A DNA stretch of 57,735 nt from a virus (Duplodnaviria; Caudoviricetes), in IMG/VR virus record IMGVR_UViG_3300028837_001890, positions 1-57,735 of that record, one strand, 5' to 3'. Shown here one piece after another: positions 1 to 57,735 of this stretch (positions within the stretch are counted from its first letter, which is position 1; every line of letters starts with the position of its first letter). A program made the translations under genes and the position numbers. The notes under the pieces were generated by a model. The model was not told the DNA's origin. It was given only the letters and a program-made list of their open reading frames with translations, and searched no databases.

Positions 1-19
1 ATCCTCTTTCTCCTCTTAA

Positions 20-319
20 TTATAAATTTAAAAAATTATTATATAATGATTCAATACTAAGTTCTTCTAAATAAGTTTCTATTAACCCCTCTTTTCCTAC
101 AATAAGTTTTCTTTTTAAATAAAAATTTTTAATTATGTTTTTTATTTCTTCTTTATAACAAAGTTTTAATAGCCATATAAAAAAATCAAATTCTTCTGAA
201 TTTAAAATAGGACTTTTAATGCTTACTACTCCATTTTCTAAATCAAGGTTTATGTCGCATTTTAGCTCTTTATATTCCGAAATATTTTTTAAAAAATCAT
301 AAATTAAATTACTAAGCAT
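20..319 (-). CDS. hypothetical protein
   Basis: ORF in minus-strand gene run, GAGG RBS. Confidence 0.55.
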   Translation of the reverse strand: MLSNLIYDFLKNISEYKELKCDINLDLENGVVSIKSPILNSEEFDFFIWLLKLCYKEEIKNIIKNFYLKRKLIVGKEGLIETYLEELSIESLYNNFLNL

Positions 320-322
320 TTT

Positions 323-646
323 TTATTCCTCTTTAATTTTTTCCGTTTTAATTTCTTTTATGATTTGAATAGGAATTAACATATAATCCCATACATATCT
401 TTTTTGCGTTTCATTAGGATTAGCAAAGATAATTCTATTAACAAGTAACATTAAATTTTCTGTTTTTTTATTGTACTTATAAAAATAACCACGCATCTCA
501 GCGAAATTAGTTTTATCTGAAACAAACTTATTTATCTCGTTTAACTCCCAACCTCTACCAGTTACACATCTATAAGTCGTTACATTAATCCAATCATCCT
601 CTGGAATAAGCTGATTAATTATGTCAAGAATTTTCTTTTTAAGCAT
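323..646 (-). CDS. hypothetical protein
   Basis: ORF with GAGG RBS, abuts next gene. Confidence 0.6.
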   Translation of the reverse strand: MLKKKILDIINQLIPEDDWINVTTYRCVTGRGWELNEINKFVSDKTNFAEMRGYFYKYNKKTENLMLLVNRIIFANPNETQKRYVWDYMLIPIQIIKEIKTEKIKEE

Positions 647-763
647 TTTTTATTCCTCTTTAAGTTTTTAGCTATGTTATCAATTTTTTTCATATTTTTT
701 ATAAAATTATCAGTATCCTGTAAATCAGTTTTTTCTTCTATACTGTATTTTTCATAGAATGAT

Positions 764-1264
764 TTAAATTTCATTTGTTTCTTCATCTGTGTTTTCCTCC
801 TCTTTAAGAAATTTCATTGTTTCCTCGATTCCTAGAGATTTATCGTTATCTGCTTTTAATGCTTCTTCACCATCTTTTTTATTAATGTTAAAATTTTTAT
901 CATAGTACTCTAATAGTTCTTTTACTAACGTTTCACGTGGAACATCATGACTGATTAATTTTTCAACACATGCTCCCATAAAATCCATTAAAAAATCATT
1001 TAATAATGTATGTAATTTAGCTCGCTCTTCATATTTTATTTGAAATTCAGACTGTAATTCTAAAAGCCCGATAGTCTCATAAACAGAGCATAGTTGATAT
1101 ATTATAAAAGGATAATTTTTAGTTTCAGTTGATTCATTGTTCTTTCTACTATCACATATCTTTTTAGCTTTTAATTCCAGCCATTTAGCTATTTTTTTTC
1201 CTTTAGGAGTATCTAACAACTGACGTCCTAAAGTACAGTTACCCCATTCAAGATTATTTGTCAT
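764..1264 (-). CDS. hypothetical protein
   Basis: 166-aa ORF with GAGG RBS. Confidence 0.65.
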   Translation of the reverse strand: MTNNLEWGNCTLGRQLLDTPKGKKIAKWLELKAKKICDSRKNNESTETKNYPFIIYQLCSVYETIGLLELQSEFQIKYEERAKLHTLLNDFLMDFMGACVEKLISHDVPRETLVKELLEYYDKNFNINKKDGEEALKADNDKSLGIEETMKFLKEEENTDEETNEI

Positions 1265-1433
1265 TTTTATGTATCCTCTTTTTCATCAAATCTTTTTAAT
1301 TTTAGTAAAATTTTTTTTATCGCATTTATATAAGTCAAATAATATTGTACTTATTTTTAAAGCATCAATTTCGTATAGTTTTTGCAATTGTTCTTGTTTA
1401 TTCATTTAAACCTCTCTTACTAATTATGAGCTA

Positions 1434-1462
1434 ATTATATTACAGTTAGTCTCATTTGTCAA
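1434..1462 (-). promoter_or_regulatory. sigma70 promoter
   Basis: TTGACA-17-TATAAT; cassette duplicated at 1957-1985. Confidence 0.85.
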
Positions 1463-1528
1463 GCATTTTATGTCTCATTACCCCAAACATCCCAACTATT
1501 CGTTTTTATATCTCCTTTTTTTATGAAA

Positions 1529-1855
1529 TTATTCGTCTTCTAATTGCTTAATTTGACGCTCTAATAAAATTTTAAGGTGGTTTAAAGCCTCTTTAGGAGT
1601 TTTAAATACACGGTTAAAAGGATATACACCACTCCCGCGAAATAATTCATCTAATTCAACAACAATATGTACTCCAAATATAGCATGAATTTTTATTATT
1701 TTTCCTTTAAGCACTGCAATATTATGAAAAGTAAAATCATAAAAAGGAGCATTACCCATCTCATCTTTTGCCATAAGCACATATACTTCGTCTCCAACTT
1801 TAAACTTCTTTAATTTTTTATAAAGTTTTTTTATATATAAATCGAATTTATTCAT
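1529..1855 (-). CDS. small SH3/KOW-like phage protein
   Basis: KFKVGDEVY...VFKTPKEA pattern shared with paralogs in the window. Confidence 0.6.
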   Translation of the reverse strand: MNKFDLYIKKLYKKLKKFKVGDEVYVLMAKDEMGNAPFYDFTFHNIAVLKGKIIKIHAIFGVHIVVELDELFRGSGVYPFNRVFKTPKEALNHLKILLERQIKQLEDE

Positions 1856-1956
1856 CTATTTTTCCTTCGCTGATTGTAATTTCATTGATGTAAAAAACCT
1901 ACTCTTCAATTCTGAATTTAATTTTCATTTAAATCTCTCTTATTAATTATGAGCTA

Positions 1957-1985
1957 ATTATATTACAATTAATTTCATTTGTCAA
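1957..1985 (-). promoter_or_regulatory. sigma70 promoter
   Basis: TTGACA-17-TATAAT. Confidence 0.85.
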
Positions 1986-2002
1986 GTATTTAGTGTTTTT
2001 TC

Positions 2003-2353
2003 TTAAGATAACACACTTAATAAATACCATTTAGGCTCTAACATAATTTTTTTTGTATATTTTTTGCAAAATTCTATTAATATTTTTCTTTCTTCGACAG
2101 TTATAATAAAACTATCTGGATAAAAACTTTTAAACTCCCCATCACCATATGTTGAAATAACTTTATTTCGAACTGCTATTATTTCTAATTGGTCATAAAT
2201 AAAAGCTTCAATCGGAAGCGATACACTACCATCTTGAATGTCCTTCCACCAATCGTCAATACAATAACCATATTTCTCTTTAGCCCAAACTCTTTCTTCG
2301 TCATTAATGTATGGTATACCATAATAAATAACTGCCTCCGGCCTCATTCCCAT
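2003..2353 (-). CDS. hypothetical protein
   Basis: ORF with GAGG RBS. Confidence 0.65.
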   Translation of the reverse strand: MGMRPEAVIYYGIPYINDEERVWAKEKYGYCIDDWWKDIQDGSVSLPIEAFIYDQLEIIAVRNKVISTYGDGEFKSFYPDSFIITVEERKILIEFCKKYTKKIMLEPKWYLLSVLS

Positions 2354-2377
2354 GATTTTATCCTCATAAATAATTTG

Positions 2378-2938
2378 TTAAATCTCATCACCCCAAACAT
2401 CCCAACCTTCTGTTTTTTCACGTGCAAATAACTCTATTCGCGATAAATTACCAAATAATAATTCAATATTTCTTCTGACTTTTTCAGGTTTTTTACTATG
2501 TTTAGTCCGTTCTGCTTCCACCTTTTGATATATATTATTTACCTTTTTATATTTAAGCATTCTACCTTTTGTACCAAATAAGCAAATCTCATAATTTTTC
2601 ATAGTCCAAGCGCCAAGGTTAGCAACCGTTTTACCTGTTTTAGTTTTCTTTTCCCATATAAACGCAATAGTTATATATTTAAAACCCCAAGCTTCGATAA
2701 CTTCTATAGCTTCTTTAATATGTGCGTCTGTTGACCATAGGAACAAAGCACAATCATCATCTGTTATTTCTTTTACAGGTAAATTTTTAATCCAATTTTT
2801 ATGCTGTGTTTGATAATGTTTATTTATACTTGTAAATCTTTTACCATTATATTTTTGTAGTTCTTTACTGCTAAAAGACCAAGGAGGGTCAGCATATATT
2901 ATTTTATATTTCTTGTTTGGAAACGGTATATAATTCAT
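2378..2938 (-). CDS. MT-A70 family N6-adenine methyltransferase
   Basis: IIYADPPW, ALFLW, HSKKPE, RIELFAR, GWDVWGDE motifs. Confidence 0.92.
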   Translation of the reverse strand: MNYIPFPNKKYKIIYADPPWSFSSKELQKYNGKRFTSINKHYQTQHKNWIKNLPVKEITDDDCALFLWSTDAHIKEAIEVIEAWGFKYITIAFIWEKKTKTGKTVANLGAWTMKNYEICLFGTKGRMLKYKKVNNIYQKVEAERTKHSKKPEKVRRNIELLFGNLSRIELFAREKTEGWDVWGDEI

Positions 2939-2940
2939 CT

Positions 2941-3828
2941 TTAAGTATTTAGTGTTTTCTCACATAATTTATGTATTTCTAATAAAATCTGTTTTTCATT
3001 AATAGCAGATACATTTATAGCTTTTTCTAATGAGCCATAATGCATTTCTAAACATTGTAATAATAACCGTTTTATTGCTTTTTCGTCAGGATAATGTTGT
3101 AGAGAACTCGAAGTATAAAGTGATTCTAATTCTCGCTCCTTAGTAGTAAAATAATCCTCTATTTGTTGTAATGTCCATTCTCCTGATCTAATCGCTTTTA
3201 ATTGTTCTTTATTACGCATTAAATTTAGATCGCCCTCAATTAAAATTTGCTCAACTTCATTTAATAATCTAACTAGATGATAAGCATATTTAACATCGTA
3301 ACCATATTTTTTAACTGTTTTAAGTCTATCGCCAACAGGATTCTTTATCTTTATTTTATGTAGTTGAGAATAAGCATAACCTTTAAACTTAAACCAAGCC
3401 CCTTTATGTAAAAATAATTTTCGATTCTCTCTAAGTAAATTACCTATTTGAGTAATATGTATTATAAAATTTTGCTCTACGAATAATGAATCCACAATAT
3501 TCGGATTATTTTTCATTAATAAATCAAAGTATTTAACGATGGAATAAATACAGAAGTCATAACTTTTATTACAACTATCATCAAAAACGTGATGTCTTTC
3601 CCACTGATGAAATCTAGGCGTCTGAATTCCAAAATCTATTATTTCCCCAGCTAAATGAGGAAAAATAACATGTTTCTGAGGAATACAGATACCATAAATA
3701 TCATTATCTGAATTTTCATTCTCACATCCGTAACAGAGAGAACCCATTCGCGTTAAATAAATAGTATTCTCTATAAGCCATGAGGGTGGCGATATAAGTT
3801 TTTTATCTCTTAATTTTTTTAATAACAT
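2941..3828 (-). CDS. Pol-beta superfamily nucleotidyltransferase (phage NrdC.11/YcgL-like)
   Basis: GSxxYG...SDxDxxG motif; NPN; GYAYSQL; GYDVKYAYHLVRLL. Confidence 0.85.
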   Translation of the reverse strand: MLLKKLRDKKLISPPSWLIENTIYLTRMGSLCYGCENENSDNDIYGICIPQKHVIFPHLAGEIIDFGIQTPRFHQWERHHVFDDSCNKSYDFCIYSIVKYFDLLMKNNPNIVDSLFVEQNFIIHITQIGNLLRENRKLFLHKGAWFKFKGYAYSQLHKIKIKNPVGDRLKTVKKYGYDVKYAYHLVRLLNEVEQILIEGDLNLMRNKEQLKAIRSGEWTLQQIEDYFTTKERELESLYTSSSLQHYPDEKAIKRLLLQCLEMHYGSLEKAINVSAINEKQILLEIHKLCEKTLNT

Positions 3829-3859
3829 TTTTTAATCCTTATAAAAATTATTCTTCATT

Positions 3860-4459
3860 TTACTTTGTACTATCTATTACTTTGTAATTAAAGGGGTAAA
3901 ATAATTCTACCTTAGAATTATAATCATCTAAATAATCTTTATTTTTATTATTACAACATGTTCCCTCTAAATGAGCTAACAATAATTTAAATTGCTCATC
4001 TATTTTATTTCGCAATTTGATTTTTATATTTTTATACTTTAATAAATAATTTAAAAAAACCTTTGATCCAAAAAAATCAGCACTTTTATTTGTATACGTT
4101 AAACAGTTAATTGCATGTTTTTGCATAAGTTTAATATTTCTTTGCAAATAATTTTTATCGTTTAAAAACATTTTTCTTATTATTTGTCGCTCTATAAAAT
4201 ATTCTGATGAAAAAAACATGTATATAATTTGTTTTTTACCGTCAACACTAAAGATAAAAGGTTTAATAGTTAAATAATATGTATTAAGTCCTATCCAATC
4301 TACTGTTTCTACATCTATATATACTTCAACATGTCTAGTTTTATAAATTATATTGTTTATATTATTTTTTATATGTATCGGCATTTTTTCAAAATAACTA
4401 GACATTCCAGACAACTTAACATCTTTTAATGACTTCAGTTGTTGTTTTATTTTCTTCAT
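3860..4459 (-). CDS. hypothetical protein
   Basis: 199-aa ORF overlapping upstream stop. Confidence 0.6.
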   Translation of the reverse strand: MKKIKQQLKSLKDVKLSGMSSYFEKMPIHIKNNINNIIYKTRHVEVYIDVETVDWIGLNTYYLTIKPFIFSVDGKKQIIYMFFSSEYFIERQIIRKMFLNDKNYLQRNIKLMQKHAINCLTYTNKSADFFGSKVFLNYLLKYKNIKIKLRNKIDEQFKLLLAHLEGTCCNNKNKDYLDDYNSKVELFYPFNYKVIDSTK

Positions 4460-5112
4460 TTTTTCGTCCTAAATAATTTAACAATAAAACTTTTTATTTT
4501 TTGTATAAATAATTTCTTTACTTTTTTAGTATTTACTGAAAAAACATCAGGCATCCATGGAAAAGTAAGTGGAAAAGGATTAGCAGTTAGATCGGTTAGT
4601 TTTAAAGACATTATTAATTGTGCTTTTTTAAAATCAAGAAAATACTCATTATTTTTTAATTTTTCTATTATATCTCTACTTAAAAGTTCTAATACCTGAT
4701 TTTCATTAGTTTCATTTGAAAAATACCGATACATAAGTTCAGTTATTCTATTTGTTTTCTTTTTAACTTTTAATGTCTTAGCTTTCTTTTTATTCTTTTG
4801 AGATTGAAATTTACAACCATCCGCATAACAAATAAGTGTTTTCTTATTAGATTTAGTTTTTATAGATTTAGTTTTTATAGATTTAGTTTTTACTTTAATA
4901 TAAACTTTAGGCTGCCCGTGTTTCTTTTTATTTGTTTTAATACACTCTATGAGTCCTTTTTTTCGTAAATGATAAAGATAATGCGATATCTCTGTTATAG
5001 TTATTTTTGAATTTTTCTTTTTTACTAATTGTAATATTTTTTGAGACGTAAACTCAGATGTCATTTTATTTATAGCTTCCTTAATAATAGAAGCTTTAGA
5101 TTGCTTTTTCAT
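4456..5112 (-). CDS. basic protein, possible winged-HTH
   Basis: start moved to MKKQSK at 5112 (AGGAG RBS; upstream part is the tRNA); ISHYLYHLRKKGLIE resembles a wHTH; short KTKSI repeats. Confidence 0.6.
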   Translation of the reverse strand: MKKQSKASIIKEAINKMTSEFTSQKILQLVKKKNSKITITEISHYLYHLRKKGLIECIKTNKKKHGQPKVYIKVKTKSIKTKSIKTKSNKKTLICYADGCKFQSQKNKKKAKTLKVKKKTNRITELMYRYFSNETNENQVLELLSRDIIEKLKNNEYFLDFKKAQLIMSLKLTDLTANPFPLTFPWMPDVFSVNTKKVKKLFIQKIKSFIVKLFRTKK

Positions 5113-5133
5113 TTTTGATCTCCTGTATTTAAA

Positions 5134-5209
5134 TGGCGGGCAAGACGATATTCGAACTCGCAACCGCTCGCGTGACAGGCGAGCATTCTACCGTTAGAAC
5201 TACTTACCC
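5134..5209 (-). tRNA. tRNA-Asp(GTC)
   Basis: cloverleaf; anticodon arm CTCGC-CT GTC AC-GCGAG; encoded CCA; G53-A61 mismatch. Confidence 0.9.
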
Positions 5210-5216
5210 TTAAACT

Positions 5217-5744
5217 TTAATTATTTTTTTGTTTATCTAATAAAAGACGCATTTTTTCAATTGCTTTATCTTTTATCTGACCAACTCGTTGACGACTACC
5301 TTTTTTATTATAATCAGATATCTCGTCTAATGTATAACATTGTTTATATGGTTTTAAACCATAATACATTTTAATTACTTCTTGTTGCTCTTCACTTAAC
5401 TCATTTAAAACATTTAAAACTTTCTTTTTAGAATTTAACTCTATTTCTTTTTTTATAACTTTCACACTCTTATCAATTAAATCAATCCATAATGAACTAT
5501 AACCTAAAGTCTGACGTAAAAAATATTTCTCGTCTATAATTAAATTATTATTTGTGTTTTTTTTAAAAAAATTATTTATCCCCTTAACCGGATAATACAT
5601 TTTTCTTCCTACCATTTTAGAAGGAATTCTTATACGTCCTGTATCTCCACGCCAATTAGATAATGTAGATAAACTTATATTTAAAACTTTTATTACTTCT
5701 TTAGAATTATAATATTCTTTACCATCACTCAAAACTACAGTCAT
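5217..5744 (-). CDS. excisionase-like HTH fused to sigma70 region-4 domain
   Basis: N-term EVIKVLNISLSTLSNWR; C-term LSEEQQEVIKMYYGL...TLDEIS...SRQRVGQIKDKAIEKMR. Confidence 0.75.
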   Translation of the reverse strand: MTVVLSDGKEYYNSKEVIKVLNISLSTLSNWRGDTGRIRIPSKMVGRKMYYPVKGINNFFKKNTNNNLIIDEKYFLRQTLGYSSLWIDLIDKSVKVIKKEIELNSKKKVLNVLNELSEEQQEVIKMYYGLKPYKQCYTLDEISDYNKKGSRQRVGQIKDKAIEKMRLLLDKQKNN

Positions 5745-5787
5745 TTATTAACCTCTTTTTTAAATTTGATTTGATCTCTTTTGTGAC

Positions 5788-5815
5788 ATTATACCTATAA
5801 AAAATCAAATGTCAA
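5788..5815 (-). promoter_or_regulatory. sigma70 promoter
   Basis: TTGACA-16-TATAAT. Confidence 0.75.
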
Positions 5816-5827
5816 GTACAGTTTAAA

Positions 5828-6118
5828 TTAATAGTAAAATTTATCACTAACCTTATTCACAGCTAATATTTTATTGTGCCAGTACTTAATAGTTTCTTTT
5901 TCTTTATTACTAAGTTTTTCTCTATTTCCTTTATTTTTAAAAACCTCTTCAACATCAAATTTTTCTTTTAAACTCTCTAATGTAGCGTCTTCCTGTTTTA
6001 AACTATCATTATATTCAATATAACTATTAATTCTTTTAGGCATATTCTTTGTATCGAATAATTCTTTAAATACTTTTTCGAAATCTGTACAATCTTGGAT
6101 TATATATTTTTTATTCAT
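5828..6118 (-). CDS. hypothetical protein
   Basis: 96-aa ORF. Confidence 0.5.
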   Translation of the reverse strand: MNKKYIIQDCTDFEKVFKELFDTKNMPKRINSYIEYNDSLKQEDATLESLKEKFDVEEVFKNKGNREKLSNKEKETIKYWHNKILAVNKVSDKFYY

Positions 6119-6131
6119 TTAAAACATACCC

Positions 6132-6473
6132 ATGCATATTAATGAACTTAATGAAATTCGTATAAAAGAATTCGATAAACAAGAATTTTATTCTTATGAC
6201 GAAGCAAATACTGTAATTTTAAAATTTCCATTGATAGAATTAGCTGTTAAACCAAATCTTTCTTTAGCCGCTAAAGGCTTATTATTAGAAATAATAATCC
6301 GTAATACTAAAATATTTAAACCTTATGAGTTTATTAGGTCTTCTATAACTCATAATGAATTAAAATGTCTTTTTAAAGAATTAGCTTTAAACAGCTATAT
6401 CGAACCTGTATTCTATAAATCGTCAAATGATATAACAAAAAAAGGATGGCGATTAATTAAAGTTATCGACTAA
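6132..6473 (+). CDS. possible wHTH protein
   Basis: NLSLAAKGLL...FKELALNSYI resembles replication-initiator-type HTH N-termini. Confidence 0.5.
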   Translation: MHINELNEIRIKEFDKQEFYSYDEANTVILKFPLIELAVKPNLSLAAKGLLLEIIIRNTKIFKPYEFIRSSITHNELKCLFKELALNSYIEPVFYKSSNDITKKGWRLIKVID

Positions 6474-7204
6474 TTTAAAGTAATAAATTTTATTGATAAT
6501 AACTTAGTTATTAATTGTTTATCTATTTTTGTAAATACATTAAATATATTTAAAATATTTATTTTATTTTTAATAGGCTCAAAACCATAATAATCATCAA
6601 AATGCTCTACTTGTAACTCTAAAATTTTCTTAACATATAGATATCTTAAATAACTTAAACTAAATGTATCTTTTTTCAATCTTAATTTTAAGTTTGAGAA
6701 TTTATTTTTAAAAACCTCAAACTCTTTTTTACCCCCCCAATTAGTTAAAAAAAGTTTAAATTTATTATCAATATCTTTATCATTATAAAATACCTCGTGA
6801 AAATCAATTTTTACTTTATTTACTATTTTACGAAGTTTAACTTTAGCTGTAATAAAAACATTTTTTAATTTTTTATAAAATAATTGCGTTATAACTAGCT
6901 TTAAAATTTTATCGTAATCTTCTTTATTTAGTTTAGAGTTATTTAATTTAAATTGTAATTGTTTATCTATTAAAATAAGCTCGCTATTATAAACTATATA
7001 TAAAATTGACGGTGAAAATAAATTAAATATTTTATTTATTTTACTTGACGCCTCATCTTTATTTAGATTTTTTTTATTTTTATTGTAATCCTCATTTATT
7101 TTTATCAGCGCATCAATTGAAAAATACTTAATCATAAAATCTTCAAATGTAGTACATGTAGCACAAAGTCTTTTTATTACTTTAATTTCTTCGTTATTAA
7201 TCAT
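6470..7204 (-). CDS. hypothetical protein
   Basis: 244-aa ORF. Confidence 0.65.
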   Translation of the reverse strand: MINNEEIKVIKRLCATCTTFEDFMIKYFSIDALIKINEDYNKNKKNLNKDEASSKINKIFNLFSPSILYIVYNSELILIDKQLQFKLNNSKLNKEDYDKILKLVITQLFYKKLKNVFITAKVKLRKIVNKVKIDFHEVFYNDKDIDNKFKLFLTNWGGKKEFEVFKNKFSNLKLRLKKDTFSLSYLRYLYVKKILELQVEHFDDYYGFEPIKNKINILNIFNVFTKIDKQLITKLLSIKFITLN

Positions 7205-7601
7205 TTTTTAAATTTTTCTCTATTATTGTAAAGTCTATTTTAGGTAGATATATTTTAATATCCGTAAGTGTTACTTTTTCTTTAAAGCCTTTTTTCATTA
7301 AAGACTTAGTTTTATTAAGAATAAAAACCTCTCCTTTAGAAGAATCAATTTCTTTTTTAAATTTTTGAATAATATATTCTTTTTTTAATAATTCATGATA
7401 CTTTAACATAGTCTCTTTTGAAGCGCATAATAAATTATAAGCTTCCTCTACTTCTTTAAATGCTTTTGCGTCTTCAACAGTATCAGTAAGACGAATTAAA
7501 TTAGCGTCATAATTCAATATCCATAAATTAGATAAATCATTTGACTGATTCTCTGAGTTATTTACTACTTTAACTACATAATATTCTTTTTTGTGTTCCA
7601 T
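7197..7601 (-). CDS. hypothetical protein
   Basis: ORF with GAGG RBS downstream of a promoter. Confidence 0.65.
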   Translation of the reverse strand: MEHKKEYYVVKVVNNSENQSNDLSNLWILNYDANLIRLTDTVEDAKAFKEVEEAYNLLCASKETMLKYHELLKKEYIIQKFKKEIDSSKGEVFILNKTKSLMKKGFKEKVTLTDIKIYLPKIDFTIIEKNLKND

Positions 7602-7638
7602 TGTTTTAACCTCTATTTAAAAATAATAATTATACTTT

Positions 7639-7667
7639 ATTATATAATTAATAAAGTTAATTGTCAA
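7639..7667 (-). promoter_or_regulatory. sigma70 promoter
   Basis: TTGACA-17-TATAAT. Confidence 0.85.
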
Positions 7668-7978
7668 GTTTGGTTGGTGTGGTTATTTTATAAGCTTTAA
7701 TAATCCGCATTAAATAAATTCCACATTAAATAAATTTTCTGATTGCTGATACCTAATTTTTAATTTCTCTAACCACTCATCTAAATTTTTATTTGACATT
7801 TCATCTAAATGCTCTATTTTATAGTATATTTTTGGTGATTGTATGATTCATATAACCAAAAAGTGGTTTTTCCCCTTTTTTATTCCACATAATGGGTTTA
7901 GTACATTTTGGACATTTAACGTCTAATAATTTTATAATTTTCATCTTTCCTCCTCTATTGCCTGTAATACACATTATT

Positions 7979-8194
7979 TTATAAGCTTAAATATATTTTT
8001 TTGACTTCATTTTGCCAATTTTTATTAGGGCATGGAGGACAATTTTTTTTCATATATGTGTATGCTTCTTCAGCAGTAGAAAATAAGGTTATTCTTTTTA
8101 AAACTTCTATAGGTGTAAAAGAATTTTTTTCTTCTAAATAATATATTTCTTTGTCAATTTGACTAACACTCACAATAGTAAATTTTATAATCAT
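7979..8194 (-). CDS. hypothetical protein
   Basis: AGGAGG RBS; bounded by repeat sites. Confidence 0.65.
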   Translation of the reverse strand: MIIKFTIVSVSQIDKEIYYLEEKNSFTPIEVLKRITLFSTAEEAYTYMKKNCPPCPNKNWQNEVKKIYLSL

Positions 8195-8222
8195 CTATCC
8201 TCCTTACCGTCGGTTATACATG

Positions 8223-8483
8223 TTATTTATCTTTTTTATCTGCTAAAAATAATTCTTTCCAGCATTCTGCTATATCGTTTTCGCCATTACATTTATCGCA
8301 TTTTTTACCTCCACTTAATCCTAAATTAGCAGGACAATCCTGAGAGGAGTTTGATAAAAATTCACACGCCTCATCTAAGGCTTTTTTATAATTTTTCACA
8401 TTCATTGTTTCATTCATTTCATTTTCATATTTTTCTTTTTTAATTTGATTTTGAGCAAATCGTTTTAATTCTTCTTTCGTCAT
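8223..8483 (-). CDS. small Cys-rich protein
   Basis: C...CP...CDKC...CW; stop codon is part of a repeat site. Confidence 0.65.
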   Translation of the reverse strand: MTKEELKRFAQNQIKKEKYENEMNETMNVKNYKKALDEACEFLSNSSQDCPANLGLSGGKKCDKCNGENDIAECWKELFLADKKDK

Positions 8484-8523
8484 CTTTCTCCTCTGTTAAG
8501 TTAAAGTTATTTCTTTATCTACA

Positions 8524-9450
8524 TTATTTTTTTATATTACTCCATATTTTTTCAACCATTAATGGAATTACTGCATTTCCAAGTTGTCTGTATCCTTGAA
8601 CTCCATCGCTTACAAAATGATTTTTAGGAAAACCCATTAATTTTTTGTATTCATTGATTGATAATTTTCTAATTTTATTATTAATAAGATACAATCCTGT
8701 TTTAGCTCCCATACCACCTCCATTTGCAGATAATGTAACTGCGTGTACTTTTGGGCTATATATTCTTTCGCCTTGACCGCCTTTGTTTATAATGCCAAGC
8801 CTTATTAATTTTAAACTATACTCTATATTTTTTGAGTCCTTAGTATATTTTATATCTGTCCTATTTATAAATAAGTTTTTATCAATCTCTTTATCTAAAA
8901 CATTCTCTAAATATATTTTTATATATGTTTCTTTCGGCCTGTTAGATGATAAATTTAAGTCTTTTCTTAAACAAACAAAATAAACTCTTTTTCTAGCTTG
9001 AGGAATACCAAAAAAAGAAGCGTTGAGAACATGCATAAAGACATTATAACCTATTTCATTTAATTTATTTTCTATTGTTTTAATTACACCGCCATTGTTA
9101 ATGCTAAGTATATTTTTTACATTTTCTAAGAGTAATATGGACGGTTGATGATACTCTGCTATTCTGATTATTTCATAAAAAAGCCGTCCTCTATTATCTA
9201 AAATACCTTTTCTTTTTCCTGATATGCTAAAAGACTGACATGGAAAACCCGCACATAATACATCGTGCTTTGGAATTTTTTTAGCTGGTATTTCTGATAT
9301 ATCCCCCTTTGGCATATCTTTAAAATTTTTAAAATAAACTTTTTGTACATGCTTATCTATATCACTGGAAAAAACACATTGTAACCCTTGTTTTTCCAGT
9401 GCTAATCGGAAACCACCTATCCCACAAAATAAATCTATAAATTTATTCAT
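8524..9450 (-). CDS. DNA cytosine-C5 methyltransferase, M.HhaI-like
   Basis: FxGxGG, GFPCQ, ENV, QxRxR, GNA motifs; target-recognition region KGGQGERIYS...TLSANGGG..AKTG closely resembles M.HhaI (GCGC). Confidence 0.95.
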   Translation of the reverse strand: MNKFIDLFCGIGGFRLALEKQGLQCVFSSDIDKHVQKVYFKNFKDMPKGDISEIPAKKIPKHDVLCAGFPCQSFSISGKRKGILDNRGRLFYEIIRIAEYHQPSILLLENVKNILSINNGGVIKTIENKLNEIGYNVFMHVLNASFFGIPQARKRVYFVCLRKDLNLSSNRPKETYIKIYLENVLDKEIDKNLFINRTDIKYTKDSKNIEYSLKLIRLGIINKGGQGERIYSPKVHAVTLSANGGGMGAKTGLYLINNKIRKLSINEYKKLMGFPKNHFVSDGVQGYRQLGNAVIPLMVEKIWSNIKK

Positions 9451-9495
9451 TTATCAATCATCTCTCCTTCTATTTCCAGTAATACACATTATTTT

Positions 9496-9636
9496 TTAAA
9501 TTCCACATAAAATATATTTATCTTTCTTTTCTTCAATCCACCACCATTTAAGATTTAATCGTTTTTTAAAAGCATTAATAAAAAGTAAAAGCTTATCAAT
9601 ATCAATAAACTCTTTTTTAAAAACTTGTTTGTTCAT
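9496..9636 (-). CDS. 46-aa hypothetical protein (not in ORF track)
   Basis: hand-translated MNKQVFKKEF...YILCGI*, GAGG RBS, between two repeat sites. Confidence 0.55.
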   Translation of the reverse strand: MNKQVFKKEFIDIDKLLLFINAFKKRLNLKWWWIEEKKDKYILCGI

Positions 9637-9705
9637 CTTATTTATCCTCTGTTAAGTTATCCGGATTTTCCGGAATATTGATTGTCGGTAATACGCATTA
9701 TTTTT

Positions 9706-9876
9706 TTAATTTATTTGGATTGAATATGCTATTAATCCTAATATTAAAAAAAGCATAATTTCTATAAATGAGCATACTTTTTGATTAAATAAATTATTAA
9801 TAATATTAATAAAAGGAATCATTAAAGCACACGAAATCAACCAACAAAAAATTAAATCTTTTTCTTTATTATTCAT
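9706..9876 (-). CDS. 56-aa two-TM membrane protein (not in ORF track)
   Basis: hand-translated MNNKEKDLIFCWLISCALMIPFI...IMLFLILGLIAYSIQIN*, GAGG RBS. Confidence 0.6.
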   Translation of the reverse strand: MNNKEKDLIFCWLISCALMIPFINIINNLFNQKVCSFIEIMLFLILGLIAYSIQIN

Positions 9877-9891
9877 TTTCTTTATCCTCTG

Positions 9892-10101
9892 TTAAGTTTC
9901 TTCTACTATTTTACCAATAATGAATTGCTCTAATATTCGCTCACCATTGATCACAAAAATCTGTGAATAATTATCCAGGGGAAAGTATTTATTATTCTCA
10001 TTCACATATTTTATAATTTTATGAACAGTTCCAGTTAGGATTTCATTGTTCATTAAACTATTTTTATATAAAACTTTATCTCCTGTTTTTATATCTTTCA
10101 C
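9892..10101 (-). CDS. small SH3/KOW-like protein
   Basis: IKTGDKVLY; GAGGAG RBS. Confidence 0.6.
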   Translation of the reverse strand: MKDIKTGDKVLYKNSLMNNEILTGTVHKIIKYVNENNKYFPLDNYSQIFVINGERILEQFIIGKIVEET

Positions 10102-10208
10102 GATTATTTCTCCTCTGTTAATATAAATATTATTTTTTCATTTAATAATTTTCTATAAGCACGTCTTGAATAGTTTTTTGTAGGTAAATTCACAATCGTC
10201 GCCTCTTG

Positions 10209-10544
10209 TTAAACATTACTGGAAATTCTTTTTTGTCGACCAAATGGGTAATCCATTTTTTCTATTATTTTTTGTTTAACTTCTTTTTCTGTTTTTGCGT
10301 AAAAATCTTTATAGGTTAACTGCTGCCCATAATGATCTATAAATATAATTTTTATTGACTTTGTTTGTTCATTATGACGAGAAGATTTTGTTATCTCTAT
10401 AGTAATATGCGCTATAGAATAACTTTGAATGTAGAGTGTTTTTTTATTAAAAAAATAAAGTTCATCGCCGATCTTATAAGGCAATTGGTCTAAAAATTCA
10501 TATAATGACTTATATTTTTTAGATGTTGCAAACTGTATTAGCAT
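10209..10544 (-). CDS. small SH3/KOW-like protein
   Basis: LPYKIGDELYF; ends in a repeat site. Confidence 0.6.
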   Translation of the reverse strand: MLIQFATSKKYKSLYEFLDQLPYKIGDELYFFNKKTLYIQSYSIAHITIEITKSSRHNEQTKSIKIIFIDHYGQQLTYKDFYAKTEKEVKQKIIEKMDYPFGRQKRISSNV

Positions 10545-10571
10545 AATCCTCGCCTCTCTCGTTAAAGCACA

Positions 10572-10853
10572 TTACTGGAAGTTAAATCTTCCAAATTTTT
10601 CATAAAGTAATAATTGTAAAGCCCAGTGTTGTTTTATATAAAACATTCGTTGTTCTTCATATTTCTCGATAGAAATTTTTAACTTAATACGCTTATCTTC
10701 TAAATTACCAATTTTTTTACAAATATTATTAATATTTTTAACAATAAAATTTTCAGGTAAATTATATATTGCGGGTAAATATTTTTCTCCCCATATTTCT
10801 TTTATTTCTTCGGCACTTGTTTTAAATCTCATATTTATTTCTTCCTGATACAC
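10572..10853 (-). CDS. hypothetical protein
   Basis: ends NFQ* where the stop is the TAA of a repeat site; true start may be the later Met. Confidence 0.55.
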   Translation of the reverse strand: MYQEEINMRFKTSAEEIKEIWGEKYLPAIYNLPENFIVKNINNICKKIGNLEDKRIKLKISIEKYEEQRMFYIKQHWALQLLLYEKFGRFNFQ

Positions 10854-10874
10854 ATTACTGGAAATTAATTTGGT

Positions 10875-11528
10875 TTAATTTTGATTCTCATCACCCACAA
10901 TCATATTGATAATTAAATCATTAATATGAATACCTTTTTTTCTCTCTTCATCTGAGATTTCACATTCATCTAGATCACCACTAACTCCTGTCAGATCACC
11001 TTTAATCCCTGTCAGATCACCTGTAACTCCTGTTAGATCACCTTTAATCCATGACAGAACACCTTTAATCCCTGTCAGATCACCTGTAACCCATGACAGA
11101 TGACCACTAACTCCTGTCAGATCACCTGTAACTCCTGTCAGATCACCTTTAATCCATGACAGATCACCTGTAACTCCTGTTAGATCACCTGTAATCCATG
11201 ACAGATGACCTTTAATCCCTGTCAGATCACCTTTAATCCCTGTCAGATCACCTGTAACTCCTGACAGATGACCACTAACTCCTGTCAGATCACCTGTAAC
11301 TCCTGTCAGATCACCTGTAACTCCTGTCAGATCACCTGTAACTCCTGACAGATCACCTTTAATCCATGACAGATGACCACTAACTCCTGTCAGATCACCT
11401 GTAACTCCTGACAGATCACCTGTAACTCCTGACAGATGACCACTAACTCCTGACAAATCACCTGTAATTTTGTCATGCATTCCTATTATATATTTTTGTT
11501 TAATTAACATCTTCTTCATAATCATCAC
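10875..11528 (-). CDS. heptapeptide-repeat protein
   Basis: over 20 tandem 7-aa units (V/I)(T/S/K)G(D/H)L(T/S)(G/W); 21-nt DNA period. Confidence 0.8.
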   Translation of the reverse strand: MMIMKKMLIKQKYIIGMHDKITGDLSGVSGHLSGVTGDLSGVTGDLTGVSGHLSWIKGDLSGVTGDLTGVTGDLTGVTGDLTGVSGHLSGVTGDLTGIKGDLTGIKGHLSWITGDLTGVTGDLSWIKGDLTGVTGDLTGVSGHLSWVTGDLTGIKGVLSWIKGDLTGVTGDLTGIKGDLTGVSGDLDECEISDEERKKGIHINDLIINMIVGDENQN

Positions 11529-11554
11529 CTCTCGTTAAAGCACGTTACTAGAAA

Positions 11555-11836
11555 TTATCGCATTTCTTCTGGGGACAATGAAATAATTTGTCTGATTAAA
11601 AACTCTTTTGCTTCATTTACACGATTAAATAAATATGGTTCTTGAATTTTTTTCTCAGAAACGCATGTATGTGATTTAATTGTATAAAAAATTCTTTGTT
11701 CTTCCCCATACTCATTCAATTCAATATTTACAATTTTCCCTGTTTTTAACTTTAATGGGGTATATGGATCATTACATGAATGATGTTCCGTCCATATTAA
11801 AAAATATACCTGCTGGCCTAAATTAAATTTCGGCAT
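11555..11836 (-). CDS. small SH3/KOW-like protein
   Basis: PKFNLGQQVYF; AGGAG RBS. Confidence 0.65.
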   Translation of the reverse strand: MPKFNLGQQVYFLIWTEHHSCNDPYTPLKLKTGKIVNIELNEYGEEQRIFYTIKSHTCVSEKKIQEPYLFNRVNEAKEFLIRQIISLSPEEMR

Positions 11837-11866
11837 TTCTTATCTCCTAAGTTAAGTTAATACACA

Positions 11867-12154
11867 TTACTGGAAATTATTAGTTTTTATTAATTGCTCT
11901 ACAGCTTTGTCTATAAGATAGATAAATTTTGCAATTAGGATGTCGCCGAAATAATTTTTATTATTTAGATCGCAACATTTATGAAATATTATAGATAAAT
12001 CCTTCTCACTTAAATCACGATTTGTTTTTTTTCTTATAGAATCTGCAATAATATTAGCTAAACAGTGTGTATCAGCCCATAAATCATAACCACCAGCTTC
12101 TTTATCTAAATAAAAATCATATGGATTTTTTTTATCTTCACTCACAATCATCAC
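11867..12154 (-). CDS. hypothetical protein
   Basis: ends NFQ* inside a repeat site. Confidence 0.6.
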   Translation of the reverse strand: MMIVSEDKKNPYDFYLDKEAGGYDLWADTHCLANIIADSIRKKTNRDLSEKDLSIIFHKCCDLNNKNYFGDILIAKFIYLIDKAVEQLIKTNNFQ

Positions 12155-12296
12155 CTATCGTTAAATGTTGTTGGAAATTATTTTTTATTTTTTTATTATT
12201 AAAATATTTTTCATTCATCAATTTATAAAAATTTATTTCCATTTGTAAAGCTGATTGAAGATATTTTTTTATTTGCTTTTCATTCATAATCATATC

Positions 12297-12494
12297 CTAA
12301 CAATAAAATTTGTGGTTACAACATGGACATTCTTTTTCAGCTTTTTCTGTCAATAATCTAATACTGGCAATTAAAAATTCATCTCTTTTTTCTTGACTAT
12401 TGATAATTAAACTTTGATCAAGATGCATATATAATAGTTTATGTTTAACTCTAATTTCATCATCTGTTAATTTTTTAACTTTCATAATCATCAC
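12297..12494 (-). CDS. small protein with C-terminal Cys cluster
   Basis: CPCCNHKFYC; GAGG RBS within repeat site. Confidence 0.55.
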   Translation of the reverse strand: MMIMKVKKLTDDEIRVKHKLLYMHLDQSLIINSQEKRDEFLIASIRLLTEKAEKECPCCNHKFYC

Positions 12495-12770
12495 CTCTCG
12501 TTAATAGACATTCCTGGAAGTTATTCTTTTTTTAAAATAAAAAACCGCCAATTGAAAAACTATTTTGACCTTCTATAATTAATAATTTAGGTAAAACTGA
12601 ATCTTGAATTTCTAATTTAGAGTCATTAGACACTATAATTTTATTGTGTTTAGCGCATAAATCTATTAACTCATTTATAAACAGAATATGGTTAGCATTT
12701 AAAGACTCTGATTCTTCTTCGTCAATATAAAAAAATTATTCATGATTTACTCTCTCTATTTAATAAGCAA

Positions 12771-12799
12771 AGTATACTACAATTAAAATAGAATGTCAA
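12771..12799 (-). promoter_or_regulatory. sigma70 promoter heading the repeat-delimited gene array
   Basis: TTGACA-17-TATACT. Confidence 0.75.
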
Positions 12800-13167
12800 G
12801 TGTTTTTATTTTTTATTATATAACCCAAACCATTACATCGAAAACATTGTTTATATTCATTTTTAGGTTTATCGCCAAATACCTTTGTATACTCTTTATC
12901 ACCAAACACTTTTGCATATAATGAGTATTCCCAGCCTATTACTTTTTGACCTTTACATAAATCACATTCATTAATAATTTCATCTAAAGAATATACTTTT
13001 TTCTCAATGTTATTTTCTTTATTTATCTGAAAAATATGTAATTCCCATGCGTCACGAATTGAAAAGTTGCTATGTTTTATACAACGCATTACTTCTTTTA
13101 ATGATTCAAATTTTCCTACTAACTCTGTTTTAATAGGATGAAAATAAATTTTAAATAACTCAATCAT
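12796..13167 (-). CDS. protein with DnaJ-type Zn-finger motifs
   Basis: CDLCKG and CFRCNGLG. Confidence 0.6.
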   Translation of the reverse strand: MIELFKIYFHPIKTELVGKFESLKEVMRCIKHSNFSIRDAWELHIFQINKENNIEKKVYSLDEIINECDLCKGQKVIGWEYSLYAKVFGDKEYTKVFGDKPKNEYKQCFRCNGLGYIIKNKNT

Positions 13168-13730
13168 TATTTTAATTTTTTTAAACAGTTTATAATTTTA
13201 TAATTTTCCTCTTCTTCAGCTACTTCTAAAGCTACTTCTAAGGACATTTTACCTTCTTTTATCAGTATTTCTAACATCTTAAAATCATTATTTTCAACAG
13301 GAATCGCTGATGTTTCTAAACCACGATCTGATAAATCTACACGTTTATCTTTTAATAAAAATCTTACTACATCATACCGCTTCGCTCCCACAGCATCATG
13401 TAAAGCCATATTGGTATAATAAGCAGGATCAACATTTGGATCATTAATTAATTCTTTAACTACTTTTAAATCACCTCTAACACACGCTGTATTAAACTTA
13501 TTCTGCATATCACTAGTTGTTTCATACTCATAATCCGTTTCTTCCTGAATCGTTGGTGTATAAGTTTTAAGATATGCTTGCTGTATAGCGAGTATATGCT
13601 CAGAAACTATATTTAAATTAAAAATTTTTTTATCTTCTTCTACTGATAAATATTCATTTAATAACTTTATACATTTTTTAACTAAAAAATCATCTTCAAA
13701 TTTGAACTCATCATCTACTTGTACTTTCAT
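13167..13730 (-). CDS. ankyrin-repeat protein
   Basis: ACVRGDLKVVKELI, ALHDAVGAKRYDVVRFLLKDKRVD. Confidence 0.85.
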   Translation of the reverse strand: MKVQVDDEFKFEDDFLVKKCIKLLNEYLSVEEDKKIFNLNIVSEHILAIQQAYLKTYTPTIQEETDYEYETTSDMQNKFNTACVRGDLKVVKELINDPNVDPAYYTNMALHDAVGAKRYDVVRFLLKDKRVDLSDRGLETSAIPVENNDFKMLEILIKEGKMSLEVALEVAEEEENYKIINCLKKLK

Positions 13731-13757
13731 ATAACACCTTCTTCTAAAATTAATAGT

Positions 13758-14531
13758 CTATAAAGAACGTCCAACTACATTAACTAAATTATTAAGTGTT
13801 TGTTTTGGTTTCTTAGGTGTCTTAAAAAATAATGATTTAAATTTATTTTTTATTCCACGCAGAGCATTAGTTATATGCTGCCAAAATGTCTTTGATTTTT
13901 TATTAGTATTTGAAACTTCAGCAATATTTTTTTTATTTTTATTAACAAACACATCTAATTTATCAACGATTTCTACAGAGCTTTCTTTATAAACAAATTG
14001 AGCTTTTAAATCTTTTACCAGTTTTAACTCTTTACTTATTTTGTATAACTCTTTTACTTTTTCAAAATTATTTTTTGTTATAAGCTTTTCATATTTTTTA
14101 TACTGTTTATATTTTTCATTACATTTGGAACTTTCTTTCTTCTTTAAATAATGTTTTTTAAAGTTTTTATTTTCATAAACTAACTCATAATTTGAACATA
14201 TTAACAGTGTAATCTTTTTATTTCTTTGCAAATCATCATAAATAAAATCATTTATTTTTTCTATATATCGTAGAAAAGTCTCATAATCATAATAACTATT
14301 AATATTAAAATAATTATTAATAAATCTAGAAATACGAAAGTTATTAAAAAATGACTTCTTAATTAAATTATTAAGTTTATAATTTAAATATTCTTCACGT
14401 TTATCTACTACTTCAATTAATTTAATAAGTTTATAACCTATAAATTTTTTTAACTGTTCAGCATTAAAATTATTGGTTTTAACGCTATCGTATAAATTTT
14501 TCAACTCTAATAAATTCATATCCCCAAACAT
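13758..14531 (-). CDS. basic hypothetical protein
   Basis: 257-aa ORF, AGGAGG RBS. Confidence 0.7.
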   Translation of the reverse strand: MFGDMNLLELKNLYDSVKTNNFNAEQLKKFIGYKLIKLIEVVDKREEYLNYKLNNLIKKSFFNNFRISRFINNYFNINSYYDYETFLRYIEKINDFIYDDLQRNKKITLLICSNYELVYENKNFKKHYLKKKESSKCNEKYKQYKKYEKLITKNNFEKVKELYKISKELKLVKDLKAQFVYKESSVEIVDKLDVFVNKNKKNIAEVSNTNKKSKTFWQHITNALRGIKNKFKSLFFKTPKKPKQTLNNLVNVVGRSL

Positions 14532-14585
14532 AACAACCTCCTAAATAGTTAAGTACTATTATACTACATAAACCTTAAGAATATA

Positions 14586-15359
14586 TTAAGAAAAATATTT
14601 TTTCCAAATAATACTATCTTTAAACTCTATATCATTCGACCATTCTGTAATAACAGTTCTTTTTCCATCTTTATCAAATATTATCCAATGATGACAATAT
14701 CTTTTATTATTTGATTTATCAATTTTAACTACTAATTTTTGTGATTCTTCAAATTCTGAAGAAACTTTTTCTAAAGCTGATATATTTTGCGATCTATCAC
14801 AATGTTTAATAAATAATGCTTTAACACAAAATACATTAATCATTTTAATCAATTCTTGTTGCACTTCATTTAATCTTCTTTTTTGTGCCAACATTTTTAT
14901 TATATAATCTGTTTCTTTTATATATTTACCTATAAATTCTGAAGGAGCTTTTTCTAAATCTGATATATTTTGTAATCTGTCACAAAGTTTAATAGTTAAT
15001 GCTTTATCGCTCATATTTATCATTTTTTTTGCTAAATAAACATCTTTATTATCTAAATACACAGTATTAAGCTCTTCTTTGTTTATTGTGAGTTCTATTA
15101 CTAATTGACTAACGTCCTTTCCGAAAGCTCCCTCTATTAAAAAATTCCCTAACCCTTTATTTTTGTAACAATCCTCAATAACATCATGCAATAATGCAAC
15201 GCATAAACTATCTTCGTCTTCGCAATATTTAGTAGCTAGCTCATATACTTCTTTAACATGTCCATCGAAATAGAGTTCATTTGTAAACTTTCTACGTTGA
15301 TCTTTGTGGGCTTCTTTAGCAAAATCATAAGCTTGTGATACTTTAGCTGTTTTATTCAT
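14586..15359 (-). CDS. HD-domain (p)ppGpp hydrolase-like protein (Mesh1/SpoT HD type)
   Basis: AYDFAKEAHKDQRRK...H...ALLHDVIED...IKLCDRLQN. Confidence 0.88.
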   Translation of the reverse strand: MNKTAKVSQAYDFAKEAHKDQRRKFTNELYFDGHVKEVYELATKYCEDEDSLCVALLHDVIEDCYKNKGLGNFLIEGAFGKDVSQLVIELTINKEELNTVYLDNKDVYLAKKMINMSDKALTIKLCDRLQNISDLEKAPSEFIGKYIKETDYIIKMLAQKRRLNEVQQELIKMINVFCVKALFIKHCDRSQNISALEKVSSEFEESQKLVVKIDKSNNKRYCHHWIIFDKDGKRTVITEWSNDIEFKDSIIWKKYFS

Positions 15360-15370
15360 TTTATTAACTC

Positions 15371-15622
15371 CTATTTTTTATATCTCTCTCTATATTTTTT
15401 TGACGGGCTATGCCAATACCTCTCTTCAACGCTAGTTGGAGCATCAACCGGTCTATCTTTAGTAGAATAACATACTTCGCTTCGATCGGACGTACCAACT
15501 AGCCCACTTTTTGATAAATATACATATTCTATCTCTGTACGAAGCGCTCCATCCCATAAATGCCAGACGTCAGCATCTTTCGGCATTAATTTTAATTGCT
15601 CAATTAATTCGTAGACTTTCAT
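15371..15622 (-). CDS. small phage protein
   Basis: MKVYELIEQLKLMPKDADV, N-terminus similar to 16522-16773. Confidence 0.65.
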   Translation of the reverse strand: MKVYELIEQLKLMPKDADVWHLWDGALRTEIEYVYLSKSGLVGTSDRSEVCYSTKDRPVDAPTSVEERYWHSPSKKYRERYKK

Positions 15623-15633
15623 TTTTATCCTCT

Positions 15634-15882
15634 TTATTGTGTTCTTTCAAATATAAATACATACTCGTCTTCTTTAACATCAAGTTTTATGCTTATTGGA
15701 AAATTAAATGCGATAGTACCTATTCCAGTTTTATAATCCGCTGATATAACAGAATTTAAATTAAAAAGTTTTCTTCTTTCTTCTACACTATATAAATTAC
15801 AAAAAACTTTACCAATATAATCAGCGTACTCTTCTTCACTTAAACTCTCTAACTCTTTAAATTGATCTTTAGTTAAATACAT
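15634..15882 (-). CDS. hypothetical protein
   Basis: ORF in operon. Confidence 0.55.
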   Translation of the reverse strand: MYLTKDQFKELESLSEEEYADYIGKVFCNLYSVEERRKLFNLNSVISADYKTGIGTIAFNFPISIKLDVKEDEYVFIFERTQ

Positions 15883-15900
15883 TTTTATTTATCCGACTGT

Positions 15901-16491
15901 TTAAAATCTCACTTTAGGAACTTTATTAGCGTTTTTATCAGCTTTAAAATATGCTTTCTTTGTAAAATTAAATATCTTAGCTATGATGCTTCTTGGAAAT
16001 TGTCTTATTTTTACATTAAAAGATTGCGCTACTATATTATATCTACGTCTTTCTACTGCAATTCTATTTTCTGTTCCTTCTAACATTTGCTGCAAAGCCA
16101 TAAAATTCTCGCTCGCTCTTAGTACTGGATATCTTTCAACATTAATAAGTAAATGATTTAACGCACTTCCTAACATAGATTGTGATTTCTGAAATTGTTC
16201 AAATGCTCTAGCATTATTAACAATATTTTTAGTATTTACATTATTTATTTCTGAACGCGCTTTTGCGACTTCTAAAAAAGTTGTTTTTTCATGAATAGCA
16301 TAACCTTTCACAGTGGATATTAAATTAGGAACTAAATCAGCACGCCTCTGATATACATTTTCTACCTGCGACCATGATTGATTAACATTTTCTTCGTTCG
16401 CTACTAATCCGTTATACACTCCAAAACTATAACAAACAAATATTAAAACTAAAGCGCTTAATCCTATTAAAAATTTAGACCCGATTTTCAT
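15901..16491 (-). CDS. lemA: LemA family protein
   Basis: N-term TM; YQRRADLVPNL, ERYPVLRASENF, EGTENRIAVERRRYN. Confidence 0.93.
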   Translation of the reverse strand: MKIGSKFLIGLSALVLIFVCYSFGVYNGLVANEENVNQSWSQVENVYQRRADLVPNLISTVKGYAIHEKTTFLEVAKARSEINNVNTKNIVNNARAFEQFQKSQSMLGSALNHLLINVERYPVLRASENFMALQQMLEGTENRIAVERRRYNIVAQSFNVKIRQFPRSIIAKIFNFTKKAYFKADKNANKVPKVRF

Positions 16492-16521
16492 TTTTTATAC
16501 TCCTATTTTATAAAAAAATTA

Positions 16522-16773
16522 CTAAGGCCAAATAGAAATTACTCTTAATGAAGGGTCGTTTTTTATTTTTTCCCATTCATTCTTTTCTAAGCAATTATCC
16601 TCAGCAGCCGTATCATCATGGTAAATCTCGTCATTAAAATATATATCATTTATATTTACATCTTCTAATACATTAAACCCATTACCTTCTTCGTCACGAG
16701 CAATTATAACTTCTCTATCATCTGCCTCTTTAGGCAGAGCGTTAAGAATATCTTTAAGCTCTTTAACTTTCAT
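16522..16773 (-). CDS. small phage protein
   Basis: MKVKELKDILNALP...DEEGNGF. Confidence 0.7.
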   Translation of the reverse strand: MKVKELKDILNALPKEADDREVIIARDEEGNGFNVLEDVNINDIYFNDEIYHDDTAAEDNCLEKNEWEKIKNDPSLRVISIWP

Positions 16774-16796
16774 TTTTTATACCTCTCTATTTTTTG

Positions 16797-16867
16797 AGAC
16801 CAGAGTCGGATTCGCACCGACCTAAATGGTTTTGCAGACCATCGCATAACTACTCTGCCATCTGATC
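16797..16867 (-). tRNA. tRNA-Cys(GCA), CCA not encoded
   Basis: ATGGT-CT GCA AA-ACCAT arm; acceptor GATCAGA/TCTGGTC; T-loop TGCGAAT. Confidence 0.85.
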
Positions 16868-16870
16868 GTA

Positions 16871-17500
16871 TTATTTAAAATCAACAGCTTTAATTTTAGT
16901 AATAATTCTATTGCCAACTCTATCTTTTAATTCATATAAAGGCCTTAAAACTAATCCTTCAGCTTTACAATTACCTACTTTAGAATCAAAACCTTTTTTA
17001 ACTAATTCTATAGCTTCAGATAATGTACCTTGCCCAACAAATGGAACATATTTTATTCCTAATCTTTCTGCAAATGATTCTAAATTATCCTTCGACTGCC
17101 AATTATAACCAATAAGACAATCGAATAAGATAAAATCTACGGAGTCTTTTAAATATAATTTACCTACTTTTTGAACTTTATTGCCGTAACCTTCCCCAAA
17201 AAAAATAATTTCTTTTTTAAGAGAAGCATAATCAAAAGACTCTTTTAATTTATCTAAAGTAAATATGTCTTGCAATCTGGCGAATAACGAAGTTGGAATT
17301 TGTGCTTTTTCTGTTCTACCTCCAAATCTTACATGTTCACCATCGAAATATACTCTAATATTTGTCCCATCTATTTTTTCTTGAAATGACCACTGACAAT
17401 CTTGTAATAATTCAAATTCTTCACATGAAAATTTATTATTAAATTTATGAGTCTTTTCATTTCTTTTATATAAAGAATTAATTTTATGATATGTTTTCAT
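16871..17500 (-). CDS. RNA ligase (Rnl2-like nucleotidyltransferase domain)
   Basis: EKIDGTN (motif I), FGEGYG, FILFD, EGLVLRP, TKIK. Confidence 0.9.
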   Translation of the reverse strand: MKTYHKINSLYKRNEKTHKFNNKFSCEEFELLQDCQWSFQEKIDGTNIRVYFDGEHVRFGGRTEKAQIPTSLFARLQDIFTLDKLKESFDYASLKKEIIFFGEGYGNKVQKVGKLYLKDSVDFILFDCLIGYNWQSKDNLESFAERLGIKYVPFVGQGTLSEAIELVKKGFDSKVGNCKAEGLVLRPLYELKDRVGNRIITKIKAVDFK

Positions 17501-17520
17501 TTTTTTACTCCTCTATTTTA

Positions 17521-17817
17521 TTATTTCTCTTTTAAAAAATTTAAACTTATATTTGTTATATAATCTTTTCTTAAGCCTTGTTTAACATCAAATAAAAATT
17601 TCTTCGTAACATCGTCAGGGTCATCACTAATATCTGTAAACTTAAAATAAGCATTAGCAACTTCCGCAATTTTATTCTTACTTATTATAATCGGCGTTAT
17701 CGTAAGTTTATGTTTTTTAAAAAGCTTAATAATGTCGTCAATAAAATTATCTACTTTGTCTTCTTTATTACAAGTAGCAGATATATAATCCATTGATTCT
17801 AAACTTATACCTTTCAT
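17521..17817 (-). CDS. hypothetical protein
   Basis: ORF overlapping upstream stop. Confidence 0.55.
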   Translation of the reverse strand: MKGISLESMDYISATCNKEDKVDNFIDDIIKLFKKHKLTITPIIISKNKIAEVANAYFKFTDISDDPDDVTKKFLFDVKQGLRKDYITNISLNFLKEK

Positions 17818-18020
17818 TTTTCTACCTTCTTTTCAAGATTGGTAATAGACTTATTTATACAGTATATAGCACATGATATTTTAGAATAAAAATCATTAAC
17901 TCTACATTTTAACCCTTCACATTCTTTTATTATTTTTTTAAAATAACTATTACAACCAATAAAACATATAAAAATTAAAACAAACATAAAAGAACAATAC
18001 AACACAAATAAGGTATTCAT
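17814..18020 (-). CDS. small membrane-anchored protein
   Basis: hydrophobic N-terminus; AGGAG RBS. Confidence 0.55.
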   Translation of the reverse strand: MNTLFVLYCSFMFVLIFICFIGCNSYFKKIIKECEGLKCRVNDFYSKISCAIYCINKSITNLEKKVEK

Positions 18021-18045
18021 TTTCTAACTCCTATATTAAAAATTA

Positions 18046-18074
18046 ATTATATTATAATTAATCTTAGTTGTCAA
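18046..18074 (-). promoter_or_regulatory. sigma70 promoter
   Basis: TTGACA-17-TATAAT. Confidence 0.85.
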
Positions 18075-18077
18075 GTA

Positions 18078-18293
18078 TTACTTTTTATAATCTTGTAATA
18101 TTAATTGTATAGCATTTTTTAATAAAACTTTTTTTAAAAAAATATTTTTATCTAAAAAGTTTAAAATTTCTTCTTCAAAATGATTATAAATTTCTTCTAA
18201 TCCTTCATCGCTTAAATCTAATTGAAATTGCGATAAACTATTTTGCTGAATATTAGTAATAAACTCATGCAATGTTTTAAATTTAATTTTCAT
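18078..18293 (-). CDS. hypothetical protein
   Basis: ORF in operon. Confidence 0.5.
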   Translation of the reverse strand: MKIKFKTLHEFITNIQQNSLSQFQLDLSDEGLEEIYNHFEEEILNFLDKNIFLKKVLLKNAIQLILQDYKK

Positions 18294-18296
18294 TCC

Positions 18297-19100
18297 TTAC
18301 TTTTTACCTTCGGGTTTTCCTATAATTTCAAAAGCGTATGTAGTCTCATTTATTTCTTTTATTTTATGATTGCTTTTTTCAAAATAATTAACTTTTTTAT
18401 TATTAATTAGCTCATTATCTTTTAAAAATTTATGAGTCTTTAATTGCTTTTTTAATATATGCGCAATACACTCAACACAAAAAATATCTTCATTTATCTG
18501 CATCCATGCATTAGTCAATCCATGATATTCACAATTAATATAATGTTCCGGTTCTTGCGGAAGAGAAGCATTCATTGCTATTTTTGAAATATCCATAGTT
18601 ACTTTCATTTTTTCTTTTTCTTCATATTCAATGTTTCCAGGTGTGTACTCAAACTTATCACAGTATCTAAAAGGCTTATTATGAAAAGTTGCAAGTTTCA
18701 ACTCACCGTTACATTTATCACATTTTTTATCATTTAAAAATAATTCCCATAATTCTTTTTCATAAGTAGTAGATAATTTATTTACTGATTTTATTTTATC
18801 TTGTAATTCTTTAATTACATTATCAGCTGTTTCCTCTATAATTTCGTTTGATTTTTTAGAATCAATATCTTTAAAAGAATTAAACGCAATAGGTATCTCT
18901 GAAATTTTATTTAAAACAAATTTAACTTCTCTATCAAATAAATCACGTTTAATTTTTTTCTCAATAAGATCAAGTATTAAACTACACCAGCAGTGTGTCA
19001 ATATACTTAAATCATGGTCATAATAATAATCATACTCGCTAATCCAAGCAAGCGGATCAACTCTATGAGCATCTAAAAAGTCTTCCTGTTTAGTTTTCAT
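18297..19100 (-). CDS. hypothetical protein with CxxC motifs
   Basis: CDKC, CEYH, CVEC; N-terminus shared with 20993-21262. Confidence 0.7.
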   Translation of the reverse strand: MKTKQEDFLDAHRVDPLAWISEYDYYYDHDLSILTHCWCSLILDLIEKKIKRDLFDREVKFVLNKISEIPIAFNSFKDIDSKKSNEIIEETADNVIKELQDKIKSVNKLSTTYEKELWELFLNDKKCDKCNGELKLATFHNKPFRYCDKFEYTPGNIEYEEKEKMKVTMDISKIAMNASLPQEPEHYINCEYHGLTNAWMQINEDIFCVECIAHILKKQLKTHKFLKDNELINNKKVNYFEKSNHKIKEINETTYAFEIIGKPEGKK

Positions 19101-19130
19101 TTTTATACCTCTTATTTATAATGAAACCAA

Positions 19131-19159
19131 AGTATATTTTAAATAAAATCATTTGTCAA
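19131..19159 (-). promoter_or_regulatory. sigma70 promoter
   Basis: TTGACA-17-TATACT. Confidence 0.75.
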
Positions 19160-19218
19160 GGTTAATTTTACTTAAAATCTTAAGAGAGGGTTTTTAAAAA
19201 CTTTAAAACGTTATTATC

Positions 19219-20070
19219 TTACTTTCCTCTATACTTAATTAATTCCTCTATACTAAGTGTCTCTTTAACACGTTTATCTTTTAATAATATTTTAACTGTC
19301 TTCATATGATTAAAATATACAGCCCATTTGATAGCTTGATTATTATTGGCTGTAGGATTAACACTTTCCTGACTACATAAAAACTTAACAACCTCAGTAT
19401 GCCCATTATGCGCCGCCCAACGAATCGCATAATTATTATTACTAGTTAAATCATTTAAAGGATTAGACATTAAATATTTAATTATCTCTAACCTCCCTTT
19501 TGCCGCAAAATCACAAATAAATTTATTATTACTTTCCTGAAAATTAATTATCTTATTATTAATTAAATATTTAATTGTTTCTATATGTGATATTTTTATA
19601 TTTAGTGTATACGTTAACCACTGTAATAAAACATTTAAAGTTATATTGTTATTTTGAAATAACTGTTTAATTTCATCTACAGTATTATTTTTAATAACAT
19701 CTGCAAGCCCATCTATATTTTTATGACGCACACAATTTTCAAAAAACACTTCGGAATCTGAATCAGGATCATACTCACTCTCTAACTCTTTAATAGTCTT
19801 ATCTGTATACTCTTTCTTAAAATCTATATTAAAAGCGTTAATTATAGACGGCTCAATAGATAACCCATCTGCTAAATCACCTGTTTTATAAATATATAAA
19901 TAAAGGTCTTTTAATAATTTTTTATCAAAAGAAGAAAGAAATTTTAAACTTTCTTCCAAGGTGAGAAATACACTTTGTATGTTTCTATTATAATATGAAC
20001 AGGTTTCCCAACCGTCATTACATTCTAGCTCCTCTATTTTTTCTTCTTTTACTATATATACATTACTCAT
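19219..20070 (-). CDS. ankyrin-repeat protein
   Basis: NNNYAIRWAAHNGHTEVVKFL, NNNQAIKWAVYFNHMKTVKILLKDKRV. Confidence 0.9.
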   Translation of the reverse strand: MSNVYIVKEEKIEELECNDGWETCSYYNRNIQSVFLTLEESLKFLSSFDKKLLKDLYLYIYKTGDLADGLSIEPSIINAFNIDFKKEYTDKTIKELESEYDPDSDSEVFFENCVRHKNIDGLADVIKNNTVDEIKQLFQNNNITLNVLLQWLTYTLNIKISHIETIKYLINNKIINFQESNNKFICDFAAKGRLEIIKYLMSNPLNDLTSNNNYAIRWAAHNGHTEVVKFLCSQESVNPTANNNQAIKWAVYFNHMKTVKILLKDKRVKETLSIEELIKYRGK

Positions 20071-20099
20071 AATACACCTCTATTTGTTAAAAGGGTTAT

Positions 20100-20128
20100 A
20101 TCATATAGTAAATAAAATTAAATGTCAA
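20100..20128 (-). promoter_or_regulatory. sigma70 promoter
   Basis: TTGACA-17-TATGAT. Confidence 0.75.
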
Positions 20129-20491
20129 GGTTAATTTTACTTGTTTTTTTAATCTGAAAAATTTCCTTAAGAGAGGGTTTTTAAAAATTATTGATATTAC
20201 TCTAAATTATGCTATACTTGACGCGTCAAATAAGATTGTTTATAGGCGATAAACGTACCGCCTGTTGGCACTTATCAAAGCCCTCAAATAGACTAATATT
20301 TGAAAACTTAGTATGCAGATACGCTGAAGACTCTTATTTAGACTTAATTATGCCCGCAAGCATTGTTATATCTAATCTTCAGCACCTGCGCCTATTCCAA
20401 TAAAAAATTTCCTTAAAAGCAGCTTTTTAGAAAAAAAGCTACACATAATCATTTTTGAAAAAAGTGTTTTCTAAATTTATTTCTAATAAAG

Positions 20492-20570
20492 TTATCCACA
20501 AGTTATTAACAGGCTGTGGATAACCTGTGGATAACTTTTTATTAATAACTTGTGGGTAACCTGTGGATAA
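20492..20570. promoter_or_regulatory. DnaA-box cluster
   Basis: TTATCCACA at 20492; TGTGGATAA at 20515, 20526, 20562; near-matches at 20503 and 20551. Confidence 0.85.
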
Positions 20571-20581
20571 GTTCTAGAGAT

Positions 20582-20684
20582 TATACAGTACAAAAGATAT
20601 ACAGTACAAAAGATATACAGTACAAAAGATATACAGTACAAAAGATATACAGTACAAAAGATATACAGTACAAAAGATATACAG
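20582..20684. repeat. 16-bp tandem repeat x6.4
   Basis: TATACAGTACAAAAGA, perfect copies. Confidence 0.95.
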
Positions 20685-20777
20685 GTACCCCTCTTATTTA
20701 CGAATCAAAAAATCAGGTACCCATCTTATTTACGAATCAAAAAATCAGGTACCCCGCTTATTTACGAATCAAAAAAT
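20682..20777. repeat. 32-bp tandem repeat x3
   Basis: CAGGTACCCnnCTTATTTACGAATCAAAAAAT. Confidence 0.95.
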
Positions 20778-20992
20778 TTTTTTTTAAGTCTCACGGGGGA
20801 GTTATGTACAAACATGCTTATAACATACCATTAAAATAACGCTACCAAAAGGGTCTCTTTTTATCCGCTTTTTAAAATTCTTCCTGTTTAGGTTTCATTT
20901 TTATAACTCTTGAATCTTCAAGTAATAACTTAACTTTAGAAAAAATGCAGTTTCTTCTCTCGTTAACAGATAATTTACCTGATTTGAAATTT

Positions 20993-21262
20993 TCATTTTT
21001 CCTCCTGATTTTTATGTTTATATTGACGTGTAGAAGTACACCTTTGGGCAGTTTCCTTTAGCCATTTTTTAACATCTTCAACATCATATCTCACATGATG
21101 ACCGATTTTGTAAAACGGGATAACGCCTTTACCTCCAGTCCATCTCTGGCGTTGCAAAAAACTGACTGACTTACGAATTAAAAGCGCAACTTCTTTCTCA
21201 GAAAGAAAACCAAATCTTCCTGTACCACAAGCATCTAAAAATTCTTCCTGTTTAGTTTTCAT
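20993..21262 (-). CDS. excisionase/AlpA-like HTH protein
   Basis: LSEKEVALLIRKSVSFLQRQRWTG..IPFYKIGHHVRYDVEDVKKWL. Confidence 0.85.
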   Translation of the reverse strand: MKTKQEEFLDACGTGRFGFLSEKEVALLIRKSVSFLQRQRWTGGKGVIPFYKIGHHVRYDVEDVKKWLKETAQRCTSTRQYKHKNQEEK

Positions 21263-21311
21263 TTTTTAAGCTCCTCTGTTAGATTGAAATTTATTTAACC
21301 AATGAAACCAA

Positions 21312-21340
21312 ATTATATTATAAATAGAGTCATTTGTCAA
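21312..21340 (-). promoter_or_regulatory. sigma70 promoter
   Basis: TTGACA-17-TATAAT. Confidence 0.85.
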
Positions 21341-21641
21341 TAACTTTTATCCCAACGTAGCATTGTAATCGCATAAACATTTACTTTTTTACCTGCTTTT
21401 TAACAGTTAAAATCAAATTATTACGCTTTTATAACTTAATTTAATAACCTCTGCTAAATGATCTCTAAAATGTCTGACAAGTCTTTTTCTGTTTTTTCTA
21501 TCCGCTCCAGCTAAAAAAATAATGCCTAAGAAATTTTTAATCCTTACTTTTTTAGCTAAATGATACTGCTATTAAACACTATTAATAATACTTGAATACT
21601 GTTTATATACCAGTAATAAATACAACTCAAAAAAACATTTC

Positions 21642-22552
21642 GTATCAAACGCAACCCAGTTTATATCAAATGCGAGGTATTTTAAACCAAAAAAATTAAT
21701 ACGGCGTAATCAACTAACTTACTGATATACTTAATTAAATTATAAGCTTAAAAAAATAAGGTACAATTTTGGTGACCATCAAGTATCTGATAAATTTACT
21801 AAATTAAAGGTTGTATCAAATGCGACATGTGACTTTAAATGCGTGTTTTGGCGTAATTACTTGATTATATTAAGGAAATCAAGGTGTCGTTGTAAACCAT
21901 GGTATCAAATGCAAGTTTACAATAACGCATTTGATACCATGTAACTCTCTGATTTAATTAAGAAAATCAACCTTTTCTTAAGGTTCGTATCAAACGCAAA
22001 AGTTTTTAAAGAGAGAGAAAAAACAAAACAAAAAAATTAAGTGTTTAAAAGTTGGGCGTCAAACTCTCATTTTTTGAAAAAGATGAGCTTTGTAAAAACT
22101 TTTGCGTTTGATACCGTCATTTTTTACTATGCTAATATATATATTATATATATATATATCAATGGGATATACTCGTATCAAATGCGGGTACATTTACCAG
22201 AAATCGATTTTGCATTTGATACGAACCTTAAGAAAAGGTTGATTTTCTTAATTAAATCAATGGGCATTTCACGAAAGTGCGTTTGATACGGAATGCCGGA
22301 AACGAAGTTTTCCCGAAAACTATTGGCTCTAGGAGCGAAAACTTTTTTTCACTATTCTGCGAAGACGCCAACGGCAGTACTTGCCGAGATTCGATTCTTC
22401 TCGTTTTATATACAGAGCGGGTTTCCGAGTTGCTTAGAAAGTGAACAAATCGAAAAAAGACTAATTAAATCAAAATGTTATTTTTTGTACACAAGATTTA
22501 ACCAGTACAAAATTCTTCCAAACTGTATAAAAAAAATACCGGTATTTGATAC
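21642..22552. repeat. dispersed GTATCAAAYGC motifs with nested inverted repeats
   Basis: about 11 copies in both orientations; 52-bp IR 21950-22001/22208-22259. Confidence 0.85.
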
Positions 22553-22624
22553 GAAACACCCTTATTTCCAGTAATGCTTTTTCATTTTTTTGCTTTTTTT
22601 TTACTTTTTTAAAAACACTATACT

Positions 22625-22827
22625 TTTCTATACACTTATGATATGTTTGTTTAATTTTTACAGGGGGTTACAAGGATTGTTCAAAAAAGCATCAAAAATA
22701 TTTCTATACAACTTTTGTATGTTTGTTTAATTTTTACAAAGGGTTATTAAAATTTCTTTTAAAAAGTGTTACAGCGGCAAAAAAATATTTCTATACACTT
22801 ATGATATGTTTGTTTAATTTTTACAGG
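22625..22827. repeat. three ~40-bp spaced direct repeats
   Basis: TTTCTATACACTTATGATATGTTTGTTTAATTTTTACAGG at 22625 and 22788, variant at 22701. Confidence 0.85.
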
Positions 22828-22884
22828 TACTTGTGGAGTTTTGTATATTTCTTATACTAGATTTTAAAAAAGAATGAAAAAATC

Positions 22885-22954
22885 TTGACAGGCGTAAAAC
22901 AATTTGGTATAATCAAACCTCATTTAACACTTCGTGTTAAATGAGGTTTGATTA
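22885..22954 (+). promoter_or_regulatory. consensus promoter overlapping a perfect 21-bp hairpin
   Basis: TTGACA-17-TATAAT; stem 22910-22930/22934-22954. Confidence 0.8.
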
Positions 22955-23209
22955 CAAGGACTTTAATAACACGCAAAAGAAAAGAAGTAAAACAATTTAG
23001 AGTTTTTCTTTTGAAGCCAGTCTCTGTATTTCATTAGTATATCCTTAGACTTAATTCTATCGTGTCTACAAGGTTTTTTTATTTTAAAGGTACTAGCCTA
23101 TTCTCTTATACGTTTTAATTAAGCGGACACAACAAAAAAGCCCTCTATTTTACATAGAGAGCTGTGAGTTATGAGTATAGTTTTTATTATTATCTTACTG
23201 GGAAGTAAT

Positions 23210-23494
23210 TTATATGCAGCCTCCACAACAACCGTGCGGAATTTCTTTATTAACAGCATCGATAACTGCTTTTTTTTGATTTTTTGGAAAATTTGAAGGC
23301 CATTCTTCAATTGTCCATAATCCTGTTTCTAAATAATCATTCCAATCATCATCAAACCAATAAGTTCCACCGCTTTCTAAACAATGAGACGGAAAATGCC
23401 ATACTTTATTATTTATTGTAACAATTAGTGTTCCGCTGCATAAATTTGGATATGCGCCGTCGTAGATAATTTTAATATTGTTTTTATCACTCAT
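23210..23494 (-). CDS. phage protein
   Basis: YDGAYPNLCSG...HGCCGGCI. Confidence 0.75.
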   Translation of the reverse strand: MSDKNNIKIIYDGAYPNLCSGTLIVTINNKVWHFPSHCLESGGTYWFDDDWNDYLETGLWTIEEWPSNFPKNQKKAVIDAVNKEIPHGCCGGCI

Positions 23495-23769
23495 TTTTTT
23501 AATTCCTTAAGAAGCGTATTGTATTTTATCCAGCCGATCAGGCGCATATTTTTATTCATGAATAAGAGGGGGTCGGATTTTCGCCATTTGAAAGGTTTGC
23601 GCTGCATGAGGCGTTGTTTGAATTTAACCGGGAGTTTATTGAAATCCGGGTGATCCTCGGTTAATTGTAATTTTGCATATTTAAAATCCGGATTTTTTTC
23701 TTTGCACAGGTCGATAAACGTTTTTCGTTTAGGGTCTGGTATTTGATAGTTAAATTGAGTTTGTTGCAT
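23491..23769 (-). CDS. hypothetical protein
   Basis: GGAGG RBS, own promoter at 23793-23821. Confidence 0.7.
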   Translation of the reverse strand: MQQTQFNYQIPDPKRKTFIDLCKEKNPDFKYAKLQLTEDHPDFNKLPVKFKQRLMQRKPFKWRKSDPLLFMNKNMRLIGWIKYNTLLKELKK

Positions 23770-23810
23770 GTTAGACCTCCCATGTTAGAATCATTATATA
23801 CCAATTAATT

Positions 23811-24272
23811 TCATTTGTCAAGTAATTTCTTTTTTTGATAATACTCTTTGCTGTATTTTTTTAATTTTTCTTTATTATTTTCGTAATATTTTTTTTCATA
23901 TTTTTTAATTTTATCTTTGTTTTTTTGATAATACTCTTTCCAGTATTTTTTTAATTTTTCTTTATTATTTTCGCAATATTTTTTTTCATATTTTTTAATT
24001 TTATCTTTGTTTTTTTGATAATACTCTTTCCAGTATTTTTTTAATTTTTCTTTGTTTTTTTGATAACACTCTTTCCTGTATTTTTTTAATTTTTCTTTAT
24101 TATTTTCGTAATATTTTTTTTCATATTTTTTAATTTTATCTTTATTATTTTCTTTATATTTTTTAATTTTATCTTTGTTTTTTTGATAACACTCTTTCCA
24201 GTATTTTTTTAATTTTTCTTTATTATTTTCGCAATATTTTTTTTCATATTTTTTAATTTTATCTTTATTCAT
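23811..24272 (-). CDS. Lys/Tyr-rich 11-aa repeat protein
   Basis: repeated KKYYENNKEKL-type units; AGGAGG RBS. Confidence 0.7.
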   Translation of the reverse strand: MNKDKIKKYEKKYCENNKEKLKKYWKECYQKNKDKIKKYKENNKDKIKKYEKKYYENNKEKLKKYRKECYQKNKEKLKKYWKEYYQKNKDKIKKYEKKYCENNKEKLKKYWKEYYQKNKDKIKKYEKKYYENNKEKLKKYSKEYYQKKKLLDK

Positions 24273-24395
24273 TGTAAACCTCCTTTAAACGCTTAATAAG
24301 CAAATAAATGCAGTGCAGGCGATGACTGCCACAAAAAATAATAATGCGCCAAAAGCTTCGTATAGAAATGTTTTCATGTTATTAATCCTCCTTTG

Positions 24396-24605
24396 TTAAA
24401 GTTTTAAATTTTGTATTAAATAATTAAATTCATCTTGAGTAATAAGATTATGGTCAAGACATTTTTCAATTGTACAAAGAAGAGTTTCATCGTTAAGTTT
24501 ACTTTTTTTAATACGTTGTAACAGTTTACTGTATAAACTATTACGTCGCTGTGAAAATTTTTTTATTACATTTTCAATTTGGTCACTTAATTTTTGATGA
24601 TTCAT
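24396..24605 (-). CDS. hypothetical protein
   Basis: GAGGAG RBS. Confidence 0.6.
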   Translation of the reverse strand: MNHQKLSDQIENVIKKFSQRRNSLYSKLLQRIKKSKLNDETLLCTIEKCLDHNLITQDEFNYLIQNLKL

Positions 24606-24618
24606 TTTATTCCTCCTC

Positions 24619-24810
24619 TTAGTCGTTAAAGTTTAATTCCGGGCATTCGCTGTCGCTGTCGCTGTCGTCATATTCACAATCATATTCTTTATAATCGCTA
24701 CAGTCCGGCATTTTTTCATAGCACGATTGGTGTTGTGGTGCAATTAAATGCTCTACAATGTGCTTATAAGCATTGATGTTGTAAAGCATTGCTATCGTTT
24801 GGCTGTTCAT
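24619..24810 (-). CDS. small acidic protein
   Basis: AGGAG RBS, promoter at 24845-24873. Confidence 0.6.
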   Translation of the reverse strand: MNSQTIAMLYNINAYKHIVEHLIAPQHQSCYEKMPDCSDYKEYDCEYDDSDSDSECPELNFND

Positions 24811-24862
24811 TTTGAATCTCCTAGGTTAAAAATTAAAACAATTATTTATATACCAATTAAAG

Positions 24863-25051
24863 TTAGTTGTCAAGTAATTTCTTTCTTTTATTATAGTTTT
24901 TAATAATGTCTTTCCAGTCATTTTTCTTTTTTTCTCTATAAATTTTTCTTTTTTCTTTATTTTCTTTATAATATTTTTTCTTTTGGCTTAATATTTTATC
25001 TTTATTTTCTTTATAATATTTTTTCTTGTATTCTTTTTCTTTAAAAGTCAT
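24863..25051 (-). CDS. Lys/Tyr-rich repeat protein
   Basis: KKYYKENKDKI units; AGGAGG RBS. Confidence 0.6.
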   Translation of the reverse strand: MTFKEKEYKKKYYKENKDKILSQKKKYYKENKEKRKIYREKKKNDWKDIIKNYNKRKKLLDN

Positions 25052-25409
25052 TTTTCACCTCCTGTGCTGAAAAATTAATGAAACATTGTAAGCCGCGATT
25101 AAATGACGGATATGTGTCGGTTCGTAGGCGATGAATCCACATTTCGTAGATTCCGGCAGTTAATCTATAAGGTCGGATAAGTTGTTTTAAAAGTTTTCGT
25201 TTTATCTTTTTTTCTGGTGTGTGTTTAAGCAATTGATGAATATCCTGATATTTTTTATGTAGTAAAACAGTATGCCATGAATCGTCGTTAACAATTTTTT
25301 CTTTTGTTTTAAAGTTTTTTTCAGTCATTATAAATATAGTACCGTGCGTAAGATTATAATTTGCGTCAGCGATTTGCCGACATGCAATATAGTACTGATC
25401 TTTAGTCAT
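25041..25409 (-). CDS. hypothetical protein
   Basis: start moved to MTKDQ after AGGAGG RBS. Confidence 0.6.
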   Translation of the reverse strand: MTKDQYYIACRQIADANYNLTHGTIFIMTEKNFKTKEKIVNDDSWHTVLLHKKYQDIHQLLKHTPEKKIKRKLLKQLIRPYRLTAGIYEMWIHRLRTDTYPSFNRGLQCFINFSAQEVKNDF

Positions 25410-25410
25410 T

Positions 25411-25824
25411 TTAAATAACCTCCTTTTTATTAGCCAATGGGAAATCATCGTTAGTGTCGTACCCTTTATTTTCTAATGCTGTATAAAAACAGTTTCGCAA
25501 ACTAAAAAATGCAATACTAGCTATCATCCCAAAACATAATCTTTCCCATAATCCTTCCCATAATTCTGTATCATTTTCGACCCAGGCAAATTTTTTCGCA
25601 TATTTAAGTATTACAGTACAATCTGTGGCTGTGTCGATTAAATCATCAAATGTATAATTAGTTACTAATTTTTGTTTTATGAGTTTTCCAAAAATACTAT
25701 CTGTTTCATCAAAAACAGCATCTAATATAGTTTCTCGTTTTGTGTCAGCGTTATAATTATTTATAATATCGTCAACGGAGTTGTTTATTGCATTTTCGAT
25801 ATCGTTAAAAGTTAATGTTTTCAT
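25411..25824 (-). CDS. hypothetical acidic protein
   Basis: start moved to MKTL after AGGAG. Confidence 0.65.
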   Translation of the reverse strand: MKTLTFNDIENAINNSVDDIINNYNADTKRETILDAVFDETDSIFGKLIKQKLVTNYTFDDLIDTATDCTVILKYAKKFAWVENDTELWEGLWERLCFGMIASIAFFSLRNCFYTALENKGYDTNDDFPLANKKEVI

Positions 25825-25840
25825 TTTCATTTCTCCTGTG

Positions 25841-26248
25841 TTAGTTAATATTGTTAACAATTTTTTCAATAACGGAATCTAAATAAATCGCCTGGCCGCA
25901 ACATTGCCTACCCCAATAATAATTTAGCTCATCATTAATAATAATTTCTTTATTTTCTTTTAATTTATTAGCTAGCCATGAGTCAATTATATGCCACTCA
26001 AAAATTTCTTCCTCGTTTTCTTCCTCGTTTTCTTCCTCGTTTTCTTCCTCGTTTTCTTCCTCGTTTTCTTCCTCGTTTTCTTCCTCGTTTTCTTCGTATA
26101 AATTTTGTATATCATCGTAGCCAAACGGGGTATCATTATATTCTAACGATTTTTTTAAAACATAATCTATTAGGTTTGTAACGTTTGCAAATATGTGAGC
26201 GTTAACAAAGTGTCTGCATTTGTCCTGTGTTTCTTTTGTGTTTATCAT
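25841..26248 (-). CDS. phage protein with (EEEN)n acidic tract
   Basis: IFEWHII..WLA..WGRQCCGQAIYLD; 12-nt repeat near 26008-26095; start corrected to ATG after GGAG. Confidence 0.75.
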   Translation of the reverse strand: MINTKETQDKCRHFVNAHIFANVTNLIDYVLKKSLEYNDTPFGYDDIQNLYEENEEENEEENEEENEEENEEENEEENEEEIFEWHIIDSWLANKLKENKEIIINDELNYYWGRQCCGQAIYLDSVIEKIVNNIN

Positions 26249-26293
26249 TCTTATTTCTCCAGTGTTAGTTAATAAAAGCACATTACAACTACA

Positions 26294-26322
26294 GTTATAT
26301 ATTAGTTAAAATCACTTGTCAA
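26294..26322 (-). promoter_or_regulatory. sigma70 promoter in duplicated promoter+RBS cassette
   Basis: TTGACA-17-TATAAC; identical copy at 26867-26895. Confidence 0.8.
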
Positions 26323-26353
26323 GCTTTTTCGTACGATTTTTAAAATATTTTTA

Positions 26354-26821
26354 TTAATTAAATTTATTAATCATTTCAACTAATTCTAATAATTCAAATT
26401 CTTTTTTATCGTAATTTTCAGAATTCGATTGCCTAGCCACGTATATCGATTCGTTTGGATAATCATCTATTTCAATTTCAATATTATTTTTTTCTAGAAA
26501 ATCAGAATAAAAATCATCTATTATTGTGTATAAATCGTCCTCAATTTTATCTGAATAATCGTTATCATCGTCACAAATCCAGTCCAAATTATCATCAGAT
26601 AATTCAAATATATATCCGTCGGATAGTCGGCTATCGTAGTATTCTGGATCATCATTTCTGTCAATTGAGTTCATGCTATGCAGCGCGTAACATATTTCGT
26701 CCCAGCTCAAATCATCTCGTAATTCAATTAATTTATCTACGATTTCGCCGTGAATTTTTTTCAGTCCCTGGTGTAAAATTTTAGAATCAAATTTCCATAC
26801 AATTTCGTCTATATAATTCAT
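26354..26821 (-). CDS. highly acidic protein
   Basis: about 43 D/E vs 14 K/R by hand count; start corrected. Confidence 0.75.
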   Translation of the reverse strand: MNYIDEIVWKFDSKILHQGLKKIHGEIVDKLIELRDDLSWDEICYALHSMNSIDRNDDPEYYDSRLSDGYIFELSDDNLDWICDDDNDYSDKIEDDLYTIIDDFYSDFLEKNNIEIEIDDYPNESIYVARQSNSENYDKKEFELLELVEMINKFN

Positions 26822-27034
26822 TCTCATTTCTCCAGTGTTAGTTAATAAAAGCACATTACAACTACAGTTATATATTAGTTAAAATCACTTGTCAAGCATT
26901 CTTTTACGATTGCATATTTTTTAAGCAAGTTAGTTTTACACCTATATAACATATCGTGTGCGCGTGAATATCGCAATTAAAGTCATTTGTCAAGTCTTTT
27001 CGTATTATTTAAACTTTCTTTAGGGTGTCAGTTA

Positions 27035-27063
27035 ATTATATAACAGTTAAAGTCATTTGTCAA
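27035..27063 (-). promoter_or_regulatory. sigma70 promoter
   Basis: TTGACA-17-TATAAT; weaker related copy at 26965-26993. Confidence 0.8.
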
Positions 27064-27162
27064 GTAATTCTCTGTGCTAAATATTTCTTGACTTTCTACT
27101 ATTATGTGTTATTATATATAAGCTAATTTCTCTAAATTAGTGTTAATAATAAAAGTTAGTTG

Positions 27163-27189
27163 GGCGTAGTTTTCGGACTACGCCTTTTT
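27163..27189 (+). terminator. rho-independent terminator
   Basis: GGCGTAGTT-TTCG-GACTACGCC followed by T-run. Confidence 0.85.
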
Positions 27190-27203
27190 AATTTGCGGAC
27201 GTT

Positions 27204-27500
27204 GTAAACTAAGATATATTGTTTTAAGTTTACTATTCATTTGTAAACTAATCTTTCTATTCGTAAACTAATCTTTCTATTCGTAAACTAATCTTTCTAT
27301 TCGTAAACTAATCTTTCTATTCTTAGGTTTACTTAGCAGCCCTTTCTATTCGTAAACTAATCTTTCTATTCTTAGGTTTACTTAGCAGCCCTTTCTATTC
27401 GTAAACTAATCTTTCTATTCTTAGGTTTACTTAGCATATTCTTAGGTTTACTTAGCAGCCCTTTCTATTCGTAAACTAAGAAATAATATTTTAAGTTTAC
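27204..27500. repeat. composite tandem repeat with GTAAAC/GTTTAC cores
   Basis: GTAAACTAATCTTTCTATTC units interleaved with TTAGGTTTACTTAGCAGCCCTTTCTATTC units. Confidence 0.9.
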
Positions 27501-28047
27501 TGCGTCTGCGTTGTTTGCTAGGTTTTCTGTAATTAATTTCTGTACAAGGAATGCTTTTTATTAATCGGTTTACAGTTGTTTAAAATCTGTGCAGATACTG
27601 ACGCACGCAAAAAATTCTACGCTACAACGCATCAACGTGTTCAACTTAGGAACTCCTAAATAATATCTATTCATATTTTAATTTTTAGTAAAGTTTCTAG
27701 GTGTTACGATTAGTTTATATCATAGTAGGTATATAGGCAGGCTGTGAAACTGATTATGCACTGTAAGGGCTACAACTAGGGGTACACATTGCACACCAGG
27801 TTTTTTAGTTGATTGTATAATATTTATACAGTAAAAATTTTTCTAGAAATTTTTTCTAAGCAATTGTATGTATTTTGTACATTAAGAAAGCGCCGTTATC
27901 TTTTTAATGTAGTTTTTCATCATTAATATAAAAATCAGGGGATTCCTTTTTTAAAACTATTTATTTTATTAAATTTACAGTTAATAGTTAACAGTTTAGC
28001 ATCACTGGTATATAATATATTTTTTTAGTTAATAGAAGGTAAAGAAT

Positions 28048-28260
28048 ATGTTTGGAACATTCCAATGGGATGAAGTTATTTTGAATCAGAGATTATCTAT
28101 AGTTGATGAATATTTAAAGTTTAATGTGGCGCCTAAGAACGCCGAAAAGATCAACAAAACAGTTAAAAAAACGGTTTCAAGAGATGCATTTTTCAAAGAA
28201 TGTTACATTAAACGTGTATCACCTGTGATTACCAGACGAAATAAGTTTAAAAGCGTGTAA
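28048..28260 (+). CDS. hypothetical protein
   Basis: AAGG RBS. Confidence 0.5.
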   Translation: MFGTFQWDEVILNQRLSIVDEYLKFNVAPKNAEKINKTVKKTVSRDAFFKECYIKRVSPVITRRNKFKSV

Positions 28261-28327
28261 TTTACTTGACAATTTATTTTATTTAGTATATATTATGGTT
28301 TTTATTGACTAAAAAAGGATAAACAAA

Positions 28328-35702: not shown

Positions 35703-37286
35703 CTAAATTCTACTTTTATTTTTACAAAAAGCAGTATTTTCAGTATTTTCTTTTAACTTTTTATGTTCTGCATTTGATAGAATAATAGCCTCTTTTAATT
35801 GTCTATTCTCTTCATTATCTGCCTTTTCTTTTTTATTTAATTTTTTCACTTTTGATAACATTTTCTTCGCAGGCAAATGCAAAAGATTAAAAATAGTAAC
35901 AACAGAACTTTTATATTCTTTTCTTTGTTCTTTTGTCATTGCATGAGGGTTTTTTCCTTTATATATACTTTTTTGTAAATATTGTCGTCGCTTTTTCCTT
36001 TTTTTCTCTGCTCGTAGACTTATAGTGACTTTTACATGAAGTTTTATAGCTGATAAAACGTCGAATACTTTGCCAATAAAGCGTTTAATGGGGTTAGAGC
36101 TGTAAATCCATTCTTTACTACGCTCTTTTATTACAATAGCCTTTGCTTCTACTGGTTCTGCTTTTTTTTCTTCGAATAAGTGTTTGTACTTTTCATGATT
36201 GTGAAACCGTTCTAACTCGTTTAACTCATTATTTAATATTCCTGCTAAAGGAGTGTTTGGGAATTTATTAGTCTTATTGCAATTACGAAAATCCTCAATA
36301 ATCTTTGAATGCGTTTTCTTAATACTCTTTTTATTATTCTTATACTTAACTTTTATATAGTTTCGTATTTTCTTTCTGTAAAAAACCATACTTTCATTAT
36401 CACATTCTTTGTTTGGATTATATTTTATGCACAAATCGCCAAATATTAAAATTTTTGCTAGCTCGTTTTTCCCATATTTTGAAGCCATAGTCTCTGCTAT
36501 ACTTTCTATAAACTCATAATTTTTAAAATCAAATGCAAGTTTAAATAATGATCTTATGTTATCTGACTTATTTTTTGCAATAACTTCTTTTGCAATAACT
36601 TCTTTTGTATCCTTTTCTTTTGTATCCTTTGCGAATTTTTGATGACAAATGACTCTCCATTGTAGAATATTTCGACCATAACAATCCTCTTTTAAACCTT
36701 TTCTGTCTTTTACATCAGAAGCCAAAAAATTATTTTTAATAACTTTCTCATAAAATACTTTTAATGTAAATTTCTGTCTATATTCTACAAAACTCTTAAT
36801 AGTGCTATCTAATTCTTTTATAGCTCCTTTCCCGTAAATTTCTTTGAGCGTTTCTACATCATTCTTAATATTCTTCAGTGATTTTACACGCCAATTCTGT
36901 TTAAAATCACGTTTAAATTCATAGGCACGCCGTCTATACTTCTTATTGGGGTTTTTTAAATTAACTACAATTACTTCTTTATAAAATCTTATCAATACAT
37001 AGTTCAAAGCACTATAATTAGTGTTTTTAAAAAATTTTATGAGTGGACTTAGATAATAATACATAAGGTAATCAGATAAGACTCTATCACCACCATAAAA
37101 AATATCCTTAAGCACTTTTACAGCTTTATTTTTTATGTAATTATCAATAATGCCTTGTGCTATGGACTGAAGTTCACCAGTACTTTCGGCCAGAGAATTC
37201 AGCTTTGTAGGAGAAAGATATTTAAATATCTCTTCAGTTACGATTTCAGACGGCAACGCTGGAGTGTCTGTTGTTTCTAATTCCAT
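35703..37286 (-). CDS. large basic protein with N-terminal F-box-like motif
   Basis: ALPSEIVTEEIFKYLSPTKLNSLAESTGELQSIA fits LPxEIxxxIFxYL. Confidence 0.6.
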   Translation of the reverse strand: MELETTDTPALPSEIVTEEIFKYLSPTKLNSLAESTGELQSIAQGIIDNYIKNKAVKVLKDIFYGGDRVLSDYLMYYYLSPLIKFFKNTNYSALNYVLIRFYKEVIVVNLKNPNKKYRRRAYEFKRDFKQNWRVKSLKNIKNDVETLKEIYGKGAIKELDSTIKSFVEYRQKFTLKVFYEKVIKNNFLASDVKDRKGLKEDCYGRNILQWRVICHQKFAKDTKEKDTKEVIAKEVIAKNKSDNIRSLFKLAFDFKNYEFIESIAETMASKYGKNELAKILIFGDLCIKYNPNKECDNESMVFYRKKIRNYIKVKYKNNKKSIKKTHSKIIEDFRNCNKTNKFPNTPLAGILNNELNELERFHNHEKYKHLFEEKKAEPVEAKAIVIKERSKEWIYSSNPIKRFIGKVFDVLSAIKLHVKVTISLRAEKKRKKRRQYLQKSIYKGKNPHAMTKEQRKEYKSSVVTIFNLLHLPAKKMLSKVKKLNKKEKADNEENRQLKEAIILSNAEHKKLKENTENTAFCKNKSRI

Positions 37287-37308
37287 ATTAACGTCCTCTA
37301 AGTAAAAG

Positions 37309-37385
37309 TGGAAGCGAGGGTGGGATTTGAACCCACAACTGCTAGGTTATGAGTCTAGCTATCTACCAGGTTGATATACCTCGCT
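37309..37385 (-). tRNA. tRNA-Met(CAT), fMet-like scaffold
   Basis: CTAGA-CT CAT AA-CCTAG; TTCAAAT; acceptor AGCGAGG/CCTCGCT; CCA. Confidence 0.85.
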
Positions 37386-37397
37386 ATATAATTTGTT

Positions 37398-37634
37398 TTA
37401 AGTTAATAAATCTATATATTCGCTTAATTCACATATAAGTTCTTCGCAAAAATCGTGTACTTCTGATATTTCATTTTCGTACTTTACTTTTTGTCGGCAT
37501 CTATCATAAATATTGCGTATTGCAAAGTATAAATCGTTACTTTTAATCATTAATTCAAAATCATTTTTAGCATCTATGTCATTTAAATCAAAAGTTAAAG
37601 TTGCTATTTTAGACGATTGTATATTCTGTGTCAT
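37398..37634 (-). CDS. small phage protein
   Basis: GAGG RBS; ATLTFDLND. Confidence 0.65.
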   Translation of the reverse strand: MTQNIQSSKIATLTFDLNDIDAKNDFELMIKSNDLYFAIRNIYDRCRQKVKYENEISEVHDFCEELICELSEYIDLLT

Positions 37635-37692
37635 AGTTAATACCCTCTTAGTAATATGCTTAGTTTAATACAAAAAATATTAAAATTCTTAA

Positions 37693-37980
37693 TTATATTA
37701 TAAAACCGTGTTTTTTCATTTTATTTCTTACAGTAACTTTACCTAAACCGAGTATTTTAGCTACTTTTGTTTGATTTCCAGCGCTTATATATATAACAGC
37801 TTTTAATAAAGGTTTTTCTATTTCATTTATTAATTTATCGTATAAATTTGTGATTGTAGTAGGATCGTCAATTTTTTCAAAAAAGCATTGAAGAGATTCT
37901 TTAACAGCTGTAGTTAAAGGTATATTATGAATATTACGGAATTTTAAGTTTTCAGTTATGGTTTTTTGTGTATTATTCAT
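37693..37980 (-). CDS. fis: Fis-like nucleoid protein
   Basis: PLTTAVKESL..FF...NLYDKLINEIEKPLL...GNQTKVAKILG aligns with Fis. Confidence 0.88.
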   Translation of the reverse strand: MNNTQKTITENLKFRNIHNIPLTTAVKESLQCFFEKIDDPTTITNLYDKLINEIEKPLLKAVIYISAGNQTKVAKILGLGKVTVRNKMKKHGFII

Positions 37981-38010
37981 ATTAATAATCTATTTTTTTA
38001 ATTAAGATGC

Positions 38011-38039
38011 AGTATATAGCAGTTTATTTTAACTGTCAA
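38011..38039 (-). promoter_or_regulatory. sigma70 promoter for fis-like gene
   Basis: TTGACA-17-TATACT. Confidence 0.75.
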
Positions 38040-38190
38040 GTATTTATTTTATTTAGTTTGACTTTTAATATTTAGTTTTATATCATTTAAAATGATTCAA
38101 TAATAAATTGTTTCTCTTTTTATCAGAGTAACTAACTAGTTTAGTTACTCTGATTTTAATAATAAGTTAAAAAGTATTAGTACAGGGTCG

Positions 38191-38664
38191 ATGATGTTTG
38201 AGTTTTTTGAATTAATAAATTTGGATAAAAATTACAATAAACTTACCCGAGTGCAGAAAGATTTTTGTTTGTATATAGCCAAACAGTTAATCATTAAACC
38301 ACAAACGCTTTTAAAAGATGTTAATGTCTTAAAAAAAGTTATAGCAACAGGTTTATTATCTGTAAGACAAAATTTAAAAAATAAAGAAAATACATTTATC
38401 TCTGGACAAGAAGCGATAAAAATTAATTTAAAAAATAAATATTTAGATTCTATAGAAATTAAATACGGCTTTAGTTATAAATATTGGGCGTTTCTTAACT
38501 TTTTTATGATTAATTTGAACGATGGTTTTAGTATTCCGATAGATCATAAAAACGCTAAACTTTTAATTACAGACTTTCTTCTTAAAAATATTTCACAACT
38601 GCCTAAAGATAAAACATCAAAGGAATTATATAATAAAGCCCCTAATTTTATTAAAAATGATTAG
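38191..38664 (+). CDS. hypothetical protein
   Basis: 157-aa ORF; 14-bp stem in leader (about 38122-38154). Confidence 0.6.
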   Translation: MMFEFFELINLDKNYNKLTRVQKDFCLYIAKQLIIKPQTLLKDVNVLKKVIATGLLSVRQNLKNKENTFISGQEAIKINLKNKYLDSIEIKYGFSYKYWAFLNFFMINLNDGFSIPIDHKNAKLLITDFLLKNISQLPKDKTSKELYNKAPNFIKND

Positions 38665-38687
38665 AGGCTTTATTACAAATAAGTAAA

Positions 38688-39284
38688 TTAACTTAAATGA
38701 TATGCGACTTCTAAATTAATTAAATCATTTATACTATCTAATTCAGTTATTTCTTTGTTTAAAGATAAATGAGTATAACGTCCTCTAATAGTTACATTAT
38801 CAAGATTAAGTTGCACTCCAGCACCATAGTTTAAACAAACTGTTCTAAAATGAGAAATATTTACACTATTAGTATAGTTATATTCTTGGTCTATTGTTAT
38901 ATAACTAATACCACCATTAGCGAAAATATCTAAATAAGAAGCGATAGACATAATCATATAAGCATCATAGTAAGCATGATATGTGTTTTTATTTTTAATT
39001 ATTGTATTACTATTTTTCCACTCTGATTTTGCTAGTTGTTGAATTCCTAATTCATGTGCGAAGTTTTTATTTAAACGCTGTCCTGCAAATAAATTATAGC
39101 CCATATATTCTTTATCTAGTTTAAAACTCATATTATTTTCTGAGTTTTTTTGAATAGCGTTATAATTAACACCTGCTCCTATATAATTACCAGTTGGTTT
39201 CTTAGTAAGTGGATGGGCATAAGCTATAGAGCTTAAAACAATAGCACCACAGGCTGTTAAAGCGCACATTAGTTTTTTATTCAT
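38688..39284 (-). CDS. outer-membrane beta-barrel (OmpA-TM/Ail-like)
   Basis: signal peptide ending AYA; YIGAGV, GQRLNKNFAHELG, NYGAGVQL, C-terminal LEVAYH. Confidence 0.85.
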   Translation of the reverse strand: MNKKLMCALTACGAIVLSSIAYAHPLTKKPTGNYIGAGVNYNAIQKNSENNMSFKLDKEYMGYNLFAGQRLNKNFAHELGIQQLAKSEWKNSNTIIKNKNTYHAYYDAYMIMSIASYLDIFANGGISYITIDQEYNYTNSVNISHFRTVCLNYGAGVQLNLDNVTIRGRYTHLSLNKEITELDSINDLINLEVAYHLS

Positions 39285-39551
39285 AATAATACCTCTTAAA
39301 AAATTAATAATTGTAAGAATTGAATATTATACTTGAAAATAAAATTTTGTAAAACTTTTTAATTTTGTATATAAAGTGCGGGATAAACTATAAAAATAAT
39401 TTATCCCGCAATAGGAGATTCAAAAATTGAACTTTTGAATTGGTTACAAGAACCAATTAAACATTATATAGTATTATTTCTTTTTTTCTAGTGTTTTTTG
39501 TAGTATTTTATTATTTTATTATTTATTTAAATTTTTAAGTGGGTTAAAACT

Positions 39552-40370
39552 ATGACAGAGTCTCAAGACGTTTCTATTATTTACGACGATGCTTCCTCTA
39601 AGCAGCAAAGTTTTAAAAGTATAATTAGTCAATTTGAAAAACTTACTGCGTCAAAAACAACTAAAAACGAAGATAATTATAGTGTTTTTACTGATACTGC
39701 TATTAAAAGAGCTGCATTGTATTTAGAGTTTTGTAATTTTTTAAAAGAAGGTAACAAAAGAAGTAATTTTATTACGTGTAATCCGTCAATTATTTATTAT
39801 ATGATAAAAGCATACTATTTAGATAGACCAGAAGATGAGCGAGAAAAAGTTTTATCTCCTGAATATATGGTAAATGCTATAAGATTAGGAGAAGAAAAAT
39901 TACGTGATAAAAGAGCGCATATTTACAAGAGATATTGTGATCATTTAGAATTAATAAGAACTAAAACTAGTTTTTTTGAGGTTCATTATACAAAAGTAGA
40001 AAAATGGATGGATATGTATTGGACACGGCAACCGGACGATAAAAAAGATATTCGTTTTAATCCTGATTATTTACAATTAGCGTTAAGTAAAGCTTTATAC
40101 AAATTAGAGGAGTATGGAGTAGATGGTATAGATCAACAGAATAAAAAAGATTTTAATTTTTGGAAAATGCATATTCTGCATTATTCAGAGTCTATTGCGA
40201 AAGGCACTGCTGCATGGTATACAGATAAACATAAAGTTGAAACTAATCAGAATACAAGCGTTGTAAAAGATAGACTTGATAAATTAGACCTTAAAGATTT
40301 AATTGAACTTGAAAATAAATTAAATGCTGTAGCCTTAGATCATCAAAGTGATGAGACGTTAAATGACTGA
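39552..40370 (+). CDS. putative terminase small subunit
   Basis: position directly upstream of and overlapping TerL; WYTDKHKVE-type C-terminus. Confidence 0.5.
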   Translation: MTESQDVSIIYDDASSKQQSFKSIISQFEKLTASKTTKNEDNYSVFTDTAIKRAALYLEFCNFLKEGNKRSNFITCNPSIIYYMIKAYYLDRPEDEREKVLSPEYMVNAIRLGEEKLRDKRAHIYKRYCDHLELIRTKTSFFEVHYTKVEKWMDMYWTRQPDDKKDIRFNPDYLQLALSKALYKLEEYGVDGIDQQNKKDFNFWKMHILHYSESIAKGTAAWYTDKHKVETNQNTSVVKDRLDKLDLKDLIELENKLNAVALDHQSDETLND

Positions 40371-41814
40371 AATTCTTAGTATTACTGATAAACAGACATC
40401 ACGCGATTGTGAAAGATCTTTATTCCCATTAATTAGACAAAAAAGCTTGTATCATTTTGTTAAAACCTTTTGGAGTATTATAAATAGTACTACATTTGTA
40501 GACGAATGGTATATACAAGCTATCTGTGAACATTTAGAAGCTGTAAAAAAAAGAGACATTAAAAAGTTAGTTATTAATATTCCCCCAGGAGTCGGTAAAT
40601 CAATGTTATGCAGTGTTTATTTTCCTGTATGGTGTTGGTTAACACAGCCTAACTTAAAATTTTTAACTGGCGCTAATTCAGAAACGTTAGCTATACGTGA
40701 TACTACTAGATCACGTACTTTGATACAACATCCGGATATTACCAAGTATTGGGGGGATAAAATACGTTTACTTACTGATGAAAATCAAAAAAAATATTAT
40801 AAAAATGTTAGTAAAGGAGAAAGACATATTTTTACTACCGCTGGTAAAATAACAGGATGGCGGGCGGATCATATTATTGTTGATGATCCTATGGATAAAT
40901 CGGACGCTGAATCTAAAACTAAAACAGCAAGAATAAATGACGTTGTGTTTGATTCTTTAATGACTCGTTTAGACCCTAATGCTACTCTTACTATAGTAAT
41001 GCAGCGTTTAAGTGTAAACGACTGTACTGGATATGCTTTGAAACGAGAAGGGTGGGAGTATCTATGTTTACCTTTGGAATATGATTTAGATTTAAAATGT
41101 AAAACATCTATTTTTGTTGATCCTAGAAAAAAGGAAGGAGAAGTTTTAACTAGCCGTAAAGACCCAGTTCAAATTAAAAAAGATTTATACAAAGAAGGAG
41201 CTGCTTTACATTCTTATGATACTCAGTATCAACAGCATCCTTCTATTAAAGAAGGCGGTATTATTAAAATTTCTTATATTAAATTTTATGAGGGAGAACC
41301 AAAAGGAGAAAAATTATTTTCTTGTTGGGCTTGGGATACAGCGTCTAAAAAAGGAGAACGTAATGATTATTGTGTAGGGGTTTATATTATAGCTACTACT
41401 AAAGGTTATTTTTTAGATCGGTTATGGCGTAAAAAAGTATTTTTTCCTAAACTTAAAAAAACAGTTAAAGATTTATATGAGGAATATCCGACAGATGCTA
41501 TTTATATTGAAGATAAATCATCTGGACAGCAGTTAGTTCAAGCTTTAAATGATTCTAGTAATTATTTGCCTGTAATAGCAGTAATGCCTGGTAAAGATAT
41601 TCCGTCTTCAAAAGAAGCTCGTTTAGATTCTATATCTACAAGATTTGAAGCGGAAAAAGTATTTTTAAAAAAAGGCGATTGGAATAGAGAGGTTATTTTA
41701 GAATTGATACAATTTCCTAAGGCAAAACATGATGATATAGTAGATGCTATTAGTTTAGGAATGTGTAAAATGATTAAATTTAATAGCTCTCAACCACGAT
41801 TTCGAATTCTTTAA
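40363..41814 (+). CDS. terL: terminase large subunit
   Basis: INIPPGVGKS, IIVDDP, VMQRL, YQQHP, WDTA, IEDKSSG, HDDIVDA. Confidence 0.96.
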   Translation: MTEILSITDKQTSRDCERSLFPLIRQKSLYHFVKTFWSIINSTTFVDEWYIQAICEHLEAVKKRDIKKLVINIPPGVGKSMLCSVYFPVWCWLTQPNLKFLTGANSETLAIRDTTRSRTLIQHPDITKYWGDKIRLLTDENQKKYYKNVSKGERHIFTTAGKITGWRADHIIVDDPMDKSDAESKTKTARINDVVFDSLMTRLDPNATLTIVMQRLSVNDCTGYALKREGWEYLCLPLEYDLDLKCKTSIFVDPRKKEGEVLTSRKDPVQIKKDLYKEGAALHSYDTQYQQHPSIKEGGIIKISYIKFYEGEPKGEKLFSCWAWDTASKKGERNDYCVGVYIIATTKGYFLDRLWRKKVFFPKLKKTVKDLYEEYPTDAIYIEDKSSGQQLVQALNDSSNYLPVIAVMPGKDIPSSKEARLDSISTRFEAEKVFLKKGDWNREVILELIQFPKAKHDDIVDAISLGMCKMIKFNSSQPRFRIL

Positions 41815-41829
41815 TTAGGTTAAAATATT

Positions 41830-43218
41830 ATGAAATTATTTAATAAGTTAAATTTTCTTAGAAAAGAAAAGAAAAAAAGTGCTACTGCTTTAGTAGCACA
41901 TTCAGGCACACCGCTTATAGCCCGTGAATTTTATACTGATCAATTAAATCCGTCGTTTGTTAATTTTTTACTTAATAGAGGAAGTGTTGATTTAGCTATA
42001 TTTCAGGCTTTAAGCTATTATAAAATCTGCGCTCCAATTTACATTAGTATTAATAAATTAATAAAGGAAATAAAAAATATTCAGCCTTTTTTAAAAGATA
42101 GAGTTACAAGAGATTTTGTAGACGATCATGAAATTTTAGATTTTTTAGCTGACCCAAATAACAGACAAAATTACATGGATTTTATAAATGAATTTTGTGT
42201 TTTTCTGTTTATAACAGGTAATAATTATGTAATTACACCTATTAGCAGGTTAGATAAAAAACCTTTAAGTATTTTTAATTTACAACCCCAAAATGTTAAC
42301 TCGGTAATTGGAACTGATGGGTATATAAATAGATATATTTATACTGCAAATAACACAGCTATTACTTTTGTGAGAGATAGAAATTTTAATTATATCTCTG
42401 AAGACGGTAAATTTCAGTTATATCATTTAAAGATATTTAATCCTACAAATAATAATAATACAGGTTTATCTTTATTAAATGCTGTTTGGTATGAGATTGA
42501 AATGTATATTACAGGTAATACTCATAATTTATCTTTATTAGAAAGACGGGGTAATATACCAGGTGTTTTTTCTACAAATACAAATGAGAGGTTGTCTGAA
42601 GAACAATTTATGAGATTAAAAGAACAGATTCAAATGTATTATGGAAATGCTATGAATGCTGGAAAGTCTCTTTTAGTTGATGGCGATTTAAAATATGATC
42701 AATTAGGCGGTAGCTCTAATAAAGACATGGATTATATAAAATTAAGAGGTAAAATTGAAACAAGTATTTATAATATTTTCGATATTCCTCTACCATTAAT
42801 AAGTCCTGATAGAATGACATTATCCAATATGGATAGTGCTAAACTTAGTTTATATGATAATGCAGTTTTACCATGGGCTTCAGTTATTTTCTCTTATTTA
42901 TCTGATATATTAGTACCTAAATTTGAAGGAAAAGATAGTAAACTGAATATAACTTTTAATGAAGGTACTATTACAGCGTTAGAGCCTAGACGTAATGCTA
43001 AACTTAAAGTGTTACAAAGTTCTTACATCCTTAAAGATAATGAATTACGTCAGATTATGGGTTATGTACCTGTAGAAGAAGGGGATGCTATATATAAACC
43101 TCTTAATACAGCGCCTTCGAATGAGGGGTTAGATACAGACGAAGAAGAAGATAATCAGTCAGAAATATCAGATAATAATTTAATTACTGACGAATCCGAA
43201 GAAGATGAAAAAGAATAA
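41830..43218 (+). CDS. portal protein, HK97 family
   Basis: PNNRQ..F..LFITGNNY, GLSLL, IYNIFDIP, NELRQIMGY; synteny. Confidence 0.93.
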   Translation: MKLFNKLNFLRKEKKKSATALVAHSGTPLIAREFYTDQLNPSFVNFLLNRGSVDLAIFQALSYYKICAPIYISINKLIKEIKNIQPFLKDRVTRDFVDDHEILDFLADPNNRQNYMDFINEFCVFLFITGNNYVITPISRLDKKPLSIFNLQPQNVNSVIGTDGYINRYIYTANNTAITFVRDRNFNYISEDGKFQLYHLKIFNPTNNNNTGLSLLNAVWYEIEMYITGNTHNLSLLERRGNIPGVFSTNTNERLSEEQFMRLKEQIQMYYGNAMNAGKSLLVDGDLKYDQLGGSSNKDMDYIKLRGKIETSIYNIFDIPLPLISPDRMTLSNMDSAKLSLYDNAVLPWASVIFSYLSDILVPKFEGKDSKLNITFNEGTITALEPRRNAKLKVLQSSYILKDNELRQIMGYVPVEEGDAIYKPLNTAPSNEGLDTDEEEDNQSEISDNNLITDESEEDEKE

Positions 43219-43345
43219 TTATTTACGTTAAATCTCTTTACCACAGCCTTTTTTTAATATAAAGTGCAAAAATAGTTGTATTTATTAATAAATATATTGT
43301 ACCTTTGTAATTATTATGGTATAGACCTAAGGAGGATAAGAATTA

Positions 43346-44869
43346 ATGCCGTTTCCGAATTTTCATACAGCAGTAATTGTTAGTAAAGAACAGTTTGATC
43401 CTAAAACGTTTAGAACTAAACAATTAAGAAAAGGAATAAGTATTATTATAGGGAAATTAAAAAACGGAGAGGGTACAATGGTAACGCATTCTTATCGCTT
43501 TGATAAAAATATTTTTACTGTTAAACAAGCTAAGAAATGGCTTAAACACAATAAAATTAGATATATATCATTTGAACCGGCTAGTGAGAAAACAGATATG
43601 ACACAACTTGAATACAAGTCATTTGATTTTAAAGTATTAGATGTTAAAGAAGAGATACGAAAAAAAGCAGATGGTAAAGAAGAAAATTATGGCGTTATAT
43701 ACGGATATGCTTCTACATTTGGAAATGTAGATCAAGGTGGTGATATAGTAGAAAAAGGTGCTTTTACAGAATCTTTAAAAGAAAATAAAAAACCGTATAT
43801 TAAAATGAAATATCAGCATTCATATCACGATATTATCGGCGGTTTTCCGATTGATTCTATTAAAGAAGATGATAAAGGTTTATTTGTAAAAGGAGAAATT
43901 AATTTAGGAGTGCAAAAAGGTAGAGAAACTTATGCATTAGCCAAACAAGGAGTTTTATCTGATTTTTCTATAGGTTATTTTATTATAAACGCCTCAGAAG
44001 ATTATATTTTACGTGGGGAAGAAAGAATTCCTGTAAAACGTTTAAAAACTATAGATTTGAGAGAAATTAGTGTAGTAGGAGAGCCAATGAATACAGAAGC
44101 TGAATTTACAGAAGTTAAATCAAAGTCTGTTGAAGACGGAGAATTAGATACTAATAATGATTTTAATGATGATGAAATTGAAGGTTTAAATATAGAAGAT
44201 GATAAAGCAGTAAGTGGAGGAAATTTACCTTTAGCTGCTAGAGATATGAAATGGAGTGAAAGAGAAGCTAGAGACAGAGTTAGAAAAAACACTGGCTCTA
44301 CTGATAAGCCATCTGGACGTTATAAAAGAGCTTTCTTTTGGTATGATGCAGAAAATGCTGATAAGTTTTCAGCGTATAAATTTCCATTTGCTGATGTAGT
44401 TGGAGGCCAGTTGAAAGCTATTCCACGTGCTATATTTAATGCTGCTGCAAGATTAAAAAATAGCAATATTCCAGAGGCAGATAAAACAAAAATAATTGCA
44501 AAAATTAATAGATATTATGCAAAAATGAGACGGGAATTTGACGATGACAGTATAGTTAGCCCGTTTGAAAAAAAGAATTTAAAAGAATTATTAGTAGATA
44601 TGAAGAGTATTAATCATTATTTAAAATACCCATATTCATTAACTGATAATGAAAGAAATATTTTTATTTCTAAAATTAAAGAATTTTCTAAGCAACGAGA
44701 CGTTGCAACTAATAACAACGTTGATGCTTCTTCGGCACGAGATGTTTCTGAAGATGAGTCTATCAAAAACATAGGTAATATTATTGTCAAGAAATTAGAC
44801 GATATTATTAATTTAACACAATCGAAGGAGTTTAACCATGCAAGAAATTCAAACACAGATAGAAACTAA
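43346..44869 (+). CDS. HK97-type prohead protease with extra N- and C-terminal domains
   Basis: GYASTFGNVDQGGDIVEKGAF, YQH, FSIGY, LREISVV..PMN. Confidence 0.92.
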   Translation: MPFPNFHTAVIVSKEQFDPKTFRTKQLRKGISIIIGKLKNGEGTMVTHSYRFDKNIFTVKQAKKWLKHNKIRYISFEPASEKTDMTQLEYKSFDFKVLDVKEEIRKKADGKEENYGVIYGYASTFGNVDQGGDIVEKGAFTESLKENKKPYIKMKYQHSYHDIIGGFPIDSIKEDDKGLFVKGEINLGVQKGRETYALAKQGVLSDFSIGYFIINASEDYILRGEERIPVKRLKTIDLREISVVGEPMNTEAEFTEVKSKSVEDGELDTNNDFNDDEIEGLNIEDDKAVSGGNLPLAARDMKWSEREARDRVRKNTGSTDKPSGRYKRAFFWYDAENADKFSAYKFPFADVVGGQLKAIPRAIFNAAARLKNSNIPEADKTKIIAKINRYYAKMRREFDDDSIVSPFEKKNLKELLVDMKSINHYLKYPYSLTDNERNIFISKIKEFSKQRDVATNNNVDASSARDVSEDESIKNIGNIIVKKLDDIINLTQSKEFNHARNSNTDRN

Positions 44870-46157
44870 ATTTGATACGTTAATGAAAGGCATTGTTGCC
44901 GATCAGGAAATAATGAATCGTAACAAATCACGTTTAGACGCTTTAGATCAAATTCAATTTGATAAAATTTCTGAGAATAACGCTAAGAGTTTAGAAGAAA
45001 TTACTCAGTTAAAAGCAAAAATGAAAACGTATGAAGCCGGCATTAAATCTATAGAAAGGTCTATAAGCACCGTCGCTGGCGGTAATGTAACGACTAATAA
45101 TGATATAGAAATGAAATGTAAAGACGAATTTTGTCGTTATATAAGACTCGGCTCTGCAATGTCAGAAGAAACTGTTAAATATGTTAGTAATCATATAATT
45201 AATACTAAAGTATTTGGCTTATCAACTGAAAAAAAGAATCATCTTACCAAAGATTTAGTCGAAGGCAGTAATCCAGCCGGTGGATATTTAGTAAGACCTG
45301 ATGTAGACAAAACAATGACTACTCGGTTTTTTGAAACTTCACCAATGAGAAATTTTGCTACTATTCAGACTACTACATCTAATTCTGTCGAACGTTTAAT
45401 TGATGATGACGAAACAAGCAATGGTGGATGGGTAGGAGAAGTAAGCTCAAGACCAAAAACAAATACACCAACAATAGGAAAACTTCAGATTCCTGTTATG
45501 GAATTATTTGAACAACCAGCTGCTACTCAGCGTATACTTGATGATGTAGCCGATTTAGAAAGTTGGTTAATGGATAAAGTTTTATCTCACATGAGCCGAA
45601 CAGAAAATACTTCATTTATTATAGGAGATGGAAGTCAAAAACCTAAAGGTATTCTTGATTATCCAGCATGGGCAGCAGAAGGTGTTTATGAACGATCTAA
45701 GATAGAACGATCCGTATCTAGTGTTTCTTTATTATTTAGCGGTGATGATCTTATAAAACTTCAAAACTTAGTATTAGAACCTTATCAAGCTAATGCTGTA
45801 TGGTTTCTTAATAGACGCACATGGAGATTTGTAGAACAAGCTAAAGATGGTGTAGGTCGATATTTACTTAATCCTAATCTTTTATATACTGGTGTGGAAC
45901 CATTATTGCTAGGTCATAAAGTTCAATTTATGAGTGATATGCCTACTGTTGATGGAAGCGGTAATTTTGCTGCTGATCAACTAGTTATAGCTTATGGTGA
46001 TTTTAAAGTTGGTTATACGATTTATGATCGACTTGGATTTAGAATCATAAGAGATGACGTTACCAATAAACCATTTATACTTTTTTATACAACTAAAAGA
46101 GTCGGCGGTGATGTAAGCAATTACGAATCATACAAAATTTTACAAATTAAACCTTAA
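44838..46157 (+). CDS. major capsid protein, HK97 fold
   Basis: coiled-coil delta domain; GGYLV, WVGE, GDGSQKPKGIL, LLGHKV, YGDF, KRVGG. Confidence 0.96.
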   Translation: MQEIQTQIETKFDTLMKGIVADQEIMNRNKSRLDALDQIQFDKISENNAKSLEEITQLKAKMKTYEAGIKSIERSISTVAGGNVTTNNDIEMKCKDEFCRYIRLGSAMSEETVKYVSNHIINTKVFGLSTEKKNHLTKDLVEGSNPAGGYLVRPDVDKTMTTRFFETSPMRNFATIQTTTSNSVERLIDDDETSNGGWVGEVSSRPKTNTPTIGKLQIPVMELFEQPAATQRILDDVADLESWLMDKVLSHMSRTENTSFIIGDGSQKPKGILDYPAWAAEGVYERSKIERSVSSVSLLFSGDDLIKLQNLVLEPYQANAVWFLNRRTWRFVEQAKDGVGRYLLNPNLLYTGVEPLLLGHKVQFMSDMPTVDGSGNFAADQLVIAYGDFKVGYTIYDRLGFRIIRDDVTNKPFILFYTTKRVGGDVSNYESYKILQIKP

Positions 46158-46188
46158 ATTTTAAACTTTAATCTAGGAGGATTATATT

Positions 46189-46608
46189 ATGCCAAATTTA
46201 GATATACGAAGTGATTTAGAACCTCAGTTAATTATGCGACATGTTTTTTCTGGGGTAGAAACAGTTGCTAGTAGCATTGTTGATAGTGCTGATTTTGATG
46301 GTGGTATTATGTTTACATCAGAAGCACCCGCATTCGCTACTGGTACATATACTTTTTTAATTTATGAGTCTGACCTTTCAACAATGACAGGTGATGAAAC
46401 AGAAGTTCCAGCTGAAAAGATTATAGATGATATTACTAAATTATCACCTACAGCCTTAACAGCAGAAGGCGCTATTTTACCAGCTGTTGGTGTATTTAGT
46501 ACAAAACGATATTTACGGGTTAAAGTTACATCTGCAAGTACGCCAGATGCTACTATTGTTATGCACGCTGTGAAAAAAGCTGAGTATATGCCTGTAACTA
46601 ATCAGTAA
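46189..46608 (+). CDS. putative head decoration protein
   Basis: follows capsid; KRYLRV beta motif. Confidence 0.55.
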   Translation: MPNLDIRSDLEPQLIMRHVFSGVETVASSIVDSADFDGGIMFTSEAPAFATGTYTFLIYESDLSTMTGDETEVPAEKIIDDITKLSPTALTAEGAILPAVGVFSTKRYLRVKVTSASTPDATIVMHAVKKAEYMPVTNQ

Positions 46609-46619
46609 AGAGGTGATAA

Positions 46620-46976
46620 ATGACTTGTAAAATAAAAGCATTAAAAACATGTAAGTGGGCGCAAGCTGCGCCCTCTCTTCCTGTTTTATTTTTTGAGAAA
46701 GATAAGATTTATGAAATAGCTGATAAATTAGCTAAACGAATGATTGAAACTAATTATGCGGCAGATGCTACTAAATCTGAGAAGGAATCTAAAATGAAAA
46801 ATACTGATTGTTTAAATAAAATGAGTAAAGAAATTATAAAAGATAAAAGTTCAAAGGAGGTTTTATCAGATAACTTAGATAAATCAGATGATTTAGACGA
46901 TTCAGGGATTTCTGTTTCTAAAAAAAATAAAACGTTTTCTAAAAAAGGAAGACCTAAAAAATATTTTGAAAATTAA
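46620..46976 (+). CDS. virion-operon hypothetical protein
   Basis: GAGG RBS; synteny. Confidence 0.6.
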   Translation: MTCKIKALKTCKWAQAAPSLPVLFFEKDKIYEIADKLAKRMIETNYAADATKSEKESKMKNTDCLNKMSKEIIKDKSSKEVLSDNLDKSDDLDDSGISVSKKNKTFSKKGRPKKYFEN

Positions 46977-46996
46977 TTTGTTAAAAGAGGTATAAA

Positions 46997-47437
46997 ATGA
47001 CAAGTAATGTTTTAAACAGAGTTGAACAGCCAGCGATGGGGAGTAATGATAACCCTATAATTATTGAAGGAACATCTCAATTAGGAATAAGTAATTTTGA
47101 ATTACGTAATCAATTAGTAGATTTTATACATCCAGATATATCTACAGCTACTATTAAAGCTTTTTATGTACCAGCTTTTAAGTGTCAAATAGTAGGCGGA
47201 TGGGGTGTTTTAATGGCTACTCCTGGAGCTGCTACAGTATTAACTTTTTATGTAGGAACTGCTGTTGAATCGATAGTTAATATAGGTGGTGGAGATACTG
47301 TTGGTACTAAATTTATAATACCTGGCAGTAGTACTACAATTTTTACACCTGCGGATACTATAGAAATTTCTACAGATGGTGGAGCAACTACGACTCCTAC
47401 TCCGTTTATGATTCAGCTTAAATTAAAAATTGTATAA
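46997..47437 (+). CDS. putative structural protein
   Basis: paralog of 47519-48007 (NV.N..E.P, HPDIS, T.EI..DG). Confidence 0.65.
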   Translation: MTSNVLNRVEQPAMGSNDNPIIIEGTSQLGISNFELRNQLVDFIHPDISTATIKAFYVPAFKCQIVGGWGVLMATPGAATVLTFYVGTAVESIVNIGGGDTVGTKFIIPGSSTTIFTPADTIEISTDGGATTTPTPFMIQLKLKIV

Positions 47438-47518
47438 AGAGGTATGTAATGGAGTTTGAAGCTATATTACAGGATATTTTAGAATTTGAAGCTATTCTAA
47501 ATATATAGGATTAAAGTT

Positions 47519-48007
47519 ATGTCTTTATATAATAGTAATGTAAAAAATCATTTCGAACATCCAGATAGTGAAGGAAATAATAAATTTATAGTAAATGGTA
47601 GATCACAAATAGGAGAAGGTTTTACTAATATTTTATCTAGACAAATAATACCTTTAATGCATCCGGATATTTCTATAACGTACGGGAAAATTTTTTTTAG
47701 CGCACCAAGACAATATCAAATACGAAGTCTTATGATTTTTAGCGCTGTACAGCCTAATGCTGATACAGATATACAATTTCTAAACATTGATGTTGGTATT
47801 TTTGCTGCTTTAACTTTAAAAGCTTCAAATCCTCCGGAATGGAGGTACATAATTGAATATGATGAGTTTCTTACTAAAGAATTTGCAAATTTTGATATTA
47901 ATAATACTTTAGAAATTGTTTCTGACGGTATTGCAACTAATGGGCCTATACCTGTAAATATTATAATGGATATTGATTATATTTATAATAATCCTCCGGT
48001 TTATTAA
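47519..48007 (+). CDS. putative structural protein
   Basis: paralog of 46997-47437. Confidence 0.65.
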   Translation: MSLYNSNVKNHFEHPDSEGNNKFIVNGRSQIGEGFTNILSRQIIPLMHPDISITYGKIFFSAPRQYQIRSLMIFSAVQPNADTDIQFLNIDVGIFAALTLKASNPPEWRYIIEYDEFLTKEFANFDINNTLEIVSDGIATNGPIPVNIIMDIDYIYNNPPVY

Positions 48008-48008
48008 G

Positions 48009-48371
48009 ATGAGATTAAAATTAGGAAATACAGTTACATTGCAATTTCCTGTTAAAGATTCAACAGGAAATCTTATTATTAATTTAAATACTGCTGTTGC
48101 AGTTAAATTTTTAATTAAAATTAATCCTACGGATACCGATTTAGAAGCTATTATATCTAAGACATTGGGAAGCGGTATTACAGTAGATGACCCTTCACTT
48201 GGATATATTAAAGTAGAAATAGAATCTAATGATTTTTTAAATGTTTCGGCTGGTGATTATTATTTTGGGTTACAAGTAGAATTTCCCAGTTCAAAAATAT
48301 ATGAATTAGACGTAATAGATAATGATTGTCCTTCTAATTTAGTATCAATTGTACAAGATGTAGTGGAGTAA
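48009..48371 (+). CDS. BppU N-terminal-like beta protein
   Basis: GNTVTLQFPVKD...GITVDDPSLGYIKV...AGDYYF; ATG at 48009. Confidence 0.6.
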   Translation: MRLKLGNTVTLQFPVKDSTGNLIINLNTAVAVKFLIKINPTDTDLEAIISKTLGSGITVDDPSLGYIKVEIESNDFLNVSAGDYYFGLQVEFPSSKIYELDVIDNDCPSNLVSIVQDVVE

Positions 48372-48374
48372 AAT

Positions 48375-48965
48375 ATGTTACCTGAAAGAAGAATATATTA
48401 TCCATATAAACTTTTAAGTAAATCAGTTATTTTTCCATTTACTGATGAAGATATTAAAAATCATTTACGTATAGATTGTTTTGAAGAGCAAAAAAATTAC
48501 ATTTACTTATTAGTAAAAGCTACATTAGATCAAGCTGAAACATATATGGGAATTGATATTTTAATTAAAGAATATCTTAGTTATAGAGATAATTTAGATT
48601 TAATACAATTAAGAAAAACTCCTTTTAATGAATTAGTTTCTTTTAAATATTTAAAAGATAGTGTTTTTACTTCTGTTGATTCTAATTTATATAAAATAGT
48701 ATTAAAAGATGATTTTGCTAATTTTGAATTATTAGAAGATAAAACATGGCCTGATGATATAGATAATACGAGTGAAAATGTAGAAATAATTTTTAAATCA
48801 GGTTATGGAGAAGATAGGAATGCTTATCCTCCTGGTTTAGATGTAGCTTTATTACAGCATTTAGCTTTTTTATATGAAAATAGAGGGGATTGTATTAATG
48901 TAAAATATGCAATACCTTTGCAGGCTAAAGTTATTTATGATTTATATAGTATTAAACACTTATGA
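48375..48965 (+). CDS. head-tail connector (gp6-like)
   Basis: IKNHLRID...AETY...ALLQHLAFLYENRGD. Confidence 0.88.
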   Translation: MLPERRIYYPYKLLSKSVIFPFTDEDIKNHLRIDCFEEQKNYIYLLVKATLDQAETYMGIDILIKEYLSYRDNLDLIQLRKTPFNELVSFKYLKDSVFTSVDSNLYKIVLKDDFANFELLEDKTWPDDIDNTSENVEIIFKSGYGEDRNAYPPGLDVALLQHLAFLYENRGDCINVKYAIPLQAKVIYDLYSIKHL

Positions 48966-49354
48966 GTAAATGTATTCCGATCATAAACAAGAAAAAAGAA
49001 GTTTGCATAGGAGCGATGAATAAACGAATTATTATACAAATTCGTACTATAACACCTCCTGAATTAGGCGGTGTAGATTGCGGGGAATTAATAACAGATC
49101 GTAGAAAGGTTTGGGCTTTTATTAGAACTGTAAAAGGAGAAACTTTATTCAATAATACTAGCATACAGCGTGTTATGACTCATGAATTTTATATCAGGTA
49201 TTTTTCAGATGTGACATTTGAAAAAAATTGGATAGAGTATAAAAACGAGTATTACGACATTATCGACGTTGAGAATATTAATTTAGAAAACAAATACTAT
49301 TTAATATCCGCAAATAGAAGGGGAATTAAATCGAATAAAGCGAATTTGGCATAA
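48962..49354 (+). CDS. head closure protein
   Basis: IGAMNKRIIIQ, VWAFI, THEFYIRY, YYDIIDV. Confidence 0.85.
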   Translation: MSKCIPIINKKKEVCIGAMNKRIIIQIRTITPPELGGVDCGELITDRRKVWAFIRTVKGETLFNNTSIQRVMTHEFYIRYFSDVTFEKNWIEYKNEYYDIIDVENINLENKYYLISANRRGIKSNKANLA

Positions 49355-49356
49355 TT

Positions 49357-49857
49357 ATGTTTAAATTTAGTGAAGACTCACAGAATCGGACTACATATTT
49401 TTTACTTAAAAATATGAGTAAAAACTATGAAAAAGGTATTAAAAAAGCTTTTTATAAAATAGGAAATGATTTAGTCAGAGAAGCAAAACGTTTAATTGTA
49501 GATGAACCAAAAAGCGGTAGAATTTATAAAGTAATACGTAAAAAAGGAAGACGATATGTGAATCATATTGCTTCAGCACCTGGTGAGGCACCTGCTAAAC
49601 TTAGCGGTGATTTAGCTAGCAGTTTAGGTTTTAAAGTAAGAGGTAGTAAGCAACTTAATTTTGGATATAACGATGTTACTAAAAAAGGAGCTAAAGTTGA
49701 TTACGGCATGATTTTAGAAACTGGTGGAATTACAGGAAAAAATAAGTCTGTAAGGATAGCCCCAAGACCTTATGGCTCAAAAGCAGCTAAAAATATGGAA
49801 CGAAATATGGAAAAACATTTTGAACAACAATTAAAAATAGCAACGGAAAAGGGATGA
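49357..49857 (+). CDS. HK97 gp10-like neck protein
   Basis: HIASAPGEAPAKLSGDLASS, LETG, IAPRPY. Confidence 0.82.
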   Translation: MFKFSEDSQNRTTYFLLKNMSKNYEKGIKKAFYKIGNDLVREAKRLIVDEPKSGRIYKVIRKKGRRYVNHIASAPGEAPAKLSGDLASSLGFKVRGSKQLNFGYNDVTKKGAKVDYGMILETGGITGKNKSVRIAPRPYGSKAAKNMERNMEKHFEQQLKIATEKG

Positions 49858-50987
49858 AAGCACAAGATATAATATTACAATTACAGGATTTTTTGGTCAG
49901 ACAGACAAATTTATTTACGCATGAATTAGATATTATATCTTTAACACGAAATAATTTAACTCAGGAGGCGACAGCTGTCGCTGCTGTACCGCATGGTTTA
50001 AAAGTTGGTGATTTAGTTACAATTGTAGGCGCTGAAACTCCTTTTAAAATAACGACTTTAACGCAAACAGCTAATATAGCGACTGCTGTTACTCTTAACC
50101 CTCATGATTTTACACAAAATTTTAGTAGAATAGTTAATATTGTGGATGCGGATCAGCCTGAATACAATGGTGAACATCCACTTGTTGCTGTGATAGATAA
50201 TAAAACATTTAAATATAGTTTAACAGGTAATCCAGTAAGCCCAGCTACAGGTAATATTTTTATAATCGCTGATTATTTAGAAGGGTATAACGGCATACAT
50301 GTTGTAAAGTCTGTTTCTCCTGATGGTTTAGAATTTACTTATAATATGCCAGAAAACTACGAAAGCCCTGCTAAGGGGGATATTAAAGCTCGATATAATT
50401 ATAGAATATCTGGTGCTGCGACTTTTACTCGAGTTGATTATTTATATACAAAACAGGGATTTAATAATTTGTGGGCTTTTGTTGTGCTAGGTAGAACCTT
50501 TACAAGTCAGGATCGGGCTACAAATACAGATGCTATAAAAGCTGTAACTAGATCATGTCAACAAAAACATTATGTAATAGAAAGTTTTTCTGTTTATGTG
50601 TTTGACACAGTTGCGAAGGAAGAATTATCAGGTCGTCAGGAACGAGATTTAATGGAGGATATTTATAAATACCTAGTTAAAAGTCTTGTAGGAGTGTGTT
50701 TTCCTGGTGTATTTGCAGGCAGTACTCCTACTACGGATAGTGCTATTAAACGAATTAGACCCATAGAGCTATTTATAACTATTTCTGTAGGACATGATGT
50801 CCAGGAATATAATAGCGCTACATACATACATCGCTTTGACTTTGAGCAAATAGATATAATATTAGACCCTGATATTTTCCCTGTAAATTTAACGTATCCG
50901 TTTAGAAAGATTTTTATTGATTATTTAAATGTTACAGATAATAATCTGTTATTAGATGATACTATTTTATTACGTGAGTTAGAATGA
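49854..50987 (+). CDS. putative tail terminator with inserted beta domains
   Basis: position before sheath; repeated PHGLKVGDLVTIVGA / PEYNG / EGYNG segments. Confidence 0.6.
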   Translation: MKAQDIILQLQDFLVRQTNLFTHELDIISLTRNNLTQEATAVAAVPHGLKVGDLVTIVGAETPFKITTLTQTANIATAVTLNPHDFTQNFSRIVNIVDADQPEYNGEHPLVAVIDNKTFKYSLTGNPVSPATGNIFIIADYLEGYNGIHVVKSVSPDGLEFTYNMPENYESPAKGDIKARYNYRISGAATFTRVDYLYTKQGFNNLWAFVVLGRTFTSQDRATNTDAIKAVTRSCQQKHYVIESFSVYVFDTVAKEELSGRQERDLMEDIYKYLVKSLVGVCFPGVFAGSTPTTDSAIKRIRPIELFITISVGHDVQEYNSATYIHRFDFEQIDIILDPDIFPVNLTYPFRKIFIDYLNVTDNNLLLDDTILLRELE

Positions 50988-50997
50988 GGTAAAAAAC

Positions 50998-52557
50998 ATG
51001 AGCCACATATTTCCAGTATCAATTTGGGATATAGTCCCTTCTTCTGATGTTCTTATAGAAGATACAGAAAGAGTTTTATTCGTAGGTCAAAAATTATCTG
51101 GAACAGCCACTCCAGGCGTGTTAGTTGATTACATTGGTAATTCTGGAGAAGAAGATGACTTATTTGGAGAAGATTCTCATCTAGCAGAAATGATTAGACT
51201 AGCTAGATTAATCAATAAACAAACTATTTTTTCTGCAATTCCTTTAGCTGATCCGGCAGTGGGTGATCAAGCTACAGGATCGGTTACTATTACAGGCGCT
51301 GCAACGAGTAATGGAAAAATCACGCTTTATTTATATTCTGGTAAATACCATAAATATGAGATTTCTGTAATTAGCGGAAAAACAAACGTTCAAATAGCTA
51401 CGCTCATGATAACTGAAATATTAAAAGATACTAAATTACAAATAATAGCGGCTGACAGCGGTCCGCCGGATGGTATTATTAATTTAACAGCCAAACATAA
51501 AGGGATAATTGGAAATGGATATGGTGTTTGGGTTGATTTTGATGTAACAGGTATTAGTATAGCTTTAGACACTACACCACTTAGTGGCGGTACGGGCGAG
51601 CCTATTTATACAGATATTTTTAAAGATATAGGTCGTGTTCAATATAGATCAATAGTGTGGCCTTCAGCATATCCTATTTCAGGACTCCCTGAAGATAATG
51701 CGATTGCCTGGGCTGACAGCCGTTGGAATGGTCAAACTAAACCTTTAGATGGACAAGTTACAATTAGCTCAACTGGAGGGCCAATTAGTTTAGTAACTTT
51801 TTTAAATACTTTAAATGATCAGAATTTGAATGTTAGTTGTGAGCTATATAAAGATACAATTCATTTTAAAGGCCCAGTAGCCTTTGAATTTGATGATAAT
51901 AGATCAGCACTTTTTGCCGCAATTAGGTCTTTAAGACTTACTGATACTGCGACACTTGGTAATTTTGGTTACGCCGCTACAGATTCAATTGGAGGACCTA
52001 AATTAGCGTCGTTACCGTATCATAATACGCCTGTGCCTCAAATACTCCCTAAAAATCCTAATTGGGATTTTACAGATGATGAATTAAAAGATATTAATGA
52101 TGCTGGAGGATGGGCATATGTCAATAATGTGGCGAATACATCTATTATATTAAGCGATATTTATACAACCTATAAGACTAATGCTCAAGGTTTTTCAGAC
52201 CCTTCGTTTAAATTTGATAACTATGTGTTAACAATGAGCGAAATACGACAGCATATTCATTATGCAATGCAACAACATTATAAAAATACACGTTTAAGCG
52301 GCGGAATTCCTATAGCAAATGAAACTATAGCTACGCAATCAAGTATTAAAGGTTATTTTTTAAGTTTATGTACTATATTAAGTGCTTCACCTTATCTATT
52401 AATTCAAGCAGGCCCTGAAGTTAGAGACTTTTTAAAACGGTATAGTAATGTTGAATTAAATTTAGCGGAAGGAATTGCAACGATAACAGCTAAAGTTCCT
52501 ATAGTTACTCAACTTAGAAAGATTATAGGTATTTTAGAGGTATCATTTAATATATAG
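50998..52557 (+). CDS. tail sheath protein (Mu gpL-like)
   Basis: VLFVGQK, LFGEDSHLAEM, LTAKHKGIIGN, TTYKTNAQG. Confidence 0.9.
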   Translation: MSHIFPVSIWDIVPSSDVLIEDTERVLFVGQKLSGTATPGVLVDYIGNSGEEDDLFGEDSHLAEMIRLARLINKQTIFSAIPLADPAVGDQATGSVTITGAATSNGKITLYLYSGKYHKYEISVISGKTNVQIATLMITEILKDTKLQIIAADSGPPDGIINLTAKHKGIIGNGYGVWVDFDVTGISIALDTTPLSGGTGEPIYTDIFKDIGRVQYRSIVWPSAYPISGLPEDNAIAWADSRWNGQTKPLDGQVTISSTGGPISLVTFLNTLNDQNLNVSCELYKDTIHFKGPVAFEFDDNRSALFAAIRSLRLTDTATLGNFGYAATDSIGGPKLASLPYHNTPVPQILPKNPNWDFTDDELKDINDAGGWAYVNNVANTSIILSDIYTTYKTNAQGFSDPSFKFDNYVLTMSEIRQHIHYAMQQHYKNTRLSGGIPIANETIATQSSIKGYFLSLCTILSASPYLLIQAGPEVRDFLKRYSNVELNLAEGIATITAKVPIVTQLRKIIGILEVSFNI

Positions 52558-52586
52558 GACAATAATTTTTAATAGAGGTAAAAAAA

Positions 52587-53000
52587 ATGGCAAATTTATT
52601 AATGGGCATATCAACGCCTTATATTAACATTAATGGGCTTATAATCCCTCATAAAGTTGGAAGTGTTGAATATACAGAAGGAACAGGAGAAGATATGCTT
52701 ACAGCAATGAGTGCTGGAGGCGGGGCGATTTCACCTGTTTATTCAAAAGATGTATCTAAAAATATAGCTACATTTAAATTTGTTGTTTTAACAGTATCGC
52801 TTATTCAGTTAGAATTAGATTTACCTGATTTAATGTTAAGTTGGAAAAAAAATAATCCGAACAATATTATTATTGTTGGTGATACAATTAGTGGTTTTGT
52901 GCGTGCTTTTGAAAAAGCAGTTTTAATAACTGATTATGTTGTAAAATTAGGCCCCGAGGCCGAAACTGAATTAGAATTTAAATCTGCTAATATTATTTAA
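52587..53000 (+). CDS. tail tube protein
   Basis: size and position after sheath. Confidence 0.75.
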   Translation: MANLLMGISTPYININGLIIPHKVGSVEYTEGTGEDMLTAMSAGGGAISPVYSKDVSKNIATFKFVVLTVSLIQLELDLPDLMLSWKKNNPNNIIIVGDTISGFVRAFEKAVLITDYVVKLGPEAETELEFKSANII

Positions 53001-53016
53001 CTAATAGAGGTGTTAC

Positions 53017-53523
53017 ATGACTTTGAAATCATCGTTTATATTTAATTTAAGTGAAGAAATTGATTATCCTGATAGCACAGATGGTACACTTAAAAAAACT
53101 AAAAAGATTAAACTTTTAGGACCTTTAAAAAAAGAAGAATGTGAAATTCAGTATATAAAATTAAAAAGCATGTTAGCTAAAGCTTCAATGAAAATAGGTA
53201 TTTTATTTAACTCTTCTGTAAGTAGTGAGGCTAGAGATGAACTTATTAAGCAGGCAAAAGAAAATTCAAGTGGAGATAAACAAAAAGATTTATTAGAAGC
53301 CGCACACTCCGCTATAACTCATTTAGGCACAACTGACTTATTACTTGATTATATGATGGTTTTTAAAGAATATTTATTATCAGGTATTGCCTTAACAGAT
53401 GGAAAGTTAGAAATGGTTTCTTCTGTTTATAATAATATAAATATCAATGATAAATTAAGATTAGCAGAGGAATATATTGCAAATTTTTTATCCGATGGCG
53501 ACTCATCTGTAAAGGAAAAGTAA
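53017..53523 (+). CDS. tail assembly chaperone
   Basis: between tube and tape measure; slippery site near the end. Confidence 0.75.
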   Translation: MTLKSSFIFNLSEEIDYPDSTDGTLKKTKKIKLLGPLKKEECEIQYIKLKSMLAKASMKIGILFNSSVSSEARDELIKQAKENSSGDKQKDLLEAAHSAITHLGTTDLLLDYMMVFKEYLLSGIALTDGKLEMVSSVYNNININDKLRLAEEYIANFLSDGDSSVKEK

Positions 53524-53720
53524 AATTATCATTTATTGATTATGCTCTGTCAGACGATGATTATTATAAATTATTTACCGGTTTAATGCGTTATTATAAA
53601 GGAGGTATAAGTTATACAGAGATAATAAATCTTCCTATTCCTGAATTATATAATCTGCATGAGTGCGCACAATATTATAACGAGCAAGATAAGAAAGAGT
53701 ATGAGCGGAGATCTAAATAA
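53484..53720 (+). CDS. -1 frameshift extension of tail chaperone
   Basis: T TTT TTA at 53484-53490; -1 frame open to TAA 53718-53720 (GGISYTEIINLPIPEL). Confidence 0.8.
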   Translation, partial: FFIRWRLICKGKVKLSFIDYALSDDDYYKLFTGLMRYYKGGISYTEIINLPIPELYNLHECAQYYNEQDKKEYERRSK

Positions 53721-55252
53721 TGGCTTTAAAAAGTATTTGGAATATAACAGCTGTAGACGCTGCAAGCATACCTGTTAAATCTATTGCTACTGCCGCTAAG
53801 CAGTTAGAAGACAATTTATCTAGTTTAAAAAATACAACGGTTAAAGTAAATCTTGCTATGGGAAAAGCGGCTGAAAAAGCCAAAGGTTTTACTGCCTCGT
53901 TAAATGCTACTGCTGTTGCGTCAATGCGAATGGGAAGAACACTTAGTTTATACGTAGCGGGTCCTTTAATTGCACTCGGAGGACTCGCTATAAAAACAGC
54001 TAGTGACTTCGAAAAAATACAACGATCTGCCGAGATTGTAAGCGGTTCTGTCGAAGGAACAGCTAAAATGTTTGATACTTTATATGAAGCAGCTCAAAAA
54101 ATGCCTTTCGCATATAAAGATATAATAACTTCAAGTCGCAATTTACTAGTAGCAGGAGTAATACCTAAAGAAATTCCGCATATGATGCAAATGCTTGCAG
54201 ATTTGGCGGGTGCTTTTGGTGATAAATTAAGTACTGTAGCTGATATTTTAACTCATGTCGAAGCAGTAGGTCGTTTAAATACTAATACAGCTAGACGATT
54301 TGCCAAAGAGGGTATTAACTTAGCAGCAGCGTATAAAAAAGTTTATCATGTGGATACTATGAAAAACGCTACTGCATGGTTTGAAATGGCAGCGCGGGCT
54401 GGAATAGTAACATCAAAAGTAGTTGTTCAGTTATTAGATTCTATGACTAAAAAAGGAGGTCCTGCATATCTTGGTGCGGCTAAAATGTCTAAAACTCTTT
54501 CTGGCGCAATTACAATTCTTAGATCAAATATTGTTGTGTTATTAAAAAATATTGGCGACTGGATAGATAAAAGTAATGATTTAAGATTAATGGTTGCGTC
54601 TTTAGCTGATACAGTATTTCATGCTACTACATGGCTTGTAGAATTTGCAAAAACGCATAAAACGCTTATGCGTATAGCTGTAGATTTAGGAGTTGCTTTA
54701 GCTACATTAGCTTCGGGACTTTTAATACTGGGAGGGGTACTTAAAGTTGTTGGTGTTGTTGTAAAATTATATACTGTTTTGACAAAAGCGTGGGCAGCAG
54801 CACAAATTATATTAGATGTTGCTTTAGCACCAGAAATATTAGTTTTATTAGCATTAGCGGCAGCAGTTTATGTAGTATATAAAGCAGTAAAAAAACTACA
54901 AAGTGTGTGGGGCAAGGGGAGTAAAGAAGAGCAAAAAAGAGTACTTATTCATAAACAACAAGTTGAATTTGTTAAAGAGCATATACCTGAGTTACATACT
55001 TTTAGAACGCCTGGTATGCGTTTTAGTCCTATTAGTCCAATAAGTTTTCTGCCCGTCCCGACTGAAACAACAAGCCCAATTACATCTAATTTAATGACTA
55101 CATTAACTCCACATTTTGGAGTAGCTCGTGCAAGATCAGATGTAAATATTAATTTAAGAGGCGAAACAGGGGCAGTTAAAAGCGTTCATACAGTACATTC
55201 TATGATACATCCTGGATTTAATTTGGGCGTCAATATGGAGGAGGCTCAATAA
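53720..55252 (+). CDS. tape measure protein
   Basis: Ala-rich helical protein; AIKTASDFE, MSKTLSGA; hydrophobic segments; synteny. Confidence 0.9.
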   Translation: MALKSIWNITAVDAASIPVKSIATAAKQLEDNLSSLKNTTVKVNLAMGKAAEKAKGFTASLNATAVASMRMGRTLSLYVAGPLIALGGLAIKTASDFEKIQRSAEIVSGSVEGTAKMFDTLYEAAQKMPFAYKDIITSSRNLLVAGVIPKEIPHMMQMLADLAGAFGDKLSTVADILTHVEAVGRLNTNTARRFAKEGINLAAAYKKVYHVDTMKNATAWFEMAARAGIVTSKVVVQLLDSMTKKGGPAYLGAAKMSKTLSGAITILRSNIVVLLKNIGDWIDKSNDLRLMVASLADTVFHATTWLVEFAKTHKTLMRIAVDLGVALATLASGLLILGGVLKVVGVVVKLYTVLTKAWAAAQIILDVALAPEILVLLALAAAVYVVYKAVKKLQSVWGKGSKEEQKRVLIHKQQVEFVKEHIPELHTFRTPGMRFSPISPISFLPVPTETTSPITSNLMTTLTPHFGVARARSDVNINLRGETGAVKSVHTVHSMIHPGFNLGVNMEEAQ

Positions 55253-56496
55253 TGGCTGAAGATACATTTTTCGCTGGTGGTGTTACAACGAATGAGGGAG
55301 CTGAAGATATATTTGTGCAACTTCTTCCAGCTAGTTTTAAAGGTGTTCCTTTTTTATTTCAATCACATTCTACTACTACAGGAAGAAAAGTAGTTATACA
55401 TGAATTTGTAAATACCGATAGAAGATTTGTACAGGATTTAGGTAAATTATCTAAAAAAATAAAAATTATAGGTGTTCTCACGGGTGATGGTTATTTTGTA
55501 CATCGTAATGACTTAATTCAAGCTTTACAAAGTGAAGGGCCTGGAATTTTGCAACATCCGTTTTTAGGTAATTTAAAAGTAGTAGCCCTTCCAGGTACTT
55601 TTACAGAAACTACTCAGGCTGTTGGTAAAGCTGTATTTAATATGCAGTTTGAGAGAGCAGATAAAAATATATATCCTAAAGAAGTAGATAGATATGGCTC
55701 TCGAATAAAAGACGGTTCAAATAAATCAAAAGATGAAAGTAAAAATGCATTTAATAATCATTATACTGTCCCTTTTACAGACCATGAGACGTTTAATGAT
55801 GCTAATAGTATGTACGATAATTTTGCCGATAAAATGTTTAATGTCCGCTCTAATTATAGTACAAAAGGGGAAAATGTAGATACATTTGATGCAAGGTTAG
55901 ATACTTTTAATCGTAACAAAGTTTTTAATTTAAAAAATACAAATGACTTTTCAGATTCGACTTCTGAATTATTTGATACTTTAGGAAATAGTTCTGTATC
56001 AGACGATCAAAAAATAAATATTTATAAAGAGTTTTTTAATTATAAAATTCCTGATCCTATTTTTAATTTAGTGACGCCTGCCAGAGAAACGCAGTATGAA
56101 AATAGACGCTCTTTTGAATCCTTTATAAATATTCATGCTTTGATTAGCGCTTATGAAGCAGTTCCTTTTTTATCTTATTTCGATACTATAGATGTAGAAG
56201 ATATTTTTAGTCTTTTAGAAGAACAGTATAGTTCTATTTTAAATAACACAATTTATACTGTTGAAGAACTGGAAAAATTAAAAATTCTTCGTAATAATGT
56301 TAGAAAATTTTTAACTACTGAGTTAGAAGCTGTTTATGACATTATTATTATTGAAACAGTTGATATTCCTTTAAGAGTATTATCTTTTAATTATTATGGT
56401 AGTACTGATAATTATGAACGGTTAATAAATTTAAATACTATTTCAACGCCTGCACATATAAAAGGTAGTGTAGAAATTTTCGGAAGTAAAGAATAA
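55252..56496 (+). CDS. Mu gpN-like (DNA circularization N-terminal domain) tail protein
   Basis: ASFKGVPF, GRKVVIHEF, VQDLG, GPGILQHPFLG. Confidence 0.9.
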   Translation: MAEDTFFAGGVTTNEGAEDIFVQLLPASFKGVPFLFQSHSTTTGRKVVIHEFVNTDRRFVQDLGKLSKKIKIIGVLTGDGYFVHRNDLIQALQSEGPGILQHPFLGNLKVVALPGTFTETTQAVGKAVFNMQFERADKNIYPKEVDRYGSRIKDGSNKSKDESKNAFNNHYTVPFTDHETFNDANSMYDNFADKMFNVRSNYSTKGENVDTFDARLDTFNRNKVFNLKNTNDFSDSTSELFDTLGNSSVSDDQKINIYKEFFNYKIPDPIFNLVTPARETQYENRRSFESFINIHALISAYEAVPFLSYFDTIDVEDIFSLLEEQYSSILNNTIYTVEELEKLKILRNNVRKFLTTELEAVYDIIIIETVDIPLRVLSFNYYGSTDNYERLINLNTISTPAHIKGSVEIFGSKE

Positions 56497-57620
56497 TGAT
56501 AACGCTTGAAATAAATGGGACGCAATATGATGCTTTTGAATCAATTAAAGTGAATCGTAGAATTGATTCTATATGTGGTTCTTTTCAATTTACATCTCCA
56601 ATTAAAAATTTAAATGAGTTTCCTTTTAAATCGAATGATGCAGTAGTTGTAAAAATAAATGAAGCGTCAGTTATTACAGGATATATTGAAAAATTTGCTT
56701 TTGGTTATGACGCAACCGGATCGGATCATATAGTCCTTTCGGGGCGTGACAGAACAGCTGATATTGTAGATTCTACATTAGATGCAAATGTTGAATATCA
56801 AGCACCTATAGCACTAAAACAAATTGTAGAATTAGTACTTGCTAATATTGGAGCTTTTAATATTAAAGTTAAAACAAATGTTCAAATTAAAAATTTTGAG
56901 TTAAATGACATCCGTAACGATGTTAAAGCTAACATAGATAATATTACAATAGTTCCAGGCGCTGTTTCGGCACGTTGGGGTCAGAATGCATTTAAATTTA
57001 TAGAACATTATGCCAGAAAAAGACAAATACTTGTAACAACAGATGGTGAAGGAAATGTAGTATTAACACGTTCTTCTAAAACTCCTATTCAAACAAAATT
57101 AATCAATGTTAAAAACTCCCCACATGGAAATATTAAATCGTCCTCATTTATAAAAAATAATAGTAAACGCTACGGCACATATACATTTAGAGCGCCTCCG
57201 AATTTATCAGCTGAAACTTTAGCGTCTTATACAGAAGCTATGAAAAAAGGAGATGATCTTAATTTAACATATACAGTTATTGATGACGAAATTCGTGAGT
57301 CACGTACATTAAATAAAATGGCATCTAATGTAGCATCACTTAAAGATTTACAAGAATATGCTAAATGGGAAAAAGAAATTAGAAGAGTTAATAGTTTTAA
57401 TTATACTATAAAAGTCCCTGAATTTTTAGCTCAAGAAGATGGTTTGATATGGCAACCTAACATGTTGGTGGCTATAATAGATGATTTTACAGGTTATGAC
57501 GACTTTGGTTTAATTAAATCTGTTACATATGAAGCAGATAAAATTAATGGGCGTGTTACTACATTAAATATTGTTCAAAAAGACGCTTATACTTTAGAAG
57601 AAGAGAGACCTCAAGAATGA
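56496..57620 (+). CDS. baseplate hub (Mu gpP/gp44-like)
   Basis: VITGYIE, SGRDRTADIVDS, WQPNMLV. Confidence 0.9.
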   Translation: MITLEINGTQYDAFESIKVNRRIDSICGSFQFTSPIKNLNEFPFKSNDAVVVKINEASVITGYIEKFAFGYDATGSDHIVLSGRDRTADIVDSTLDANVEYQAPIALKQIVELVLANIGAFNIKVKTNVQIKNFELNDIRNDVKANIDNITIVPGAVSARWGQNAFKFIEHYARKRQILVTTDGEGNVVLTRSSKTPIQTKLINVKNSPHGNIKSSSFIKNNSKRYGTYTFRAPPNLSAETLASYTEAMKKGDDLNLTYTVIDDEIRESRTLNKMASNVASLKDLQEYAKWEKEIRRVNSFNYTIKVPEFLAQEDGLIWQPNMLVAIIDDFTGYDDFGLIKSVTYEADKINGRVTTLNIVQKDAYTLEEERPQE

Positions 57621-57735
57621 TTAATGAAGTAATTAATAAACTACAAAATATTGTTAAGTATGCGTTTATAACATTAGTTTCTAAAGATGATAAAGTTGAA
57701 GCCCATCAAGCAAAAGTACAGTATCAAGGAAGACA
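57617..57735 (+). CDS. partial baseplate spike (Mu gp45-like), runs off window
   Basis: ATGA overlap, open to window end; synteny only. Confidence 0.55.
   Translation, partial: MINEVINKLQNIVKYAFITLVSKDDKVEAHQAKVQYQGR

Follow-up and report, generated by a model that had tools for sequence, protein, structure and literature searches.

An early operon of an uncultivated marine-sediment phage carries, at 12 of its 16 gene junctions, a short motif that is present far above chance and is missing elsewhere in the genome, and the modules that make up these junctions combine freely. The window analysed, 57,735 nucleotides long, is the complete genome of the phage (57.7 kb, rated 100% complete); a search for relatives of the phage found none. 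With a probability of about 0.35, the favored reading is that these are portable junction modules, each combining stops in three frames, a half-operator and a stereotyped Shine-Dalgarno (SD) sequence, which would regulate the operon and would also mark past crossover points.

A one-armed motif at operon junctions

The motif consists of a quasi-palindromic 12-bp core of constant polarity, TAAT-GTGT-ATTA, and a single 11-bp arm. At the seven promoter-proximal junctions (class A) the arm, ATTTCCAGTAA (also given as ATTTCCAG), lies 5' of the spacer, and at the five distal junctions (class B) the spacer is followed on its 3' flank by the arm in reverse complement. Aligned in fixed register with the spacer, the arms of B2, B5 and B1 match the inverted class-A arm well and those of B3 and B4 weakly (Table 1); genome-wide, 388 of about 115,450 positions match the arm at 8/11 or better. 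The spacer has the same sense in all 10 sites where it is 6 bp long, both strands having been searched. The remaining four junctions have no motif at all.

Table 1. Motif sites, SD modules and other features, with positions in the window
Feature	Position	Strand	Sequence or remark
A1, junction g0/g1	12494..12521	-	ACTTCCAGGAA TGTCTA TTAACGAGAGG
A2, junction g2/g3	12154..12178	-	degenerate; spacer shortened by 3 bp; no inner TAA, so g2 reads through
A3, junction g3/g4	11850..11877	-	ATTTCCAGTAA TGTGTA TTAACTTAACT; inner TAA ends g3 (NFQ-stop)
A4, junction g4/g5	11528..11555	-	ATTTCTAGTAA CGTGCT TTAACGAGAGG; g4 stop is the TAA immediately 5' of the arm
A5, junction g5/g6	10838..10865	-	ATTTCCAGTAA TGTGTA TCAGG..., then a different SD
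A6, junction g6/g7	10555..10582	-	ACTTCCAGTAA TGTGCT TTAACGAGAGA; g6 C-terminus NFQ-stop
A7, junction g7/g7b	10202..10226	-	spacer 3 bp shorter; g7 ends ISSNV-stop, TTAAC stop, other frame
B1, junction g9/g10	9681..9708	-	TAAAAAAATAA TGCGTA TTACCGACAAT; arm 8/11
B2, junction g10/g11	9472..9499	-	TTAAAAAATAA TGTGTA TTACTGGAAAT; arm an exact reverse complement, 11/11
B3, junction g11/g12	8507..8534	-	weak; TAAAAAAATAA TGTAGA TAAAGAAATAA; arm 4/11
B4, junction g12/g13	8206..8233	-	weak; AAGATAAATAA CATGTA TAACCGACGGT; arm 5/11
B5, junction g13/g14	7957..7984	-	TTATAAAATAA TGTGTA TTACAGGCAAT; arm 9/11
Faint core-like copy	7701..7712	-	TAATGCGGATTA; stop of the last small ORF, right before the next promoter
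Possible stray class-A copy	22562..22582	+	TATTTCCAGTAATGCTTTTTC, exact 12-mer ATTTCCAGTAAT; repeat-rich; no SD follows; PWM 14.6
SD module type 1	12483..12504; also 12143-12164, 11517-11538, 10542-10565, 10191-10212	-	TTAACGAGAGGTGATGATTATG
SD type 1, partial copy, junction g1/g2	12285-12299	-	no arm or core
SD module type 2	9641..9655; also 11841-11855, 10107-10121, 9881-9895, 8485-8499	-	TTAACAGAGGAKAAA
Early operon	7713..12799	-	promoter and about 17 small genes (g0-g15); motif confined to it
Array promoter, sigma-70 type	12771..12799	-	TTGACA-17-TATACT; 11/12 match; no motif copy
Next promoter, sigma-70 type	7639..7667	-	12/12 match; end of the array transcription unit
g11, C5 cytosine methyltransferase	8524..9450	-	between B2 and B3; sole array gene with a family assignment
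g5, repeat protein	10875..11519	-	about 23.6 copies of a 21-nt unit (GDLTGVT heptads)

The sequence-only reading had described dif-like sites of 11-6-11 form. Its positions and sequences were all recovered on the minus strand, here re-read in the 11-6-11 register, as were the shortened spacers near 10202 and 12154 (A7 and A2), the arm on the opposite side in B1, B2 and B5, and the two ORFs ending in NFQ-stop (g3 and g6). That the motif occupies most junctions also holds, in a count that includes B3 and B4, added here, and its continuation on the right into the SD is true of the class-A sites. None of the 12 sites, however, combines the two arms, and an 11-6-11 palindrome emerges only when classes A and B are merged into a composite.

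How unusual is the motif? With at most two mismatches, TTCCAGTAATGTG has seven matches against 1.26 expected, six of them at array junctions, and none of 100 shuffles reaches seven; AATAATGTGTATTAC at no more than one mismatch is found three times, with 0.02 expected. The signal is lost when relaxed to three mismatches (23 matches vs 17.9), and the 12-nt core alone, at up to two, gives 31 vs 25.3. The profile scan of the whole genome that had been proposed earlier used a PWM trained on five class-A sites, whose own 21.4-25.2 bits are high by construction. The untrained A7 scores 17.6; the highest score outside the array is 14.6, and other loci totaling 1,270,126 strand-bases reach at most 14.7 (excluding three loci picked by the pattern itself). 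The stray copy thus sits at the background maximum; the degenerate A2 escapes the PWM, and only alignment reveals it.

Class-A sites hold three TAAs spaced 10 nt apart, hence one per reading frame; g4 stops at the first, g3 and g6 at the second and g7 at the third. Translated parts of the unit form C-terminal tails in different frames, namely NFQ (g3, g6), ISSNV (g7) and NNFQQHLTIGDDCE (g2), each followed by a stop. A unit that supplies stops in three frames and also encodes such tails is constrained as a nucleotide sequence and not as protein. Nor did gene duplication produce the conserved junctions as a by-product, for there are no paralogues among the 16 array proteins, whose best mutual match has an E of 0.004 over 27 aa.

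The operon genes are small, mutually unrelated and mostly ORFans, and a single sigma-70-type promoter drives all of them. The earlier observation that promoters are lacking inside the array and that one lies upstream is borne out: the only strong minus-strand promoters are the two in Table 1, and a promoter scan placed no sigma-70-like promoter at the motif sites. It is accordingly very improbable that each site is a promoter for a phage sigma-like protein, so that each small gene would have a middle-phase transcript to itself. The phage does encode a 175-aa protein with sigma-70 region 4 (5217-5744), and the motif, about 22 bp long, lies directly upstream of each SD. However, most copies leave too little space to fit a start site, a -10 element and a leader with an SD (in class A only 0-5 nt separate the core from the SD), the arm changes side between the classes, and other operons, including those of the structural genes, have no motif upstream.

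Junction modules and a possible half-operator

The SD modules at the junctions fall into three stereotyped types. Type 1 occurs both with class A and alone, and type 2 occurs with A3, B1 and B3 and alone. When the arm variants (ACTTCC/ATTTCC) are set against the SD variants (GGTGATGATT/GGCGAsGATT), all four combinations are present among five sites, although these could stem from recurrent mutation.

On the favored reading, each junction would be made of an A-rich tract carrying TAA stops, the core of constant polarity with its single outer arm, and one of the three SD modules. Arm and core would form a half-operator recognized by a sequence-specific, dsDNA-binding protein, which could be an HTH protein of the phage or come from the host. 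At each junction separately, this protein would serve the operon as a roadblock or a shut-off, as do the stoperators/ESAS of mycobacteriophages. The repeated junctions would at the same time offer short homologies by which unrelated ORFan genes could be swapped, like the PeSLs of T4-type phages. The protein binding, the regulatory effect and the role in shuffling are all inferred. Because the arm can flank the core on one side or the other, a protein that recognizes the DNA duplex fits better than one that reads single-stranded RNA.

A dimeric regulator normally needs both half-sites, and since none of the 12 sites has both, the half-operator reading is weakened. Likewise, the operon's own promoter has no copy of the motif, although that is where repression would be expected to begin. 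Candidate binders are two HTH_17 proteins (20993-21262 and 5217-5744) and a Fis-type HTH_8 protein (37693-37980); none of the HTH genes of the phage is linked to the sites. Not all sites are needed, given the poor arms of B3 and B4 and the degeneracy of A2. The closest analogues are the SAS/ESAS of mycobacteriophages (PMC3203893) and the PeSLs of T4-type phages (PMC2839356).

Comparison with recombination sites

The sequence-only reading had likened the junctions to integron-like cassettes moved at dif or pdif sites. Under such a scheme the sites would be substrates of a host Xer-like or an unrecognized phage tyrosine recombinase. Each single-gene cassette would carry a hybrid site made of a good arm, a 6-bp crossover spacer and a degenerate arm, and crossover in the spacer would capture, excise and reshuffle cassettes, as in integrons or dif modules. 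This is rather unlikely. The part that stands is the cassette-like architecture. A single upstream promoter serves a series of co-oriented, mutually unrelated lone ORFs that have no promoters of their own, and between them lies a repeated site whose arm may be on either flank of a spacer of constant polarity. The methyltransferase gene g11, the one array gene with outside homologues, also fits, as its match to a Borreliella plasmid gene (9453-8535) spans almost exactly the ORF between B2 and B3. The recombinase and the two-armed sites are not supported. A six-frame search of the complete genome at E up to 1 found no tyrosine, serine, DDE or HUH recombinase (Phage_integrase, Resolvase, rve, Y1_Tnp).

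PMC10132070 and PMC5357621 give the dif-type geometry as inverted 11-bp arms around a 6-bp spacer. The composite of inverted arms, the asymmetric spacer and the arrangement of all spacers as direct repeats have the anatomy of tyrosine-recombinase core sites, and the outward arm order (arm-spacer-x ... x'-spacer-arm') is what would remain of a two-armed site interrupted by an insertion within its spacer. One-sided sites also have precedents, in that TLC-phi attP and the gonococcal island site are described in PMC5357621 as having a conserved XerC side and center and a divergent XerD side. When the XerC-side 20 nt are compared with B. subtilis dif and an Acinetobacter pdif, which may not be the references proper to the host, A1 and A3 rank first in the genome at 16/20 each. 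The same maximum is, however, reached in 17/30 and 10/30 shuffles, so that this likeness is only suggestive. Over 28 nt the resemblance to printed dif and pdif is at background: the sites match at 18-19/28, a level of at least 18 that 23 genome positions attain, and the 21/28 of A3 is equaled in 2/20 shuffles. An XerD-type arm is missing, the sites matching the printed pdif D arm at 4-8 of 11. Whereas pdif modules alternate between C/D and D/C, the phage sites form runs of seven and five without such inverse alternation, and class B flips only the side of the arm and leaves the spacer uninverted. No attC-like fold was found in the 12 junctions, and recombination at active direct-repeat sites would be likely to remove the intervening genes. 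The tests run do not show that the motif is a dif/Xer recombination site.

Two other possibilities: action in mRNA and relics of a palindromic element

Constant polarity, stops and SD are equally expected if the motif has an RNA or translational role. It might be a translational operator, one per cistron, to which an RNA-binding repressor of the phage would attach, a processing site for an endonuclease, or part of a termination-reinitiation relay that works through TAATG stop/start overlaps and short ORFs. A repressor of this kind shuts off many early messages of T4. The motif adjoins the SD of nearly every cistron in a single sense, as per-gene translational control requires, and the three-frame stops and extended SD (AGGTGAT) suit a translational junction. 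The core includes TAATG in 10 of the 12 sites, and in eight an ATG opens a mini-ORF of 5-13 codons that ends 2-20 nt before the next start or overlaps it. However, AT-rich sequence gives short mini-ORFs anyway, so their shortness is not evidence, and A4 has ACG for ATG while A2 has no ATG. The reverse-complemented arm of B2, B5 and B1 would be a different RNA, invisible to a single-strand binder, and no SD follows the stray copy at 22562. RNA structure is not conserved: no fold is common to or stable in the 12 junctions (Z-scores -2.9 to +1.4), the only outliers being B4 and B1, with the B1 hairpin outside the motif, and the distance from core to start ranges from about 21 to 55 nt. An RNA-level role is therefore unlikely.

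Finally, the junctions may be relics of one palindromic intergenic element with an 11-bp stem and a 6-nt loop, split and copied during gene insertion and unequal crossing-over and kept for its stops and good SD, with no factor acting on it today. This is doubtful, since six class-A arms are near-identical while the flanking genes share nothing, a likeness that only selection or a very recent spread would explain. The nucleotide sequence of the arm also persists despite translation in different frames, and gene conversion between junctions needs flanking homology, of which there is none. On the other hand, the composite of A and B is a perfect hairpin-forming palindrome even though both arms are present in no copy, the SD module types are grouped by operon position, the motif is limited to 5 kb of the 57.7-kb genome, and A2, B3, B4 and the faint copy at 7701 look like copies in decay.

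One-armed sites at the junctions of an early operon

Twelve of the 16 junctions between the small genes of the array, the minus-strand early operon holding g0 to g15 (including g7b), carry a short repeated site, the exceptions being g1/g2, g7b/g8, g8/g9 and g14/g15. All of the site positions given in the sequence-only reading were confirmed, and the sites fall into two classes (see the table). In class A, the promoter-proximal one, an 11-bp arm lies 5' of the spacer (consensus TAAyTTCCAGTAATGTGnnTTAAC), and an SD comes after the site; the spacer is 3 bp shorter in two copies, A2 and A7. In class B, the distal one, the reverse complement of the arm lies 3' of the spacer (consensus TwAAAAAATAA-TGTGTA-TTACnGGmAAT). 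An arm match of 8/11 or better occurs at 388 of ~115,450 positions genome-wide, and judged against this rate, the match scores indicate that the dyad relation between the classes is real for three of the five class-B sites. The sense of the spacer is identical in all ten sites with a 6-bp spacer, so class B is not an inverted class A, and only the arm switches side. The two-armed 11-6-11 site originally proposed did not hold up, since each of the 12 sites has a single arm and two arms are obtained only as an A+B composite.

Positions of the junction sites, with the match of each class-B right arm to the reverse complement of the class-A arm at fixed spacer register
Site	Class	Position	Strand	Arm match
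A1	A	12521	minus	
A2	A	12178	minus	
A3	A	11877	minus	
A4	A	11555	minus	
A5	A	10865	minus	
A6	A	10582	minus	
A7	A	10226	minus	
B1	B	9708	minus	8/11
B2	B	9499	minus	11/11
B3	B	8534	minus	4/11
B4	B	8233	minus	5/11
B5	B	7984	minus	9/11

The two best sigma-70-type promoters of the minus strand lie at 12799-12771 (11/12) and 7667-7639 (12/12). Between them the minus strand has no comparable promoter and no terminator, so the stretch from 12,799 to ~7,700 is taken as one transcription unit. It comprises about 17 genes encoding proteins of 30-308 aa, arranged as promoterless single ORFs, all in one orientation, behind one promoter; the cassette-like layout described from the sequence alone was thereby upheld.

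The excess of sites over chance is strong at tight match settings and gone at loose ones. A profile scan of the genome, suggested earlier as a check, set the sites apart: they score 17.6-25.2 bits by a PWM built from five class-A sites (A7 untrained), against at most 14.6 bits in the rest of the genome and a maximum of 14.7 bits in 1.27 million strand-bases of other loci. The plus strand has one possible stray copy, at 22562; it includes the exact 12-mer of the arm, yet its PWM score only equals the background maximum. The sites are confined to 7,700-12,521; none lies at the 12799-12771 promoter, and none was found upstream of the other phage operons. That they are promoters for a phage sigma factor is highly improbable and ranks last among the readings considered: the phage encodes a 175-aa protein with a sigma-70 region 4 (5217-5744), and the sites are not promoter-like and do not recur ahead of any other operon. 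An ordinary sigma-70 promoter or a terminator at the sites was likewise rejected, as the sites are not among the promoter-like matches and the array has no minus-strand terminator.

The class-A unit has three TAAs (found in 6, 5 and 6 of seven copies, respectively) spaced 10 nt apart, which places one in each reading frame. Gene g4 stops at the first, g3 and g6 at the second (both ending ...NFQ) and g7 at the third (...ISSNV), and g2 passes through the degenerate A2 without stopping (...NNFQQHLTIGDDCE). At class B, all five upstream genes stop at either of two TAAs in the A-rich left side. Three kinds of SD module accompany the sites. Type 1, TTAACGAGAGGTGATGATTATG, occurs five times in full and once in part, the latter at the site-less g1/g2 junction; type 2, TTAACAGAGGAKAAA, also has five copies, with A3, B1 and B3 and also alone; and a third, AATAGAGGAGG-like, is found at B2 and B5. 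Types 1 and 2 end at or near start codons, always on the minus strand and within the early operon, and the SD context in the other operons of the phage differs (AAATAGAGG). All four combinations of arm variant and SD variant occur among A1, A2/A4, A6 and A7, which, in so tiny a sample, would fit exchange within the unit.

Proposed recognition of the sites

How might such sites be read? Folding of the 12 junctions as RNA gave no common or stable structure (Z-scores -2.9 to +1.4), the sole good hairpin being that of B1, which lies outside the motif. No inverted partner was reported for the arm, and an Rfam search of the window returned only the seven tRNAs. Because the same arm occurs on either side of the core (TAAT-GTGT-ATTA) and no RNA fold accompanies it, the sequence points to recognition as duplex DNA. 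The fixed polarity of the spacer points to a directional process, be it transcription, translation or recombination between direct repeats, and the conservation of nucleotides across three frames and beside genes unrelated to one another points either to selection or to the sites having recently spread among the junctions. Since the arm may stand on either side, the polarity is fixed and conservation is independent of frame, the favoured reading is that these are portable junction modules, each of which would carry a half-operator bound by a putative DNA-binding protein and would also have acted as a crossover point. Its probability is put at roughly one in three. A role at the level of RNA or translation ranks next and is unlikely; stops and SD are fused to the sites and their polarity would suit translation, and the junctions have no fold in common.

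The copies were compared by eye with the consensus sequences of several known sites. The T4 middle-promoter box, the CodY box, cre and the Spo0A box gave no fit across copies, nor did the IHF site, the integron core site or the IS608 target.

No part of a phage genome is more fluid than its small early ORFan genes, among which many anti-defence and host-takeover functions are found. At almost all of its junctions the array has a half-palindrome with one arm and a fixed polarity, fused to stops in every frame and to a strong SD. If the sites bind a regulator, they would represent a new, junction-by-junction control of a whole operon; if they are crossover points, a lytic phage would have a cassette system without a recombinase. 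The unit at the junctions also offers a natural, ready-made part for joining genes in any frame.

Recombination and comparable repeat systems

Integron arrays consist of promoterless single-ORF cassettes, many of them ORFans, lying in one orientation behind a common promoter, and each cassette ends in a recombination site that can overlap the 3' end of its ORF. The phage array resembles them in its promoterless single ORFs of one orientation, in its many ORFans and in the site-like repeat that follows them and can overlap the 3' end of the ORF. It differs in having no integrase, attI or attC-type hairpin (the imperfect hairpin typical of cassette ends was not found in the 12 junction folds), and its repeats are much shorter and more alike. 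Capture by a tyrosine recombinase, as put forward in the sequence-only reading, found no backing in the phage itself: six-frame searches at E values up to 1 gave zero matches to Phage_integrase (PF00589), Resolvase (PF00239), rve (PF00665), Y1_Tnp (PF01797), RecT or ERF.

The proposed identity with dif or pdif fared no better. Every 28-mer of the genome was scored in the 11-6-11 register against two printed sites, B. subtilis dif (PMC3025954) and an Acinetobacter pdif (Table 4 of PMC10132070), neither of which need be like the dif of the host. Against the former, A3 scores 19/28 and A1 18/28, with 23 genome positions at 18 or above; against the latter, A3 scores 21/28 and the other sites 14-18, and 20 shuffled sequences peak at 19-21. 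An XerD-type arm is absent, the right-hand arms matching the D arm printed in PMC10132070 at 4-8 of 11 positions, and in class A the SD module stands where that arm would be. Over the XerC side alone, 20 nt made up of arm, spacer and TTA, the top genome positions are A1 and A3, at 16/20 against the same two references; this maximum was also reached in 17/30 and 10/30 shuffles, and the likeness of A1 and A3 to the XerC side of printed dif and pdif sites is at most suggestive. What is shared with these sites is the 11-6-11 geometry of the composite, the TAA-spacer-TTA centre and an AyTTCC...AA-type arm resembling printed XerC-side arms (PMC10132070, PMC5357621, PMC3025954). The array sites differ in being one-armed, without an XerD arm and at background similarity over 28 nt. 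The inverse alternation of C/D and D/C sites around each dif module of the Acinetobacter type is also absent, seven class-A sites being followed by five of class B with spacer polarity constant.

Some elements that exploit Xer keep the XerC side and the central region and have a divergent XerD side, TLC-phi and the gonococcal island being precedents in PMC5357621; a one-sided Xer site is therefore possible in principle. Such elements also resemble the array phage in that the recombinase is absent from the element itself. The Xer-exploiting phages named in PMC5357621 are vibriophages that integrate at dif, whereas here a cassette-like array lies within a tailed phage. That the sites are cassette sites of a host recombinase is judged doubtful, ranking after the RNA or translational role. 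A fuller version of this idea, given a lower probability still, would have a virulent tailed phage carrying an integron-like gene-capture array with no integrase of its own, in which a host Xer-type recombinase would recognise the arm ATTTCCAGTAA and cross over within the TGTGTA spacer. Class A (arm-spacer-x) and class B (x'-spacer-arm') would then be hybrid products of insertion into a two-armed 11-6-11 site, ORFan genes would be inserted singly, excised as circles and exchanged between phages, and the three-frame stops and built-in SD would let each newly joined gene be expressed. That the sites are functionless relics of a split palindrome is also improbable, and is placed after the simple host-recombinase reading; the A+B composite does restore a two-armed palindrome, and conservation across frames speaks against this reading.

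The gain, loss and co-regulation of small early genes are understood in few model groups, namely through PeSLs in T4-type phages and through SAS/ESAS and stoperators in mycobacteriophages; the array adds a compact new case from an unrelated, uncultivated lineage. SAS/ESAS of the Cluster K mycobacteriophages and PeSLs are its closest printed analogues (PMC3203893 and PMC2839356). SAS/ESAS are short, asymmetric repeats of one orientation that include an SD and lie a few nt before start codons, only among non-structural genes and beside unrelated ones, sometimes with the upstream stop codon inside; ESAS add imperfect inverted repeats directly upstream, and as these do not lend themselves to pairing in RNA, the authors propose that a DNA-binding protein binds them (PMC3203893). 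Their function is not established in that paper. The SD modules of the array are likewise asymmetric, of one orientation and a few nt before starts, among non-structural genes and beside unrelated ones. However, the Cluster K consensus is unrelated in sequence, GC content and host phylum differ, and each array site has half a dyad where ESAS form an inverted-repeat pair. SAS/ESAS extend over half a genome, whereas the array sites are concentrated in one 5-kb operon (12/16 junctions), and what is conserved in them precedes the SD and goes together with stop codons. The array is thus an analogue of SAS/ESAS and not a member.

PeSLs combine a sigma-70 early promoter with a terminator stem-loop (PMC2839356; see also PMC4122927), and recombination between them shuffles genes and yields mini-circles in T4-type phages (PMC2839356). 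As in the array, these are short, repeated intergenic cassettes that flank small ORFans in an early region, the PeSL genes being non-essential and the region plastic. The array sites, by contrast, have no promoter and no stem-loop, and the array has no minus-strand terminator; it is not a PeSL member. For one-armed sites within operons the precedent is the stoperators of the Cluster A mycobacteriophages, short asymmetric intergenic sites at which a monomeric repressor halts elongating RNA polymerase (PMC3203893; see also PMC9283540). Stoperators are genome-wide in temperate phages and include an operator at the early promoter, whereas the array sites are limited to one operon, with none at its promoter, and no repressor, lysogeny module or integrase was recognised in the array's phage.

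Array genes, kin and other features of the genome

Of the array proteins, 11 were compared with Pfam and 10 with PHROGs (g2 and g11 with Pfam only, g14 with PHROGs only; g7b, g9, g10 and g15 were left out), and among those scanned there was no useful match except for g11 and the repeat-driven one of g5. Gene g11 encodes a C5 methyltransferase, and its DNA is 67% identical over 919 nt (9453-8535) to a methyltransferase gene on plasmid lp28-5 of Borreliella burgdorferi N40, the match extending over about the ORF between B2 and B3. Weaker matches to g11 occur in Clostridium, Spiroplasma and Staphylococcus plasmids and in a Terrisporobacter phage. In gene g5 (10875-11519, minus), a 21-nt unit that codes for GDLTGVT/GHLSWIK heptads is repeated 23.6 times in tandem; the Pfam matches of g5 are weak and of beta-roll type, and the gene looks like the result of tandem amplification. 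Paralogy among array genes was ruled out, since in an all-against-all BLASTP of 16 proteins the best match had an E value of 0.004 over 27 residues. The first gene starts MNNFF and stops after 14 codons (12729-12743, minus). Its frame appears to be broken at seven consecutive Ts (12729-12735), and a shift there extends it into a frame of ~70 aa (...YIDEEESESLNAN...GGFLF). This could be a homopolymer sequencing error or programmed slippage.

Searches of viral_contigs with three proteins (those of 13758-14531 and 6470-7204, and the terminase) gave no relatives, and the terminase is at most 34% identical to that of any GenBank phage; on these sequence comparisons, the phage is without close kin within the databases searched. 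Against phages and plasmids, blastn with the array matched only methyltransferase genes and one repeat protein, a 14-mer scan gave single chance matches only, and viral_contigs contained no exact copy of 19-22-mers taken from class A, from class B or from SD type 1. Among 22 AT-rich viral loci, obtained through alignment of HD-domain homologues, only the HD gene was common with the window, and no copy of the motif was found. Two 13-mers of the motif were not found in the literature searched, where the 11-mer arm appeared only in nine unrelated papers. A class-A 20-mer present in three metagenome contigs (L121:429-448, L122:6288-6307 and L123:217-236) was set aside as an unrelated coding motif, with no other likeness to the window. 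These contigs share a 23-mer, ATTCCAGTAATGTGTATTAACCC, that encodes IPVMCINP, a C-terminal peptide motif conserved in a family of small proteins, and its likeness to the phage motif is coincidental.

The IMG/VR record of 57,735 bases is rated 100% complete and linear, end repeats being absent, with a GC of 21-35% and seven tRNA genes, including those for Lys, Asn, Asp and Thr. Pfam matches include the terminase, portal, prohead protease, tape measure and Mu-type baseplate genes, as well as two ankyrin proteins, GroES, LemA and an OmpA-like beta-barrel. The last suggests a host with an outer membrane. GroES was tried as a host clue, but its matches, at 39-61% identity, were scattered over many phyla and did not single out a host. 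Of the sampled words of the array, 0.80-0.97 were present in each of four runs, which come from two samples of a single marine-sediment study; in two of these runs, X3 and X4, the share was only 0.80-0.85.

The accessory set of a sigma-region-4 protein, GroES, the OmpA-like beta-barrel and two ankyrin-repeat proteins (5217-5744, 29744-30028, 38688-39284, 13167-13730 and 19219-20070) is unusual for a 58-kb phage. RNA-repair-type genes for RlaP, an HD/(p)ppGpp-hydrolase-like protein and an RNA ligase (2941-3828, 14586-15359 and 16871-17500) may, together with the phage tRNAs, counter anticodon nucleases of the host. The complement of the site core resembles a DnaA box with mismatches, a reading dropped because perfect TTATCCACA boxes lie elsewhere (20492-20570). 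Four perfect copies of TTATCCACA, which we take to be the DnaA box, are found within 20470-20800 (at 20492, 20515, 20526 and 20562), adjoining 6.4 copies of a 16-nt repeat and three copies of a 32-nt repeat, and this region is probably an origin of replication served by the DnaA of the host. Two further stretches are rich in repeats and apparently non-coding, one at 21900-22900 with GTATCAAATGC-type and 87-nt repeats, the other at 27239-27501 with perfect iteron-like arrays of 20 and 49 nt. Finally, a promoter, leader and start (GCTTGACAAGTGATTTTAACTAATATATAACTGTAGTTGTAATGTGCTT) are exactly duplicated at 26276-26350 and 26849-26923 on the minus strand, ahead of two neighbouring genes.
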